In this document: positions 1-55,334 of the stretch, piece by piece
Numbering within the stretch: position 1 is the first letter of the stretch
How the letters are laid out: each line of letters starts with the position of its first letter
Origin: Nymphon striatum
Lineage: Eukaryota
NCBI GenBank assembly: GCA_016618385.1
Contig: JABFOP010000807.1
Span: 280,216 to 335,549, forward strand
Direction of reading: 5' to 3'
DNA: 55,334 nucleotides
Made by a program: the position numbers and the translations under genes
Notes under the pieces: generated by a model
Seen by the model: only the letters and a program-made list of their open reading frames with translations
What the model was told of the DNA's origin: nothing
Databases searched by the model: none

Positions 1-2616
1 AATAATAACATTGAGTTAAATTCACAGGTTGCTAAATATTCAACATGTTAATATATATTTTCCAAGCAAATACTGAAATACTGGCATCCAGGGTTTCCGC
101 TGTCATTCGCCAATGGCGAAAAAATTAAAAAAATGGCGAAAAAATGATTTGAATTAAATGATTAAATGATTAGCTCGCTGAAATATAATGTTGGCTAATT
201 TTATAAATCTCATATCAAATGGCAATTCATTTTGTTATAATATTTTAGATGAATATTATACCAAAAAATTGTATTTACAATATTAACACACTTTGATTTG
301 TTGATCAGTTTTGAGAATGAAAAAAGCAGCCGATATTTTTGGCCTTAGGAATTTGTAGTAAATGATTGCAAAATTTCATGAATGAAATGATACAGCGCCA
401 TAGTTAGCTGTTTTCATGTCTCAAAAGTACTAAGATAAATGTAGAAATATCAATTTGTTACATATTCTATGTTTCAGGCATAATAGTTATTGGTATTACC
501 AATTTCAAAATATATGTCATATTAACATGTTTTCTTGTAGAACTGTTAAAATATCTCTTAATTAATGGGACTATTTTACGCGGATTATTGTAATCTATAC
601 TATCAACCAATGCTACAAATTGAGTCATTTGGTCACATATATTACTTTTGGGATGGAAATTGAATCCATAAGTTGTTTTTTAATTATTTTAAATGTTTTA
701 AAGATATTATGTGATATAAAGGATATGTAATATCAATTAGAAAAAAAATGTCAGTATTTTGTCATCTATTTCAGTTAATTTGTCCTTGACTTGTATGCGA
801 GTATATACGGTAATTGACATACTAGTAAAAGCAAAGATAAACTATACACAAAAAAGAAAAAGACATCACTACTCACAAAGACATTGAGAGAAATTTGGGA
901 CATCACTAATACAAGAATTTTCAGCACCAAAAGTCAAATCAATTTCTGAATTTGTAGTGCTAGTTCCACCATTTGATTCAAATATAGCTGTGCTGCCACT
1001 GCTGCTAGCTAAGGACAGTGTCCTTTCTACAAAATAAAAACAGAAATAAACAAAATATCTGAAATGAGATCGTTTCTTTTTTCTTTTCTTTTTTCAAAAT
1101 AAAGCAAACAAAAAATGTAATTACCATGTTTCTTTTTAAATAGCGGCATCACAGAAACAAGCATTGATTATTTCCTAGCAGAAGCTGAAATAAAATTATA
1201 TTTTACTTAAGTTTTCTTTTTTTAACCTCTATAGAATCCTACAATCACCCAAGTTACATTGCTATGAAGCAAGGTATCTTGAACAGACAATAAAATTTAC
1301 TCTGACTGAACCACCTTTACAACAGCCTTTAATAAATTTCAAAAGATTAAAATATGTGTTACTGATTTTTGAATTAAAGTCTCCTAAACTTTGTCCATCG
1401 AAAAAGATAGAAACATACGGCATTATATCTGAGTTAACTTTCAAAAACTGAAGCGATGGTAAAAAAATAAAATGACTGTTGCAGTGATCAAATAATGTGG
1501 AAATTGTCATTTTGTTTGGACAAAGGTTACTACAGGCCTTAAATTTTAATATTTTAGGGGCAAGGCCACTTTGGCCTTGAAGAACTCAAAATGTGTAAGG
1601 ACACAAAGGCCAGCGAGACGCTGTGTTTTGTTTGTCGGTTGGAGAACAAAATCAGTACAGAAAAAAGACACGACGGCCAACAAAGAAATACACTGGTCGT
1701 AAAGAAAGTAATTTTTCAAGGGGCACCTCGGTTAGTAAGAAGGGCGACGACAGCCATGACTGCCGTTAAATTTAAGCAAAGAGTATAATGACTAGCAGAG
1801 GTGGAGTTGGGCCGATCGTTCGGCTGCTAATACCCTATCCTCGTAAAGCTCAATAAATGTAAATTTTCAGACGCAAGTTGAGGACAAAATAACTTCTGTA
1901 GGTAGAACATTCCACTATTTCACAACCCTCCAATAGAAAAAATTCTGTCAAATCTCAAGTCTAGAATGAAAAATGGCAAATTTCTGGTCATGACCTCCGG
2001 TAGGTAGTTGGGAAACTTGAATTTGAAGATGAAAAAAAGCACCAAAACTCATGTCCACTAACCCATGAACAACACGGTATACCATGAAAATATTTCTGTT
2101 AATTCTTCTATCCTATGGAGTAGTAAGATTAAGTCTCTGCAGTCATTCCAGGTAGACTAAATAGGAAAATCCTAGGAGGCGTAGAGTGAATAGCCTCTGA
2201 ACCCTCTCAATTAGGGTAGTATCCCATACAAAGTAAGGATTCCATATCTAAGTGGCACAGTCTTAAAGTTGTCCAACATATGTTTGTCAGATACATTCAA
2301 GTAGAAACGGAATAGAGCAACGCTTGAATATGGCAAAAATAAAGTTAACACGTTGAAAACCAGATTGAGCAACTTTAACAATGCGAAAAATCGTTGATCT
2401 AAATACTCAAGTCGTGCATAGAATGTTCAACCAAAAGCACATAATTGCGTTGTACTCCTAACTGCGAAAAACTGGGGTATGATTCACCTTTCTGACCTGT
2501 CAATCATTCTTACATATCAACCAATCAAAATGCGGGAAAATTCGAACCATCATGTCCCACAAACAAACAGACGATAACCTACAACAGCATGACACTTAGG
2601 TATTAATATCGGCGAT

Positions 2617-2898
2617 ATGGTCCTTCGATGTGCATGGGGCATGTGTAATTCGGATATACGATACCCAGAAAAGTTACAAGGAGCCATACTTCATCCTTTT
2701 CCGAAGCCTAAAACACAGCTGAAAAAATGTCTACGATGGATTAAAGCGTGTGGGAGGCCCCACTCTCAGTTAAATGTGAATATAATCAACAAACACAAAG
2801 CTGTTTGTTCAAAGGCAAGTGACAAAATAACAAGATTCTTTCTTTTTTACATGCAACAAAAGTGCCAGCGAAAATATGAATATTTACTGACTAAATAA
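2617..2898 (+). CDS. THAP-like zinc-finger ORF (C-x4-C ... HPFPKP ... W ... AVCS), possible transposon-derived fragment
   Basis: The 93-aa ORF has a THAP-domain-like residue spacing (CAWGMC, LHPFPKPK, CLRWIKAC, AVCSK), but the terminal HF signature is absent. Confidence 0.3.
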   Translation: MVLRCAWGMCNSDIRYPEKLQGAILHPFPKPKTQLKKCLRWIKACGRPHSQLNVNIINKHKAVCSKASDKITRFFLFYMQQKCQRKYEYLLTK

Positions 2899-5332
2899 TC
2901 TTTTACTGGGGGAGGCAGCTCGCTGCTTGTGGGACATGGGCGGTGCTTAACTGCTCCGATCGGAAAGGTGAATTGGCGTACCCACATTTTCAGCCAACTG
3001 AAAAAGGAACAACATTAAGTTTAAATCAGCAACCAATCTACCATTCCATTCTATCACAACCAACATGTTGATGTGCAGTACTGAAGCTGACTTTGTTGAG
3101 TTACTGAAATAGCTAATAAAGATGAGATGCTCTATTCAAAATTTATTCATAAAAATTGATTTAATTTTGTTCATTCTGCGAAAAAGTAAAGCCAAGAATA
3201 CAATTTTGGCCTTTTCAACTTTCAAAGATGTATTACAAATTTTAGCCGAAAGTTGAAGGTTATGAAAATACCTGATTTTAGAAGTTATCACTTACACATA
3301 CAATTAACAAAAAAAGTATATTATCAGCATTGATACGATGATAGTGAGAACATTTAAAATGATGAAACATACCATTATATGATGATGTATTACGCGTATT
3401 TGTCAGCATAATTTGATGAACTAATATAATTTTAATAAAATTTCAGTTTCCTTCGGCCATTTAACTATTTTAACATTGGTTCGACAGATGGCAGCACGTT
3501 CCGCTGATCCTCAGCTGATCCATCAACCAAACCAACCATCTAGTATTCTTGTTGTGGAGAAAATACCTGATAGTTTTATAATGTTTTCTTCTTGTGATTT
3601 TAAACAATTTGTTGTGCCTCTGAAGTGAATACTATATTGTCATGAAGTTTGCTGTTTGAGAAACTCAGTATGATATTTATTGTCTTTAAGGAATTCATTT
3701 CTATCGTGTCCTTCTAATGTTGTTCTTTTTTTTTTCATTTCTGCGAAAAAGCATGATCCAATTTTCAAATTAGAAATATGTGCTGCGTTAGTTATATAAC
3801 CTTGGACATTTTGTCACCATTTAAATGCACCAGTTAAATCACCGTTTAGTTGACGAAGAAGTTAATTAACTTTAAAATTAAAGATAATGTAATAAATAAC
3901 TGTGATTTTGATCAAGAATTGTATTATATGCCAATAATCAATATGTTAAGTTCATCAGTTATAAATGTTTAGCTGAATTGTCAGTCCTGAATCAGTTTAC
4001 CGTCTGAGTTGTTATGGAGGCAACTACATTTTTGTCACTTTTAAATAATTATTTGCCTTAATATCCCAGATAACTTCTTTAAATAGCTTGTAGCATCTCT
4101 TTGTTATTGTATTCATGTTCATAATTGTGAGTCAAATAATGTGATCTCAAAGAAAACATGCATTCAAGGTAATTCTCAAGATTTGAGTACTTTTTTGTTT
4201 CCACATTTTTTAATATTCTAAAACTCAATTTTATGAATCTAAAGTCAAATCTATACCTACCGAAGACCAAGCCCAACAATGGGACTTAGTATTATTTAAC
4301 ATATTGAAACAAAATATGCAATCATTCATTATTCATGAGACACACAAGTCGCGCTTGACCGCAAAGCGTACACCGTGAAACAAATCATCGTTTCTCCCGA
4401 AAATTATCGCAGGCGATGATATTTAGCAATACTGTTCATTAACTATTCCAGTTAATTCCTGTGTGTCAAATTTCATTCCAATCCGATCACTGGTTCTCAA
4501 AAAATCAATTCTTGAATGTCAGATGGTGAAAGTTGGACATAAATGTTTGTAGTGACTTAGAGGGCTAGGGGACAAACATTTTTGCAGCAACCTTAGAGGG
4601 TCACATTTTGACGATGTTTTGACACTCCTGAGATGTGTGGCGCAATCCGCCATTTTTAATTGCGCCCCTCGGCATTGGTTGCCAAAGGGAAATGGCCACC
4701 TAAGAGTGCTCAGTAACATTCAAGGCACATTTAATCCAGGTCTGATTTAATCGTAGATTCAATCGATGCTCATCTGCATTAACCTATCTTTGGAATACAT
4801 ATAATTTTGAAACTTCTAAATGTGAATCACACACTCTCAATAATTACAATGAATAATATTATATCTTCAAAAGTCTCTTTTTTATCTACACTTTTCTTAT
4901 GATACGTGTTTCAAAACACCTTTCTTCTATGATTTGCAATGTTTAATTTACATGAATCTTATTTTTCCTTAAACAGTTATTTATACCCTAACCTTCTTTG
5001 AGATATAGGTATCAAATGTTCAGGTAAAAGTAGCTGGTACTGATGTAGCTCAAGATAAGTGTATGATTTATTTCATCTTTTTCAGTCTTGTGTTAAAGGC
5101 AAGGTTAGAGTTTTCCATGATAACAGCAAATATTATTTCAGCGAGCCTTCTCTTAAATAGACAAAATCCCCTATTTAAACTAAGTTTTTCTTCCTTTGTT
5201 AGTTCTATTCTATTAACTTGAGTTATTTTGAACTTACGTAATTTGAACTGTTTTTATAATCGGAAATTAAAAATAGTATAATATCACCTTTTGCTCATAT
5301 TTGTTTATTTTCCAAATTTTAGTTTATTAGAA

Positions 5333-5418
5333 ATGGCGAAAGGCGAAGATGAATTGCCTGACAAATCTGCTGCAGGTGATTTCTATGCAAAGTATGAACC
5401 AAAGGAAGTACTTGGAAT
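5333..5418 (+). CDS. PHKG: PHKG homolog coding exon 1 (MAKGEDELPDKSAAGDFYAKYEPKEVLG, donor AT|gtgagt)
   Basis: The ATG-initiated frame resembles the vertebrate PHKG N-terminus (..DFYxxYEPKEiLG). A canonical GTGAGT donor follows at 5419. The phase fits exon 2. Confidence 0.8.
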
Positions 5419-5486
5419 GTGAGTAGCTGCCATTTTGATTGTTTTTGTGTGTGTATGAACTTCATTTATTATTATTTCTGTTGCAG

Positions 5487-5653
5487 AGGTGTTAGCAGTA
5501 CTGTTAGGCGATGTATAGAAAAAGATACTGGTTTAGAATATGCTGTAAAGATTATTGATCTCACACAAGACTCGGGAAATCCAGAAACCATTCGTAGAGA
5601 AACACTTTCAGAAATTAGCATCCTGCGATCTGTTGCTGGACATCCTTACATAG
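5487..5653 (+). CDS. PHKG: PHKG exon 2 (Gly-loop GVSSTVRRC, VAIK-like AVKIID, helix C ETLSEISILRSVAGHPYI)
   Basis: It starts at a ttgcag acceptor and ends at a gtaaat donor. Strong protein-kinase subdomain I-III similarity to phosphorylase kinase gamma. Confidence 0.9.
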
Positions 5654-6249
5654 GTAAATATCTACCTCTCAAATATTTTGATAATTAATGGAAGTTTTGA
5701 TTGGTTTTCTTTTTTAATTTTTTTACTACATCTAAAGCCAAAACACGATTTTTAAGTTTTTATTTTTATTACTTATTAAATCAATGTAAAGCATCACCAA
5801 ACATGACATTTATGATTGAAAAATTTGGAGCAAACAGTTGTCATCAATGAGCGTAAGCAAACAATGCAGGGATCCAGGAAGATGCGTTGAGCATTCTCAG
5901 AGAATAAAAGCTATTTTATTAATTTCAAAACACATGCACTCTATTGGAGGACAGTGGGTTCAGCGGTTTAACGATAAAAAGCAAAATTGTTTGAATGGAA
6001 AGATGGTTTTTTGATCTGTCCGAGAATGTGAAAACATAGTTCGATTTGGCTGTTTTTTTGCACAGGGTGCGAAAGACTATTGAACTTCATTTGTGTGAAG
6101 TTTCATTCCGATTGGTTCAGACTTAGTTTAAAAAATCAATGAAAATGTTAGCCTCTGATTCTGGCCCATATATGTCCTTTGCGACTCCAAAGGGTTAATA
6201 AGATCAAGTTTCAGTTATGCTGTTGTGTTCATTCTATTTTTGAAATCGA

Positions 6250-6545
6250 GAGTTGCGGTGGCTGAGTGGTTAAGATCATTATTCTGGGCCTGAAGAACCC
6301 AGGTTCGAATCTGATTCGAACCCCGCCACTTTTTTCACCGTTTACATTGTGTATTCTCGTACTCTCCTCTCTGATATTAGATGTAAGCTGATGTTAGAGA
6401 GAAAATACTCCATCCCTCGGATAGGACGTTAAATGGAGGTCCCGTGTAAAGGAGAGCCATACCCTCTACACGTTAAAGAACCCACTTCACTATTCGAACA
6501 AGAGTAGGGTGACAATTCCCGGTAAAGTGATACACTTGCATTACA
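6250..6545 (+). mobile_element. tRNA-derived SINE copy (tRNA-like head with a GGTTCGAATC box-B element, then a conserved body)
   Basis: The head carries GGTTCGAATC. The body is shared with copies at 8745-9175, 17095-17230, 44315-44765 and 54545-54775. Confidence 0.7.
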
Positions 6546-6731
6546 TAAAAAACAGATGTCTATCACAAGCGTCTATGCTAATGACATTGTCATGAGCAGT
6601 GGACTAGATAGATCCCCTTTTTGTCAGGAATAAAAATAAAAAAATAGAAAATAAAATAGAAATTTTCATATGCCTGAATTAAATTTGTTGATTAAGTTAA
6701 TGTTAACATATATTTATTCTAAATTTTGCAG

Positions 6732-6786
6732 TTTCTCTTCATGATGTTTACGAATCTGAGACATTCATCTTTTTAGTTTTTGAACT
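6732..6786 (+). CDS. PHKG: PHKG exon 3 (VSLHDVYESETFIFLVFEL)
   Basis: It starts at a ttttgcag acceptor and ends at a gtaaag donor. It matches PHKG IQLKDTYETNTFFFLVFDL. The phase is consistent with exon 2. Confidence 0.85.
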
Positions 6787-6865
6787 GTAAAGTATTCTAC
6801 GATTATATATTATCTTTTTTTCAACTTCGTTTGAAGTGTTTAATTGATATAATTTGCATTTATAG

Positions 6866-6931
6866 ATGCAAAAATGGAGAATTATTTGATTACTTGACAA
6901 CTGTCGTGACTTTTTCAGAGAAAAGAACCAG
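6866..6931 (+). CDS. PHKG: PHKG exon 4 ([22 protein letters not shown])
   Basis: It starts at a tttatag acceptor and ends at a gtaata donor. It matches [22 protein letters not shown]. Confidence 0.88.
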
Positions 6932-7001
6932 GTAATATTTTTCTCAAACTTACTTTGTGAATATCGGCATGTCTAACTGTTATTATGATTTCTATCAATA
7001 G

Positions 7002-7074
7002 AATAATTATGAAGCAATTGTTTGAAGTAATTACGTACATCCATCAAAAGAATATTGTACACAGAGATATTAAG
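7002..7074 (+). CDS. PHKG: PHKG exon 5 (RIIMKQLFEVITYIHQKNIVHRDIK, catalytic loop)
   Basis: It starts at a tcaatag acceptor and ends at a gtgaat donor. It carries the HRDIK catalytic-loop motif. Confidence 0.9.
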
Positions 7075-7150
7075 GTGAATAATGTTTATAGACAATAATT
7101 ATAATGAAAATTTTGTATTGTCATAGTTTAAATCAATTTTTATCTTTCAG

Positions 7151-7241
7151 CCTGAGAACATTCTTCTTGATGATAGCTATAATGTCAAAGTTACTGATTT
7201 TGGATTTGCCAAAGTCTTGCATGAAGATGAAAAACTTATTG
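7151..7241 (+). CDS. PHKG: PHKG exon 6 (PENILLDDSYNVKVTDFGFAKVLHEDEKLI)
   Basis: It starts at a tttcag acceptor and ends at a gtgaga donor. It carries the PEN and DFG motifs. Confidence 0.9.
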
Positions 7242-7680
7242 GTGAGAAGCAAAGTTAAAATTTTGATTATTATCATTATAGAGAGGATCTCATTCAGATT
7301 CAAATTTATCAATCATCATATCATTCAATTTTATTCAAATGTATCTATTTATCATGGATGTTGAAAACGGATACAGGTACCAAACCATTTATGTGGCTAC
7401 CAGAAATCTGAAAAAGTCAGAAAAAAAGATGTGATTGTTACCTTGTTAGTTTTGAATTTGCTGCACTCTCTCAGTCTGACTGCTGTAGCACCATCTGTCG
7501 GTTGTGCAATAAACAGAATATAAAATGTGTGCCCGTTGCTTATAACATATATGGAAGCAACGAGCAAGCACTAATTCCATATCCTCTATTTATTGCATTC
7601 AGTCAGATTGATATAGCCTCCAGCTTGCCATAAGCCCATGTGAATTTAGTGCAATATATATTAAAAAATATGAAATATTT

Positions 7681-8734
7681 GAAATATATATATGTTACGG
7701 TTGATGTAATAAATCCGGTTATTATGAATAATGTCCAAATAAACCGGTTAAAGTGAATAATTAATAAGAATGTGTTACTTGAACCGGTCATTATTAATAA
7801 TTGCCAACTATGATCGGTAAATGTGATTAAAGTAAGGAAATAATGAAAAATTTATTACTTGAACCGGTTATTATTAATAATTGCTAACTATGAACGGTAA
7901 ATGTGATTAAAGTGATTATTGAAAAAATTCAAGCAGCTCGACGCTCTGCTAAACAATCACCAAATAAGCAAGCTGAAAAAATGTTACGGCTTTCAAAGCT
8001 TAAATTTCCAGGTGCGATTATAGGTGAAATCGTTCTGATAAGAATTCCAGATAAAAATTCCAGAACTTCTGTGGCACTTAGAATTACAGAGGATTTTTGC
8101 CTTTTTACAGTCGTAGCGATTTGACTATGTAATCAATTGTACAAATGCAATATTGATATCCTTGACCACATAAATTAGAATGCATGCGTTCACATTCTCT
8201 TACTCTTAGACTTATTTCAATATCTGGAACTTCATTAAGTGAAATAAGAGTTTCCTTGCAGACGGTAATTTTGTTTCTTATGTAGAGTTGCTTTAAAATG
8301 TTACATTTTCAATATAAATTATATCAGCTATAATATTCCGATTATCAGCTTTAGCCCTATCTACATCTGGAATTCTTATCCGAACGATTTCACCTATAAT
8401 CGCACCTGGAAATTTAAGCTTCGAAAGCCGTAACATTTTTTCAGCTTGCTTATTTGGTGATTGTTTAGCAGAGCGTCGAGCTGCTTGAATTTTTTCAATA
8501 ATCACTTTAATCACATTTACCGTTCATAGTTAGCAATTATTAATAATAACCGGTTCAAGTAATAAATTTTTCATTATTTCCTTACTTTAATCACATTTAC
8601 CGATCATAGTTGGCAATTATTAATAATGACCGGTTCAAGTAACACATTCTTATTAATTATTCACTTTAACCGGTTTATTTGGACATTATTCATAATAACC
8701 GGATTTATTACATCAACCGTAACATATATTGCTT
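7681..8734. mobile_element. Foldback / long-palindrome element in PHKG intron 6 (about 375-bp near-identical inverted arms, about 290-bp unique centre)
   Basis: Arm 7687-8062 is the reverse complement of arm 8353-8728 with very few mismatches. Identical six-frame ORFs on opposite strands (7903-8124 + and 8293-8514 -) are artefacts of the palindrome. Each arm has a duplicated internal 55-bp subrepeat. Confidence 0.85.
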
Positions 8735-8744
8735 TGTTCATTTC

Positions 8745-9175
8745 TAGTCGTGGAGGCAGTGTCATTCCGACTTCTCTGTTGGAGCTACAAGCCATGGCGG
8801 ACAAATTCTATTTCCCACACAGCATACCTCGCTGTTGCTTTACTTCACCGGGACCTTCCATCCTACTCTTATTCGAATAGTGAAGTATGTTGTTTAATGT
8901 GCAGAAGGTGTGACTCTCCTCTACATGGGACCCCCATTAACGTCATATCTATTAACCTTATTGCACTAAACTCACATGGGTTTATGGCAAACTAGAGGCC
9001 ATGTAAATCAGACTTCTCTGTTACAGCTACAAGCCAATGCGGGCAAATTCTATTTCTCACACAGCGTACCTTGCAGGTGCTCCAATTCACCAGAATCTTC
9101 CACTCTACTCTTATTCGAATAGTGAAGTGTGTTCTTTAATGTGCAGAGGGTGCGACTCTCCTCTAGAAATTACTC
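8745..9175 (-). mobile_element. Two tandem copies of the SINE body in minus orientation, directly abutting the foldback
   Basis: The unit (ctacaagccatggcggacaaattctatttc ... ctcttattcgaatagtgaag ... tgcagagggtg) occurs twice (8745-8998 and 8999-9175). It is the reverse complement of the body at 6360-6530. Confidence 0.7.
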
Positions 9176-9842
9176 ATATTAGTTTTTATTTATTGAATTA
9201 AAAGAGAGAAAAAATGATGTCATACACCCTTTAATGCCAATTGAAGCAATTTTTAAAGATGTTTTTTAATTCTGAATAGAGTACTAAAAGTTATGAGTTT
9301 TATGTTGTCATGCATGTTTCTATACGAGAGGACAAAATCTAGGCAAAAAAATAAGTAAATTTTTTTTTCTTAAATCATTTCGCCTTTATAGCCTTTTTCT
9401 ATGGCTGTTAGGCTAAAGGCTGTGTCAATCTACCTGAATACAGTGCTTTTCTATCAAAATTACAAGCCTTGTTATGCGAATATTATTTTTCACTCTATAA
9501 CCACAATTTAAGTGTGTTTCTCGGGTACTCCACTTCATCAGAATATTACTCTATTCTTCATAAAAGATTAAGTGAGTTCTGTAACAGGCCGAGATTATGT
9601 TTTTTCACTTTGCAGGGGGAACCTTCATTTACATCATATTTGGGGGGAAGCTTAAATAAACAAACATAAAAGGTAAACAAAAAAAGTGGAGGGATGAAAT
9701 GAGATTCAAACTTGGGTCTGTCCAGCCCAAAAAGAAGATATTGTACAACTTACTTATTAACAAACCTTGAAAGATAATTTGAAATATATATCAAATTCAG
9801 ATATGTATTTTATTTGATAAAAGGTTTATTTCTTTTTTCCAG

Positions 9843-9933
9843 AGTTATGTGGCACACCTGGCTACTTGGCTCCAGAGTTACTTAAAGTCTCAATGTATGA
9901 TGATGTACCTGGGTATGGAATAGAAATTGATAT
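9843..9933 (+). CDS. PHKG: PHKG exon 7 ([30 protein letters not shown])
   Basis: It starts at a ttttttccag acceptor and ends at a gtaagt donor. It carries the activation-segment GTPGYLAPE motif. Confidence 0.9.
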
Positions 9934-10797
9934 GTAAGTGTTAAAATTTAGATCATCTTTATCACTAGATCAATATTTCTAGTCATATGGTGAGCCGATT
10001 TACCATTTAATTTTATACATAAAATGTTTAATGCAGCAGTAATTTGTTCATCAAAAGTTATACCAGTAAAGAAAAATCCATTTTTATGAAAATGCAGAAA
10101 AGACAAATGCAGCCTTTTATTATCTGTTTTAAAATACATTTAAAAGGGTTGAAAAAGCTGCATCAGGGGAATGTTACCCCAAAATTAAGAGTAACATAGT
10201 TTCCTTTAGAATATTTTGATGTTGGGACTTTGAATAATATTGCCTGAGCTGTGATCATAGACTTGGTATCACTCTATTATTGAGCACATCAAATTATGAA
10301 ATGGTACCACTTTTTCATATGATTGCAACATCATTTTTTGTCATTATGTGAACTTCAGATGAATTCTGAAATTTTAGTTTTAATATGAAAAATTATGCCA
10401 AAATGTTGACAATGAGTGCAGAAAAACACTTGATGCAAATTTTTAAAAATTATATTAAGGTAGGAAAGCCTTTTTACGGGTCTATGGATTGATCGGCACT
10501 GATTCAGTGGAAGGACAGTGAATTCTCAATGAATTTTAATCTTTTTCAATTGGACAATACTTACATTGTGTTTAAAAATACTTATCACAAAATTTCAAGA
10601 TCTTTGAATGCTATTTTTGAATCATTCATTCTAAATTTATCTCAACATTTTGTTTTAACTTTATTATACTTATCAGCTGTAATTTATAAATTAAGTTTGT
10701 AACTATAAGCTTATATTTTGGAGCATACATATTTGATACGGTTGATATAATTTTGCTATAATCAGAAGTGATTTTTATTCGATTATTTTTTAATCGG

Positions 10798-11763
10798 CTA
10801 AAACACGGTATTGGTGCTGATCAGGTTTTTTTTTATGTTATATCAATGGCACAGAAAAAATATACAAGATAGGAACTAATTTTAAAGATTGACTAGCCTT
10901 GCAGTTACCTATCTCACTTCTCTGAAAATTTCAAGAGGCTAGTATTACCCATTCTTGAGATATGCATTGAAACATGCTCCAAAAATGGCCATTTTATAGC
11001 GTTATGCAGTCTCACTTGAAAAAAAAATTATATTATAAGTACAAAATACTCTAAATTTCAATAAGAAATGATACATAAATTGGTACGGTTTTATACAGAC
11101 TTCTGTCCTGTAAGTTTTGCTGCTTGAATTTATGAAATCGGTCATAAATTATGGATTTTATATAGTAAATACTATCAGCAGTGGTTTTGTTTAAACACTA
11201 AAAATCAAACATATGCTTATTGTTATATTCCAATAATTGGTACAAAATAACAGTTAATTGAACTTACATTGACATTAATCATTCAGTTATTTATTATGGT
11301 AAGTACAAAAAACATTCATGTTTCAGGGCTAGCCCAGGTTTAGGCATGAACGGTTGTTTTTTGGTAAATATTGAAATTCAAAATTCGGTAGTGTCTGTAA
11401 CCATTAAAAGTTTATGTTGCAATAGTTGTGATTCATTGTTTCTCATTTCAAAAGTATAAATCCTACATTGGCTAATGTGTATTCATGTAATGTCCAAGTT
11501 TGCCAAAATTTGTAGTGCTGTGAATTAACATCATTGAAAATTACTACTTTGAAAAGGTTACAGTCGAAACCCTTCAGAAATCCTATAGGGTGGAAATGGT
11601 GGATAAAAAAAACGATGCATGCATGTTCACGAAAAACTAAACTTGATTTGTGTAGGAGATACCCTTAACTTTATAATTAACTCCAAAGAAATATGGTATC
11701 TAAAAATTCAATTTTTTGAGTAAGTGAGACTACTTTCAGCACCAATACCGTGTTTCAGCTGAA
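10798..11763. mobile_element. MITE-like element with about 24-bp TIRs (gctaaaacacggtattggtgctga)
   Basis: 10798-10821 is the inverse of 11740-11763. It has no coding capacity. Confidence 0.55.
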
Positions 11764-11850
11764 TGTGAATAAGCTATGTCAGTTTTATCATTATATAGTT
11801 AGTTCATCATGTAATAGATCACCAATTCTCTAAGACAAGATGGACGTCAC

Positions 11851-12385
11851 AGTCACGTGACTTTCATAGCAACCGTTTGTCTAGGGGCAAAAGAACTTGG
11901 TCGCTATGGCTTTGGCCGTGCTGTGAGTATAGTGATAGCGAACTTTTCCAATTCACTGCTTGTTTTAAATTATTTTAACGAACCGGATGATTTAAATCAG
12001 CCTGAAATCAATTCTGGAGTATAAACAGGATATGGATAAGCATTAAAAAGCATGGACTTACAATTTGGTTCTGTTTGATTTGATTAAATCATGTAGTCTG
12101 TACAGTGACAGTGTACATAAATATCTTGACTCTGACAACCAACAAGCCTTTCGGCATGATTTAAACAAATCAAACGTAGTCAAATTGTAAGTCCATGCTT
12201 TTTAATGCCTACCCATATTCTGTTCATACTCCAGAATTGATTGCTGCTGGTTAAAATCATCTGGTAAATCAAAAAAGTATTGGAAAAGTTCACAATAACA
12301 AGTGTTTCACACTACAACACGGTCAAAGCCATAGCGACCAAGTTCTTTTGCCCCTAGACAAACGGTTGCTATGCAAGTCACGTGA
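11851..12385. mobile_element. MITE with about 70-bp TIRs starting tcacgtgact, plus nested internal inverted repeats, in PHKG intron 7
   Basis: 11855-11920 is the reverse complement of 12316-12381, with few mismatches. Confidence 0.7.
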
Positions 12386-12450
12386 TAAAAGCCCGGATGT
12401 TGTCTTACAGAATACTATTTGTTAAACTTTTCAATTCATTTATTTTCCAG

Positions 12451-12480
12451 TTGGGCATGTGGAGTTATTATGTACACTCT
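12451..12480 (+). CDS. PHKG: PHKG exon 8 (IWACGVIMYTL)
   Basis: It starts at a ttttccag acceptor and ends at a gtaagt donor. It matches DMWSTGVIMYTL. Confidence 0.8.
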
Positions 12481-12775
12481 GTAAGTAAAATTATGATTTA
12501 TTTATTATCTTTTATCTTTTTACTTCTTATCTTCTTTTTTTTTTTTCCCACATACTTATACAAATTAAATTTTTCAATATCTTCACTTCCAGTATTTTAA
12601 ACATAGAATTCTTAAAATATAGGTTATCATTTATCAATGACCATGTCAATGTTTTTTAAATATAACTTTTATTTCACTTTCATAATTTAAGATAATATTC
12701 AAATATGACCTAGTTATCTATCTATGCAATTATCTTTTCTTTATTTCAGTTTTTGAATTATTATTTGAATTTCAG

Positions 12776-12899
12776 TCTTGTTGGTTGTCCCCCATTTTGG
12801 CATCGTAGACAAGTAATAATGATGCGAAATATAATGGCTGGGAAATATCAATTCAGTAGTCCTGAATGGGATAATATTACTGATGAGTCTAAAGATTTG
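12776..12899 (+). CDS. PHKG: PHKG exon 9 ([41 protein letters not shown])
   Basis: It starts at an aatttcag acceptor and ends at a gtgtgt donor. An upstream alternative acceptor at 12749 gives an immediate stop. Strong match to [33 protein letters not shown]. Confidence 0.88.
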
Positions 12900-12993
12900 G
12901 TGTGTATGAAGCTTCATAGAATAGTCATATTAAATGATTTCAGGTGTTAAAAAAGTCTGTTTTGTTTTGTTTTGTTTTTTTCTCTCAAAAAAG

Positions 12994-13089
12994 ATTTCAA
13001 AACTTCTAATTGTAGAACCCAGGAAGAGACTAACCGCTAGTCAAGCTCTCAAGCATGCATTTTTTCAAGTTAAAGTGCAACCTCACATT
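12994..13089 (+). CDS. PHKG: PHKG exon 10 (ISKLLIVEPRKRLTASQALKHAFFQVKVQPHI)
   Basis: Acceptor aaaaaag|att after a long pyrimidine tract, and a GTAAGT donor. It matches [27 protein letters not shown]. Confidence 0.75.
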
Positions 13090-13306
13090 GTAAGTGTTCC
13101 TAAATATTTTTTTATAATTTAAAATCTATCAAAATATTGTCAAATCTCTAATAATAATCTGTTGTAGTAATCTGTTATTTACTCCCTATGCAAATAGCTC
13201 TTTTCCAATGTAATTATAGCAAAATTTTACTGTTAATGCAAGCCTACATCTTATACTTTCTCAATTTTCTTTAGGATAGTTAATCCGTTGTTTGTTTTTT
13301 TTACAG

Positions 13307-13348
13307 CAAGAGAAAAAGCATGTTTTTAATGCCAGAAAAATATTCAAG
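13307..13348 (+). CDS. PHKG: PHKG exon 11 (QEKKHVFNARKIFK)
   Basis: It starts at a tttttttacag acceptor and ends at a gtttgt donor. It corresponds to the FSPRGKFKV region. Short exon with weaker similarity. Confidence 0.6.
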
Positions 13349-13423
13349 GTTTGTGTCAATTTCATTTAAACCTAAGATATGTCTTTTAAAATAATAGAAT
13401 TTGTTCTCAGTTGATACAATATG

Positions 13424-14046
13424 TGACCCACCACAGCAAAATGAGTCGTGATGCACCAAATTGAGATATGGAGTTATAAATACCAATAGAAAGATAAGAA
13501 TGTCAGCTTTCATTAAATCCAAACAGCTTTTCAATCCATCAACCGGTTACCGAATTATGACGTTTTAAAGATGTCAGGGTATCGGAGATAATATGAAAAA
13601 TATTTTGAGATAATTGATCTTAAATACCATCATAATTGTAAGTTCATCATATTTGTAAGTACCGAGCGATGATTGGTTTATATTGGGAAAAACCCGAACA
13701 TGCCTTCTATATTTAGAAACTAGACAACGAGACGAGTTCGTACATGTTAAATTTTCATGGGGTTTCCGCGGAGAAGTGTTTAGATTTAATGCGAAAATGG
13801 GGTAATTTGACTAATTTTATGCATTGTTTTAGCAAATATAGACAATATCAACTCGGAAAACATAAATTTAAGTAAATTAGCGTCGTTTAATCAACCGAAC
13901 CTTTACATTAAATTAAATATCGGGTTTTATTTTATATAGATACGTAAAAATTGAAAGTTTTAAGCTTTCTTTGCATTAATCGGCTATAGCGCAGTACGTC
14001 ACTGTGCGACTTGCGACTCATTTTGCTGTGGAGAGTCACATATAGT
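13424..14046. mobile_element. MITE with about 35-bp TIRs (tatgtgacccaccacagcaaaatgagtcg)
   Basis: 13424-13460 is the inverse of 14010-14046. Confidence 0.6.
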
Positions 14047-15689
14047 TATTCTACATTATGGCGACCTTCAAGTTAAGCTCTATTCTCAATAATTAGTTCC
14101 TCCAATAAATGTTTACTAATGAAATAATGAAGCATTTTGAAGTTTTTATGCAAATATCAGTTTGAAATTTAGAAGAAGAAAAAGTGGCTCAATGTCATGT
14201 CAAAAATATACTCATGAGAGCCATGTTATTGTTTTAATACTACTCAAAAATTATTTCAAATTTAGGTTATCTTCTTTGTCAATTAACAATGTTATCATGT
14301 AATGATGTAATCCTTGAAAATCCCCAACTAGCTGCTCAGTAGTATCTTTTAAAATTATTGTAGATAAATTTTGTATGTTGAAATCAAACATACATTGTTT
14401 AAATTACCAGTTATAGCGCAACATAGGTGCAGGTCACTAGTTGTGGAAAGTAATTCAGTCATTGTATCACAACTAGCTGAAGAAAGAAGAAATGGGAGAC
14501 CTTTGACAAATGAAAATGATCTGTGTTTATTTTGCAATAACACAAGGCTTATATGCACAAGGGACAAGAGAAATTTGAAAGGTATGTGAATAGAAGAACC
14601 ACAGGTGAAGAGAAGGATTAATCTCTGGCACATTTTTACTGTCCATTCCACCACTGCCACCATGTAACGAATGTACGTGGGACCATTAATAAAGAGATAG
14701 ATAACTAACTACCTCTTACCTCTGACAGGAATCGAACCCGCACCTCCCAGCTTGCAAGTCAGGTATGCTACCATAATACTACAGAGGTAAACAGTGTGTA
14801 CCATCATATTCAGATCTGTACTCTCACATTACACCACTGTAGGGAAAAGCTTTACCAAGGTGAGAAAGAAGAGGAAATTGAAGTCGTCATTGTTACAGGA
14901 CTCCACACCACAGTGATAACGTCCAGTAAAGCCGGCTCAAGTCAAACAGTGCAAATGTAATTGCAGGTGCCGAAGCTGATTGTGAGGATGAAACTGGTCT
15001 TGAGGATGAAGTTAGGTCATAAGTGAGAGTTTCCTGTGAGAAGTTGTATCAAACATTACATCTGGATGATGTCACAGTTAAACCATAGCGCTATTCCTAT
15101 ATCCAAATGTATTACACAGCTGTATTTTCAATTAAACTCTCTCTTGCCTGTAGAATTTCAAACCGTCAATATGTAGTCCCTCATTCAATATCTTACATTC
15201 CTCGTCCTAATAACCGAACCTCGATCAAGTAGCTCATTCATCAAATTTATAAAACCAAACATGCTACAATTGGCAACCCTGGCGTGATGTTTGCCACAAA
15301 GTTGACCTGTGAGAGTCTGTAACCATTTGGAACAAAGCTAGAAGAATGTGGAATTTGTAGGCAGACAGACAGCAACCAGCTAGAAAGTTTTCTTTGACAG
15401 GAATGGCATTATCCATGTCCGATTTCACAGGGTCTACAGTGTGAACGTACGTGGGACAGGATCATTTATCCTACAATGAATTTATTTTCCAATACAATAC
15501 AAGACGCGATAGACGAGATATTTAATCAATATGCAAATGAAACCTAGGGTGAGTTGCTATACAAATCAGAATATTCAATTTTATTCAAATAAATAGGGTC
15601 ACCAGTTGTAGCGCAATGTAGGTGCAGGTCACTCTAGTTCCACTAGTTGTGGAAAGTGACTCAGCCATTGTAGCAATGACTAGCTTAAA

Positions 15690-16240
15690 GGCATACTCCA
15701 CTCATTTTGAATAATCTCTGAAATGATAGAACAGGGCGAGTTAAGCAGATCCTGAAATTTTTTCACTTATTTGACATCGTTAAATATTTTTTTAATTGAT
15801 AAAACATTAATTGTAACGAGAGGGTAGAGAGCGGCCATTTTATTATCTACATCCGTAAATACGTCAGAGGCGCGACTCTGCTTCCGACATTACCAGGCTG
15901 ATCAACATTTAACCTCCTCCTTTTCGGCTCGAATCGATACGGTTTTATTCCCTTTTTACCAGCATAATTTTGAAAAATATCTTCATCACTTGAATCAATA
16001 GAAGCTTCAGCCATCTTGGTAAATGTCACAGCGCTGCTGATGTCACGCCTGATAAGTCACGTGACTTTGTCCAAAATGGCAGCTGCTCTAATATCCAAGA
16101 TTGTGGTTTTTAAAATGAGTTTAAAAATATTAAATGAACTCGAAAACAATTCAAAAAATCAGGAATTGTTATTTGATATATGTACTATGGATTGGGAATT
16201 TTTTTTTTTTTACACCCAGTGAGTGGAGTACCCCTTTAAG
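15690..16240. mobile_element. Small TIR element of the tactccactca family (TIR ttaaagg-N-tactccactca) with a short minus-strand ORF (MAEASIDSSDEDIFQNY...)
   Basis: The left end ttaaaggcatactccactcat and the right end gtgagtggagtacccctttaag are inverted. An internal 150 bp is shared with 35290-35520. Confidence 0.65.
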
Positions 16241-16736
16241 AAAGATGAAATGAGAAACAAAATATTTGACAGATAAATATTTTCTGAGTTTATTTTGCAA
16301 TACAATACAAGATGCAAATTGAGTAAGAGAAAGACCAAGGTCTCTCAGAAGAGAATATTAAAGTCTTTCGTTGCTACAATGTATTGAATACTTATCATCC
16401 AATCACAAATAACCCACTGCACTTCAACTTACTCACCATTGTTATGAGTAAATATGTTATATGCTGTTAAGTATTACTAAGAAATTTGGAATAACTCATT
16501 CATGATATTTCTCTCTTAAACTTAGAATAACATTTTCTTCCTGCATCATTCTAATAGTTTTTGATATTTTTACGAACATTTATTTTACAGCTTATACTTT
16601 ATTAGAAACTATATCCTAATTTATCAATCATTTTGTCTTTTCCATATTTTGTATTTCTGATTGGAAAGATATTTTCTGTTTTATTATCCTATTTATATAG
16701 TAATTATAGAAAGTTGCTTCTTTCTCCACTCACTAG

Positions 16737-16853
16737 TTTGGTATCTTATGTGTCCGATGTCTTGTAAGATTGAAAAGACTTAAGTGTACTCCTGAACCAA
16801 TATCTATGGATGTAGTAATGACAGATCCATACCATATAAAGCCATTAAGAAAG
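16737..16853 (+). CDS. PHKG: PHKG exon 12 (FGILCVRCLVRLKRLKCTPEPISMDVVMTDPYHIKPLRK, CaM-binding region)
   Basis: It starts at a ccactcactag acceptor and ends at a gtttgt donor. It aligns to [39 protein letters not shown]. Confidence 0.8.
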
Positions 16854-17094
16854 GTTTGTATTCATCTAAAATGTTCCTAATTATAGTTGATGATGACAAT
16901 ACAAAATTTAAGAGTATATTTGTAATATGATCAGTAGTAAAAGTGAAATATGATGTCAAGCTTACGAGGTCAGTTAGTCATCTGTTGTAGAAGGTGGGGT
17001 TCATTATGGCAACTGTTTGGAAAGAAAAAAAAATGATAGAATAACTAATTCAAAGACAAAATTGTTCTGATTATCACTTATTAATATATAGTTT

Positions 17095-17345
17095 TTTTTT
17101 TACTCTTCTTGAAATAGTGAAATGGGTTCTTTAACGTGCAGAGGGTGTGACTAACCTCTACACTCTTCACTCCATTGACGTCCTTTCCGAGAGACAGAGT
17201 ATTGTCTTATCTGAACCAGCCTGCATCTGATTCAAAAGAGGAAGGCACGATAATACACAACGTTAAGGAAGAATAACAAATGGGAGGTTTGAGCGAGATT
17301 CGAACCTGTATCAATCAAACCCCACCCAGCACACAAACATGAGTC
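17095..17345 (-). mobile_element. SINE body fragment plus a tRNA-like 3' remnant, minus orientation
   Basis: It carries tcttgaaatagtgaaatgggttctttaacgtgcagagggtgtgact. The reverse complement of 17285-17330 shows GGTTCGAATCTCGCTCAAACCTCCC (T-arm and acceptor). Confidence 0.55.
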
Positions 17346-18296
17346 CCTATATGGGCTGGAATATGGGGCCCCATATGGGCTCCATGTGGGCAAGTCGGAA
17401 AATAAATTAAATGGTGCAATCTGCCAGTACTGGCCCAATGATAGCACTACAGTACCAAAACATTCCATCCTATGTATAAAACCCCCAGCATCGTGTCATC
17501 GGGTTCATAGAAATGAATACAGTACTATTATTTTTCTGCTCTAAAAACCTCGTAGATTGCTTTAATGTTTCATATACTAAAAGCAGCAGAATTTAGGCCT
17601 ATATTGACTTTATGACCTTGATTTTATGAAGGCAATTCATATAGTTTTCAGAAGACTCCTCATGTTGTAACATTTTAAGCCATCCATATAATTAAACAGA
17701 TTTAAACTTATCTAGAGACCTACCCCAAAAGTATGTAAGCATGTTCCTTCATTTGATGTGCAGATGCAAATAAGTTTGGGGAAAAAATGGCTTTTTCATA
17801 GCCACAACAATCAGCAACTTCAAGAAAATGGTAAACGGTGAATTCTTGATTAAAATTTGTACTGCATCTACCCTACGGCCATATTTTTGTAACTCTCCTT
17901 TCTTTCTTCCTTTGACCCCCCCCCCCCCTAAAAAAAAATTTCTATAAAACTATCAGGTCCTGCTTTGAAAATATAAATGAAATTAAGACTGCTGCTACAG
18001 GTTGGTCCCGAACAAGGTAAGCTGGGGTCTAAAAAAAAAATCAAATGGATTGAAACACTATCTTGAGAATGCATTGAGCAAGATAAAAAACTATTTTGAA
18101 AAATAATAATTTATTGAAATTTTCTTTGAACTCTATAACCTCGCCATAATACAAGCCATAATCGTTTGAATAAAGGAAAACTGTTGAATTCACAGCTACT
18201 CTGCAACTCTTACTTAAAGTGTTGAGAATATGATGAAAATTACAAGTATGTGATCACATTAATTTTGACATGAATGAAAGTATAATATTTTTGCAG

Positions 18297-18437
18297 GTTA
18301 TTGATGCATATGCCTTCCGAATTTATGGTCACTGGGTCAAGCGAAGTGATGAACAAAATCGTGCAGCTTTATTTGAAAACAAACCTAAAATTGAATTGAG
18401 GGACAAAACTCAGAGAAAAATTTCATTTTTATTATGA
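18297..18437 (+). CDS. PHKG: PHKG terminal exon 13 ([46 protein letters not shown])
   Basis: It starts at a ttttgcag acceptor and ends at a TGA stop at 18435-18437. It matches [31 protein letters not shown] nearly exactly. Confidence 0.9.
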
Positions 18438-19377
18438 TTCATGTATTATATTAGTTGTATTCATACTAGTCATTTCCTATGTAAAAATCTCAGCAATGTT
18501 TCTTGAATTCTGGTGTGCCATTGTTCTTAATTTTAAGTACTCATTGATATGGTAGAATCCTAATTTAAGATTTTATTTAAATAATTCTGTTAAATTTAGA
18601 AATCAAATTTTTCAAAATTAACAATGTTTCTTTTGAGATAACTTCATGAAACTTGGTTAGCATTGAATGATTCAAATAAATGAATGGTAACAGATAAATT
18701 ACCTTTAATAACTCAGGAGTTAAAACTCATTGGGGCTACCGAAGTTGAGGACATTTTAAGATTTAGTGAAATATTCAATTTTACTCACATATTATTGATC
18801 AATTTCTGTAATATTTTTCTTTTTCTTTTTTTTGGAATTAAAATGTTCATTTTATCTAAAATTTACAAATGTTTTTGAAAGATTTTGATTTCAATTTATT
18901 TCAATTTATTCAGCTGCAGTTTTATCTCGAATTTTAACAAAAATTAAGACTAAGCTTACAGAAATAAGTTAGATGTGTGAAATCAACTTCAAATCTTTGT
19001 TTTATTTTGTTTATTTTATTTGAATATTAATTGAATGGTCATTCAGATCTTTTTAGTTTTAGGGCCCCTTGACCTTTTACTTCCATCACAATTTTATTTT
19101 ATAAGATTTTGACTTTATTGTGTAAATATAATTTTAAAATTAACTCATTGCCTCTCTGAATCTTCAATCATTCCTCCGATATTGAATTATATAACTATTG
19201 TGAGCTACTAAACCATGATTTCCTGCTTTTTGTTCATACTCAGGATCTAAAAGATATGTTGGCAAATCATTTACATATTATTTGCAATGAAGCTAAAATA
19301 CTTTTATATTGAAAGTTGCATTGGCTGTTCAAATAAAAAATATATATTTGTTGAAAGTTCCTCAGATTGTTATAATT

Positions 19378-19784
19378 CAGGGTTAGACCTAGCTTTTTAT
19401 ACCTATTAGTCGGCACTTTAGCCAAATCAATGCTATCTTTAGCCATAACATTTTAAAAAATTGTATCTTTACTAATGAAACAGTATTTATTAGCAAAATG
19501 AAATAAAACAATAATTTAAATTGAGGCTAGCACTCCCTCAATGCTTTACAATAAATAAACATTTTAAATAAATTTAAATAAATAAACAATAAACGCCATT
19601 TAAAGCATATGAAAGGTATGGAAATAGTATTTTATCCCGAGAATTAATATATTAGAAATTTCAGTGATAATGTATGTGTTCAGAAATGGCAGTCGCCAAA
19701 AAATTAGCCAACTTGAAACAAAATTCGCCAAATATGATTTTCTTTTGCATTTGGCGACGTGGCGAACGGGGCAGTCTAACCCTG
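19378..19784. mobile_element. MITE (about 407 bp) with TIRs cagggttagac / gtctaaccctg and flanking taatt direct repeats
   Basis: The terminal 11-mers are inverted. TAATT occurs immediately on both sides, so the target-site duplication (TSD) is possibly 5 bp, or TA. Confidence 0.6.
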
Positions 19785-21639
19785 TAATTCAACATTGCGA
19801 ATGTGATCATAAATTGGTGAATTGCACAATCTTCTAGAGGTATACTCGTAGTTGTTGAAACACTTTTTCTGTATTCTCAAATACCCCATGACATACAAAT
19901 AACTATTTAAAATCTCAATATTGAGTCAAATTAGCATCTCTTTTTTTCTGTGGTCATTTCTAGAAATTGATTAAAAGTTGTTCAATTTATTCTGTGAGCA
20001 ATGAAGTTTCCTTGTGTGACATTAAAAGCCTCAGGTATGGATAAATTTGCTTGGACTCAAGTTATAGCATGCATGCATAATATAATATTTTTAAATTACT
20101 GAAGTCGTGAAGATATGATTTCCAGAGCCTACATTGAGTTGAAAGTTGTGTGATTACAAGAAATTTTATATTTTCAACATATATACTGCCATAAGTTTTT
20201 AGTTTGATTGATTATTTTGTTTTTGTATATAGTAAATTATTAAAACTCCTGTCTGTTATTTATTCCCTTTTATATGTTTGTATCTTTTGCTCATTCACAT
20301 TTTTTTGGGTCAGTTTAAAATTTATTTATAATGTATTTTTATAAAACTTTCTTTTTATTTTTAAAAAAGTTATTAGAATTTTTTTTTTTTTTTTTTGTGA
20401 TTGTTACTCAACTGTTAGCAAAGTCAACCTATTGTTTTAAACTGTCATTTGTTTTATTTATTGAATTGATGATAGATTTTGTTTGTTTTTCTCTTTTTAA
20501 ATGCAATAAATAAATTTTGATCTTTAATTATTTGGCATTTCATGATAAATAATGTCAAATCATGACCTATTTATGACATATTGGCTAGTAAAATTTATCA
20601 CAAAATAATCTTGTTAACATTTTGAATTTGCCAGTTTCACATCTTGTTCCATCTCTGCATATCACTTATGTTGTACTGCCATAAAAAATTCAGATATAAG
20701 TTTAGACAGCATTGATAGCTTACTAAATCTTTTCAAAAGGCTTGCAGACAAAATTTTATTTCGATTCTAGCTGAAATAAATCTAGTAAAAGTGTGCAATG
20801 TTTTTTCTTAGATTATAATGAACTGATCTCGAACTAGCAAATTGAATGCACTGCATATGTTATGGAGGATAAAATGGCGCTTCTTTTGATACCAAAAAAC
20901 CTTCCCTAACAATTTGTTTAACCCTTTCGCTGCTATTGTACGCCAATCGGCACCATAAACAAACTTCCATTATGTGCTGATGTCGCCGATTGGCGACTGA
21001 CTAACTAGCTAATTTCCATAAATTTGCATATTTGAAAATAACATATTCTGGAACTTGTTGATATACCCACTTTTACACATTCACAAATGTTCTATTTCCA
21101 AGAATTCATGATGTATTTTGACATTAAAGTTTCTCACTACAATTAGTAATCATTACATTGCCAGCAAGGAATATAAATGAGCATATTGTGCAGTCCAGCA
21201 GCGAAAGGGCTACAGGGGCGGATACAGGGGGGGTGGATTGGGTGGATGTCCACCCCCCTATTTAGAGGTGTCAACAATAAAAAATAAGCACATTTTAAAG
21301 AAAAGAAAACAACAAATCTGATTGCATGTCGTCTCTCTTTCACAAAATATATATATGTTAAAATTCAATTGATAACTCATCGATTCATATTGAATTCTGA
21401 CAGTTTGCACATTTAGACAGACATCTTGAGCCGTTTCTCAGAGGCGCTGGCCAAGAGGAACAAATGTACGCATTTAATGTAGACTTTGCTGAAATACCCA
21501 AGGAAAATTAAAGTAATTTCATCGCAATCTTACGTCTTGTTGTAGAAAGCAACCTTAATCTAAAAAAAAACATCTCATATCTGGACCAGAAAATGCACGC
21601 CACACACGCAAAACTGTACAAAATGAAATTATACACAAG

Positions 21640-22920
21640 TAATGGCTGACTTGATTCGAGAATATTTCCGTATGTGCATTGAAGCTAATCCCCACTTTGC
21701 ATTTATTGCCGACGAAACAACAGCACAGGGTCGTGAGGTTTTGCCAGTGTGTCTTCGAACGACCTGTGTGACCTGCTTAGAAGCCTAGAACAACTGGATC
21801 AGTTGTAGCCACCACAATACGGGACAGTTTACGAAGTAAATCGACGTAGCAAATTGTTGTGGTCAGGCGTACGACACAACTGCGTCTATGAGCTCCAACA
21901 AGAAGGGAGTCCAAGGAACATTTGCAGAGTATCACGGTTGCGTTATTCAGTCACTAAATATTGTTATCTGCCATGCCTGTAAGATCAAATCAATTCAGAA
22001 TATGATGGATAGTTGCCGTGAACTGTACAGTTTATTTGAAGATTCTCCAAAAAGGCCAAAAAGACAGAGAGCAAAAAACGAAAGTTGAAGAATCTATGCA
22101 AAACAGGAAGACACTCCACATTTGAAGCCATCTTTGATTTGTACGAGCATATCGTCATCAAGCTTAATGAAATCTGTGAGCCAACCAATAATGATCGTTT
22201 TTCATGAATGATGAAGAATGGAGCTGGGATCCAAAAACTAAGACATACCATGGCAAACTTTGACCATATTTTCAACTTCGTCTGTGCAAAGGAAATGGTG
22301 GTACCAATGCGACCACCAGTTTCTTCCCTTCAAGGCCACCACGTAGAAGTATATTTTGGTTATACAAAATTGAAGACTGCTATAAGCTTGGCAATACCTT
22401 TTCTAGACATAATGTGTTCAGAACTAAAATGCCAATTCAGCAAGGATGTACGAGCACACTATGAGCTGTGTGCTGTCATTCCTACAGTAAGTGTTACTAT
22501 AATGTCCTCTGAAAGCATGACTGAACTTGCCAACATACTGCAACAGAAATGGGATCACGTATTTCCAGTCTCATCAGCCTTTGAAAGTGAACTGTTTTGC
22601 TGGAACAGTTACTGTAAACGACAGGCCTTAGGCGAAACCTTTGTAACGTGACTTTTGGCCAAACATGCCGATAGCATATTATTTCCGAACATCCGAGAGT
22701 TACTCAAGATTCTTGCTGTCTTGCTAATTGGTAGCACGGAAGCTGAGCGATAGTTCTCCTGCATGTGTAAGGAGAATACGCACGTGGAAAAGGAGCACTA
22801 TGACAACAGAAAGACTTTCAAACCTTTCTCTTATTGCGATGCACAGCCACTTTATCTGCATCACTAGAGGACAAGTATGTGAAAAATATATGGCAATACA
22901 CCAGAGGAGTATATAATTCT
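21640..22920 (+). pseudogene. hAT transposase pseudogene (frameshifted and stop-interrupted); C-terminal dimerisation domain LIGSTEAER / RIRTWKRSTMTTERLSNLSLIAM
   Basis: Three frames carry hAT-like segments: FAFIADETTAQGREV, SLNIVICHACK, and the AERSFS ... KTYLRSTM ... ERLS.LAL signature split by a frameshift near 22760. Confidence 0.7.
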
Positions 22921-23398
22921 TGATACCATCTCTCGCCAATTACGTTCGATTTCTTCTCTATAGGTCACTATTTCGCCATCTGCGTTTTTTTAAGCTAGCT
23001 AATCTTTTCTTGGCTGTCTCATATCCTTTCTCTTCACTAATTATGTGCATACTTGCTAACTATTAGGATTTAGGCAGAATAATTCCGATTTTTTTCCTTG
23101 TTATTCCGCCCTACAAATTATAAAAACATTATTCCGATTTTTAAAAAAAAATCCGCTGTAAAAAAAAAATAACGCATTTTTTTTTTATCAAAATCCGCTT
23201 TTTAGTCCCTTTAGTATGTCCTTTTATCGCTGTTAACGCGCGCTTGTATACTTATGGTAAAACCTAGTCAAAATTACTTTGGAAAATACTAAAAAATACA
23301 TCTGAAATGTCTCCAGAATGCACAATTTTTAATGTAATTTTTCAAAATTTTCCGGGGGGCATGCCCCCGGACGCCTCGCTTCGCTCGGCTCCAAGTCC

Positions 23399-23760
23399 TT
23401 TATTAGGATTTTTGGTCCTTTGGGGTTGGCAGGTATGTATGTGGTGAAGACGCACACAAAGTGTAAAGATTTGACCCAGACAGTGAAGAGTAGCAAGTGG
23501 AACTGGGCCGGACACGTGACTAATAGAACAGACGATAGATGGACCACTAAAACCACAATTTAGATAGCAAATAGGGGAGAAAGAAAACGAGGAAAACCGA
23601 AGATAAGCATGGATATTATTACCATGGATGATATAGCTAAATTTGAAAGTAATTGCGTGGAGAGAGCTGCCGATAGAGAGGACTGGAGATCTAGAAGGAA
23701 GGCCTTTGCTCAGCAGTGGTCCTAGTTGGGGCTGATGAAGATGATTTATTTTACAGGTAT
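23399..23760 (+). mobile_element. RTE-clade LINE 3' end fragment (ORF2 C-terminal tail, KWNWAGHV.RTDDRWT..T.W) nested inside the hAT element
   Basis: It is about 85% identical to 31150-31440. It ends in a gatgaagatgat simple tail. Confidence 0.7.
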
Positions 23761-25416
23761 CAATAAACACCAGGATTCGATAACTACCATTTCTGGACGC
23801 TCATGTAGAATAGATACCTTGAAGAATTGAAGGATCTTTGAATAAGAATATCCACCCCCCTTTTTAAAATCCTGGATCCGCCCCTGGGCTAAGGCTCAAT
23901 GTTATTTCGACCAGACTAACAGGAGACTCGCGATTTTCGACCCAAGGCAAAATTTGGTAGTCAGAAGTAGATTTTATAATGCAGGTCCTTATTAGCAGCA
24001 TATATTAACAAAATTGTCATTCACAAAGGTTAGTACAGTATTAGAAGAAACATTATGTTTGATTTCTGTTCTCATTTTGTGTAATTAAGAGTAGAATGAA
24101 TTTCGATGTGCAACCCTATCCGAGTCGTGTTATTTATTGTAAGCTAAAATTAAAACATGGCGCCGTTCATTTCATTTTGTGTCGTGTGTGTTGGAAAAAG
24201 TCTTATAAATCTAAAACCGCTAAGGTTTACTACTAAGGTTTAGTGGGACACTACTAAGGTTCATTTCGGCTCGCCATCTAGCGGATTTACCGGTATTTAA
24301 CAAAGGCTAAAAGAAGGAAAACTTCGAAATCAAATCACCTGCTACCTTGCAAGTTTGGCTTGTTGAAGCAAAGGTTAGACCCCAGTCCCAGCAAACAGGA
24401 GGGGGCTATGGGGGGCTATGCTTGTACCGGCTTGTACCCAGTATTTCAAAGCACCCCCATCTAAGGCATTTGCCAATTTTTCTACCCCCTATTACGGGCT
24501 TATATCGCAATTTTCCACCCCATTTCTAGGGGGTTCAGGGATTCATGTACCCCCTTTCTAGGGTATCACACATATCAAGAATTTATAAGACCCAAGAATA
24601 TGTGTGAAATACACACCTGTACTTGCACAATTATGAACCTTCGGTTCTATTTTCTGCTTAATGGTGGCGCATGGTAATTCATTCTAATTTCGATTTTATA
24701 TGTGATTTATGCCATTTGGTGACATTATTTGCGTTTTGCCGGTTTATTTACATTCGGTGATAACCACTAATCATTTTTAGTAATTCTGACATTTAACACT
24801 TTTTTGAACTTTTATTTAAGCCTTTTAAAATTCTGACATCTGACATTGGCACCCTCCTTACCCCCCTCATATAAGGATGAGTTAAAGTTTCAATTTTTAA
24901 CAAAAAAAGGGATAGGTGAAATTGGGAATAAAAACTTGGCAACTATATGTGGGAACTAACTCGGGCATGCATCTTTGAAATAACACCCCCTTTTTAATTT
25001 CTCGGGGTTTGATCTTAAAATTAACCCCCTATTTTTGATTTCTCGGGGATTTTTCACCAAAGTTTTGCCTTGGAAATACCCCACCATTCCCCAGAAAATC
25101 GGAACGCGCATGCGGCCCCTAAATGTACTTGAGTGGGGGGAGGGGCGCGGGGGTTAGACCCACGGCCTATAACTGTGGTTGGCGTCAGCAAGGGCATGCG
25201 GCCATGAACATCCCGAACATCCCTGCTACAAATTTTAAATATGGAAATGTCGTCGACACTTGTAGAACATTACAATTCGTCCACTGGTAAAATAATATTA
25301 AGTTAGGCCATACCTTGGGATAATAATGGCTGCGAGAGAGAAAATAATATTTTTTTATATAATATTTGACATATTTTCATTTTTACTTTATCTACATAAA
25401 TAAACTATTATCTGTG

Positions 25417-25439
25417 GTGTGTGTGTGTGTGTGTGTGTG
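25417..25439. repeat. (GT)n microsatellite
   Basis: Sequence gtgtgtgtgtgtgtgtgtgtgtg. Confidence 0.95.
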
Positions 25440-26315
25440 GGTCTAGTTAGTTTTATTATTTATTAGATATTCTACCTAAATTTGGTTGATTTATTGTCCA
25501 GTTGTTTTTATTTTTTTTGTTTTTATCTTTATAATGTAGACGATCGAATTAAGGTAAAATGATGACCAACCCGGAATTAAATTGTGTAAAGCCAAATTGT
25601 GTATCATTAGAAGCGCAATTTAAAGGGGACATATGTACTCAAAAAAAAGTGTTTGTTATAATAATCTATGATCCCGCTAATGCATCCTGTGTAGCGCCAT
25701 TAGCGAGTGACGTCATCGGTTAGAATGCTGAGTCGGTCGCCATACATATACATACATAGATCCTGTGGTCGCAAGAAAAATGGCCATGCCCTTTTTCTTG
25801 CGAAGTGCGACCTTCCTCCACAGCTGTATCTCGAGAACTGTTAGACATAAGAGGTTGCTTGACCGCTTAAAATGTGCGGAATAGCCACATTATGTGGGGT
25901 CAGTAATTGAGTTGTTAAGTGTGACGTAAATGATGACGATTTACCACTTCCGGGTCCCAGTGGGGGCGAATAAAGATGAAATGATGACCAATCAGGAATT
26001 AAATTGTTTAAGCCATATATGGTATGTGAGAACCTGTGAGGAGTGTTTTAGCTAAAGAATAGATTAAAGCTTTATAAACAACTCAGGGCTTTATTATACT
26101 CAAAACTGAGGTACATTATAAAAGTAAAAAGGCAGCAGACAATGATGACAAGTAAGTGAATTTACAAACAGTTTGATGGAGTATATATGAAAAACAAGAC
26201 ATAGTAATTAGAATAGGTGAATAAAATTAAAGTTGCAAGAGGGGTCTACTGAGCAGTGAGCAGCAGTGAGAATCCTCACATTCACCCCCACAAAAATAAA
26301 TGTTCGCAAGCGTAC

Positions 26316-26909
26316 TCAGTAGGGTACTGCATCGCCGTAACGTTCAGGGGCCTTTCTAGACCTCTGGGATCGACGAGGACCCTCGTTCAAAGCAACACTT
26401 TCAGCATTGGCTCGGCGTTCGGAGTGGTCCTCAGAATGAGAAAGAGTTGGTAAATTTTCGACTGGCGAGTTGATGAATTCTGGTTCTGTTGAGCCTTGTG
26501 TAATGGGCGAACTTTTAGGCAGAACCAATGAGTCTACTTCATCCTGTAGCTCAACGTCTAGCGTTTCTTTATTTCCGGTAGATGGAGATGGGCAAGGGGC
26601 TAGATCCGATGTTGTGCTCTCACGACCATCGCGATGACGAATGTGAGCGTAGGTCTGGTTAGCATCTAGAAGCATAACTTGGTCACATAATGGATCTTCT
26701 TTTGATCTGACAAAACGCCTTAGTAATACAGGCCCTTCAGATAAGAGCCAGGAGGGCATTGAAGACCCAGTCATTGCACGTCTGGGAAATTTAAATATCC
26801 TTTCATGAGGAGTTTCGTTGGTTGCGAGACATATTAGGGACCGGACTGAATGGAGAGCTCCGGCTAAGACAGATTCCCATTGAGATTCGGGCAGCGATCG
26901 ACTGTGCAA
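26316..26909 (-). pseudogene. Retroelement integrase C-terminal fragment (..NETPHERIF.. GSSMPSWLLSEGPVLLRRFVRSKEDPLCDQVMLLDANQTYAHIRHRDGRESTTSDLAP)
   Basis: The 197-aa ORF matches the conserved integrase tail of LTR/DIRS-type elements. Identical 85-bp direct repeats flank it at 26195-26280 and 26990-27075. Confidence 0.6.
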
Positions 26910-28584
26910 AATCAGTTTAATTGTCCGCCAAACCGTCTGGTTAATACGCTCATACTGCCCATTTCCTTGAGGGTGGTAGGGTGAAGAATAGTAATTAGAA
27001 TAGGTGAATAAAATTAAAGTTGCAAGAGGGGTCTACTGAGCAGTGAGCAGCAGTGAGAATCCTCACATGGTATCGTTAGAAGCGCTATTTAAAACACTTT
27101 AAGAATATGTAATTCCGCATTTTGGGGGCATTTGGCCAAACAGAAATATAGACTTATTCGTAAATGGAGGCTGTTTGCCTTTAACATTTAATTAGTTGCA
27201 TTCGATTTAACTAAAAGTAAAAATATATTTTAATTTTTGGGTGAACGACACAAATAAACCGATACCGTAAAGGCTCATCCGGAGTCGTCCTCCATCTTCC
27301 TATTTAAACTTTTAAAAGACTTGGAGGAAAAAATCAGCTGAAGTACACCGATTTCTCAAGAAGAGGTGAAACCCTCTCGTCTAAGCTGTAACAAAAAAAA
27401 ACAAGTAATGATGCAGTAGCAAAGACATGAAGCTCGTTTATTTAAAGATTTGCGGTCACTTCTTCTTTATGAGGTAAGTGTTTTGGGATCAGCTATAGAT
27501 TCCACAAATTTCCTACTTTGGTCTGTCTACTACACCTGTTGCTCCTACTATGACTGGTATAACTTCTACCGTTTTGTTCCACATCCTTCTGGCATTCAAT
27601 CTGCAGGTCCACTCAAGTACATTTAGCGGCCGTATGCGCGTTCCGATTTTCTCGGGGAAGGTGGGGGTATTTCCAAGGCAAAACTCGGGTGAAAAATCGC
27701 CGAGAAATCAAAAATACGGGAGTTAATTTTAAGATCGAACTCCGAGAAATTTACAAAAGGGGGAGAAATTGAAATTTTAACTCATTCTTATATAAAAAGG
27801 GGGGGGGTTACCAATGTCAGATGTTAGTTCAAAAAAATTTTAAATGTCAGAATTACTAAAAATGAGTAGTGGTTATCACCGAATGTAAATAAACCGGCAA
27901 AACGCAAATAATGTCACCAAATGGCATAAATCGCATATAAAATTGAAATTAGAATGAATTACCGTGCGCCACCATTAAGCAGAAAATAGAACCGAAGGCT
28001 CATAATTGTGCTTTTGTACAGGTGTACTTTTGTACAGTTGTGTATTGCAGACATATTCTTGGGTCTTATAAATTCTTGATATTTTAAATACTTTAAAAAG
28101 GGGGGTTAAAATAGTTTAATGTTTTGTCCACATACTTGCTGAGCTTCTCAGTAGCTTTTTTTCCGAATGTTGTAGTCGCTCGGGATTGATACATCTGTTA
28201 GGAAGCACCTTCTAGAGTTCTTTTCCTTGATGACTATGTCTGTCTTGTTGCAAGGGATGTGCATATCTGTTTGGATCTGCGAGTCCCACAATGCTGTTAC
28301 ATCCTCATTCTCAACTACACTATCTGGATTGTGCTCAAACCAGATGTGGGTTTGCACTGTGATGCCATAGTGATTGCAGATATTCAGATGAAGCTCAGCA
28401 GCTCCCTTTGTTGTGCCTGTCAAGATATTTGTCTGGTGCTAGAATTTGACACCCTGCCATGTGTTCAGTTGTTTCTGGAATCTGGGGACACAGCCTACAT
28501 TTGTCAGTGTCCCCTACATTCATAATATGTTTCCCGTAGTATCTGGTATTGAGGGCCGGATCCTGGGCAGCTGTAATCAGGTTT

Positions 28585-29190
28585 TCAGTCTCACCTTAAT
28601 AATAATAATGTTTATCACATAATAGGGCGGTTATTCTACCGATCTCAGTGGACATAAAAATGGTATAAACACACGTGTAAAAACGTTTTTTAAAACGATT
28701 AACTTCTTAACGGTGAGAAATGTTTTTAATGGGCAACCGATTTTAAGTGACAATAATCTTGAACAATGACAAATGACTCTTAATAGTTTTCGTAATGGTT
28801 TTCCACTTTACTCAGATGTTTTTATTGCATTTGACTTGACCGGGTCCCCATTTTAATGGCTTGACCGGAGGGCTTCAATAGTGTCATTTAACTTATTTAC
28901 GATCATTTTAAAGAGGCGACAGACCGGAAAATGTTTATAATGATTTGGCCAGAGGGCTCTTTGATAAAACCTTACACTTTTCTTTATACATTTGTTATAG
29001 CTGAATCTATTTTAAATTAATTTAAATTAATTTTCAAAGCTATCTATTGATTATGTGATGTCCACGTCGTATACAGAATATATGACGGGCACTCATCACG
29101 TATCCTTTATATACTTTTTTCTTGAAACCGGTCCCTATATTCGAAAGAGGCAACCCCCCCCCCCCCCATAAAACAAATCCTGGATACGGG
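28585..29190 (+). repeat. About 600-bp interspersed repeat family copy 1 (cacataatagggcg ... acgattaacttcttaacggtgaga ... C15 tract)
   Basis: It is about 88% identical to 33785-34315. Partial copies lie at 40020-40170 (+) and 43795-44100 (-). It ends with a poly-C homopolymer. Confidence 0.75.
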
Positions 29191-29749
29191 CATGGTTAAA
29201 GAGTTACAAGCAGTTTCCTTCGAATTATTTTACGCATTTTGCAATTATTTTTAAACTTTTAATGACTATATTTCATTACAGAATTAAAATAAATAGCAAT
29301 AATGATTATTGACAAATAGGGAGGGAATAAAACATTTTTGTAAATTTTTTAAATCTGTACTTATTTGACCTTTGACCTCTGACCATATCCAGCAGCTGTG
29401 CAACGCAAGACTCACTTTTCTGAATACGTCTTAGTATGATCTATTCAAAAATACCAAGCAGACACGTGGTCATTTTATGCAGATAAATCACCCCTGGATC
29501 TCATATCCAACGGTCACGAATTTTATATTCGGTTTATCACACAACCGACAGATAGCTTCAAAAATTAATTTATAAATTAAAATAGATTTTGAAATTGATT
29601 CAACTTGATACATGCAGTAAAGCTACACAACCACTCACACAGTAACAGGTATAAGGTACATTATAGGGGGACATTATAGGCCCCCGGGCAAAACAGGCAA
29701 AAGTTACAACCAATTATTGTTTGTGAAATGTTTCAGAGTTACAGAAAAA

Positions 29750-30330
29750 AGCAGTCAATCAGTATATTGTAGTTTATCACACAACCTTTGCTTTATTGCA
29801 TGCATTAGGGGGTTGTATATTTCTTGTATTAGGACACGTCCCTATATATATCGTATAAGAACACGTTCTATATTGGTGTCCAATTACAGACACAGGAAGT
29901 CTGAGATTTTGAATATTGCCTACCACGACTTTATTTTCCATTTTTTATACGCTGCTTCTCTAGTTTCACTTATCTAGGCATGGCTCATTTTTGTTTATAT
30001 CGTAATACAGCTTTCTCTCTTTTCTCTTTCTTTTTTTCTTTTTCTCTTCCTCTCTCTATTTCATACTTTCTAACCGAGTTCTCGGATTTCATTAAATGTT
30101 TGAAACTCAATAGCCTACATTTCCCCTTCTTCACAATTTTCTTCTTTTTTTTTTAGCTTGACTGGCACAAAATAAATCATTTACTAAGGCATTAATAAAT
30201 TCATTTTCGAAGCTACCTGTCGGTTGTGCGATAAACAGAATATAAAATTCGTGCCCGTTGCTTATGAGATATATGGAACTCGTAAGCAACGAGCACTCAT
30301 TCCATATCCTCTATATATACACACCTCACG
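29750..30330 (+). repeat. Interspersed repeat, paralog of 44885-46275, with an empty site for the TA-MITE
   Basis: It shares gtttatcacacaacc...ttattgcatgcat...ggttgtatatttcttgtattaggacacgtcc...(TC-rich tract)...cgtgcccgttgcttatgagatatatggaactcg. It lacks the 710-bp insertion seen at 44926-45635. Confidence 0.75.
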
Positions 30331-30772
30331 TTGCTGACAGGACTGACTACAAACTACAATTGCTTTGCACGTATATGACGTAGTATGACAGACGCTAAGA
30401 TTAGCACAGCTTTCATATCAGATTTTATATTAAATTAAATTAATGGCTGACTCGGTGTTCCCAATGTAACTTGTTAAAATTTAGGTTGGAAATTTCCATA
30501 ACATTTGTTGAATTTTCAAGAATCCCATTTATATAATTTTAAATCATTATATAATATATAACACATGTGCGTACTAGTATTAAAACCTATATCCAAATGG
30601 TTTGAATTGCTGTAACTAATGCGCTTTAATGCATTTCATAACTGCTGGTGTTCTGTGTTGGTTTAACTTTTAGCTGTTGGTAAGTTATCACTCTATTCAG
30701 ACTATTGAGTTTATTCTTTCTTTCTACCCTCCAACTTATTACTCCTCTTAAAAACCAATTTATATTGCTTTA

Positions 30773-31655
30773 GGGGCCATTCAGAAATTACGTAACGCCG
30801 GAGGGGGTGGGTCATGTTTAACAGAAATGTAGAAATCCAACCCATTATGACAGGAAATGTGGCCTTGGACCAAGTTGATAGATATACTTATTTAGGACAG
30901 CTTATCTCAATACACAGAGACTGGGAGCCTGAAGTGAGGCGACGTGTTGCCCTAGGTTGGCAAGCTTTCGGTCGCCTGAACAATGTTTGGCGCAGCATGT
31001 TACCTCTCTGCTTGAAGCGGAAGGTATATGATTAATGTATCCTGCCTGTACTAACATATGGGTCAGAGACCTGGGCAATTACAGATACCCTGTTGAGAAA
31101 ATTGGCGAGTGCACAACACAGTATGGAAAGAAGGATCCTAGGTGTGAGCTGGAGGGATAGAAAGACTAATAGTTGGGTGAGGACACAAACAGGGTGTAAA
31201 GATTTGACCCAGACAGTGAAGGGTAGCAAGTGGAACTGGGCCGGACACTTGTCCCGTAGAACAGACGATAGATGGACCACTAAATCCACAATTTGGATAA
31301 CAGATAGGGGAGGAAGAAAACGGGGAAAACCGAAGAGAAGGTGAGTAGATGATATAGCTAAGTTTGACAGGGATTGGGTGGATAGAGCTGCCGATAGAGA
31401 GGACTGGAGATCTAGACGGGAGGCCTTTGCTCAGCAGTGGGCCGGTACAGGCTGATGATGATGATGATGGGGGGTGGGGTGTCTGGCAACGTGTTACATA
31501 ATACCATCAAGGTTGCCAGATTGGCCTTTTTAAGGCCAATTTTTGCAATTTCGGTCTATTTTAGAGGGATGAGTTCATACTTTTGTTACGTAATTTTTTA
31601 GGGGGTTATGTCAATTTTGGCGAAAAAAGCATTACGTAAATTTCTGAATGGCCCC
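30773..31655 (+). mobile_element. Small TIR element (TIR ggggccattcagaaattacgtaa) carrying an RTE LINE 3' fragment: uninterrupted paralog of the 34646-42335 element
   Basis: 30773-30795 is the reverse complement of 31633-31655. The internal 30814-31470 is an RTE ORF2 tail ending in (GATGAT)n. Confidence 0.7.
30814..31470 (+). mobile_element. RTE-clade LINE 3' end (ORF2 C-terminus, frameshifted) with a (GAT)n tail
   Basis: ORFs 30814-31035 and 31093-31344 match the RTE/BovB ORF2 C-terminus (LGQLI..EVRRRVALGWQAFGRL ... QRSMERRILGVSWRDRKTN ... KWNWAGHLSRRTDDRWT). It ends in gatgatgatgatgatgg. Confidence 0.8.
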
Positions 31656-33784
31656 TTGTCTAGTTGATGTGCAAAGGGGAAACCTTTAATATTAAAGTTT
31701 ATTTTGAAACTACATAGATAAAATAAGATTTAGGGATTTTTAGGTGGAAGCCGATCCTTTCTAACAAATGTTTATGTAACAGAGGTGTTATTCGGTGGAT
31801 AACACCGCTTAATAATTGTGGAATTCGGTGCGGGTGTGTAATATCATCTCATTGGAATATCCTTGGATGGTGATAGTACACAGTAGTAGTGTGTATATCA
31901 TTTGGATGGAAAAAATAAGGTTATTCCTAGGCAATAATATTAAACAGTAAAGACAAAGATCTTTGATTATAATAATAATAGGAATCAAATATTCCTCCGC
32001 GCACAGTAACTGGACGCCATTGTTTTCTTGCGAGCTAAATACACCGAACGCTTTATTAAATATTATATATTGACATTATGATTATGAATTTCAACCAATA
32101 TGTACCATGATATTATGATGGTTCGCTATGTCGTGGATACAACCACTAAGTCTGTACGCTTGTGTTATAATTATCTTGAAGAAACATAATAAAAGTCCAT
32201 TTTTAAAGTTCCGTTTTTGGATATATATGCTAGTGTTGTTGAATGATCTGCTGTTGTCTTCTTTATCCTCTAAAGGGTTTGTATACCCATGGCAGTGTTG
32301 TTGAGAGCCTGTAATGTGAGATAGTGGACAGAAACAGATTTCGAGTTTGTACACACAATGCTATTTGGACGTCGCATCCCTGTGACCCAGTGTTCTTTGC
32401 AGTGTTTACAGAAGCAAGTCTCAGAGGAGTTTGAAAGTGGGAAACTCTTTGATTTACACATATTTGGGTGTGAGGAGTGAAATATGTCCATAATAAATTG
32501 AGGGCTCTTCTATATTAGTTAGATTTGCAGGAATAGTTGAGAATACAAAAAGTATGAAGGGCTATCATCGAGGAGAATGTAGTGAAAGGGAGAGGTTGCA
32601 GGGGATATTTTAAGCTAACCCCGGTTAGGGAACTTGGGAATGAAGAGGGGAGATGATGTAGGTACGGTACGTCCCGTGCCCGTCCCGTGGTACGTACGTG
32701 TGAGAGTATAAATCTATGGTGAGAAGAATAGATTGAAATAGAAAATAGAGGAGGAAATAAGTAAAGAATGCCAAAGTTTGTTGAAGAAAGATTGACTTGT
32801 TGGGTAAATCATCTATGTTAGCTAGAGGGTCACACACAAATATATATACAATTTACGCTTCAGGGCAATACAGATAATGCTGGATCCCATGCAAACAATA
32901 GCAAGCACCTATATATAAAATAGTCCGTCGGCTGGAGGGGCTCACCTTGCACCCCCCCCCCTAGAATCTACAAAGTAATGCTTTTCTGGAAGGTTGTTAT
33001 GTATATTTAATTATTCTATATATGTTACCAAGCGAAAAATTGGGTCTCACTAACTTTTCTAGGTAGTTTACATGTGACTGTCACCACGAAGTGTGCGAAA
33101 AAAAATGGGGGTAGGGGAAATTAAAATGACCATAGCTCCAAGTAGAGTAGGTCTATAATAATGGTTGACCCCTCAAAATGTGTCTTTGGGTCCCCTCTAC
33201 ACTTTGAACTTAGTTTTATGCAATTTAGATTAATTAGTAGGTCACCAGAAGGTCAAAAGGTCACCTGATTTCGGGGGTTGCTTGAAATTGGACACTCCTT
33301 CGTGAATTAAACTAAAAACAGATGATAACATGCAATATTTTTATTATAACACTTGGAATTCTTTATTTTATATAAGATTTGACAATTATAAATCACCCAT
33401 GTTTAATTATTTTAGTACAAAATACATACCTTTTTATTCAACGTCCTGTATCTCCATTTTTGGGACTCGGACGAACCCTAAGTTATTTTAGTGACTTTTC
33501 TCGTGGCGAAGAAGCCATTTGTGCGTGCATGTATGACTGGATGACCTCATGTCCGTAGCCAGGAGGGGGTTTTTAGGGTGCCAGGGCACCCCTCCAAAAC
33601 AGCCAAAGGTCCACTTTGAAAAATTACACTTGAATATGCACTTTTAAAAAATGTTTCAAAAATACATATTTTTGGATTCTCGCTCATTTTTGTGTTTCTG
33701 GTCAATTTTAATTTCCTGTCGTGAGCTTGCTTGTCCAGTTGAGCTGCAGTTGCAATTTTGTCCCTAGAACTTGTCATCATTGCA

Positions 33785-34315
33785 AATAATAATGTTTATC
33801 ACATAATAGGGCGTGTAAAAACGTGTTATAAAACGATTAACGTCTTAACGGTGAGAGATGTTTTTAATGGGTGGTCGATTTTAAGTGACAATAATCTTGA
33901 ACAATGACAAATAGCTGTTAATAGTTTTCTTAATGGTTTACCACTTTACTCAGATGTTTTTATTGCGTTTGACTTGACCGGGGGCTTCAATGGTGTAATT
34001 TAATTTATTTACGAGCATTTTAAAGAAGCGACAGATCGGAGAATGTTTTTAATGATTTGGCCGGGGGCTCTTTGATAAAACCTTACAATTTTCTTTATAC
34101 ATTTGTTCAAACTGAATCTATTTTAAATTAATTTTAATTAATTTTCAAAGCTATCTATTGATTATTCGATAAACAGAATACCAAACTTGTCCACGTCGTA
34201 TACAGAATGTATGACGGGCACTCATCATGTATCCTCTATATACTTTTTTCTTGAAACCGGTCTCAATATTCAAAAGAGGCACCCCCCCCCCCATAAAAAA
34301 TCCTGGCTACGGGAA
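33785..34315 (+). repeat. About 600-bp interspersed repeat family copy 2
   Basis: It is a paralog of 28585-29190 and includes a C11 tract. Confidence 0.75.
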
Positions 34316-35962
34316 TGGACCTTCCTATCATCCCATCCACCGATGACACTTCAACATACACACAGCTTTTTCATGCTGGATTCTACTATATTATCTTCTG
34401 ATATTTTGAATATTTAGCAATGTTCGTATAAAAGTACAAAAGTACCAACAAAGAAACAATAAAACGATAAAATAAAACGATCTTATTCAATGGCTGAAAT
34501 TGAATTAGGGCCTCGGATACAGTCAACAGCCGTCCTTAAAAGACTGAAGCTGATTTTTCTTTAAATCCAAGCAGATGTCTGAAGATTAGAGAGGAAAGCA
34601 CGAGAACACAACATTTTCAATCATTTATGCTAAATTATATACTTAGGGGCCATTCAGAAATTACGTAACGCCGGAGGGGCGGGGTGTCCACCCTAGTGTT
34701 ACAGAGGATTGGGGGTGTTTGGCCAAGTGTTACATAACACCGTCAGGGTTGCCAGATTGGCATTTTTAAAGGGATACTCCACTCATCGGGTGTAGAAAAA
34801 AAAATTCCCAATCCATGGTTATAGTACGTATCGCTGGCTGGGAGCAAAAACGTCGTATTTACCATTTTTTTTCAATTATAAGTCTATAGCATAATCTTGT
34901 TTGGCAATGAACATGGATTCAATTTTTGCATGGACGATGTGATTTTCGTCCTTGGGAGTGACACTAGAAGAGGGAAAAAAGATCGTATGTGCCAGAATAT
35001 TCTTTTATTTAGAGTGAAAACATATCGTAACTGAATTGTTTGTGTGAATTCTTGTAAATAAGTTATGATGTTTTTGCTCTCAGCCAGCGATATATCAAAC
35101 AACAATTCCTGATTTGTAAACCTTTTTTATCTACTTATTTAATATTTTTAAACGTATTTTAAAATCACCTACTTTGGATATCACGGCAGCTGCCCACCAT
35201 ACAACCGCATTTATTCGAGCCAAGGAGAGGGTAAATGATGGTGATCAGTTTCGGCTCGAATACATACGGTTGTATCCCTCCTCCACTAGCCTAATTCTGA
35301 AAAGTATCCTCATCACTCGACGAATATATATAAGCGTCAGCCATCTTGATGAACTACTGAGCATTGAATGCACGTCACATATGACGTAACAGTCAGAAAT
35401 GGATGATGCTGTGATATCCAAAGTAAGTGATTTTAAAATACGTTTAAAAATATTAAATGAACTAGAAAATATTTCAAAAAATCAGGAATTGTTGTTTGAT
35501 ATATATCTATATTTATAATTCTCAAATTTAGTTCAACACATTTCCACCAGGATTCCTTACCTATTCGAATGCTCGGTTTTCTCCAAATTCAGTCTCTCCT
35601 GAGTCGCGTAGATCCGTCAACTTCTACACAATGCATGATAACTAAGTTGGAGTCGTCAAGTTGAAAACAAATTAATGATTCCTCCGTTGTTTTATATTTA
35701 ATTAATTAAATAAAACTCCTCAAGGTTTCGCCTGTGGCGCTGCTATCCGGTGTATGGAAGTTGTGACGATTTCTATATTTTAGTATATTTTTAAGAAAAT
35801 AATCAAAAATAATAAATAACCATTGCCATGAATATATTAATAATATTTATAAAGGTTTACAACACTTATTTTAAGAAAGAACTAGATTTAAACTAAATAT
35901 AGCCGTGTAAAATGTTGATGGTTCAATTCATACTGTAGCCATATGTTAATTTTTTCCCCGTA

Positions 35963-38900
35963 TAGTCCGGCAGCCAAACCCAATTTTAAGGCTTAACCCG
36001 GACTTGAGGTATTAACTTTTTTTGAATGCTGATATTTGTTCATTAGGACCTCTTCATTGAAAAACCAGATGATGCCACTTTGTCACCCTTGAGCAATTTG
36101 AGATAATTAGCATAATTAATAATGGACGCCAAATATTCATATTCCCCTTATGACGCCTGATACATTGCCACAGAAAGTATATAAATTGAATTCTAAACAT
36201 GTTTTCTTATCATTACTGAGTGAAAAGAGACTCTTGATCAATTTGGGATAATTAGCAGAATTCAAAATGGCCGCCAAATAGTCGTATTTTTATTTTGATA
36301 CCTTATACATTGCTATAGACAAGCATGTCAAGCTATATATTGTATTCGAAACATGTTTCATTATTATTACTGGTTTACATGAGACACTAGCTATATTTGT
36401 GATAATTATTAAAATTCAAAATGGCCGCCAAATATTCTTATTTACTCTTTTGATACCATTTAAATTTCTATAGACAAGCATTTCCGGCTGAAAATTATAT
36501 TAACAAGACATTTTATTACAAATGTTCTAAAGAAAATCTGAAGATTTTAATTAATCATATAAGCATAAATTTCTAGTCATCATCCTCGCTGACATCAGTG
36601 GGTCTTGTCATTCAATTTTGACAAGCATGGACCCTTGACAATTGCAAAATATAGTACATGAAAGTCCTGCCATTACATCCACATTTCTTTGAAATGCATG
36701 GTCCTATACTTTCGCAAGAACATTTAATTAAAGTAAGATATCCGAGATATCCTTAGGTGCGAAGGCCACATTGTCAGGAACAGTTATCGTTTGCAAGGTT
36801 CTTTCTTCTTTCTTGAATCCAAATAACTCTGGATCTAAACTGTCGGTATGAGGTCCAGGATTGCTTCCATATGCAGGCTTGTAAGTGGGCACGTTTAACA
36901 TTTTCCTTGAATGACTCATTGGTTGGTGGTAAGAGGTTAAACTTAGGTGTCCCAGTTTTAGTTTGTGCAGTTTTTGAAGCCCATACATCAAGTCTTACTT
37001 GTGACAATGACTCAGAATTAGGATTTCCATAACATACCAAATAAACTTAGTGGCATAAGGCAACACAGCTTCAATGTCAGAGTTAATGTCACCTAGGAGA
37101 TTTGGGTAGATACCAGACTTGGCCACTTTGAGAGCTCTAGTTTTGTCAATCCCATGACACTGAGCCACTGTGTCCCACCCTGATAAATGCATGAGTTGGC
37201 AAGATCATGTTCACATATGGTTTGTATTTCTTCACAGACTCCTGAATGTCAATGACACTACGACCTTTTTGTGGTGCTTCCATGTACATTCTGCTATTTA
37301 AGTTTAGTAAGTTGTAAAAGTTAAGTAGCAATACAAAGATATCAGTATCATCTGCTTCAACTTCAACTGACAGGTTACTTTCTGCTAACATCATTGCCTG
37401 TTGTACAGTCAGCTTCTTCATGTGATGTAGCAATGCAATGCCTCGTAACTACTTCTTTGTGAATCTCAACAGGAATTCCATCTTGGCTTGTTATAACTTG
37501 CTTTTCCTCTTGTGTGACTGCTCGTGGAATGATTTGTCACTTATTAGATGACTACCGATTAACCCAATCAGTTGCTTATTGTTTCCATCAACATTTAGGC
37601 TGACTTCTTTTGCTGGCAATTCAGAGTTTATCGTTGTGAGGTAGTGAATTTTACCAACACCAGAAGCTCTCCCACTTCGTGCTGCACTCTTTGTACTAAA
37701 GTTGAGATACCTATAAAATATTAGATACACATCACCATGTCTCAGTCTCCATTCAATAAGGCTCTTGAATCCAGCGCTTAAATCTGCTACTGTGCCCTTT
37801 GTTGGCCAGTTAGGAATCCAGATAAATGCTGATCCATCTATCACAGTAGCATCTATTAGAATAGTCCTAACAGATGTTTCCACTTGTAACCTCTTCAACT
37901 TCGCTCTATCTGTCATGAATCTTATAGCTCCTGAATCATTGAACATTGAAGTGGGCACAGGAGCCAGTTCATATGAAAAGAGGTCCTGAAGATTAAAATT
38001 ACGTGCACTCGCCTGAACACCAATTATTCTTGAATAAATCAATTCAATATCAAAGAGACGATCAGAGCCAACTGGAACATGTTTCTTCAATGTAACTAAG
38101 GTTTCAATCTTTTTATGAATAGTCCCATGAAATCCATTTGGCTAACTCTTTTCAAAGTTCTTGATTTCCCTTTCATCAATTTTCACAGACTCATGAGCAT
38201 TCACTGACGGAATGCAACCTGGCCAGTAACTACGTTAACTATTTCAGGTGGATGTTCATCTAGATTCAGTAGATCAAAACATAAGGAAATCTTCCTCCTT
38301 AAGTTATCTCTGTCTCTGCCATCTGAGTGAATGCTGGTATTGGACTCTTCATTTCAGTACTGCTCATTTGTCTTTCCTTCTGTAAGATTAGATACACCAT
38401 TTTCCAACTGGCTGCAGATGTGTAAGCTCAAAGCCCACATCTTCAGTGTGTTTGGTTTCAGTGTTACACCAATGATCACACTTTGACCTTTCCCGTAGCG
38501 CATAAATGTTGCCTCTATGAATTGATCACTCCAAATACTGTTCCAAATGCCGTCTCTGTCTCCATGCATTTCATAGAAATGTGGATGTAATGGCAGGACT
38601 TTCATGTACTATATTTTACAATTGTCAAGGGTCCATGCTTGTCAAAATTGAATGACAAGACCCACTGATGTTAGCGAAGATGATGATTAGAAATTTATGC
38701 TTATGTGATAAACTAAAATCTTCAGGTTTTCTTTAGAACATTTGTAATAAAATGTCTTCTTAATATAATTTTCAGCCGGAAATGCTTGTTTATAGAAATT
38801 TAAATGGTATCAAAAGAGTAAATAAGAATATTTGGCGGCCATTTTGAATTTTAATAATTATCACAAATATGGCTAGTGTCTCATTTAAACCAGTAATGAT

Positions 38901-39291
38901 AATAAAACATGTTTCGAATACAATATATAGCTTGACATGCTTGTCTATAGCAATGTATAAGGTATTAAAATAAAAATACGACTATTTGGCGGCCATTTTG
39001 AATTCTGCTAATTATCCCAAATTGATCAAGAGTCTCTTTTTACTCAGTAATGATAAGAAAACATGTTTAGAATTCAATTTATTTACTTTCTGTGGCAATG
39101 TATCAGGCGTCATAAGGGGAATATGAATATTTGGCGTCCATTATTAATTATGCTAATTATCTCAAATTGCTCAAGGGTGACAAAGTGGCATCATCTGGTT
39201 TTTCAATGAAGAGGTCCTAATGAACAAATATCAGCCTTCAAAAAAAGTTAATACCTCAAGTCCGGGTCCACCTCAGGTTCTGCCGGACTAG
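35963..39291. mobile_element. Long-TIR DNA transposon-like element: about 750-bp TIRs (35963-36720 and 38585-39291) with three subterminal tandem about 120-bp repeats (..aaatggccgccaaata..), termini tagtccggcag, possible 3-bp target-site duplication (TSD) GTA
   Basis: The arms are reverse complements over about 700 bp. Both flanks read GTA immediately outside the termini. The interior holds a minus-strand nuclease pseudogene. Confidence 0.75.
36728..38605 (-). pseudogene. FEN1/XPG-like (PIN-fold 5'-nuclease) family ORF, frameshifted, inside the long-TIR element
   Basis: Overlapping minus ORFs (37491-38090, 37146-37433, 36774-37040) encode IDATVIDGSAFIW, GDVYLIFYRY, EADDTDIFVLLL and a C-terminal NLLPPTNESFKENVKRAHLQ. 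It is a paralog of the + ORF at 40772-41997. Confidence 0.6.
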
Positions 39292-39522
39292 TAAATATTC
39301 TATGGCGGAATACATGGAATAGCAGCAGACTGCCATAGCAACTCAACTGCACAAGAAGGGAATTTGTTATTTAAACAGCGCAGTCAAGTTTTTAGTACGT
39401 ATTTTTTAAAGTTAATATTATTAAACGTTATAGGTAGAATAAGTAGGTTTTTTGAATAACTTTTAATGATAAAATGTATTGTGTAAAAACTGTAAAACTT
39501 AAAATCCTTTATCTACTGCGCT

Positions 39523-39744
39523 GTGTACACTTTTGAATGTGACTTGTGTGATGCAAGTTATGTTGGGTACAACCTTGGGTACAACACCACCCGACATCTC
39601 CATCAACGTAGACAATCACAACACAAATACTCTGCTATTGGGAAGCACTTAGAAACAAAATACAGTGTGGACAAGTCATCATCACCCATTGATCACCTGT
39701 TCAAATGTGCTGAAAAAAATGCAAGACCAAGTTTGACTGTCTAA
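39523..39744 (+). pseudogene. Penelope-like element GIY-YIG endonuclease fragment (FECDLCDASYVGYN..TTRHLHQRRQSQH...SAIGKHL)
   Basis: GIY-YIG-type motifs: C-x2-C, YVG, R.L..R..QH and SAI..H. It is an isolated 73-aa ORF. Confidence 0.5.
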
Positions 39745-40771
39745 TATACGAAATGTTCTACATCGGTCAAATGAAACCCAACTTGAACACCCAAAGTGAT
39801 TCTATTCGGGCGAAACTTTTTATTTGATTGTCTTTTTATATTTAATTTTGTTATTCAATTTTCAAGATGTCAGGTCACCTCAAAAGTTTTCTTTCTTTTT
39901 TTTACTTCTCTTCTTCTGCCTTACAGCTTTTTATTCAACTAATTTACATACTTGAAAAAGTTTTTGAAAGGTGCTTTCAAACCACTATTTCACATTTTAT
40001 TGAAGGAGATCCAATTTTATAACATAATAGAGTGATTATTCTACTGATCTCAGTTGACATAAAAATGGTATAAACACACTGTACGAATGTGTTATAAAAC
40101 GATTAACTTCTTAACGGTGAGAGATGTTTTTAATGGGTAACCGATTTAAAGTGACAATAATCTTGAACCAGGAGAATTTGGGGGAGATTTTTATTGTTCG
40201 GGGAAGTACTTTAATTTATGACCAATGACCAAGGCCAAGGCTCGCTGAAATAAAAAAGTAATTTCAGCTCGCCAAGGCTCGTTGAAAAAACAACATAGCC
40301 CGGGCGATTTGGGCGAAATTTTGCATGAACCTCAAACAAATTATTAACAACGTGAAACTTTCAGGAAATGTTCCTTACTACATTACTTTAGACATACTAA
40401 AACCCCACCGATCCCCAAGGGGTGGAACATCATTTTTTTTCACCTTGAATTTATTTAATTTTGCATTTTTTTTTGTCAATTTTGAGCTGGGGTAGGTCAC
40501 TTTAAAGGTGTATTGCCAGGTAACTACTTAAGATATTGAAGTGAAACTTGGCCAACATGTTTACCATAGGATGGGCAATGATTTTATGGGCTTAATAATA
40601 TCTGCTGACATCAGCAAAATTTGATGACGTCATCAAAATTCAAATTTTAATGATTTGTTGAATTTTCTTGATACCTGGAAGTTTTTTACTAACCAAAGTT
40701 AAACTTGTTTATAAATAAATAAAAATATTTATATCGAGGAAACGATTTTTAATTTTTCTAAAAAATATATA

Positions 40772-41997
40772 ATGACATCATCTTTTCTTAAGATTTCAAA
40801 ACTCAAAATACTACAAAGATATTTGACAAGATCCGTTCATTCACATCTCGTCCAAAATGTCGAATATATTGCCATCATTGTCAATGTCGTCTTCATTTAC
40901 AGTTTCCGTGGCTGTTCTCTAAAAGGAAATCATATTTTAGAATCGTCAGAATCGTCAGAAAAAGCTGATGTTGATCCAAACGCCTTGCATGTTCTTGATG
41001 GAGGAGCACTTTTGCACAAAGTTCGATGGTCCTACCAGCGTCACTTATAGAGAAGTTTGCGATCTTTATGTTAATCACATCAAATCAAAATATGGCATTG
41101 GTACAATTGTATTTGATGGATACATGGATGGACCATCTACTAAAGATCATGAACACGCAAGAAGAAGTCTCAACAAAAGAAGATGTGCAGATGTTCAATG
41201 TGATCTTTCAACAAAGGTCAATTTAAAACAAGATGTTTTTTTTATCGAGCATCACCAACAAATCTCGTTTGATTGACATGTTATCAACTTATTTAATCAA
41301 GTCTGGCAACAAAGTAATCAAATGTGACGAAGATGCAGACACCGAGATTGTTAGATGTGCATTATATGTTACAGAGACTGGAAGAAAAGTTAACGTAGTT
41401 GCAGACGATACAGATGTTGCTCTCTTACTTTTATACCATTGGAGTGAGAGTATGGAAGAAATTACATTTACTTCTGAGAGATCAAAAGCCACCTTTAATA
41501 TCACTTCTTCCTTATTGAAGATACCTGCTCAGATCAAATCATATCTTCTGGTCTTACACGCCTGGACTGGCTGTGACACGACATCTGCAATCCATTCGAA
41601 AGGAAATAATTCATTACTAAGGAAGTTAAAAACTTCTCAACACCTTCAAAGCTTGATGGATATTTTGAGTGACAAAAATGCTGATCAAGTAGAAGTTGGC
41701 GCAGCAGGAATCGAGTTGTTCTTGTACATGTATGGAGGAAATCAGACCTTGACTGAACTACGGTACGCATTTCCTTACTTTCCAGGAAAAAAAAACATTA
41801 GCATCTTGTTTGCAAGCTTAATGCTTGATATGTGCACTAGCAGATTTGTAATTTTTCTTATCTCAATATTCAATAATACTTATTTTTTAGCTACTACAAG
41901 TTTATGGATATGGCAGCTAAAGGTGAGATACTACCAGAAAACCTTCCACCAACAGAGCGAGCAGCAGTTCAACACAGTCTACGGGTCCATCAGCAAG
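40772..41997 (+). CDS. FEN1/XPG-like PIN plus H3TH nuclease-family ORF, second paralog (frameshifts; putative 128-bp intron 41763-41890)
   Basis: Motifs: HVLDGGALLHKVRW, GIGTIVFDGYMDGPSTKDHEH, VVADDTDVALLLLYHW and AWTGCDTTSAIHSKG (H3TH-like). After splicing GTACGC...TTTTTTAG the C-terminus reads ..TELRYYKFMDMAAKGEILPENLPPTERAAVQHSLRVHQQVVV*, which aligns to the minus copy's LPPT tail. Confidence 0.55.
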
Positions 41998-42721
41998 TAG
42001 TGGTATGACAAACGTATACGACGGGCACTCAACACGTATCCTCTATATATTTTGGCTGGTACTCTTCCATACTGATCGGACTAACCCGTCAGGGACGGGA
42101 CCCTCTAGTATACTATGGATTGGAAAACATTATGTTTTTTTTTTTTTTACACCTAATGAGTGGAGTATGCTTTTAACTTTAAGGCTACATTTTGCAATTT
42201 GGGCCTTTTTTAGAGTGATTTGGCCTGGAAAAATTGGGGGGAGGGTCATACTTTTGTTACGTAATTTTTTAGGAAAGGTGTGGTTAAGTGTCCATTTTGG
42301 CGAAAAAAAGCGTTACTTAATTTCTGAATGGCCCCTCATATGCTAAACAAACAATCGCAAACCTATCTATACTACATAGCGGTATTAATTTGTATTGCAG
42401 ATTGGGAAAAAAACAGTTTTGATTATTTCTAAAATACAGCTGCAAATATAGTATATAAAGCAAAAACAAATTCATACATTTTTACATGCTAATTTTAAAA
42501 TTTATATATAGAGGATACGTGATGGGTGCGTCGTATACAGAATATGTATGTGCTCGTAAACATTGCTGTTATTTTCAGCGAGCCTTGGTGAGCTAAAAAT
42601 AAATCAATGTTATAGCGAGTTTCATATATTCTGTATACGACGTAGTCGAGTTTGGTATTCTGTTTATCACATAATCAATGGATAAGTTTGAAAATTAATT
42701 AAAATGAAGTTAAAATAGATT

Positions 42722-43690
42722 CATAAATATTAAGGCCAGGGATATGGTTTTTAAAGCCATTTATTTTTTTATTAAAAAATAAAAACATAACAAACGTTTC
42801 GGCCATCTAGGCCATCATCAGTGAACAAAGATCAAATAAAACAAAATCGTAAAATATCCAACTTTAAAGAATTTTTTTTAAATGATATGCAGAAAGGAAA
42901 GAAAAAAAGAAAAGAATAAATAAAAATTCAGTTTAAGATTGCCAGCGGATAGGAAGAAAGTGTGTCGTTTAGTGAAGGTCGTTTTTTATATATGTGGATG
43001 CTTTCTAAAATTCTGAGTTCAATATCCGACTTAGCAGAACCAATAATTGCAAAATTTGAAAGAGTTATTTGACATTTGCAACTATTGGTATGCTGTCGAA
43101 TACTGCTGTGAGGTGGGTTTGAAAGGGGGTTGTTGGATCGAAAACTCTTACCAGCATGTTCTGCAACTCTCCTGTATAATTGTCTCTTGGTAGTACACCT
43201 GTCTCTTATATTGGTTCTACCAAGAGACAATTATACAGGAGAGTTGCAGAACATGCTGGTAAGAGTTTTCGATCCAACAACCCCCTTTCAAACCCACCTC
43301 ACAGCAGTATTCGACAGCATACCAATAGTTGCAAATGTCAAATAACTCTTTCAAATTTTGCAATTATTGGTTCTGCTAAGTCGGATATTGAACTCAGAAT
43401 TTTAGAAAGCATCCACATATATAAAAAACGACCTTCACTAAACGACACACTTTCTTCCTATCCGCTGGCAATCTTAAACTGAATTTTTATTTATTCTTTT
43501 CTTTTTTTCTTTCCTTTCTGCATATCATTTAAAAAAAAATTCTTTAAAGTTGGATATTTTACGATTTTGTTTTATTTGATCTTTGTTCACTGATGATGGC
43601 CTAGATGGCCGAAACGTTTGTTATGTTTTTATTTTTTAATAAAAAAATAAATGGCTTTAAAAACCATATCCCTGGCCTTAATATTTATAA
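42722..43690. mobile_element. Perfect palindrome (about 480-bp arms, about 20-bp spacer at 43196-43216) formed by head-to-head Penelope-like element 3' ends
   Basis: 42722-43195 is the reverse complement of 43217-43690. Each arm encodes an identical 100-aa GIY-YIG ORF (42928-43230 - and 43180-43482 +: YIGSTKRQLYRRVAEHAG ... SSIRQH ... ILESIHIYKKRPSLN). Confidence 0.85.
43180..43482 (+). CDS. Penelope-like element GIY-YIG endonuclease domain ORF (one of the two inverted copies)
   Basis: It carries the YIG.T.R.L..R..EH ... S.I..H ... LE..HI.....LN signature. The mirror copy lies at 42928-43230 on the minus strand. Confidence 0.7.
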   Translation: MSLGSTPVSYIGSTKRQLYRRVAEHAGKSFRSNNPLSNPPHSSIRQHTNSCKCQITLSNFAIIGSAKSDIELRILESIHIYKKRPSLNDTLSSYPLAILN

Positions 43691-43794
43691 TTCGACTGGT
43701 GTCTACCAGAAATATCTCCATTCACTAAAATAGATTCAATTTAAATGAAAGTGTAAAATGTTTTAGCATAAAATAACACATTTCTTCCCCAGGC

Positions 43795-44100
43795 AGTCTT
43801 CGTTTAAAAGGGGACATTTAAAGAGGCCATTAACAAAATCACTCTTGTTACTTCAAAACATAGGTATTTTAGAATATTATTGAAGCACTCCCCCTCCCCC
43901 GGCAAGCCATTAAAAGGGGGACTGAAAACTATTAAGAGCCATTTGTCATTGTTTAAGATTATTGTCACTTTAAATCGGTTACCCATTAAAACATCTCTCC
44001 CCGTTTAGCAGTTAATCGTTTTATAACACGTTTTTACACGTGTGTTTATGCAATTTCTATGTCCACTGAGATCAGTAGAATAAATGCCCTATTATGTGAT
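43795..44100 (-). repeat. Partial inverted copy of the about 600-bp interspersed repeat family
   Basis: It is the reverse complement of 28585-28900-type sequence (..cccattaaaacatctctc.ccgtt.agcagttaatcgttttataacacgtttttacacg..). Confidence 0.7.
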
Positions 44101-44314
44101 AAACTTTTTTGGTATATCTTTTTATTATGTTTTATTAATTGTGTATACATTTTTTATACATTTTATGTATATGTATGGCTAGCCTATGTAAGCCAATTTT
44201 TATCTTGAATTATAAAAAAAAAAGTAAAAAAAGAAGCAAATTGATGGATGCATCATCATTATTTAACAAAATTTTAAATCGTTTATCATACATTTACCAC
44301 TTTTTAACCTACCA

Positions 44315-44765
44315 CTTTTCTGTTAGAACTACAAGCCATGGTGGGCGAGTCCTATTTCTCACACCGCAGTCAAGAATAGGCGTTCCTCGCAGGTGCTACA
44401 CTCCACCGGGATCACCCTATTCTTATCACCCTACATAACCCTACCACTTTTTCACCCTTTACGTTGTGTATTCTCGTGCTCTCCTCTCTGATACTGGATG
44501 CAGGCTGGTTTTAGAGAGAAAATATTCCAGTCCCTCGGATAGGACGTTAAGTGGAGGTCCCGTGCAAAGGAGAGTCATGCCCTCTGCACGTTAAATAACA
44601 CACTTCACTATTCGAATAAAGAGTAGGGTGATCCCGGTGGAGTGTAGCACCTGCGAGGAACGCCTATTCTTGACTGCGGTGTGAGAAATAGGACTCGCCC
44701 ACCATGGCTTGTAGTTCTAACAGAAAAGCACTGCATTCAGTCGGATGGAAACGGCCTCCAGCTTG
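44315..44765. mobile_element. Head-to-head SINE pair forming an about 450-bp quasi-palindrome
   Basis: 44320-44420 is the reverse complement of 44625-44725. The central 44440-44620 is the SINE body in plus orientation. Confidence 0.65.
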
Positions 44766-44884
44766 CCATAAACCCATGCGAGTTTAGTGCAATAAGGTTT
44801 TAAAAAAAAAAAAAAAACAAAACAAAAAAATCGTTTAATCTGGTATGGACACTATGTCTAGAGTATACTCCTATAATATATACT

Positions 44885-46275
44885 AATAGGCTTTATCACA
44901 CAACCTTGGCGTTATTGCATGCATAGAGTACCAAAGTGTGACGTCACTTTTCAGGCCTGGACCGCAAACTATTTTCAGCCCAGCTATTTTCCCATAGGAG
45001 ATTTTTGCTTAATCTTTCTTTCGTTATTTTCACCGAAATTTCGCACAGTTTTGTTGGTAAAAGTTTATTTTGGTCATTTGTGATACGAAAATGTGTCATT
45101 TTTATTGATTTTTCATTCGTTGTTTGCGTCGCAGCTTCAAATTATAGATAATTGAGTAGTCCCAGAGACCTGATATATATACAAGCATGGGTCAGTGTTT
45201 CGTGACAACATAAAATCACATAAGAAATTTTACAGAAATAAGAACATAACATTTTTCTATAGAATACTAATTAACCACAATGAAAAAACATGTAATTAAT
45301 CATAAATGAGAACAAAAATATATAAAAATAATTCTGACTTTCTGATTGATCAGTCAGGAGCGAAACACTGAGCCATATTAAACGGTCTCTCAACCTACTC
45401 AAGCCGACTCAACTATTAATTTGAAGCTGCGAGGTAAACAACGAATGAAAAAAGCAATATAATGTCACATTTTCGTATCACAAAGGACCAAAATAAACTT
45501 TTACCAACAAACTGTGCGAAATTTCGGTGAAAATAACGAAAGAAAGATTAAATAAAAATCTCCTATGGGAAAATAGCTGGGGTGAAAATTTTTTGCGGTC
45601 CAGGCTTGAAACGTGACGTCAGCACTTTGGTACTCTATTTGTGGGTTGTATATTTATTGTATTAGGACACGTCCGTATATCGTTATCGTATCGTACACGT
45701 TCTATATTGGTGTCCGATTACAGACACAGGAAGTCTGAGATTTTGAATCTTACCTACCACGAATTTATTTTCCTTTTGTTATATACGCCGCTTACAGAAA
45801 AAGCCGCTTCTCTAGTTTCACTTATCTAGGCGTGACTCACTTTTGTTTATATCGTAACGCATCTTTCTCTCTTTCTCTCTTTCTCTCTTTCTCTCTTTTC
45901 TTTTCTCTTCTTTTTTTTCTTCTTCTTCTCTTCCTCTCTCTATTTCATACTTTCTAACCGAGTTCTCGGATTTCATTAAATGTTTGAAACTCAATAGCCT
46001 ACATATTTCCTTTTCTTCACAATTTAATTTTTTTTTTTTTTTTTAGCTTGACTGGCACAAAATGAATCAATTTTAAAATCTATTTTAATGAATAAATTCA
46101 TTTTTGAAGCTACCTGTAGGTTGTGCGATAAACAGAATATAAAATTCGTGCCCGTTGCTTATGAGATATATGGAACTCGCCAACTTAGTTTTAATTTCAG
46201 CTCGCCAAGAAATGACAAAGTTGACTTGTTCCATATATCTCGTAAGCAACGAGCACTCATTCCATATCCTCTATT
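44885..46275 (+). repeat. Interspersed repeat (paralog of 29750-30330) containing a nested TA-flanked MITE and a long (TC)n-rich tract
   Basis: It is collinear with 29750-30330 apart from the insertion at 44926-45635 and one about 50-bp indel near 46185. Confidence 0.75.
44926..45635. mobile_element. Tc1/mariner-like (Stowaway-type) MITE with about 230-bp near-perfect TIRs and TA target-site duplication (TSD)
   Basis: TA occurs at 44924-44925 and 45636-45637. The termini gagtaccaaagtgtgacgtcac are inverted. The paralogous site at 29795 is empty (gcatgcaTAggggg). Confidence 0.75.
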
Positions 46276-46365
46276 TATCATACTTTACGTAAACTTTAAT
46301 AAAAGTTGTGTGTACAGGCACCTCTGGACTGCTCAGCATTTTTCCTTTAGAATTTAAAGCTATAC

Positions 46366-46870
46366 TTTGACCTTTGACCTTTTTTTCTGAAGGTCAAGGC
46401 AATGGTCTCATTTTCATGCTATTGATGTACCAAGTAAATCACCATTGATCTTGTGTTTGTTATTTTAAACGAATTCTATGATATACGTCAGGGAAAAATA
46501 CCAAAAAAATCTTAATTTGACCTTTGATCTTCTTCCTGACGGTCAAGATTATAGTCTCATTTCCATGCCCTTGATGTATCAAGTAAATCAGTGTTGCTAC
46601 AAATACCAAAAAAAAAAAATGGAAATTTGACCTTTCGACCTACTTTTTGAAGGTCATGGTCATTGTCTTATTTTAAAGCCCTTTATGTTCCAAGGAAATC
46701 GGACTTGGTCTTGTGTTGTTATCTTAAACGAATTCTATGGTATACGTCAGTGAAAAAATAATACCAAAAAAATGTAATTTGACCTTTGACCTTTTTTCTG
46801 ATGGTCAAGATAATGGTCTCATTTTCATGCCCTTGATGTACCAAGTAAATCAGTTTTTGTTTCGTCCTTT
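46366..46870. repeat. Minisatellite, 4 units of about 110-150 bp each starting tttgacctttgacc.. and containing ..gaaggtcaagg..
   Basis: The units recur at 46366, 46518, 46628 and 46778. Each has a TGACCTTTGACC direct repeat and an AGGTCA on the opposite strand. Confidence 0.8.
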
Positions 46871-46884
46871 TATCTTTAACGGTT

Positions 46885-46935
46885 CATACTGAAAAACAAA
46901 CAAACAAACAGACAGACATACAGACAGACAGACAG
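46885..46935. repeat. (AAAC)n/(CAGA)n compound microsatellite
   Basis: Sequence caaacaaacaaacagacagacatacagacagacagacagac. Confidence 0.9.
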
Positions 46936-47010
46936 ACAAAAACAAAAATAATTTCAATGTGCATGCTCTACTTTTAACCGATCCTATTATAAATCAGTGA
47001 AAAGTACTAA

Positions 47011-47372
47011 GGCCAAAAAAAAAGGCTGTGTTTCCGGTAACGGTCTTGACAGACGGGAGGGTCGGTAGGTCGGTTTTTCTTTTTTTTTCTTTTTTTTTTT
47101 TATTAACTAGAAATTATATAACCCACCAATTATACCATTTACTTTATTTGAAGGGCTATCTACAATTGATTCAAAGAAATACAAGTGTTTAAATCATTTA
47201 ATTTAGACAAACATCATAGAGAATTTTAGGAGGTAGTTTTGTGACGTTTTTTCTTTACCATTACATGCATTTTACTATGTTTTTCCCGAATCATCATAAA
47301 AACATTTCAGTCGGCGGTAATATTACACGGTCGGTCGGGTTACCGGAAACACAACATTTTTTTTTTTTGGCC
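47011..47372. mobile_element. MITE with about 30-bp TIRs (ggccaaaaaaaaaggctgtgtttccggtaac)
   Basis: 47011-47041 is the inverse of 47339-47372. Confidence 0.65.
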
Positions 47373-47539
47373 TAACAAAAAAAAAAATATGGAAATTTGA
47401 CCTTCGACCTGCTTTTTGAATGTCATGACATGGGCATTGCTTTATTTTGAATACACATTTCTTTTTACCTTATAGCTTACTATTTGGCCTCCAGCGACGT
47501 CCAGTGACCTCCGAAGTCACTCCCTCCTACCCAGTCAAG

Positions 47540-47935
47540 AATGTGATCTCACAGTGATATCACAGTGATATCACAGTGTGAGAAATTGTGAGAAATATGT
47601 GATATCACTGTGATATAAAAAAACGTACTAATAAAATATCACAGTTATATCACACTTGTGATATCATACCTGTGAGAAATCTGTGATATCACTGTGATAT
47701 CAAAAAACGTACTAATAAAATATCACAGTTATATCACACTTGTGATATCATACCTGTGAGAAATCTGTGATACCACTGTGATATCAAAAAACGTACTAAT
47801 AAAATATCACAGTTATATCACACTTGTGATATCATACCTGTGAGAAATCTGTGATATCACTGTGATATCAAAAAACGTACTAACAAAATATCACAGTGAT
47901 ATCACACTTGTGATACCACGCACCCCCCCCCATTA
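47540..47935. repeat. Tandem satellite, about 84-bp unit x 4.5, built from the palindromic GTGATATCAC decamer (cacagtgatatcac)
   Basis: The unit aaaaaacgtactaataaaatatcacagttatatcacacttgtgatatcatacctgtgagaaatctgtgatatcactgtgatatc repeats at 47616, 47702, 47786 and 47870. Confidence 0.85.
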
Positions 47936-47984
47936 GTTACAGCCGTATATATGCCATATATACCACCTATTAAAACCCATTACT

Positions 47985-48345
47985 TACTTACTGTAGAACG
48001 GGGTTACTTTGCACTGCAAACTTTGCACAAAATTAGAATTTTTCTTGTTCACCACGTATACTCTGTATGTAACGAGATATCACGAAATAAAAAAAAATTA
48101 TTTGATGTATACATGTATAAGGCATTATTCTACCACATTGATGGGTTTATATTTTTTTCAAGTACCAATAAAAAAAATATAAACCCATCAATGTGGTAGA
48201 ATGTGGCCTTATACATGTATACATCAAATAATATTTTTTATTTCGTGATATCTCGTTACATACAGAGTATACGTGGTGAACAAGAAAAATTTTAATTTTG
48301 TGCAAAGTTACCAGTGCAGTGCAAAGTACCCCGTTCTACGGTACT
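47985..48345. repeat. About 170-bp-arm inverted repeat (hairpin-forming)
   Basis: 47993-48160 is the reverse complement of 48172-48339. Confidence 0.8.
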
Positions 48346-48721
48346 TACTTAACCTCTTCACACCTCTGGGTGATGTATAAGACCGACCATGCCACCTATT
48401 ATGTACATTAAATAAGATTTTATACGAGGTTTGAAGAAAACCAAAAATAAAAGGCATATGTAAATTTCACTTTCAAGTTTTATTTCCTTACACAAAGCCC
48501 TTCAAAGTGCTTTACATATAAATCACATTGATAAAATGACAATTATACATATAAAGTATTAATTATTCTTATAACATTAAACGATATATTGAAATAAAGA
48601 AAATAAATGTAATATATAAAAATGATTATAATGATGTATACATTTATTTCGTAAAATCAATTGCAATTAATAAAAAAGTTCAATAGGTATTGATAAAATT
48701 AAATTTTATAAATATGTACGT

Positions 48722-48750
48722 ATACATATATATATATATATATATATATG
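48722..48750. repeat. (TA)n microsatellite
   Basis: Sequence atatatatatatatatatatatatatg. Confidence 0.95.
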
Positions 48751-51323
48751 ATAATCAGATATACAGGAAAGACAATGATTGGAAAGTATACCCCATATTT
48801 TGGAGGTTATCTATCCTCTGAAATTTTCAAAATATGTTCAAATGTTACTTTGTGCATCTATATTTTTGGTCCGTTTAATTGAAGAATTGGGTGTTAAAAG
48901 ATAGGACATTAAAAAACATTTTAATTGTTAATATAGACAATAACTTAGCTGGAAAAATGTGGGAATGCAGGCACATATAAAGGTATGAAAATGATTATTG
49001 ATATTCATGAATGAAATAGGACACATTAAATTGAAATATCAAAATAAAATAAAATCAAAATAACATATATAATCAAAAAAAATTTAAGTGAAATCAGATT
49101 GATAGCCTAAGTATTTCTGAAAAAGAAAATGAGAAATCTAATACTCTTCCATTATGTGGAACAGCCATTAACTTTAGAAAGAAACTTAAAACTTGGATTT
49201 CAGATGATGTCATATAAAAGTTATGTCATTGGAACCTTTTGTTATACATAATTAGTTCCATTAAACGACCCAACACTTTACATAACTTGAGATATATCAA
49301 TTTACATAAAAAAAAAAAAGATAGAATTAATTATAAGTATAGTTAAAAATATTATATTATTTTCATAAAGAAATTTAAAGTTAAAAAAAAAAAAAAACGA
49401 ACTACGTAGTCATTTTTTAGAACACAACAAATTATATTTCAAATTAAGGTAGGAAAAACCATTAAACGCGAACCTCATTCCTACTCTGAGTTAATCATCA
49501 AGCAGAATTTGCTAGCTTATCAACCATATATAACGCGAGATATTTTAAATGACGGCCATCATTGTATACGGTGGCCAACCAGCACAGCGGAGCTAATACG
49601 CCAAGTCATGACGAGTGCTAATTTCAGTTTATCGATGTCATCTTGCATATGCTTCTGGTTGACCTTCAATTCGTTAACAACACGGAATGTTTCTAAATTG
49701 ATATCTGAGGAAAAAATGGATGTCATTTAATATTAAATATTTTCAAATTCAACAAATCAAAACTATGTCAACTATCAAAAGAAAAATTAAATAACAAAAA
49801 CCGAACATGGTAAAGAACGTCAAAGCTGCATCAAATTAGAATTTTAAAAAATTAGAATTACGTATCAATCTTTGAAAATCTGCCATGGTTGGCACTGCAC
49901 TTGCCTTGAAAGTAGAGCCGTGCTTACACACGGCATTCTGTGCGAGGTAGTGTCTCCAGTTGCGATCTATCTAAAGAATAAGGCTGATTGCATATCGGTC
50001 CATGAAGAGGATGAATTTTTGGAGGGATGTAATTACGTGGTTTACAGGAGACTTGTGACAGGCGTGGTGTTGATGTGAATCTTGGAAGATCATCTCCATC
50101 ACTGTTATCAGAAAATTGTGGAATAGGTGGCATTTCCTCAGAGGTTTAATTAGTTTTTCCATATATAAATCTGTTTAAATAGACCAATCATAATAAAAGT
50201 AAAATATAAAGAGTCCGTAAAATACACTCGAAACATTAGGTGATAGTCATGAAATTAAAAACATAATTCATTGGAATAAGTCAGGACGTTCAATAATGGA
50301 TTGTTAAATAACTTCACAAATATATTTCAAAAAATCCCATTTCATTAATCATTATAACTTCATATTTCATATATATTATAACTAATAGTATATTTAGTAT
50401 TCTTGTATCTATTATCTATTTGACAATGCTATATATACCGCCCCGTTATTCTTAAATTTCTAGAAAACTGTACCAATAATTAATCATTTACATGTTAATA
50501 TGTCAGTCTTATCAATAGTTCATCTCTACTTTCAAATGATTAAAAATGTAACAATCATATTTTATTGGAAGATCTATTGCAGGCCTATTTATTTATTATA
50601 TACTAATTTTGATACATTTACATATTTAAAAACTGATCACAAGCAGTTAAAAGGAAAATACTGAAGATATATATATATGCTTCATACTATACTTTCTGGA
50701 TCCATTTCATCGCTAGATGAGAACTGCCGCTTTTTGACCATTTTTCTTTTTTGTGGTTCAGGGTTTGTTGCCGTATCATCAGTTTGAGTGTCGTTAAGTG
50801 TGACATTTCCAGCCGATGAATCTGATCTTATATCAGACAGGCATTGATCAGCCAATTCATAAGATTCTGAAATAAGCAACAGAGTCAATTCCAGAGAAAG
50901 GTTCTACTTTTCACGATTTTTCAAATTCAACATTATATAAAGGATACGTGATGAGTGCCTGTCGTATACAAAATATTTGAAGCTCGTAAATATTGTTGTT
51001 TCTTTCAGCGAGCCTAGGCGAGCTGAAAATAAATCACTATTAGCGAGTTTCATATATTCTGTATACGACGTTGTCAAATTTGGTATTCTGTTTATCGATA
51101 TCACATAAATGTATCTTATTTTATATTTTGGCCTTGTTTTTTCTTGCATTTAATCAATAAAATGTTAATAGCCTGTTTGAAAATATGTTAGTCTTAACTG
51201 AAAAGAAATTGTTATATATAATCTGCTAACTTACAAGCAATTTTAGCACAAAAATATTATTAATAAATATAATATTTCTGAATAAGTGTGATGTATTAAT
51301 GATTAATATATGAAGAGTACGCA

Positions 51324-51710
51324 GGCAGAACGATCAAAGTCACATTTTCATGAAATGACCGGAAATCGACTCATCGGGAGCTTATAATAATGAAAGCTTC
51401 CTTCTAATATCAGCCAAACAGAGAAAAACGATCAGATTCTTTCGCTGTGGCTTGCTTGACAAATTAACTCCAGAGCTCCCCTAGAGTAAGAACGATCAAT
51501 GACAATGTCCAAGGACCAAGTTGCCCGATGTCCAAAGTGAAAGTTCTAGGAGTATACTCAGGCCTCGTTCCATGCGCATTCCCATCAAACTTGCTAAGTT
51601 TGGCATATTTTACTTTTACAGAAATGAAATGAGAAAGTTTTGGAGCCTTTAATTTTTTTTTTTTTTTTTTCTCAAACAAAACTAAGAAATGTGACTTTGA
51701 TCGTTCTGCC
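51324..51710. mobile_element. MITE with perfect 24-bp TIRs (ggcagaacgatcaaagtcacattt)
   Basis: 51324-51347 is the exact reverse complement of 51687-51710. It is 387 bp with an internal poly-T tract. Confidence 0.75.
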
Positions 51711-52225
51711 CGAAATTCAGTCAGACAATACATAGGTACTCAAATCCCCTGATACATATAGTCATATGCATTTACAAATGTCTGATTAATTAGGAGATTA
51801 TAATATATATCATGAAAAGTTCATGAACTATGGCTATGGTTAAATATGGCCAAATAGTCCGTGTGGTACCTAAATTCGCAAAATTCTTGAATATAAAATA
51901 TAAATGAAAATATAGATAACGGTCGTACATGATGATGAGAAGAATATCATCTACTATTATCTAGACTATGTAACGTTATTATATCATGTTTCTCGCGACA
52001 GATCTTTAAAACGGAATGGAATAAATTTATTTGCTCACCTTTTAAGTTTTAGGCTTTTTTCCAAATTCTTGCTTTTCCGCCATTTCTTTACTTTAATATA
52101 TATGCAGCATGGTCTGTAATGTCCGTTAAGCTGCCTGTTGAGCATGTGTTGAAATAAAACGAGCGGGAGGATTTATTAACAAAGGAAACGAGATTCACGC
52201 ATGCGACATCTGGCGGAAAAATTGT

Positions 52226-52605
52226 ATGATATCACACACGTGAGTTACATGTGATCTCACAGTGATATCATGTCTGTGATATCATACACGTGATATCACT
52301 GTGATAACACACGTAACTCACGTGTGTGATCTCACAGACATGATATCACTGTGAGATCACTGTGATATCATACATTTTTTGTTTTTAATGCTTGGAAATA
52401 GAAAAAAAAAGGAATATTTATGATATCACTGTGACATCACTGTTATGTCACACTTGTGATATCACACATGTGAGATCACTGTGAGGTCACTGTGATATCA
52501 TACTCGTGATATCACAGACATGATATCATTGTGAGATCACTGTGATACCATACTTGTGATATCACGCATGTGAGTTACATGTGATATCACTGTGATATCC
52601 TGTGA
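52226..52605. repeat. GATATC-rich palindromic satellite (gtgatatcac / gtgagatcac / cacgtgag units), a second locus of the 47.5-kb family
   Basis: It is a dense array of GTGATATCAC-type decamers arranged as nested palindromes around 52380. Confidence 0.8.
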
Positions 52606-53194
52606 GACTATTTCTTGACTGGGTATTCAGGAACATCCGCGGGGTCAAACTGCACCCACTAATGGAAAGTTTGGCCTTCAAAAGCCAGCGGTTTGGCCGG
52701 CCATAGGCTACAGACAAACGCACACACACATAGGCTCTAACGTGGATATAAATATAAGTATAAATAAATAAATAAATTATCATCAGTGAACATATGTATA
52801 ATATATGTATTACACCTGATTACACATACATTCGCTGATGATGATTTGGCATTTATTTTAATTAACTTTTACCGCTTCAAGTTTCAAAGAATACTGTATT
52901 TTTAGTGTAGTGTCACCGAATATAGCTGTCGTTTTTGAAAAGTATATTTTATCTTTTCATAAGTTTTGTGAAATTACTTATTATTAATTTTATTTTCTGT
53001 TTTCTTTTTTCAAATCACAAACTTTCCCATCATTTCTTGTTCTGACATACATGATACAATATTTGTTTACTTTTCATCGATTATCCGAAAGGCTCTTTTA
53101 TTTGATGACTTGATTGAATATTTTCGGTTTTCGTGCAAAAATGGGTTCTGATATTGGGAAAAATTCTCAAACTTTTTATTTTATTAACCTTATA

Positions 53195-53345
53195 AGGCTT
53201 ATTGCACTAAACGAGTGGTATAAGATCTGGATTCTGGGCTAGAGTGACTCAAGTTCAAATCTCATTTGATCCCTCCACTCTTTACGATTACCTACGACTA
53301 CGTTAACTGTGTATTTCTCTCTCAAAGATAGGGACTTGCGTATTT
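53195..53345 (+). mobile_element. SINE 5' head copy (ttattgcactaaac + tRNA-like)
   Basis: It carries ggcttattgcactaaacgagtggtataagatctggattctgggctagagtgactcaagttcaaatc with box A and box B-like elements. The leader is shared with 8955-8998 and the reverse complement of 44756-44800. Confidence 0.55.
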
Positions 53346-53540
53346 TTTCAAATTTCAATGAAATAAAATTTAAATAATTACATTAAAATGAACTAACTGT
53401 AACCTTTAATTTGAGCTATAGAACATGACATAACACTACATAGTTCTCGAGATATGTTGAATTAAAGTTGTGAAAAATAAAAATGTTTTCCAGTTATAGT
53501 TTGCATGGCGACACGCATAGGCAAAAGTTGAGAGAGATTT

Positions 53541-54075
53541 ACATAAATAATGCATCACTCTGCCAAATTTCAGCGTTTCCTCTGTGTAAAAAAAAAAACA
53601 AAAAAAAGGGGGGGGGGAATTTTGGGCGGTTTTTTCCCCGTGTATAGCGAGCAATGCCATTTTGGATCAATATGGCGATTGACACTCAAGACCCCCACGG
53701 TTCGCTAGTTACATAATAATGCATCACTATGCCAAATTTCAGCGTCTGATGTGTAAAAATGCGCCCGTGTATAGCGAAACAAACACACCACACAGTTTGG
53801 CGCCATTTGGATTCAATGGCGATGATACTCAAGACCCCCACGCTCTCTAAGTTACATAATAATGCATCACTATGCCAAATTTCAGCGTGTCTATGTGTAA
53901 AAATGCGCCCGTGTAATAGCGAACAAACACACACACACCAGTTTGGCGCATTTGGATTCAATATGGCGATGACACTCTGAACCCCACGGTTCGCCAAGTT
54001 ACATAATAATGCATCACTATGCCAAATTTCAGCGTCTTATGTGTAAAAAAATGCGCCTGTGTATAGCGATCAAAC
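53541..54075. repeat. Minisatellite, about 150-bp unit x 4 (acataataatgcatcactatgccaaatttcagcg...gtgtatagcga)
   Basis: The units start at 53541, 53710, 53864 and 54000. Confidence 0.85.
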
Positions 54076-54544
54076 AAACGGAAACTTCATTATTAATAAG
54101 ATTGAAAAAATTCAATAAAATAACAACACAATCAAATTTAGTCTGTTAAAAAAATATTTTAAAATATTTCTTTTAAAATATAATTTTTTTTACCAAAACC
54201 CGAATATAACCCAACCTCATACAACGAGTGGACCATCCAATCTACAATCCTACACAAATCATGAAATTTGCCATTTTTGCCATTGTTAATTAGTTCGGTA
54301 CTGTACTGGAATGAGCACATCAATCCAATTTCACTCCCATGCTCCTAACCGTACGATTACAAGGGTTGTATCCACACTTTTCGTGCAGAATTGAAATATC
54401 TTCCTGTTAAATGCATATCAGTAATCAGCCTCATATGGAAGAAGTTATATCAACACAAGTTTTTATTTCAAGTGGAAATCATCCAATTGAAATTATCATA
54501 TTCGATCATATGGGTTTATGGCAGCTGAAGGCTGTATCAAATCT

Positions 54545-54775
54545 GACTGAATGCAATGCTTCTCTGCAGAAATACAAGCCATGACAAGCGAGCTCTATTT
54601 CTCATGCTACAGCCAAAAATTGGCAAACCTCGCAGGTGTCCACTGACCAGGACCTTTTACTCTAATCTTGTTCGAATAGTTATGTGTGTTTTTAACGTGA
54701 AGAGGGTGCAACTCTCCTTTACACGGGACTTTCATTGACACCCTATCTAGGAGACAGTATATTTTCTCTCTTAAG
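54545..54775 (-). mobile_element. SINE body copy (minus orientation)
   Basis: It carries aatacaagccatgacaagcgagctctatttctcatgctacagcc...ttgttcgaatagttatgtgtgtttttaacgtgaagagggtgcaactctcc. Confidence 0.65.
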
Positions 54776-55334
54776 ACTTAATTAATTAAACCAGCCTGGA
54801 CATAGGCACGCAGATTATGGAGATGGATCGGCCACCATCCTCAGAAAAGATCCAAAAGAGGATACAACAAGTGGCACTAAATGGACACCACCAGGAAGGA
54901 GAAGCGATCTGCAATGGGAGGCCAAAAGGCAACGTGGTGATAAAAGGAAAGAATGCAGCAGGCCGCTTCTTAAGATTAGCGAAAGAGAGAGGAAGGTGGA
55001 AAGGTTTTTCACGGCCGATGTGCCTCTAGGCACGACAAGAATACAGTAGATAGATTTTGTCTTTGATAGTGTACTTGCAAATCGTGGGAGGGCGCTGTGT
55101 TTTCGTACTGGGAAAATCGCTTATGGATTATTGTCCAAAAATAAAACGTGCAGGCTGACACAGAAAAAGTCCGTGTTTTGTCGTAGAATGGCAGCACTGA
55201 TTTCTCATGAATGTCAATTCTTAAAAGTAGAAAGCCGTAGCTACGTATTGAGAACCATTTCTTTGCTTGTGAATTGTTATTTTATTTTTAAAAATAAACA
55301 AAACTAATTTCTTTTTTTTACATGAAATTGCCAT

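Follow-up and report, generated by a model that had tools for sequence, protein, structure and literature searches.

A palindromic element in an intron of the phosphorylase-kinase gamma gene of the sea spider Nymphon striatum is probably a non-autonomous Ginger2 transposon

A near-perfect palindrome of about 1 kb is located in an intron of the phosphorylase-kinase gamma gene (PHKG) of Nymphon striatum, within a stretch of 55,334 nucleotides which was analysed as a whole and is referred to here as the window. Its presence raises the question of which type of element it represents and of how its unusually long arms were formed. In the initial annotation it was regarded as an inserted, anonymous element of the Foldback/MITE type. 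An inserted, non-autonomous transposon with terminal inverted repeats (TIRs) and foldback shape is retained in the present analysis, while the anonymous identity is replaced by a name: with a probability of about 0.88, the palindrome is a non-autonomous DNA transposon of the Ginger2 group, which was inserted into intron 6 of PHKG. It is named from its termini, its 4-bp duplication of TATA, its RTATAY target and a remnant of the transposase gene.

A repeat search of the window recovered the inverted repeat at the annotated place, with arms (7688-8052 and 8365-8729) of 365 nt which are 99% complementary and separated by 312 nt. Only two mismatched positions (7995/8422 and 8036/8381) were found in a local alignment of the arms. 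The arms are long, as annotated, their length being 365 nt rather than the 375 bp given before. The 5 nt at the outer end of each arm belong to a self-complementary (AT)n flank and lie outside the element, so the element proper (7693-8724, 1,032 bp, ends TGTTACGG...CCGTAACA) consists of a left arm (7693-8052, plus strand), a unique centre of 312 nt (8053-8364) and a right arm (8365-8724, minus strand). Aligned to each other, these arms of 360 nt each match at 358 of 360 positions. A divergence of 0.56% fits recent formation or gene conversion, both of which had already been considered for the near-identical arms. Over the 55-kb window, there are exactly two occurrences of the 25-nt terminal sequence, one on each strand (0 expected, 100 shuffles). 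No further copy of the element was found in the 55-kb window with BLAST, and no other Ginger2 sequence was found in the whole window by tblastn with full-length transposases. The RNA fold of the 1,032 nt consists of one uninterrupted stem of ~360 bp (MFE -650 kcal/mol).

The exons in the window are about 90-100% identical, exon by exon, to the N. striatum phosphorylase-kinase gamma protein, which assigns the window to this species or to a very close relative, and the location in intron 6 is confirmed. Counted by the coding exons which can be seen in the window, the host intron (7242-9842) is the sixth, and 40% of it is filled by the element. The coding exon upstream of the element (7151-7241, plus strand, PENILLDDSYNVKVTDFGFAKVLHEDEKLI) encodes PENILLDD...DFGFAKVLHEDEKLI and is followed by the donor GT at 7242, while the downstream coding exon is found at 9843-9934 on the plus strand. 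The element was correctly placed downstream of a coding exon; its distance from the exon end at 7241 is 452 nt and not 440 nt.

On both sides, the element is flanked by copies of a SINE-like repeat of ~290 nt, of which at least five other copies or fragments are present in the window (6420-6528, 17101-17162, 44314-44368, 44538-44807 and 54506-54749). The left flank (7594-7692, plus strand) comprises repeat sequence at 7594-7673 and an AT-rich tail at 7674-7692, which contains the insertion target. The repeat portion, previously described as a SINE leader fragment, is in fact the 3' end of a plus-strand copy. To the right, the element abuts two head-to-tail copies (8729-9165, minus strand, about 8729-8925 and 8926-9165, cores 84% identical), as had been noted before, and these are oriented opposite to the left fragment. 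The orientation of the repeat is fixed by the copy at 44520-44830, which carries an A-rich tail at the end matching GCAATAAGGT. A tRNA-like head was not found in the flanking repeat by ARAGORN, nor was a Pol III-type head found in the SINE-like repeat, for which Rfam yielded only a chance-level match on 7300-9500. Lacking a tRNA-like head, the repeat is called SINE-like as a description, derived from the A-rich tail and the interspersed copies. Of the proposed insertion into a pre-existing SINE, the tail of a SINE-like copy as target is retained, whereas the splitting of one copy is not. Judged from the arrangement of the flanks, the element landed in an AT-rich tail between tail-to-tail SINE-like copies, in agreement with the RTATAY preference of Ginger2.

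Ginger2 transposons move by cut-and-paste, using a transposase of the H2C2 + DDE type (Bao, Kapitonov & Jurka 2010, PMC2836005). They are characterised by termini of the form TGTNR, target duplications of 4 bp (TDD-4/-5: 5 bp), RTATAY as the preferred target and TIRs of about 45-180 bp in metazoan families and 260-297 bp in TDD-4/-5 (PMC2836005). The element in the window and its flanks read ...AATATATATA/TGTTACGGTTGATG......CATCAACCGTAACA/TATATTGC (slashes mark element ends here and below). It starts with TGTTA at 7693 and terminates with TAACA at 8724, as in TGTNR...YNACA, and TATA is present on both sides (7689-7692 and 8725-8728), giving TATA/TGTTACGG...CCGTAACA/TATA. With an A preceding the left and a T following the right duplication, the target is rebuilt as A-TATA-T. 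The flank is (TA)n-like, however, and a duplication taken by itself would match at 2 to 6 bp. Because the duplication in the window alone is weak evidence for this reason, relatives from a beetle (Onthophagus taurus, L002), an aphid (L003) and a moth (L001) were fetched for a comparison of the ends, and the element boundary was set by the homologous termini of the beetle and aphid elements.

The beetle locus harbours a complete element of 2,360 bp (5158-7517) with a TATA duplication (G-TATA/TGTTACGGTTA...TAACCGTAACA/TATA-T), the left flank of which is not a simple repeat. Together with its flanks (GGGGTGTATA/TGTTACGGTTACTG...CTCTAACCGTAACA/TATATACAGG), only the 4-bp TATA duplication fits. A 6-bp ATATAT duplication with GTTACGG tips was considered for the element in the window and discarded, since the beetle flanks allow 4 bp only. 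In the aphid, an element of 2,996 bp (4207-7202) has TGTTACGGTCAATGA at both ends (TGTTACGGT tips) and is flanked by TATA and TGTA. The moth copy is truncated, and its 3' end reads ...ACCGTAACA/TATAC (also written ...CCACATTTACCGTAACA/TATAC). The terminal TGTTACGGT is identical across all four species, i.e. sea spider, beetle, aphid and moth. The ends of the element in the window are 84% identical to the beetle 3' end over 45 nt, and over 35 nt, 7848-7882 matches beetle positions 5242-5276 at 89% identity, with shared orientation and a similar distance from the tip; overall, identities of the subterminal blocks between window and beetle are 85-89%. RTATAY is represented by A-TATA-T in the window, G-TATA-T in the beetle and ..TATA-C in the moth, three sites which stand for consistency and not for statistics. 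A simple scan revealed no TIR pair around a scorpion homologue in L004. The beetle element thus has in common with the element in the window the near-identical terminal 11 nt (TGTTACGGTTA/G), the TATA duplication, CCGGT-containing subterminal motifs and a C-terminal transposase domain of 56% identity. It differs in its length of 2,360 bp, in encoding a transposase, and in its short imperfect TIRs without any foldback.

The transposase gene has left a decayed remnant in the element (8065-8497, minus strand), which covers the last ~145 codons with the C-terminal Cys-rich domain and begins in the right arm, from where it is continued on the minus strand of the unique centre. It carries two frameshifts and two in-frame stops, and in the alignment the last ~5 codons are absent. 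With three frames joined, the minus-strand translation is IIEKIQAARRSAKQSPNKQAEKMLRLSKLKFPGAIIGEIVRIRIPDVDRAKADNRNII...LKQLYIRN...CKE...GQGYQYCIC...CKKAKILCNSKCHRSS. The coding-derived part of the left arm (7920-8052, plus strand) is an inverted copy of 8365-8497 and reads inward as EKIQAARRSAKQSPNKQAEKMLRLSKLKFPGAIIGEIVLIRIPD. While the element had been described as devoid of an ORF, a 73-aa ORF starts in each arm (7903-8124 on the plus strand and 8293-8514 on the minus strand), and both are remnants of the transposase gene. The 73-aa arm ORF gave no match to Pfam, even at E ≤10; the family was recognised after the three reading frames had been joined by hand and used in a protein database search (5.8 billion proteins). 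The best homologue (P0001, E 1.3e-43) shares 58% identity over 97% of the fragment, and PDVDR, LR, QG and CNSKCH are invariant columns in the alignment of the remnant. A tblastn search with the beetle transposase matched 8514-8065 at E 1.9e-20 and 7861-8052 at E 4.8e-8, and the beetle protein encoded in the complete element (P0029) is 56% identical to the remnant.

Full-length homologues comprise 540-625 aa and carry Integrase_H2C2 and rve upstream of the domain preserved in the remnant. The beetle transposase is encoded in two overlapping ORFs (5480-5941 and 5905-7215) with Integrase_H2C2 (PF17921), rve (PF00665) and the C-terminal Cys-rich domain. PF17921 and PF00665 are likewise found in the proteins P0126 and P0132. 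The H2C2 and rve domains, which in Ginger2 are unaccompanied by reverse transcriptase or other LTR or Polinton genes, are present in the relatives only, the copy in the window retaining the C-terminal domain alone. A domain profile built from the homologues retrieves 222 proteins and 4,471 cluster representatives, and many of the 222 are named KRAB-A domain-containing protein 2-like, SCAN domain-containing protein 3-like or Integrase catalytic domain-containing. Llorens et al. (2012, PMC3575427) assign the integrases of KRBA2 and SCAND3 to the GINGER2 clade, and the putative link of the remnant to Ginger2 runs via these database names (KRBA2-like, SCAND3-like) and that study. KRBA2 and SCAND3/ZBED9, which are domesticated mammalian Ginger2 integrases, resemble the remnant in their integrase lineage and in lending their names to its database relatives. 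They are single-copy host genes without transposon ends, though, whereas the copy in the window is a dead transposon fragment.

The outer part of each arm is a non-coding terminal region (7693-7919, plus strand, with its mirror image at 8498-8724). Six NCGGTNA motifs are arranged in it in one orientation (7715, 7744, 7784, 7814, 7864 and 7894) at a spacing of 29-50 nt, compared to 0.12 expected per 227-nt region from the rest of the window. Similar motifs (ACCGGTTATTATTAATAAT and CGGTAAATGTGATTAA) are found in the beetle and moth ends, CGGTAAATGTGATTAA being shared with the moth end. The six motifs are probable transposase-binding sites. Internal subrepeats of 55 bp, as annotated earlier, were not recovered; each arm instead contains these six motifs and one duplication with a period of 80 bp (7759-7833/7839-7913, 88% identity in the repeat search). 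Three tiny arrays only were reported by TRF, and larger tandem arrays are absent from the arms.

The composition of the arms bears on their origin. On the minus strand, the terminal region (8724-8498) is followed by the codons 'EKIQ...IRIPD' (8497-8365), the codons 'VDRAKAD...CNSKCHRSS' (8364-8065), a near-repeat (8037-8064), the reverse complement of the first codon block (8052-7920) and again the terminal region (7919-7693). Each arm therefore contains the same ~133 nt of coding sequence, directed from its end towards the centre, which argues that the long arms are secondary and not the native layout. A protein model of N. striatum (P0012) covers the same segment at 80% identity and indicates that the family is represented in the N. 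striatum genome by at least one further copy. It runs 3-4 residues further upstream (...NEVSEKIQAARR), in register with the beetle transposase (...NTVSQKILEARN), at a place where the window carries subterminal repeat sequence. This upstream continuation points to ~7919/7920 as an internal-deletion junction. The inner junction of the left arm (8037-8064) consists of a 13-nt near-tandem repeat (GATAAGAATTCCA/GATAAAAATTCCA; TRF period 13, 2.2 copies).

A plausible course of events would start with an autonomous ancestor of ~2.4-3 kb, in which an internal deletion joined the ~227-bp terminal region to the last ~145 transposase codons (near 7919/7920, mirrored at 8497/8498). In repair or replication, a nascent strand would then have changed templates close to the ORF end, in a short homologous stretch represented today by the 13-nt near-repeat, and the first 360 bp would have been copied backwards, replacing the original other end and yielding two identical ends. 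Such backward copying would give arms ~2-7 times longer than the published metazoan Ginger2 TIRs of 50-180 bp, with coding sequence pointing inward. We infer that the 13-nt near-repeat is the footprint of the template switch that made the inverted copy; alternatively, it could be a pre-existing short inverted repeat or the result of slippage after the event. Both rearrangements, their order and their mechanism, are reconstructed from one copy and are to be read as a proposal. At the mismatch 8036/8381, the conserved Arg of 'VRIRIPD' is changed to Leu in the left arm only; this single site would fit the right arm as template. The arm divergence of 0.56%, as opposed to the decay of the central ORF, could mean either that an old dead copy was duplicated recently or that the arms have undergone gene conversion. 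Devoid of its own transposase, the derivative would depend for its movement on a Ginger2 transposase acting in trans, binding to the termini and the six NCGGTNA motifs, cutting at TGTTA/TAACA and integrating with a 4-bp stagger at RTATAY.

Among the competing explanations, arms of this length might be native to a Ginger2 family of sea spiders, as in TDD-4/-5, with no secondary inverted duplication at all. Ginger2 TIRs range from 45 to 297 bp (PMC2836005), and the outer ~227 nt of non-coding sequence, which would fall inside this range, could be the normal TIR of the family; the arm length of 360 nt is outside of it, the range being descriptive rather than defining. A native origin is nevertheless very improbable: the inner ~133 nt are transposase codons running inward from both ends, which is impossible for a single gene, P0012 shows how the native sequence goes on upstream of the junction, and the TIRs of the beetle and aphid relatives are imperfect and only 11-120 nt long. 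A different superfamily, known or unknown, is conceivable as well, with a Foldback-type element or MITE in which the protein similarity is incidental; the long arms, the subterminal repeats, the lack of an intact ORF and the size of ~1 kb would suit it. Elements of comparable shape are Tc7 of C. elegans, which has two ~345-bp arms and tips matching Tc1, and FB of Drosophila and Galileo, all of which resemble the element in the window in their long near-identical arms, short unique centre, lack of a transposase and presumed mobilisation in trans via shared tips. They belong to unrelated superfamilies with other duplication lengths, however (2 bp in Tc1/mariner, 9 bp in the MuDR-like FB and 7-8 bp in the P-type Galileo), and the arms of FB are arrays of short tandem repeats. 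In the window, the duplication is 4 bp and not 9 bp, and the arms are not composed of short-tandem-repeat arrays, TRF having returned its three tiny arrays only. MITEs are usually shorter than 800 bp, non-coding and high in copy number, with TIRs and a target duplication; the latter two are present here, yet the element comprises 1,032 bp, has kept coding-derived sequence and is found as one copy in the window. The terminal 45 nt and the subterminal blocks are homologous to a transposase-encoding beetle element, and the internal sequence matches the beetle-type transposase (E 1e-20 to 1e-43). Taken with the 4-bp duplication and the composition of the arms, these homologies make an origin from another superfamily highly improbable. 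Ginger1 was discarded because it targets CCGG/CCGT and carries GPY/F and protease domains (PMC2836005).

The palindrome might also have been generated during sequencing or assembly, by chimeric or foldback long reads or by a collapsed inverted duplication. The genome is a draft of modest quality from 40 pooled individuals (PMC12220506), and a second near-perfect palindrome in the window (42718-43693) could be taken as a further sign of such errors. For the 1-kb foldback, however, the limits of the repeat agree, base for base, with conserved transposon termini bordered by a 4-bp duplication, the flanks constitute one intron between correctly ordered exons collinear with the protein, the asymmetric centre of 312 nt continues the ORF of one arm, and the arms differ at 2 positions. 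Foldback reads with a missing adapter give palindromes which are free of a spacer and run to the read ends, in contrast to the 312-nt spacer observed here. An assembly artefact is thus very unlikely. The second palindrome, with arms of 334 + 165 nt and a centre of 17 nt, contains two head-to-head ORFs with near-identical products of 100 aa, which, inspected by eye, we take to be GIY-YIG/Penelope-like; it is probably biological, too.

The reading as a non-autonomous Ginger2 transposon also conforms to the described Ginger2/Tdd elements, including the non-autonomous Ginger2-1N1_NV, with which the element shares TGTNR termini, the 4-bp duplication and the RTATAY target (PMC2836005). They agree further in that autonomous relatives encode an H2C2 + DDE transposase and that short non-autonomous derivatives exist. 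Dissimilar are the arms, at 360 nt compared to 45-180 nt in metazoan elements and 260-297 nt in TDD-4/-5, as well as the inverted coding sequence within them and the retention of the C-terminal third of the transposase gene. At the level of sequence, the element agrees with Ginger2 in all features applicable to a non-autonomous copy, the arm length being the sole departure.

Public gene models treat a segment of the left arm (7934-8023, plus strand, 90 nt, AARRSAKQSPNKQAEKMLRLSKLKFPGAII) as a cassette exon that keeps the reading frame, with AG at 7932-7933 and GT at 8024-8025. The insert of 30 aa is present in two protein models of the 335,549-bp contig (P0250 and P0367; KAG1656042.1 and KAG1656043.1), where it is placed between ...EDEKLI and ELCGTPGY, and tblastn maps it to the left arm. 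Three models of a 663,484-bp contig (P0247-P0249) are without the insert and otherwise identical. As 40 individuals were pooled for the assembly, the two PHKG contigs may be alleles. The insertion may be polymorphic, with the element carried by the 335-kb contig and missing from its allelic counterpart of 663 kb, or coding statistics resembling those of a transposase may have deceived a gene finder on one contig. A genuine PHKG exon, functional and alternatively spliced, that was exapted from part of the element would be compatible with the Ginger2 identity and draws on the two public isoforms that include 7934-8023, the canonical AG/GT splice sites, the length of 90 nt and the preserved reading phase. 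It is considered unlikely, because the transposase-like coding statistics of the exon can mislead gene finders, the kinase would be interrupted by 30 residues after DFG and before APE, a duplex of 360 bp encloses both splice sites, and the three isoforms on the other contig are without the exon. Given the position between DFG and APE and the splice sites hidden in the duplex, we are inclined to regard the exon as an artefact of annotation or as an aberrant, minor isoform. The host pre-mRNA would carry a hairpin of ~360 bp and a cryptic in-frame exon.

In its most far-reaching form, the locus would combine a recent, still polymorphic insertion with a real 30-residue cassette in the activation segment and a hairpin feeding dsRNA pathways (editing or small RNAs). 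This combination is unlikely; if true, a live DNA-transposon foldback would be making a new exon and a source of dsRNA in a conserved metabolic kinase. For a polymorphic insertion, the empty site would read ...GAAATATATATA-TTGCTTTG... with a single TATA. The insert in the activation segment of KAG1656042.1 and KAG1656043.1 derives from a transposon arm and is suspect until supported by transcripts.

We know of no report of the Ginger2 group from a sea spider, based on a non-exhaustive check. A known element type, the non-autonomous Ginger2 transposon, would be encountered in a new host, with a foldback structure which is unusual but explicable. The main use of the result is in annotation, since an unclassified palindrome of 1 kb is assigned to a defined superfamily. 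The element would also serve as an example of how a cut-and-paste transposon gains very long identical ends by backward copying of one end. From insects to a sea spider, Ginger2 has kept its TGTTACGGT tip and its TATA duplication and, if the two PHKG contigs are alleles differing by the insertion, Ginger2 would have been recently active in pycnogonids.

Two public N. striatum isoforms of the phosphorylase-kinase gamma gene PHKG from the 335,549-bp contig (KAG1656042.1 and KAG1656043.1) include window 7934-8023 (+) as an in-frame exon. This 90-nt exon, with canonical AG/GT splice sites, is part of the left arm of the Ginger2 foldback transposon, and its 30 amino acids are placed between the DFG and APE motifs of PHKG. 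Three PHKG isoforms from a 663,484-bp contig do not contain the insert and are otherwise identical. The presence or absence of the exon could be a haplotig insertion polymorphism or an annotation artefact. Another PHKG intron, flanked by exons 13307-13348 and 16737-16856 in the exon map, harbors a tRNA-Ala(TGC) gene predicted by ARAGORN (14716-14789, minus strand), oriented opposite to PHKG.

A SINE-like interspersed repeat, roughly 290 nt long and carrying an A-rich tail, is clearest at 44520-44830, and copies are located at 6420-6528, 7594-7673, 8729-9165, 17101-17162, 44314-44368, 44538-44807 and 54506-54749. No tRNA-, 5S- or 7SL-like head was found in this repeat by Rfam and ARAGORN. The stretch 8729-9165 comprises two copies arranged head-to-tail, with no A-tail separating them. 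Directly to the left of the SINE-like fragment at 7594-7673 lies another short interspersed repeat (7495-7593, 29508-29553, 30217-30318 and 46114-46278), the copies of which are 85-90% identical.

Besides the Ginger2 foldback, the window contains a second near-perfect palindrome (42718-43693), formed by arms of 334 nt (42863-43196/43214-43547, 99%) around a centre of only 17 nt and by a further arm pair of 165 nt (42718-42882/43529-43693, 98%). It is made up of two head-to-head 100-aa ORFs (42928-43230, minus strand, and 43180-43482, plus strand) with near-identical products, which, judged by eye, we take to resemble the GIY-YIG endonuclease of Penelope-like elements. Further transposon-type ORFs are found at 2617-2898 (+), 26316-26909 (-), 37146-38090 (-) and 40968-42000 (+); one of the four is THAP-like (CAWGMCNS...), one covers the C-terminal tail of an integrase from an LTR retrotransposon, and two are mutually related and oppositely oriented. 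Of the window sequence downstream of PHKG, about half has the appearance of transposon debris.

Reverse-transcriptase-like ORFs of the retroelement type truncate the Ginger2 copy of the moth Scirpophaga incertulas (L001 10001-11330) on the 5' side. This copy carries frameshifts in its C-terminal domain, yet its database label is 'hypothetical protein'. The 9-nt tip TGTTACGGT is identical in the Ginger2-like elements of beetle (L002 5158-7517), aphid (L003 4207-7202), moth (L001 ~11330) and sea spider, as are the TATA-type flanks. The Ginger2-like proteins of these species share only about 40-58% identity. The putative cleavage and binding site of these elements is unusually strongly conserved.

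Follow-up and report, generated by a model that had tools for sequence, protein, structure and literature searches.

We begin with the question that this locus raises: how did a short MITE in the sea spider Nymphon striatum come to hold, between its two halves, 7.4 kb of other mobile-element DNA? The locus (34646-42335) lies in a stretch of 55,334 nucleotides, which we call the window, and it is a nest of dead mobile elements, five deep, one within another; it is well delimited and ordinary in kind. The Russian-doll nesting proposed in the initial annotation is borne out, with more levels than were described there. With a probability of roughly 80%, we read the locus as a transposon nest built by the serial insertion of unrelated mobile elements, for which a capture mechanism is unneeded. 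The boundaries, the terminal repeats, the duplications and the family assignments are established level by level below. All of the families in the nest are members of known superfamilies, and no new mechanism is indicated. The protein-coding remnants are all broken, and therefore nothing in the nest is autonomous.

The outer element and its paralog

The MITE with GGGGCCATTCAG TIRs is present twice (30773-31655 and 34646-42335), as had been reported. The features of the two copies are:

30773..31655, plus strand: outer MITE copy A, TIR GGGGCCATTCAGAAATTACGTAAC, flanks TTA / TTG; paralogous empty site for E2
30813..31469, plus strand: RTE-type non-LTR retrotransposon 3' tail in copy A, bounded by GGGGGTGGGT (30803-12) and GGGGGTGGGGT (31470-80), ending in (GAT)n
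34646..34769, plus strand: outer MITE copy B, left part, terminating in its TTAA target (34766-69)
42173..42335, plus strand: outer MITE copy B, right part, beginning with the duplicated TTAA (42173-76), then an extra CTTTAA (42177-82)

The 23-mer GGGGCCATTCAGAAATTACGTAA is found at 30773(+), at 34646(+) and, with 1 mismatch, at 42313-42335(-), where the expected number is 0. The TIR of copy B extends over 27 nt at 96% identity, and the right end of copy A has a 1-nt indel. Copy B, in its two halves, is collinear with copy A, and with the inserts removed the aligned columns are 91% identical; at the position matching the E2 insertion site, copy A has TTAA only once. Copy A can indeed serve as the empty-site control for the E2 insertion. 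That copy B is split by a 7.4-kb insertion also stands; the split point given for it was only approximate, and the duplication is TTAA. Since this TTAA is found at both junctions of copy B (34766-69 and 42173-76), the insert is 34770-42172 (7,403 bp). The CTTTAA at the right junction of E2 is absent from copy A and counts against our main reading.

The outer MITE was probably mobilised by PIF/Harbinger. The mark applied for a PIF/Harbinger (Tourist-like) MITE is a 3-bp TWA target duplication, and the 3-bp flanks of the only two copies match imperfectly (TTA/TTG for copy A, TTA/TCA for copy B), which counts against our main reading. The RTE tail that copy A was said to carry is a 5'-truncated non-LTR retrotransposon 3' tail, with a 10-11-bp target duplication and a (GAT)n simple-repeat tail, as expected for the RTE clade. 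Its translation is 87-100% identical to Nymphon striatum proteins. RVT_1 is present in longer relatives, several of which bear the name "transposon-derived protein F52C9.6", after a C. elegans protein that we take to be RTE-1.

The TTAA-flanked insert and its small relative

The next question is what kind of element the insert is. Three features bear on it, E2 being the insert itself and E1 the small element of the same family:

15689..16235, unstranded: E1, a 547-bp E-family MITE, with TTAA flanks at 15685-88 and 16236-39
34770..42172, unstranded: E2 and all the DNA nested in it, a Kolobok/T2-like E-family MITE with AGG termini and TTAA duplication
14406..14539, plus strand: uninterrupted paralog of the repeat hosting E1, with the empty site at ~14480, reading ACTAGC-TGAA-GAAAGA

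The small element and the 7.4-kb insert do share their termini, as claimed, the small element measuring 547 bp. An exact TACTCCACTCA is found at 15694(+), 16220(-), 34775(+) and 42157(-); with one 1-mismatch site included, there are 5 matches vs 0.6 expected. The insert ends that bear it are inverted over 39 nt at 87%, so that the inversion holds beyond 20 nt, and after removal of the nested inserts it runs over ~155 aligned nt at 92%. The DNA belonging to E2 itself comprises 34770-34830, 35091-35505 (where 35091-92 is a duplicated TA) and 42109-42172. Restored from these pieces, E2 has 538 bp (~540) compared with the 547 bp of E1, and the two are collinear at 83% identity. In blast, 34763-34819, 35090-35194, 35249-35504 and 42111-42176 all match E1, and in the E2/E1 alignment the restored E2 is continuous across the break (...TTTGATATATATATACTATGGATTGG vs ...TTTGATATATGTACTATGGATTGG).

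The flanks of E1 are contiguous in the paralog at 14406-14539, with one tetramer at the join, and E1 therefore has a true 4-bp TTAA duplication. All four termini of E1 and E2 read TTAA followed by A(G/A)G. They begin AGGCA, AGGGG, AGGGA and AAGCA, each opening with A followed by a purine, and two are exact AGGRR. The signature of Kolobok/T2-MITEs is TTAA together with AG/AGGRR termini (Hikosaka et al. 2018, PMC6004289). By the sequence marks of TTAA duplication and termini, E1 and E2 are Kolobok (T2-type) MITEs. No ORF for a Kolobok-type transposase (THAP + DDE) is found within the 55-kb window. The marks of piggyBac are a TTAA duplication and CCC...GGG termini. The TTAA of E1 and E2 fits piggyBac but the termini are AGG...CCT, and Kolobok is preferred because of them.

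The two points of entry into E2

In comparison with E1, E2 is broken at two single points, one by a 260-bp MITE and the other by a 6.6-kb block:

34831..35090, unstranded: 260-bp MITE in the left arm of E2, TIR TCGCTGGCTG(G/A)GAGCAAAAAC (21 nt, 1 mismatch), TA duplication 34829-30 / 35091-92
35506..42108, plus strand: Helitron-like non-autonomous block in the right arm of E2, 5'-TC at 35506-07, CTAG-3' at 42105-08

The block lies between an A (35505) and a T (42109). It lacks TIRs, its two ends showing no inverted repeat, and a hairpin (CCCGTC-AGG-GACGGG, 42085-99) lies 9 nt from its 3' end. The combination of 5'-TC and CTRR-3' ends, absence of TIRs and a palindrome ~10 nt before the 3' end is that of Helitrons such as Helraiser/Helibat, which copy themselves and can carry acquired sequence (PMC4778049). 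These hallmarks coincide exactly with the breakpoints that are set by E1 homology. Against background frequencies of 1.6% per position for A followed by TC and 0.02% (11 in 55 kb) for CTRR followed by T with an upstream hairpin of at least 6 bp, we estimate the joint chance of finding them at both breakpoints as <1e-4. Relative to both E1 and the left arm of E2, the site does show a surplus of 2 nt (TA), within a (TA)n run, and this counts against our main reading, since a Helitron should leave none; the extra TA is either a length variation of the (TA)n or a TA duplication. A Tc1/mariner-type reading of the block, for which a TA duplication would speak, was rejected, its ends not being inverted repeats. 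In self-blast the block is single-copy in the window, and this too counts against our main reading.

The contents of the Helitron-like block

Inside the block are two AcademX elements, a Penelope-type GIY-YIG tail and a copy of a repeat that we call F, the second AcademX being inside the hairpin loop of F:

35963..39290, minus strand: AcademX-1, an internally deleted, decayed AcademX, with TAGTCCGGCAG at both ends and a 3-bp GTA duplication (35960-62, 39291-93)
39496..39826, plus strand: GIY-YIG endonuclease remnant, probably from a Penelope-like element, truncated at 5' and frameshifted once, the GIY-YIG part alone kept
40015..42049, plus strand: repeat family F copy, unclassified; 5' part 40015-40176, 3' hairpin-loop part ~40234-40294, 3' terminus 42013-42049
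40295..42010, plus strand: AcademX-2, a second AcademX family, left terminus (A)TAGCCCGGGCGATTTGGG, homologous to the L001 termini

The long-TIR element, the GIY-YIG (PLE-type) fragment and the second nuclease paralog that had been placed within the 7.4-kb insert are thus all there. The ORFs had been called nuclease-like, which is correct, and more precisely they are XPG-like domains of AcademX proteins. This identification of both nuclease elements is by homology through a relative, L001, a 6-kb element with TIRs of ~350 bp that has a 1029-aa ORF, then a nuclease domain, then a Cys-rich tail. The ORF matches the transposase core of Academ-3_SK (Kojima 2020) with 38% identity over 446 aa (E 1e-80). 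The nuclease domain of AcademX-2 is 57-64% identical to that of L001, where it sits 3' of the transposase ORF. The invariant acidic motifs of an XPG/FEN-like nuclease (DG, FDG, DAD and DDTD) are present, and a profile of the domain against the PDB matches human EXO1 alone, at a marginal E of 0.02.

In AcademX-1 the TIR arms are 706 bp long (35996-36701 and 38562-39267) and 97% identical, with two 154-bp tandem units per arm. Stops and frameshifts interrupt its minus-strand coding sequence, which comprises a transposase tail, an XPG-like domain and a Cys-rich remnant. The C-terminal tail alone survives of the transposase (FIKAER-like and WSDxxIE motifs; a weak match, E 0.08). P0067 and L001, both relatives, have the C-terminal Cys-rich (Cys8) finger; what is left of it in AcademX-1 is degraded (a weak match, E 0.34), and AcademX-2 has lost it. 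AcademX-2 has its transposase part deleted, none surviving, and is truncated at 3' with its right end missing; its XPG-like domain has 97% amino-acid identity to N. striatum paralogs, and an inverted copy of its C-terminal exon is found at 40844-40915 on the minus strand. A TAGTC terminus is common to the related elements L001 and L002. The 3-bp duplication, which in animals accompanies the TIRs of AcademX, is clean in AcademX-1 only, and this counts against our main reading; L001 needs a 1-nt shift of the terminus, and the duplication is absent in L002.

The homologs of the GIY-YIG remnant (50-63% identity) carry PF01541. In L006 one of them directly follows an RVT_1 ORF on the same strand; the context is read from L006, contig L003 being without upstream sequence. 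The copy of F is broken by AcademX-2, which sits in its 3' hairpin loop. About 1.2 kb of the block (35506-35962, 39294-39495, 39827-40014 and 42050-42108) is without assignable origin, and this counts against our main reading. A sensitive self-blast of 35505-35975, 39285-40020, 42040-42115 and 40170-40780 gave the loop of F as the only informative match. In Rfam, at the gathering threshold, neither a hammerhead ribozyme nor any other RNA is found in the nest; the sole match is a tRNA outside it, at 14717-14788. In a Pfam search of the ORFs and their full-length relatives, none of the fragments (nuclease, GIY-YIG, RTE tail) matched a model. L001 has a weak match to NYN_YacP.

The order of events and its alternatives

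We infer that each insertion took place in situ, the outermost one first. A ~280-bp MITE with GGGGCC... TIRs would have arrived at the locus, and the ~540-bp Kolobok-type MITE E2 would then have entered a TTAA in its A/T-rich centre, duplicating the TTAA. Both arms of E2, each bearing a short (TA)n run, would have been struck next: the left by the 260-bp TA-duplicating MITE, and the right, between A and T, by the non-autonomous Helitron-like element. The latter holds the 5'-truncated Penelope-type tail, the F copy and the deleted AcademX with its 3-bp GTA duplication. Lastly, the second AcademX may have entered the loop of the 3' hairpin of F, its 3' part being lost later with ~27 nt of F. Divergence grows outward, with 97% amino-acid identity of AcademX-2 to its paralogs, 97% between the arms of AcademX-1, 91% between outer MITE copies A and B, and 83% between E1 and E2. 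Divergence is least in the inner elements and greatest in the carriers, which fits serial insertion in place.

The claim that the order can be inferred from the nesting was overstated, because the Helitron-like carrier could have come pre-loaded; the topology orders the events only if all of them occurred in place, and by itself it is compatible with a loaded element having moved as a unit. In that case at least some of the PLE tail, F and AcademX remnants would already have been inside when the element copied itself into E2, which alters the order of events, not the identity of the parts. Helitrons copy themselves and carry acquired sequence (PMC4778049), and neither the PLE tail nor F has a detectable duplication of its own inside the block. 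The clean 3-bp duplication of AcademX-1 and the place of AcademX-2 within the loop of F speak against it, so that each of the two was, at one time or another, an ordinary insertion. With one copy of the block in the window, the timing of loading is favoured neither way. We consider pre-loading possible, though doubtful.

The initial annotation went further and suggested that the 7.4 kb may be a composite mobilised by the TIRs of a small element, in which E-family termini would have moved the MITE and its passengers whole into the outer MITE as one unit. Cut-and-paste transposases are able to move large cargo between two good ends, and E2 is intact at either end, as are its two TTAA copies. Kolobok also has a composite-like lineage, KolobokP, but its form is LTDR-INT-LTDR with direct repeats (PMC9587614), and none such are found here. 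Composites of this kind carry a whole repeat unit at either end of their cargo; the present structure has one E body, all but its last 64 nt to the left of the block. The cargo is not flanked by two element copies or bare TIRs. Foreign DNA instead enters one complete E1-collinear MITE at two single points, each with its own signature (TA/TA with 21-29-nt TIRs; 5'-TC...hairpin...CTAG-3' between A and T), which leaves the composite unsupported, and deeper elements again have their own ends, e.g., the GTA/GTA duplication of the long-TIR element. The passengers, at 97%, are far less diverged than the E family (83%) and the arms of E2 itself (92%), so that, for a move as a unit, an old MITE whose tips do not match (AGGGATAC vs AAGCATAC) would have to have been mobilised very recently. 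No second copy of E2 plus cargo is found in the 55 kb, and we regard the composite as quite improbable. That the true capturer is the Helitron-like element and not the small TIR element, gathering parts of other transposons (PLE GIY-YIG tail, F, AcademX remnants) and spreading them as a unit, or that the old Kolobok MITE could even now be moved whole together with its 6.9 kb of passengers, appears unlikely; if true, either would mean that transposons traffic the nuclease modules of other transposons.

Two further explanations are barely credible. E1 might be an internal-deletion derivative of a long E2-like parent, the 6.6 kb being native E-family sequence, and this would likewise put both breakpoints adjacent in E1 (16181/16183). 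The 6.6 kb, however, has Helitron-type ends exactly at the breakpoints, is made of remnants of other superfamilies (AcademX, PLE, F), has no Kolobok-type transposase ORF and has unassigned stretches that are short and ORF-free; an uninterrupted version of the same sequence stands in the left arm of E2. The nesting might also be unreal, from mis-joined repeats in the assembly, and the region is extremely repeat-rich. Left and right ends and in-register duplications nevertheless match at every level (TTAA/TTAA, TA/TA and GTA/GTA, with the outer halves collinear with copy A), a pattern that random mis-joins would not give. 

Comparison with known systems

The nest has little importance beyond annotation. 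It does give boundary-resolved Kolobok-type MITEs, AcademX remnants and a Helitron-like element for a sea spider, a lineage poor in curated transposon annotation. Several N. striatum gene models are chimeras with AcademX or RTE fragments, and one named "4-hydroxy-2-oxoglutarate aldolase" shares 97% identity with the nuclease ORF. The window also offers two empty-site paralogs, by which target duplications can be conveniently fixed without a population sample.

Nested transposon clusters were first described between maize genes. As in that type, the younger elements are within the older, each level has its own ends and target duplication, and paralogous or empty copies delimit the inserts; here, in a chelicerate, the layers consist for the most part of DNA transposons, MITEs and a Helitron-like element instead of LTR retrotransposons. 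With KolobokP (PMC9587614) and bacterial composite transposons the nest shares a Kolobok-type end on either side of several kb of other sequence, whereas theirs is a complete repeat unit per end and here one MITE body is split into 736 bp (including the nested 260-bp MITE) and 64 bp. The E family resembles the Kolobok T2-type MITEs (PMC6004289) in its TTAA duplication, AG/AGG(RR) ends, short non-coding length and long imperfect inverted arms, and differs in having AGGCA/AAGCA in place of AGGRR at two of its four termini, and in its host, a sea spider instead of a frog.

Like Helraiser/Helibat, the block has 5'-TC, CTAG-3', a short GC-rich palindrome near the 3' end, no TIRs and an insertion between A and T in AT-rich DNA, while its hairpin stem is 6 bp, 9 nt from the end, vs their 19 bp and 11 nt; it differs from non-autonomous Helitrons in the 2 extra nt at its site, its one copy in the window and its lack of Rep/Hel (PMC4778049). 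Finally, the relatives of the two AcademX copies encode, as in AcademX (Kojima 2020, PMC7165386), a single protein that joins an Academ DDE transposase to an XPG-like nuclease and a Cys-rich finger, between TIRs, and the long-TIR copy in the window has the 3-bp duplication. Both window copies differ from AcademX in being dead deletion derivatives with most or all of the transposase lost, and in having very long TIRs in which 154-bp tandem units occur along with inverted parts of the elements' own coding sequence.

The outer element and its two copies

The stretch has a GC content of 34%, and repeats are dense throughout in self-comparison. Its translated remnants are 87-100% identical to annotated proteins of Nymphon striatum, a sea spider, which places the DNA in this species or one very closely related to it. 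All comparisons are made inside the window or against distant relatives in marine metagenome contigs.

We begin with the outer MITE, whose 23-nt terminus is found at 30773(+), 34646(+) and 42313-42335(-), where 0 are expected; the right end of the copy at 30773-31655 (copy A) has one extra base. The initial annotation proposed that the copy at 34646-42335 (copy B) is split by a 7.4-kb insertion and that copy A serves as the empty-site control, and both proposals are borne out. In alignment, copy B's left half (34646-34769) and right half (42173-42335) are collinear with copy A; with the inserts taken out, the two copies are 91% identical with few indels besides, and copy A has one TTAA at the site of the insertion. 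Copy B has an extra CTTTAA (42177-42182), absent from copy A, between the insertion's right TTAA and the continuation of the outer MITE.

Copy A carries a retrotransposon tail at 30813-31469, which has flanks GGGGGTGGGT and GGGGGTGGGGT and a (GAT)n 3' end. What it encodes is the C-terminal end of a reverse transcriptase, and its relatives have RVT_1 and bear the name of C. elegans F52C9.6, which we take to be RTE-1. A second RTE-type tail lies at 23443-23745 (84% identity to 31176-31465).

The E family and its TTAA duplication

At the two ends of the 7.4-kb insert, the inverted match extends well beyond 20 nt (39 nt at 87%; about 155 aligned nt at 92% without the nested DNA), so that the original observation stands, with collinear halves and inverted ends. 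The sequence TACTCCACTCA occurs exactly at 15694(+), 16220(-), 34775(+) and 42157(-), that is, in the insert and in E1, a 547-bp MITE at 15689-16235. In self-comparison, four pieces of the insert match E1.

Pieces of the 7.4-kb insert that match E1
34763-34819, inverted, terminal arm of E1
35090-35194, inverted, subterminal arm
35249-35504, direct, matching E1 at 15922-16181
42111-42176, matching E1 at 16183-16239

When 34770-34830, 35093-35505 and 42109-42172 are joined, the resulting 538 bp are collinear with E1; over the right 330 bp the identity to E1 is 82%, and the sequence is continuous over the break. Because of this collinearity and continuity, the insert is a complete E-family MITE (E2, 34770-42172 with nested DNA included), into which other DNA later entered at two single points.

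All four E termini (4/4) have TTAA followed by A(G/A)G...TACTCCACTCA. E1 itself lies inside a repeat (15601-15688 and 16238-16302), of which an uninterrupted paralog exists 1.2 kb upstream at 14406-14539. The paralog has ACTAGC-TGAA-GAAAGA while the filled site has ACTAGC-TTAA-[E1]-TTAA-GAAAGA, and this second in-window empty site proves that the TTAA at E1 is a 4-bp duplication. The initial annotation had overlooked this internal control. A tRNA match at 14717-14788 (-) scores 45 bits, over the Rfam gathering score; it may represent either a genuine tRNA gene or the head of a SINE derived from a tRNA.

PiggyBac elements likewise use TTAA, but their termini are CCC/GGG. For Kolobok and T2 MITEs, the stated signature is a TTAA target with AG/AGGRR termini (PMC6004289). 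Since the E termini fit the latter, we file the family as Kolobok-type MITEs with a putative transposase partner.

Two interruptions of E2

The two interruptions of E2 are of different kinds.

Elements interrupting E2
34831-35090, small MITE of 260 bp, TIRs of 21-29 nt (TCGCTGGCTG...), TA on each side
35506-42108, Helitron-like block of 6.6 kb, first bases TC, last CTAG

In the larger block, a hairpin with perfect pairing, CCCGTC-AGG-GACGGG, lies 9 nt from the 3' end; the block is flanked by A and T and shows no terminal inverted repeats. Its breakpoints were set beforehand through E1 homology, and in the window A/TC (the slash marking the breakpoint) occurs at 1.6% of positions and CTRR/T preceded by a hairpin of 6 bp or more at 0.02%; coincidence at the breakpoints is therefore unlikely (chance <1e-4 by our own estimate). 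According to the summary given for Helibat/Helraiser (PMC4778049), TC and CTAG ends, a 3' hairpin, the lack of TIRs and an A/T site are the hallmarks of Helitrons. At the block's site, E2 has 2 nt (TA) more than E1 or its own left arm, which may be (TA)n length variation; a 2-nt gain is not expected from a Helitron. The segments 35506-35962, 39294-39495, 39827-40014 and 42050-42108 have no ORFs and no assignable origin, and we take them as native to the Helitron-like element.

Passengers of the Helitron-like block

The rest of the block is occupied by remnants of other elements.

Features within the Helitron-like block
35963-39290, minus-strand ORF, long-TIR element (AcademX-1), TAGTCCGGCAG at both ends, GTA flanks on both sides
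39496-39826, GIY-YIG remnant, homologs with PF01541 at 50-63% identity
40015-40176, 5' part of the unclassified repeat F
40234-40294, match to the 3'-hairpin loop of F
about 40295, left end of the second nuclease paralog (AcademX-2), (A)TAGCCCGGGCGATTTGGG
about 40.93-42.01 kb, plus strand, second nuclease paralog, same motifs as AcademX-1
42013-42049, match to the 3' terminus of F

The arms of AcademX-1 are 706 bp long and 97% identical, each with two 154-bp tandem units, and on its minus strand the motifs DG, F(D)RY, DDTD and H..G.D can be recognised in a decayed ORF. At the amino-acid level, the second paralog shares 97% identity with N. striatum proteins. A relative, L001, is an element of 6 kb whose TIRs are about 350 bp long; in it, a 1029-aa ORF comes first, then the nuclease domain, then a Cys-rich tail. 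[quoted passage not shown] Human EXO1, an XPG/FEN-family enzyme, is the only PDB match to the nuclease-domain profile, and a marginal one (E 0.02). The terminus TAGTC(C)GG is common to L001, a further related element (L002) and the window's elements. From this architecture, the Academ-3_SK match, the domain profile and the common terminus, the "nuclease elements" of the initial annotation, whose nuclease-like ORFs are indeed present, are better described as putative deletion derivatives of two AcademX families. In AcademX-1, a transposase tail, the XPG-like domain and a remnant of the finger are left. In AcademX-2 the transposase is gone and the 3' end is truncated at about 42010; its C-terminal exon recurs in inverted form at 40844-40915(-), where the match to residues 339-362 of the protein P0002 is 100%.

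The long TIRs of both remnants contain inverted coding sequence of their own, a transposase FIKAER-like segment (36589-36701/38562-38674) and the C-terminal exon (40844-40915(-)) respectively, and these copies suggest a foldback-type rearrangement during formation of the derivatives. Several N. striatum models (P0001, P0004, P0045, P0249, P0274), named as enzymes or receptors, share 81-97% identity with either the AcademX nuclease or the RTE tail and are probably chimeric gene models with swallowed transposon fragments.

AcademX-2 lies within repeat F. Because about 27 nt of F are absent at the right junction, a deletion took away AcademX-2's right end. The copies of F in the window show no TIRs and no clear target duplication.

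Other copies of repeat F
28601-29195
33785-34318
42495-42680(-)
50915-51100(-)

F has a 3' hairpin with a stem of about 20 bp; two copies preserve the hairpin intact, and in another two it has collapsed. Directly to the right of copy B, a 967-bp, near-perfect palindrome (98%) at 42723-43688 sits inside a reverse-oriented F copy (42622-42723 and 43924-44110). As for the GIY-YIG remnant, one homolog directly follows an RVT_1 ORF in the contig L006, an order that we read as Penelope-like architecture.

Elsewhere in the window there are further large inverted repeats or palindromes (77-99.5%) at 7688-8052/8365-8729, 11853-12385, 44923-45638 and 47989-48343, possibly foldback-type elements, and satellite-like tandem arrays at 47544-47918, 52217-52603 and 53539-54079, which have periods of about 84-150 bp and are partly interrelated.

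Proposed order of insertion and alternative explanations

Identity is 97% for AcademX-2 (amino acids, against paralogs) and for the AcademX-1 arms, 92% for the E2 arms, 91% for the outer MITE copies and 83% for E1 against E2. These values support younger inner layers, and the Russian-doll nesting first described is right. The order of events is an inference; its simplest and probable account is serial insertion in place, in which each element chose the kind of target that it prefers: the Kolobok-type MITE TTAA, the small MITE TA, the Helitron-like element the junction of A and T, and AcademX a 3-bp target. Tracts that are A/T-rich or (TA)n would have been landing pads used repeatedly.

It is possible, though we think it doubtful, that the Helitron-like element came already loaded with its passengers; the identity of the parts would be unchanged. 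That the E-family termini moved the whole 7.4-kb unit, as the capture proposed at the outset would have it, is very improbable. Such a composite requires a repeat unit at both ends, and here one MITE body is interrupted, with no cargo between two borrowed ends; it is split 736 bp / 64 bp, counting coordinates with the nested 260-bp MITE still included. A unit move after the young AcademX insertions would also need recent activity of an old, tip-mismatched MITE.

Every part is a member of a known superfamily; at the level of families, these sea-spider members are probably undescribed. The insert differs from KolobokP, the composite-like Kolobok lineage, which has long terminal direct repeats (PMC9587614).

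Follow-up and report, generated by a model that had tools for sequence, protein, structure and literature searches.

The 3,328-bp element at positions 35963-39290 of the window (the whole 55,334-nucleotide stretch of Nymphon striatum DNA analyzed here) is bounded by inverted arms and can be assigned with high confidence to AcademX, the XPG-nuclease lineage of the Academ superfamily, as a decayed, non-autonomous copy. The original prediction had proposed either an Academ-like transposon or a transposon family not described before. Published AcademX agrees with the element in protein family, in TAGTC termini and in the 3-bp target-site duplication (TSD); the element belongs to an already described family, and the second option was discarded. 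As a mobile element it is genuine but ordinary, a broken copy of a known kind.

Boundaries and arms of the element

Long terminal inverted repeats (TIRs) of about 750 bp had been predicted and were found as arms of 738 and 728 nt, which are 97% identical and both end in TAGTCCGGCAG. The left arm (35963-36700, plus strand) starts with this sequence and forms the 3′ TIR with respect to the open reading frame (ORF), while the right arm (38563-39290, minus strand) lies 5′ of the ORF and is the left arm copied in inverted orientation. An inverted repeat pairs 35996-36701 with 38562-39267 (706 nt, 97% complementary). In a gapped alignment, the arms reach the tips of the element (35963-36700 against 39290-38563) and diverge only in a patch of indels 12 to 34 positions from the tip.

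TAGTCCGGCAG was detected at exactly two sites in the 55-kb window, 35963-35973 on the plus strand and 39280-39290 on the minus strand, compared to 0.1 expected from shuffles. The minus-strand copy places the true right end at 39290 and therefore not at 39291, where it had been predicted; the left end, the termini and the matching GTA flanks stood as proposed. The two copies of the 3-bp TSD, GTA at 35960-35962 and the same three nucleotides beyond the right end, at 39291-39293, enclose ends (TAGTCCGGCAG ... CTGCCGGACTA) that display the 5′ pyrimidine and 3′ purine of AcademX. An unoccupied paralogous site was not found in the window when the joined flanks were used as the query.

Polyprotein pseudogene and nuclease domain

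The minus strand of the element contains a 5′-truncated AcademX polyprotein pseudogene (36608-38566, stop codon at 36608-36610) that has been damaged by at least 8 frameshifts and 2 to 3 premature stops; the frameshift count was taken from the three-frame translation, and tblastn passed through stops in one frame. The repaired translation (612 aa) matched metazoan proteins of 670 to 990 aa with E values of 1e-164 to 1e-100 (46% identity at E = 8e-164), and tblastn of the metazoan homologs onto the window spanned 38605-36579. The reading frame is frameshifted as predicted, and the coding similarity is longer than proposed, from 38566 down to the stop codon. All of the anticipated features of the frameshifted ORF were located: VIDGSAF (37824-37844), FYRY (approximately 37707-37718), EADDTD (37341-37358), the helix-3-turn-helix (H3TH)-like stretch GWD..GIDK (37124-37183) and LPPT (36909-36935, minus strand).

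The nuclease had been regarded as the only coding capacity of the element. This did not hold: the ORF does not encode a nuclease by itself but corresponds to the C-terminal ~60% of the AcademX polyprotein and comprises the DDE transposase tail, the XPG-like nuclease and the Cys8 zinc finger. The transposase tail HGDRDGIWNSIWSDQFIE (38513-38566, minus strand) includes W-S-D-x-x-I-E, the final conserved motif in the alignment published for Academ. This motif, present as WSDQFIE (38513-38533), is the only transposase motif that survives, and both catalytic Asp regions upstream are missing. The Cys8 coding region (36611-36731, minus strand) reads LIKCSCESIGPCISKKCGCNG, then a frameshift, then LSCTIFCNCQGSMLVKIE, and its last 90 nt fall within the left arm. 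The eight Cys residues in LIKCSCESIGPCISKKCGCNG and LSCTIFCNCQG align with the C-terminal Cys-rich tails of three homologs (P0001, P0003 and P0015). A second ORF of at least 150 aa was not found inside the element, and a helicase ORF, which AcademX lacks, was likewise absent among ORFs of this size. The complete transposase that characterizes an autonomous member is not present in the window copy. Self-mobility is impossible because both catalytic Asp regions are missing, the frame is broken many times and an invariant acidic residue of the nuclease is lost.

The nuclease domain itself (37037-37973, minus strand) consists of a PIN-like and an H3TH part with the motifs VIDG, FYRY, HEEAD, DDTD and SGWDTV..GIDK. 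Conserved nuclease positions are retained at 22 of 24 sites, the changes being D306 to Y and K350 to N. FYRY, formerly read as an acidic active-site motif, is a mutated FDRY in which the invariant Asp has been replaced by Tyr. The proposed FEN1/XPG-like fold is supported by the AlphaFold model of the homolog P0015 (core pLDDT of >90), for which Foldseek returned Exo1, FEN1, T5 FEN, ExoIX, GEN1 and Rad2/XPG (E values of 3.5e-6 to 1e-2) as well as Xrn1 among the top matches; the assignment as a nuclease is thus derived from the predicted structure of a protein 40% identical to that of the window. Pfam searches with the ORF pieces and the full-length homologs revealed nothing significant (weak 5_3_exonuc_N, E = 0.07; weak DUF6589), and a profile of alignment A1 had no meaningful match among PDB sequences. 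The domain resembles FEN1, EXO1, GEN1 and XPG (Rad2) in its predicted PIN-like plus H3TH fold and in the order of acidic motifs (IDG, FDRY, HEEAD, DDTD, GCD), whereas sequence similarity to them was not detected by Pfam or the PDB profile search. Unlike these repair genes, it is embedded in a transposase polyprotein, has lost one invariant Asp and is broken in frame.

Full-length relatives and conserved terminal blocks

The closest known system is AcademX (Kapitonov and Jurka 2010; Kojima 2020, PMC7165386; e.g., Academ-1_CGi, Academ-2_HM, Academ-3_SP and Academ-4 to Academ-9_ADi). The predicted pairing of Academ with an XPG-like nuclease and a short TSD is stated there for animal AcademX, which has 3-bp TSDs and encodes a transposase, XPG and Cys8 (PMC7165386). 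The sublineage of the window element shares with AcademX a DDE transposase, an XPG-like nuclease and Cys8 in one large protein, the 3-bp TSD and TAGTCYRG termini in which the 5′ base is a pyrimidine and the 3′ base a purine. Via full-length relatives, homology to the published transposase domains was established at E values of 1e-30 or better. The full-length homologs P0003, P0008 and P0030, by their N-terminal halves, and ORF1 of relative L002 matched the Academ transposase domains (Academ-1_CGi, Academ-2_HM, Academ-1_AP and Academ-3_BF from Data S3 of Kojima 2020) with E values of 3e-34 to 1e-15; Academ-1_CGi was 33% identical to P0003 over 291 aa (E = 2.9e-34), and Academ-2_HM matched P0008 with E = 4e-33. 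Overall, the sublineage is ~30 to 33% identical to the published AcademX domains. The homologs also display the Academ-type DDE signature DNxD ... LPxID ... TFDQxLY-RLGGxH ... RAERxGDW ... WSDxxIEQ.

The autonomous relatives are 5.5 to 7.4 kb long (~11 kb for L001, from a nested insertion) and encode one ~1,450-aa protein in which a DDE transposase, interrupted by a long insertion domain, is followed by the FEN/XPG-like nuclease and then by the Cys8 finger, with TIRs of 160 to 770 bp flanking the ORF. The ORFs called within L002, L006, L007 and L008 all point the same way, which fits one long series of ORFs. The ORF of L002 is close to intact, with one stop and one frameshift. TAGTCYRG ends were present in all six sublineage elements examined (window, L001, L002, L006, L007 and L008), as were matching 3-bp flanks (GTA in the window; TAG, TCA, TGT, AAT and TCT in the five relatives). 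Published Acropora AcademX elements (Academ-4, -5, -6, -7, -9 and -N4_ADi) start with TAGTCCGG, TAGTCTGGCAGCA, TAGTCCAG or TAGTCTGG, and their ends are also given as TAGTCCGGGAGCA, TAGTCTGGCAGCA or TAGTCCAGGCA, with 3-bp TSDs. The window copy differs from published AcademX in being defective: it is 3.3 kb long, the catalytic DD part is gone, and its TIRs (~740 bp with three 150-bp subterminal repeats) exceed any quoted in Kojima 2020 (PMC7165386). Long TIRs of 526 to 575 bp have been reported in Academ, and AcademH and AcademHP share with the window sublineage these long TIRs, the superfamily transposase fold and conserved motifs. However, AcademH has a separate RecQ-like helicase and 9- to 10-bp TSDs and lacks the XPG domain and Cys8; none of these traits was observed in the window element. 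Arthropoda are listed in the Academ literature, in which we found no mention of a pycnogonid host.

Further copies, with 74 to 95% identity, are contained in N. striatum gene models. In one of these models, P0043, translation follows the same shifted frame as in the window, which implies that the copies share the frameshift. The sequence at 40772-41997, previously suggested to be a paralog, was confirmed as a distant one from a second AcademX lineage in the window. That the window copy is tied to an autonomous master in N. striatum is suggested by the elements of other species.

Three subterminal repeats of ~120 bp had been proposed; three per arm with a conserved core were indeed found, but with a period of ~150 bp. 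In the left arm, three direct repeats of ~150 bp each (36085-36518, plus strand) carry the cores (T/A)AATGG(A/C)CGCCAAATA at 36120-36135, 36265-36280 and 36419-36434, each preceded by TTGAGCAATTTGAGA or TTGATCAATTTGGGA. The three repeats of the right arm (38790-39178, minus strand) have their cores at 38829-38844, 38983-38998 and 39128-39143. The units are 145 and 154 bp apart in the arms (TRF period of 154), and both arms share the repeat core ATGGCCGCCAAATA. Six occurrences of AAATGGCCGCCAAATA (up to 2 mismatches) were counted, every one in the arms, versus 0.05 expected. Blocks related to ATGGCGTCCAAGATGGC and TTGAGCAATTTGAGA are present in the ends of relatives, and the terminus and subterminal blocks are also kept in L001, L002, L006, L007, L008 and the published Acropora AcademX. 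These non-coding blocks are conserved in six elements even though the proteins of the relatives are only 41 to 46% identical to the repaired protein of the window. Across phyla, the set comprises TAGTCCGGCAG, GAACCYGGA..GTATAAAG at ~30 to 55 nt, iterated ATGGCSNCCAA cores and, at ~108 to 140 nt, an imperfect GGTGCC..GGCACC-type palindrome fused to TTGAGCAATTTGAGA. The palindrome arms beside TTGAGCAATTTGAGA look compensatory in L001 (TGATGACA/TGTCATCA) and L002 (GGGTGCC/GGCACCC) and are imperfect in the window, L006 and L008.

As expected from the family, a transposase supplied in trans would recognize the conserved blocks at and near the termini (TAGTCCGGCAG, GAACCYGGA and ..CCTTGAGCAATTTGAGA, together with the iterated ATGGCSNCCAA cores), excise the element and reinsert it with a 3-bp staggered cut. 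We also tentatively consider that the transposase and its fused XPG-like nuclease might use this set of cis blocks as a putative platform for recognition and processing, the window copy being an amplifying derivative with two 3′-type ends; this is a possibility to which we give limited credence. If true, the six elements would represent the first defined substrates, for binding as well as for cleavage, with which to study a nuclease role in Academ transposition, and the window copy would show that one end type is enough for mobilization.

Origin of the arms and alternative explanations

The innermost ~90 nt of the right arm (38563-38652) are the final ~30 codons of the ORF in inverted orientation, and the left arm overlaps 90 nt of the 3′ end of the ORF. 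Since the two arms have identical layouts and extend 90 nt into the ORF 3′ end, the 5′ end appears to have been rebuilt, and on balance we favor a scenario in which a full-length element had its 5′ part swapped for an inverted copy of the 3′ end. Replacement could have proceeded, for example, by template switching in gap repair, after which the defective element would have been transposed and amplified as a unit. The scenario leans on a comparison with relatives whose proteins are 41 to 46% identical to the repaired protein, and it should be read as probable at that distance. Abortive gap repair is the usual explanation for non-autonomous cut-and-paste derivatives that carry internal deletions or rearrangements. 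Like maize Ds, P-element deletion derivatives and foldback-like derivatives, the window copy kept its ends and putative subterminal binding repeats and lost the transposase, and its mobility depends on transposase in trans. In contrast to such derivatives, its 5′ end seems to be replaced by an inverted 3′ end that includes 90 nt of coding sequence.

The arms could instead be native, if the N. striatum master already had ~740-bp TIRs that included the last ~30 codons. In that case, simple internal deletion of the 5′ UTR and the N-terminal ~850 codons would have given rise to the window copy, and no arm would have been rebuilt. The highly variable TIR length in the sublineage (160 to 770 bp), the 526- to 575-bp TIRs known from Academ and the differences between the arms at their outer 12 to 34 nt, natural for two ends evolving independently, are in line with this explanation. 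However, the TIR stops 300 to 1,400 nt before the ORF in 5 of 5 full-length relatives, while the window arm enters it, and the HGDRDG coding sequence directly adjoins the right arm without a trace of a 5′ UTR. We therefore consider native arms unlikely, although a serious competitor of a rebuilt 5′ end.

Nested and inverted repeats crowd the window, and two AcademX copies, inserted tail to tail or nested, could have been joined by a later deletion with the GTA flanks matching by chance. Such a composite is very unlikely: the arms are 97% identical across 706 nt with the same repeat layout, the 3-bp flank match has a chance of 1/64 and fits the rule in 5 of 5 relatives, and at least one internal frameshift is common to other Nymphon copies, which suggests that the defective unit itself was amplified.

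Another superfamily with a short TSD (PIF/Harbinger, CACTA/EnSpm or Tc1/mariner with a TA duplication) that captured an Academ fragment is highly improbable. PIF and CACTA likewise make 3-bp TSDs, and the TA just inside each end permits a formal TA-TSD reading in which the element begins with GTCCGG, but that reading does not predict the 3-nt flanks that match in 6 of 6 elements and was ruled out by them. No other transposase is present in the element. The ends are TAGTC as in published AcademX rather than CACTA, and in five other genomes the same ends enclose Academ ORFs of full length. Tc1/mariner was rejected since no transposase of that type occurs in the element and a TA TSD leaves the 3-nt flanks unexplained; PIF/Harbinger and CACTA/EnSpm were rejected on the lack of such Pfam domains, the TAGTCC termini and the TSDs of six elements, which do not obey a TWA rule. 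Harbinger elements are marked by DDE and Myb-like ORFs and a TWA target, and Sola and Ginger by their own DDE or integrase-like transposases and TSDs of 4 bp or longer. Given the match to Academ and the 3-bp TSD, neither Sola nor Ginger is needed to account for the element. Finally, ordinary genomic DNA around a decayed cellular FEN1/XPG-like gene might have been duplicated in inverted orientation by coincidence. Such an event would account for the inverted repeat and nothing more, and it is practically excluded by the TSD, the termini and subterminal motifs conserved across species, the fusion of the same protein to a transposase in relatives and the multicopy state of the family in N. striatum.

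To our knowledge, Academ is among the least studied cut-and-paste superfamilies, and we know of no biochemistry on it. The six elements with defined boundaries, together with the terminal blocks that they conserve, offer concrete substrates with which to reconstitute Academ transposition and to explore the reason for the fusion of a FEN/XPG-like nuclease to the transposase. The main value of the assignment lies in annotation, where DNA/Academ is the class under which to mask the element. Several N. striatum gene models have pieces of the element and of the second Academ lineage fused into them, among them the models called Y-box factor, Synaptotagmin-7 and 4-hydroxy-2-oxoglutarate aldolase; gene models of this species that carry Academ fragments should be treated with suspicion. 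A match of P0055 at 43186-43326, initially taken for another Academ fragment, represents a GIY-YIG-like segment within a chimeric gene model.

Structure and family of the element at 35963-39290

The window has an AT-rich, eukaryotic base composition (about 34% GC), and inverted and direct repeats are numerous across it. An inverted repeat of 706 nt with 97% complementarity pairs 35996-36701 with 38562-39267, and a gapped alignment showed that the arms, of 738 nt (35963-36700) and 728 nt (39290-38563), extend all the way to the element ends, the sole divergent patch lying at positions 12-34 from the tip. The 11-mer TAGTCCGGCAG was found only at the two element tips (0.1 expected in the window), and the right end was therefore set to 39290, one base less than in the original prediction, which had otherwise described a real feature. 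The long inverted repeat and the GTA flanks that it had claimed were both present, the latter at 35960-62 and 39291-93. Three direct repeats per arm are spaced by 145 and 154 bp (TRF period, 154), and the core AAATGGCCGCCAAATA recognized earlier occurs six times, always within the arms, compared to 0.05 expected occurrences. The overall observation was thus confirmed with small corrections.

Three-frame translation yielded a single decayed reading frame on the minus strand, which extends from 38566 to the stop codon 36608-36610 and is broken by at least 8 frameshifts and two or three stops. Conceptual repair gave a 612-aa product that was used as the homology query and matched proteins of 670-990 aa from molluscs (Pinctada, Nucella), amphioxus, corals and metagenomic animal contigs (best E value, 8e-164; 46% identity; 99% coverage). 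Matches at 74-95% identity were restricted to chimeric Nymphon striatum gene models (P0039, P0043, P0055 and P0066), and the pseudogene sequence is multi-copy in this species, making it, or one closely related to it, the most probable source of the window. In P0043, a single continuous frame covers both the in-frame DPELFGF and the out-of-frame KKMLNVPTYKPAYGSN, an arrangement identical to that of the window; therefore, at least one frameshift arose before these copies were duplicated. Of the transposase domain, the window copy retains no more than the final motif, WSDQFIE (38513-38533). A frameshifted Cys8 finger is present at 36611-36731. Several N. striatum models (among P0039, P0043, P0055, P0066, P0067, P0070 and P0097) are chimeras with Academ fragments; the chimeric models carry names such as Y-box factor, Synaptotagmin-7, 4-hydroxy-2-oxoglutarate aldolase, Prolyl 4-hydroxylase and Heparan sulfate 2-O-sulfotransferase. 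Contamination of the N. striatum annotation by transposable elements is likely.

Pfam and PDB profile searches for the nuclease returned nothing significant. For the homolog P0015, an AlphaFold model based on an alignment of 40 sequences had a mean pLDDT of 75.6, with most of the core (residues ~210 to 630) above 90. Foldseek matched this model, from E 3.5e-6, to PDB structures of human Exo1, plastid exonuclease 1, archaeal and human FEN1, T5 flap endonuclease, ExoIX, GEN1, Rad2/XPG and Xrn1/Rat1. On these matches, the PIN-plus-H3TH assignment was right at the fold level. The window copy retains 22 of 24 invariant or near-invariant nuclease positions, and the two losses are a Lys changed to Asn and the Asp of FDRY changed to Tyr; the FYRY previously listed as a motif is present, being this altered FDRY.

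AcademX is defined by three features (transposase, XPG-like nuclease and Cys8 finger in one protein), and its animal members generate 3-bp target-site duplications (TSDs) (Kojima 2020, PMC7165386). Eight published transposase-domain sequences (Data S3, PMC7165386) were compared by BLASTP with full-length proteins homologous to the pseudogene. Academ-1_CGi matched P0003 (33% over 291 aa; E 2.9e-34), as did Academ-1_AP (E 1e-32), and Academ-2_HM matched P0008 (E 4e-33). The window terminus TAGTCCGGCAGCC directly fits the pattern published for Acropora digitifera AcademX, with termini TAGTCCGGGAGCA, TAGTCTGGCAGCA (Academ-5_ADi), TAGTCCAGGCA and TAGTCTGGTCGC, all accompanied by 3-bp duplications (Figure S2, PMC7165386). 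Based on domain matches, termini and the 3-bp TSD, the element is assigned to a defective pycnogonid family of AcademX; of the two families that had been considered, Academ-like was correct and an undescribed one was not. Its terminal inverted repeats (TIRs) exceed all lengths quoted in PMC7165386. Academ hosts listed in the literature already include Arthropoda, and the sea-spider genome paper does not mention Academ.

Origin and mobility of the window copy

Both tips, the subterminal repeats and the TSD are intact, and the arms are 97% alike. The first two catalytic Asp regions are missing from its coding sequence, so this copy depends on a transposase provided in trans for any movement, as is usual for non-autonomous cut-and-paste elements.

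The final 90 nt of the coding sequence fall within the left arm, which lies 3' of the ORF; the right arm holds an inverted copy of these 90 nt and then adjoins the ORF at HGDRDG. In all five relatives that were retrieved as contigs bearing homologs of the pseudogene and bounded (loci L001, L002, L006, L007 and L008), the TIR ends 300-1,400 nt before the ORF. We consider it fairly probable that a full-length element had its 5' third replaced by its own 3' end, copied in inverted orientation, possibly through template switching between inverted arms during gap repair, and that the defective unit then transposed, creating the GTA duplication, and was amplified. Such amplification would account for the frameshift common to this copy and P0043. 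That a Nymphon master element naturally has TIRs reaching into the ORF, with no rebuilt arm, is less likely. The long TIRs may have been rebuilt by replacement of the 5' third.

Relatives and conserved ends

The five relatives each contain an ORF series bounded by TAGTCYRG ends, and the 3-nt flanks agree on both sides: L002 (7077-13348; 6,272 bp; TSD TAG), L001 (2540-13543; about 11 kb with a nested insertion; TCA), L006 (6893-14059; 7,167 bp; TGT), L007 (6369-13770; 7,402 bp; AAT) and L008 (7261-12764; 5,504 bp; TCT). Counting the window GTA, matching 3-nt flanks occur in six of six elements, which excludes a TA duplication as the alternative reading of the ends. TIR lengths range from about 160 to 768 bp among the relatives. 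The L002 element is nearly intact (about 1,450 codons, one in-frame stop and one frameshift), with TIRs of 768 nt and subterminal tandem repeats of 187 bp; this 6.27-kb AcademX element would lend itself well to reconstruction.

The first ~170 nt could be aligned across all twelve ends of the six elements. The conserved blocks comprise the tip TAGTCCGGCAG, GAACCYGGA..GTATAAAG, ..CCTTGAGCAATTTGAGA and ATGGCGTCCAAGATGGC, the last being similar to the window core ATGGCCGCCAAATA. The relatives' proteins are just 41-46% identical to the repaired window protein; conservation of non-coding DNA despite this divergence argues that the blocks are functional cis sites, and they are putative transposase binding sites. 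They are conserved across phyla and may offer substrates for finding the role of the fused XPG-like nuclease. An imperfect palindrome lies directly upstream of TTGAGCAATTTGAGA in L001 (2640-2660 and 13418-13440) and L002 (7185-7205 and 13220-13240). Its differences between species may be compensatory (TGATGACA/TGTCATCA versus GGGTGCC/GGCACCC); the window, L006 and L008 have degenerate versions. The window arm tips differ by indels (CCAAACCCAATTTTAAGGCTTAA at 35974-35996 versus AACCTGAGGTGGA at 39267-39279), the left-arm version being similar to the L008 and L002 ends.

A second lineage and other features of the window

The plus-strand stretch 40772-42000 is a frameshifted XPG-like pseudogene. 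It is high-copy in N. striatum, where its repaired translation (312 aa) matches numerous models (63-94% identity); proteins of 300-540 aa from cnidarians and others were matched as well. At locus L005, an ORF (8126-9820) directly upstream of the homolog P0118 aligned with the published Academ-2_HM transposase domain over 492 aa with 41% identity (E 6e-119); on this homology, we assign 40772-42000, as a fragment, to a second AcademX lineage that resembles Academ-2_HM. The paralogy proposed for 40772-41997 holds, the relationship to the 35963-39290 element being only distant (33% identity over 167 aa to its homolog P0003; E 4e-11).

A near-perfect palindrome at 42718-43693 (arms of 334 nt at 99% and 165 nt at 98%; spacer, 17 nt) specifies a GIY-YIG-like fragment (YIGSTKRQLYRRVAEH) that scored E 0.006 against Pfam GIY-YIG, short of the cut-off; the fragment may be what is left of a Penelope-like element. 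A 73-aa ORF at 39523-39744 (+), ~230 bp beyond the right end of the element, shows a GIY-YIG-like pattern by eye (CDASYVGY..TRHLHQR) and had no Pfam match. Two long inverted repeats, 24625-24810/27826-28011 (186 nt, 96%, 3 kb between arms) and 7688-8052/8365-8729 (365 nt, 99%, 312 nt between arms), are without TAGTC ends and probably represent other TIR elements or foldbacks; ORF 26316-26909 inside the former had no Pfam match. Two direct-repeat pairs of 89-93% identity (23443-23722 and 31176-31443, 7.7 kb apart; 28674-29163 and 33812-34292, 5.1 kb) might represent LTR pairs or segmental copies. At 47503-48002, units of 84 bp are repeated in tandem about 5 times; this array and a second cluster (52241-52603) are both rich in the palindromic motif GTGATATCAC. 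ARAGORN and Rfam (45.3 bits) identified a tRNA-Ala (TGC) at 14716-14789 (-).

Follow-up and report, generated by a model that had tools for sequence, protein, structure and literature searches.

Two nuclease-like stretches of the sea spider Nymphon striatum as probable remnants of AcademX transposons, one of them with an intron

Identity of the two nuclease-like stretches

Two nuclease-like stretches in a 55,334-nucleotide segment of DNA from the sea spider Nymphon striatum (the window) are very probably dead remnants of AcademX (Academ superfamily) cut-and-paste DNA transposons. The minus-strand copy (35963–39290) is a non-autonomous derivative whose insertion is complete, and the plus-strand copy is a fragment (40296–42014). 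The copies represent two AcademX families of ancient divergence, and neither copy gave rise to the other. Because they are only about 25–28% identical, they are not a local duplication; they are independent insertions lying about 1 kb apart in opposite orientation. The preliminary description had presented them as inverted paralogs of one gene; their homology stands, while the paralogs prove to be two separate AcademX lineages with termini of their own.

[quoted passage not shown] An autonomous element encodes one large protein, in which a DDE transposase domain is followed by an XPG/EXO1-type 5′ nuclease and then by a Cys8 zinc finger; it is flanked by terminal inverted repeats (TIRs) and produces 3-bp target duplications on insertion. 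In both window stretches an LPPT helix comes after the XPG/EXO1-like 5′ nuclease, and relatives continue with the Cys8 zinc finger (consensus CxCxSxxCxTxRCxCxxxxLCxxFCxC). What had been described as a "nuclease-family gene" represents the AcademX protein's C-terminal half.

The DDE catalytic core is gone from both window copies, of which only the minus copy keeps a trace of the transposase domain (about 24 aa); superfamily membership therefore rests on the termini, the TSDs and relatives in other assemblies. The reference Academ transposase domains (Academ-2_HM, Academ-3_SP, Academ-1_AP and Academ-1_Ami; Data S3 of Kojima 2020) match upstream of the nuclease, in the same ORF, in four relatives of both window lineages (L001–L004; combined E down to 2e-46). 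The transposase of L002 has a D-D spacing of 175 aa and that of L004 one of about 168 aa; in both, a GxxH motif comes next. TAGTC termini with matching 3-bp flanking repeats occur in four of the four complete elements examined, with the TSDs GTA (minus window element), TGT (L002), TAT (L004) and TAG (L003). The minus window element has the termini expected of AcademX, and the TAGTC start recurs in L002, L003 and L004.

The nuclease assignment comes from profiles and structure. A profile of 37 homologues searched against PDB finds the human EXO1 catalytic domain (E 4.6e-6) with VFDG, EAD, DSD and GCD aligned, and an AlphaFold2 model (pLDDT 89.6) is matched by Foldseek to XRN1/2, EXO1, FEN1, Rad2, GEN1 and T5 FEN. 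The family HMMs can be aligned with each of the window copies. The conceptual proteins of the copies have no Pfam XPG match at any threshold (weak NYN/PIN traces only) and no Pfam match to reverse transcriptase or GIY-YIG. A Penelope-like retroelement was considered for nearby GIY-YIG-like ORFs, and these lie outside both AcademX elements.

The fold, the acidic active-site motifs and the GCD(T/Y)..GIGK helix-turn-helix-like element are shared with the cellular XPG/Rad2-FEN1-EXO1-GEN1 5′ nucleases, but the relationship is remote (10–14% identity in structural alignments), no repair-gene orthologue is involved, and here the domain shares one protein with a transposase and a Cys8 finger in a multi-copy, TIR-bounded unit. 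An orthologue of the host XPG/FEN1/EXO1 repair nucleases is ruled out by the multi-copy family, the frameshifts and the absent Pfam XPG match. It is likewise highly improbable that the copies are host paralogues, that is, an XPG/EXO1-like repair nuclease, domesticated or specific to the lineage, that was duplicated in inverted orientation, once with and once without an intron. Such an origin would agree with the cellular type of the fold and catalytic motifs and with the many models of this kind annotated as Nymphon proteins. However, truncation and frameshifts affect both copies, the minus copy is framed by TIRs and a 3-bp TSD, and an Academ transposase domain lies upstream in the same ORF in relatives. 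The Nymphon paralogues form a repetitive, multi-copy family (67–97% identity within it), several of the "gene" names belong to chimeric annotations that combine transposon fragments with host genes, and the divergence of the two copies is that of no local duplication.

In a direct tblastx comparison of the minus and plus copies, the ADDTD motif has E=0.029 and the LPPT tail E=0.94, so that the tail similarity, on which the preliminary description relied, comes close to insignificance as a pair. Profiles establish the homology nevertheless. With an HMM made from relatives of the minus copy outside Nymphon, the plus copy scores 101.8 bits (E 1.6e-33) when spliced and 88.6 bits when unspliced, and the minus tail alone matches the plus-family HMM (E 6e-10). 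In the 37-sequence alignment, which covers both lineages, both prolines of LPPT are invariant and L and T are kept in at least 90%. On this profile evidence the two copies are to be taken as homologous despite the weak pairwise similarity, and the earlier proposal of a common nuclease family is borne out by the HMMs and by the EXO1/FEN1-type fold. LPPT conservation had also been read as a sign of real proteins. It does point to a real family and not to random ORFs, but the window copies are dead fragments.

Both copies contain frameshifts and stops in an HMM frame walk, although assembly errors could explain some of the frameshifts, for example the one in a T-run near 41230. Production of a functional protein from anything in the window is now ruled out, and domestication of the family, which had been raised earlier, finds no indication in these two dead copies.

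Structure of the minus-strand element and the plus-strand fragment

The minus-strand element carries 739-nt inverted arms with TAGTCCGG termini between two copies of the target duplication GTA (35960–35962 and 39291–39293, read from the sequence). The left arm (35963–36701, minus strand, defined by alignment) is the genuine 3′ end of the element in gene orientation. Besides the terminus TAGTCCGGCAG and the 3′ UTR, it takes in the final ~100 nt of the ORF, and it holds three subterminal repeats of ~150 nt, each with AATGG(C/A)CGCCAAATA. The right arm (38562–39290, plus strand, also from alignment) is an inverted duplicate of this 3′ end, contains some of the Cys8-coding sequence in reverse complement and is joined straight to the truncated ORF at 38561/38562. 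An ungapped core of the arms (35996–36701) is 97% complementary to 38562–39267, and gapped alignment carries the arms outward as far as the TAGTCCGGCAG termini; the element begins with TAGTCCGGCAG and ends with CTGCCGGACTA. The terminal motif and a second motif, GATGCCAC(C/T)TTGTCACCC, are also present in the TIRs of L002 and L003.

Between the arms lies a decayed, 5′-truncated AcademX ORF remnant (36612–38563, minus strand; tblastn and HMM frame walk), which matches P0103/P0104 in tblastn at combined E values as low as 4.8e-120. It opens with what is left of the transposase domain, the final ~24 aa (38563–38492), followed by a linker, by the XPG/EXO1-like nuclease region (~37847–36861) with the LPPT helix at its end (36935–36861), and by the Cys8 zinc finger (36731–36615), whose later positions are decayed. 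The frame walk finds at least four frame changes and in-frame stops in each major aligned segment; at least one of the frameshifts is common to other Nymphon copies (P0123, P0134). The remnant runs from 38563 to 36615 inside the element of 35963–39290, instead of over 36728–38605 as first described.

The plus-strand fragment has an inverted copy of its family's 3′ end as a left arm (40296–40915, minus strand), joined to a 5′-truncated nuclease region; the right terminus and the TSD are absent. The arm starts at 40296 with the terminus TAGCCCGGGCGATTTGGG, a motif found only once in the window. Its C-terminal codons TATETVNEDDIDNDGNIFDILDEM run from 40915 to 40844 and are followed by a stop codon (40843–40841); on the minus strand the arm matches P0002 aa 339–362 at 100%. 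Within it, 40328–40429 matches the TIR of L004, and 40594–40654 matches, in inverted orientation, the 3′ flank of L001.

The XPG/EXO1-like nuclease remnant 5′ of the intron (40958–41762, plus strand, three frames in tblastn) is 96% identical to the Nymphon model P0001 and has a 1-nt frameshift at each of two places, about 41032 and about 41230. Homology thus starts at ~40958 and not at 40772, as had been supposed: the ORF stretch 40772–40930 is spurious as plus-strand coding sequence, being the opposite strand of the inverted C-terminal fragment. The second exon remnant (41891–42014, plus strand, YYKFMDMAAKGEILPENLPPTERAAVQHSLRVHQQVVV*QT, identified by homology to relatives) has a TGA (42006–42008) in place of a Trp of the relatives. 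Homology stops at 42014, where an unrelated multi-copy repeat starts. No residue of the transposase domain is left, and the Cys8 finger is cut off, yet it is kept in the relatives L001 and L004.

Compared with AcademX elements as defined, the window copies are non-autonomous or truncated, lack the DDE core, and in both of them the place of the 5′ half is taken by the element's own 3′ end, duplicated in inverted orientation. In the minus copy, replacement of the 5′ half including the DDE core would account for the 739-nt arms. Aberrant gap repair, or a template switch from one to the other of the identical inverted termini, would produce derivatives of this kind, which would then be mobilised in trans. 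Cut-and-paste transposons form foldback-like (long-inverted-repeat) deletion derivatives, in which the 5′ part is replaced by the inverted other end; the minus element resembles these in its very long arms around a partial ORF, with a normal TSD still flanking. For Academ, we know of no documented case.

Alternatively, such long arms could be normal for these Nymphon families, as TIRs that enclose the end of the ORF, and the copies would then be simple internal-deletion derivatives. Academ TIRs can be hundreds of bp long and even exceed 500 bp (PMC7165386), the arms of L002 and L004 measure ~400–800 nt and contain subrepeats, and the layout is alike in both window elements. This origin is possible but unlikely: the arms of L002 and L004 end well outside the ORF, whereas the arm of the minus copy stops exactly at the truncation joint. 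For the replacement of the 5′ half by the inverted 3′ end, a link to Academ transposition chemistry could be imagined, in which hairpin or flap intermediates are cut by the XPG-like nuclease and the layout, found in both window copies, is a characteristic by-product and no coincidence. Taken jointly with a regulatory role of the intron (see below), this idea is a long shot.

The 128-nt intron of the plus-strand lineage

In the plus copy, homology to the family is lost after ..YGGNQTLTELR at 41762 and regained with YYKFMDMAAKGEILPENLPPTERAAVQHSLRVHQQVVV at 41891. The 128 nt between these points (41763–41890, plus strand) start with GTACGC and end with TTATTTTTTAG, a T-rich tract followed by AG, and they split the conserved Arg codon at the border of LTELR and YYKF after its second base (phase 2; CG before the interval, C after it). 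An HMM of intronless relatives of the plus copy scores 353.3 bits against the spliced and 306.6 bits against the unspliced form, so that splicing out the interval gains 46.7 bits with the plus-family HMM and 13 bits with the minus-family HMM; only in the spliced form does the plus-family alignment reach the tail. These scores agree with the first reading, which had recovered the tail only by removing a GT-AG intron-like interval. The minus copy, as had also been noted, is contiguous across the homologous site, its ORF 36774–37040 running uninterrupted through ..CYGNPNSESLSQVRLDVWASKTAQTKTGTPKFNLLPPTNESFKENVKRAHLQ...

Complete introns occupy the same codon in the same phase in the window copy (128 nt), L001 (130), L004 (405) and L006 (268), and a donor is present in L005. 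Canonical GT..AG signals with a polypyrimidine tract are found in all but one, the donor of L001 being TT and not GT. Fifteen ORF-called homologues end at the intron site, and the Nymphon gene models all join LRY to YKF. The minus lineage and more distant relatives are intronless here. In a neighbour-joining tree the intron-bearing sequences form one clade (bootstrap 45/100), and the intronless state is the outgroup condition.

On these sequence grounds, 41763–41890 is best regarded as a genuine spliceosomal-type intron of the plus sub-lineage. It is old and lineage-wide, because the same codon and phase are used in elements that are only 42–70% identical in protein and whose intron sequences are unrelated. 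Most simply, the intron would have been gained once in the plus sub-lineage, and the minus lineage would never have had it.

The preliminary description had offered two explanations, a retro-processed copy or an acquired insertion, and neither fits. That 41763–41890 is a recent insertion of a small transposon or filler DNA is very unlikely. The plus copy is dead anyway and a 4-nt CTAC stands on either side of the interval, as an insertion would allow, but same-codon, same-phase interruptions by unrelated sequences of 130–405 nt recur in L001, L004, L005 and L006, and the joining in the gene models speaks for splicing. No terminal repeats and no second copy of the interval were found in a self-blast of 40500–42300 against the window and a repeat scan of 39200–45500. 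The derivation of the intronless minus copy from a cDNA of an intron-containing gene can practically be dismissed: the copy is contiguous across the intron site, as a cDNA product would be, but its flanks are inverted arms with a 3-bp TSD, without a poly(A) tail or a long target duplication. Moreover, contiguity at this site extends to the whole minus lineage, here and in other species, including elements with full TIRs (P0100–P0139, L002, L003), and the tree places the intronless state in the outgroup.

AcademX proteins are often, but not always, encoded by a single long ORF; the conserved intron between nuclease and finger regions sets this sub-lineage apart. It might persist for regulation and not by inertia, since its retention would give a truncated isoform without the LPPT helix and zinc finger. 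As stated above for the layout, with which this suggestion shares its slender probability, the idea is speculative. If true, the truncated isoform could repress activity or limit it to certain tissues, as with the third intron of the Drosophila P element.

Consequences for annotation and for the AcademX group

The window stretches and many "hypothetical proteins" of Nymphon striatum should be masked as AcademX remnants and not be counted as genes; this applies also to chimeric models that bear the names of host genes, among them aldolase, prolyl 4-hydroxylase, Y-box factor and synaptotagmin-7. In other respects the locus is ordinary, and it leaves the understanding of how such elements work unchanged. 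Academ is, to our knowledge, among the least characterised superfamilies. New for AcademX are the pycnogonid families, the old conserved intron in one sub-lineage and a terminal TAGTCC motif common to sea spider and coral. The subterminal repeat motifs are a further addition and may be candidate binding sites of the transposase.

Homology of the two copies and the nuclease domain

The minus and plus copies are located in AT-rich eukaryotic DNA (30–40% GC), and the surroundings of both are a patchwork of repeats. The best matches for their conceptual proteins are Nymphon striatum (sea spider) models with up to 96–97% identity. On the minus strand, the ORF at 36774–37040 encodes CYGNPNSESLSQVRLDVWASKTAQTKTGTPKFNLLPPTNESFKENVKRAHLQ without interruption. 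On the plus strand, homology continues up to ..YGGNQTLTELR at 41762, is followed by unrelated sequence and resumes at 41891 as YYKFMDMAAKGEILPENLPPTERAAVQHSLRVHQQVVV.

When the two copies are aligned directly by tblastx, similarity is weak: the ADDTD motif has E = 0.029 and the LPPT tail (the conserved helix C-terminal to the nuclease) E = 0.94. Since the result for the tail is non-significant, pairwise comparison was dropped as a homology test, and profiles were required. An HMM of non-Nymphon minus-copy relatives only gives 101.8 bits (E 1.6e-33) for the spliced plus copy vs. 88.6 for the unspliced one. With an HMM of intronless plus-copy relatives, the scores are 353.3 bits spliced vs. 306.6 unspliced, and the tail is reached only after splicing. 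The minus tail by itself matches the plus-family HMM (E 6e-10); across 37 aligned homologues that represent the two lineages, both LPPT prolines never vary, and the adjacent L and T are conserved in at least 90% of sequences. At the level of sequence, the profile tests are taken as decisive for the homology of the two copies. They uphold two proposals of the preliminary description, namely that the plus copy regains the homologous tail only with 41763–41890 spliced out, and that the tails are homologous, the latter by profile and conservation but not by pairwise search.

The family had been labeled as nuclease, which is correct. Pfam scans of the conceptual proteins and intact homologues revealed no significant family (sub-threshold DUF6589, PIN_4, NYN and TCR only). 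The profile of 37 homologues matches the human EXO1 catalytic domain over about 200 residues (E 4.6e-6), including VFDG..SK..R..RR, EAD, DSD and GCD..GIG. The AlphaFold2 model of an intact homologue, P0100 (mean pLDDT 89.6, pTM 0.85), is matched by Foldseek to the 5' nucleases XRN1/2, EXO1, FEN1, Rad2/XPG, GEN1 and T5 flap endonuclease. C-terminal to the nuclease are the conserved helix LPPT..A...N..RAHLQ..W and then a Cys-rich module, CxCx5-6Cx4CxCx6Cx3CxC.

Two AcademX insertions

Longer homologues extend at the N-terminus (P0103 has 840 aa). In L002, a locus of the minus lineage, a contiguous 677-aa ORF with the motifs VVVDNFD, TADLQLY, LGGMH and AEREADW precedes the homologous ORF, about 1350 aa in total. 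[quoted passage not shown] The reference Academ transposase domains printed in Data S3 of Kojima 2020 (PMC7165386) match upstream of the nuclease in the minus-copy relatives L002 and L003 (Porites lobata) and in the plus-copy relatives L004 and L001, with combined E reaching 2e-46. The spacing between the catalytic Asp residues, with GxxH after each, is 175 aa in L002; in L004 it is about 168 aa. Both values fall within the published range of 138–192 (PMC7165386).

AcademX elements have 3-bp target-site duplications (TSDs) in animals, termini with a pyrimidine start and a purine end, and terminal inverted repeats (TIRs) sometimes exceeding 500 bp (Kojima 2020, PMC7165386). All four complete elements examined start with TAGTC and have matching 3-bp flanking repeats: GTA for the minus element of the window, TGT for L002, TAT for L004 and TAG for L003. 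The boundaries being fixed by the shared terminal motif, the chance of four such matches is about (1/64)^4. The superfamily is a described one, already reported from arthropods and cnidarians (Kojima 2020, PMC7165386), and the locus represents new members of AcademX families.

The minus copy is a full insertion (35963–39290) with termini TAGTCCGGCAG... and ...CTGCCGGACTA and the GTA TSD at 35960–35962 and 39291–39293. Its arms occupy 35963–36701 and 38562–39290, with an ungapped 706-nt core that is 97% complementary. The right arm joins the ORF directly at 38561/38562, where the ORF begins at the extreme end of the transposase domain (GDRDGIWNSIWSDQFIEATFMRYG); the DDE core is missing. The left arm takes in the final ~100 nt of the ORF, which belong to the Cys8 finger, so the right arm holds the reverse complement of coding sequence. 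Aligning the remnant requires at least four changes of frame; each major aligned segment contains in-frame stops, and catalytic positions are altered (VFDRY to IFYRY, GCDT to GWDT). At least one frameshift, giving the KMLNVPTYKPAYGS reading, is also present in the Nymphon models P0123 and P0134, which suggests that a defective master may have been amplified in trans.

Each arm of the minus element contains three ~150-nt subrepeats with AATGG(C/A)CGCCAAATA; those of L002 are ~163 nt long, with GATGGCCGCCAAAAC. The window element, L002 and L003 all carry the motif GATGCCAC(C/T)TTGTCACCC in their arms. Tandem subrepeats of 145–165 nt in the AcademX TIR arms share the conserved core (A/G)ATGGCCGCCAAA; the stretches with these subrepeats and shared motifs are 36121–36434 and 38829–39142 in the window, 6354–6891 and 12769–13487 in L002, and about 7162–7197 and 13449–13482 in L003. 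The terminal sequence TAGTCC(G/A)G..GCCAAACC is common to the sea-spider element, L002 (ENA assembly) and the coral Porites lobata (L003). The subrepeat core, the shared arm motif and the terminal sequence are candidate transposase-binding sites.

The plus copy has its terminus TAGCCCGGGCGATTTGGG at 40296, which occurs once in the window. The region 40328–40429 matches the L004 TIR, and 40594–40654 matches the L001 3' flank in inverted orientation. From 40915 to 40844, the minus strand encodes TATETVNEDDIDNDGNIFDILDEM followed by a stop, with 100% identity to the C-terminus of the homologue P0002. The plus copy thus begins with an inverted duplicate of its own family's 3' end, followed by about 40 nt of filler and then by the 5'-truncated nuclease region (40958 onward). 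The plus-strand remnant placed at 40772–41997 is homologous as described, but its real homology starts near 40958; the 40772–40930 part of the ORF is a spurious reading opposite the inverted C-terminal fragment. Two 1-nt frameshifts are present, one of which, in a T-run near 41230, could be an assembly error, and TGG is changed to TGA at 42006–42008. Homology ends at 42014, where a multi-copy repeat starts; no right terminus or arm of the plus element was found in the window.

In both copies an inverted 3' end is fused to a truncated body, and the simplest explanation of this common layout would be gap repair primed on the opposite TIR. While an excision gap is being repaired, its left end would prime on the right TIR, an identical sequence in inverted orientation, and the two growing strands would then be joined. 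TIRs naturally extending into the ORF in Nymphon families would also place coding sequence within the arms, an explanation we consider rather unlikely.

The two copies inserted independently and belong to two different AcademX families; they lie about 1 kb apart and in opposite orientation. A single composite inverted duplication was rejected because of this difference in family and because the termini are separate for each; "inverted paralogs" is inaccurate in the sense of a local inverted duplication.

The intron of the plus-copy lineage

The 128 nt at 41763–41890 start with GTACGC and end with TTATTTTTTAG, and they fall between the second and third bases of an Arg codon. At the DNA level, five elements have the same Arg codon split in the same phase. 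In the window the junctions (slash) are CG/GTACGC and TTTTTTAG/C. The L001 intron (1682–1811, 130 nt) has the acceptor CAG/C, and its donor reads TT; in this dead copy the GT has presumably been mutated. The introns of L004 (8870–9274, 405 nt; AG/GTATGC and TTCAG/G) and of another relative, L006 (4155–4422, 268 nt; AG/GTTAGT and TATAG/A), are complete. In L005 the intron starts at 3951 with the donor AG/GTAAGT, a microsatellite comes next and the acceptor was not seen; the conserved intron is invaded there (3951–4640) by roughly 0.55 kb of a (TTATTG)n-like microsatellite. Conceptual splicing restores LR(Y/H)xK(F/Y)(M/L)(D/E)M...LPP(T/S)E in 4/4 complete introns, and the annotated N. striatum gene models all join LRY/YKF. 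No terminal repeats of 41763–41890 and no second copy of it were reported in the window by self-blast and repeat scan, so a recent transposon insertion is rejected. As had been proposed, this GT-AG interval appears to behave as an intron, judging from the codon and phase shared with L001, L004 and L006 and the donor in L005.

The proteins of the intron-bearing relatives are only 42–70% identical to the window plus copy. Since the codon and phase are common to such relatives, the intron is old and lineage-wide, contrary to the suggestion that one copy had acquired an insertion. Neither copy derives from the other; the alternative of a retro-processed derivative is excluded by the TIRs and 3-bp TSD of the intronless minus copy. 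Homology is lost within a few residues of the intron site in 15 ORF-called homologues, several of which show ..LRY and then unrelated residues, as would be expected if translation ran on into a GTAY donor. Members at greater distance (33–48% identity, e.g., P0022 and P0027) are contiguous at this site, as is the whole minus lineage. Neighbour-joining analysis of the nuclease region places the intron-bearing sequences in a single clade that lies within a set of intronless sequences; the outgroup is the minus lineage, itself intronless. A single old intron gain in the plus-copy AcademX sub-lineage would be the simplest reading, with a bootstrap for strict monophyly of only 45/100.

Neighbouring repeats and gene annotation

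A MITE-like repeat (42014–42538; 26-nt inverted ends at 42025–42050 and 42504–42529) starts exactly at the end point of the plus-copy ORF homology, and its pieces are also found near 29079, 34210 and 50934. A dispersed ~165-nt repeat is present at 40013–40176, 28611–28772, 33814–33910 and, inverted, at 43943–44106 (86–89% identity among copies). The inverted pair 40013–40176/43943–44106 was rejected as TIRs of the plus copy, being an unrelated repeat with the further copies at 28611 and 33814. In another inverted pair, 44315–44424/44619–44728, the 110-nt arms are 99% complementary and lie 194 nt apart.

A near-perfect hairpin at 42718–43693 (arms 42863–43196/43214–43547, 99% complementary, 17-nt spacer) encodes an identical 100-aa peptide on each strand (ORFs 42928–43230, minus, and 43180–43482, plus). 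The peptide, starting ..YIGSTKRQLYRRVAEH.., has only a sub-threshold GIY-YIG match (E 0.0087), and the hairpin may consist of two fragments of Penelope-like elements in inverted orientation to each other. Between both AcademX elements, a 73-aa ORF (..CDLCDASYVGYNLGYNTTRHLHQR..) at 39523–39744 (+) is GIY-YIG-like by eye and has no Pfam match. A Penelope-like origin, prompted by these nearby ORFs, has no support within either AcademX element.

No functional element is present at the locus, which holds no surprise for transposon specialists. The N. striatum models P0001, P0005, P0031, P0109 and P0164 contain AcademX nuclease fragments. Such models bear host-gene names (4-hydroxy-2-oxoglutarate aldolase, prolyl 4-hydroxylase alpha-2, heparan sulfate 2-O-sulfotransferase, Y-box factor and synaptotagmin-7) and are therefore chimeric annotations; P0157 is a fusion of fragments from both AcademX lineages and a GIY-YIG-like piece. 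Many N. striatum "proteins", host-named chimeric models included, are thus transposon fragments. Minor new details are the conserved intron in one AcademX sub-lineage, the subterminal repeat motifs and the terminal TAGTCC motif common to sea spider and coral.
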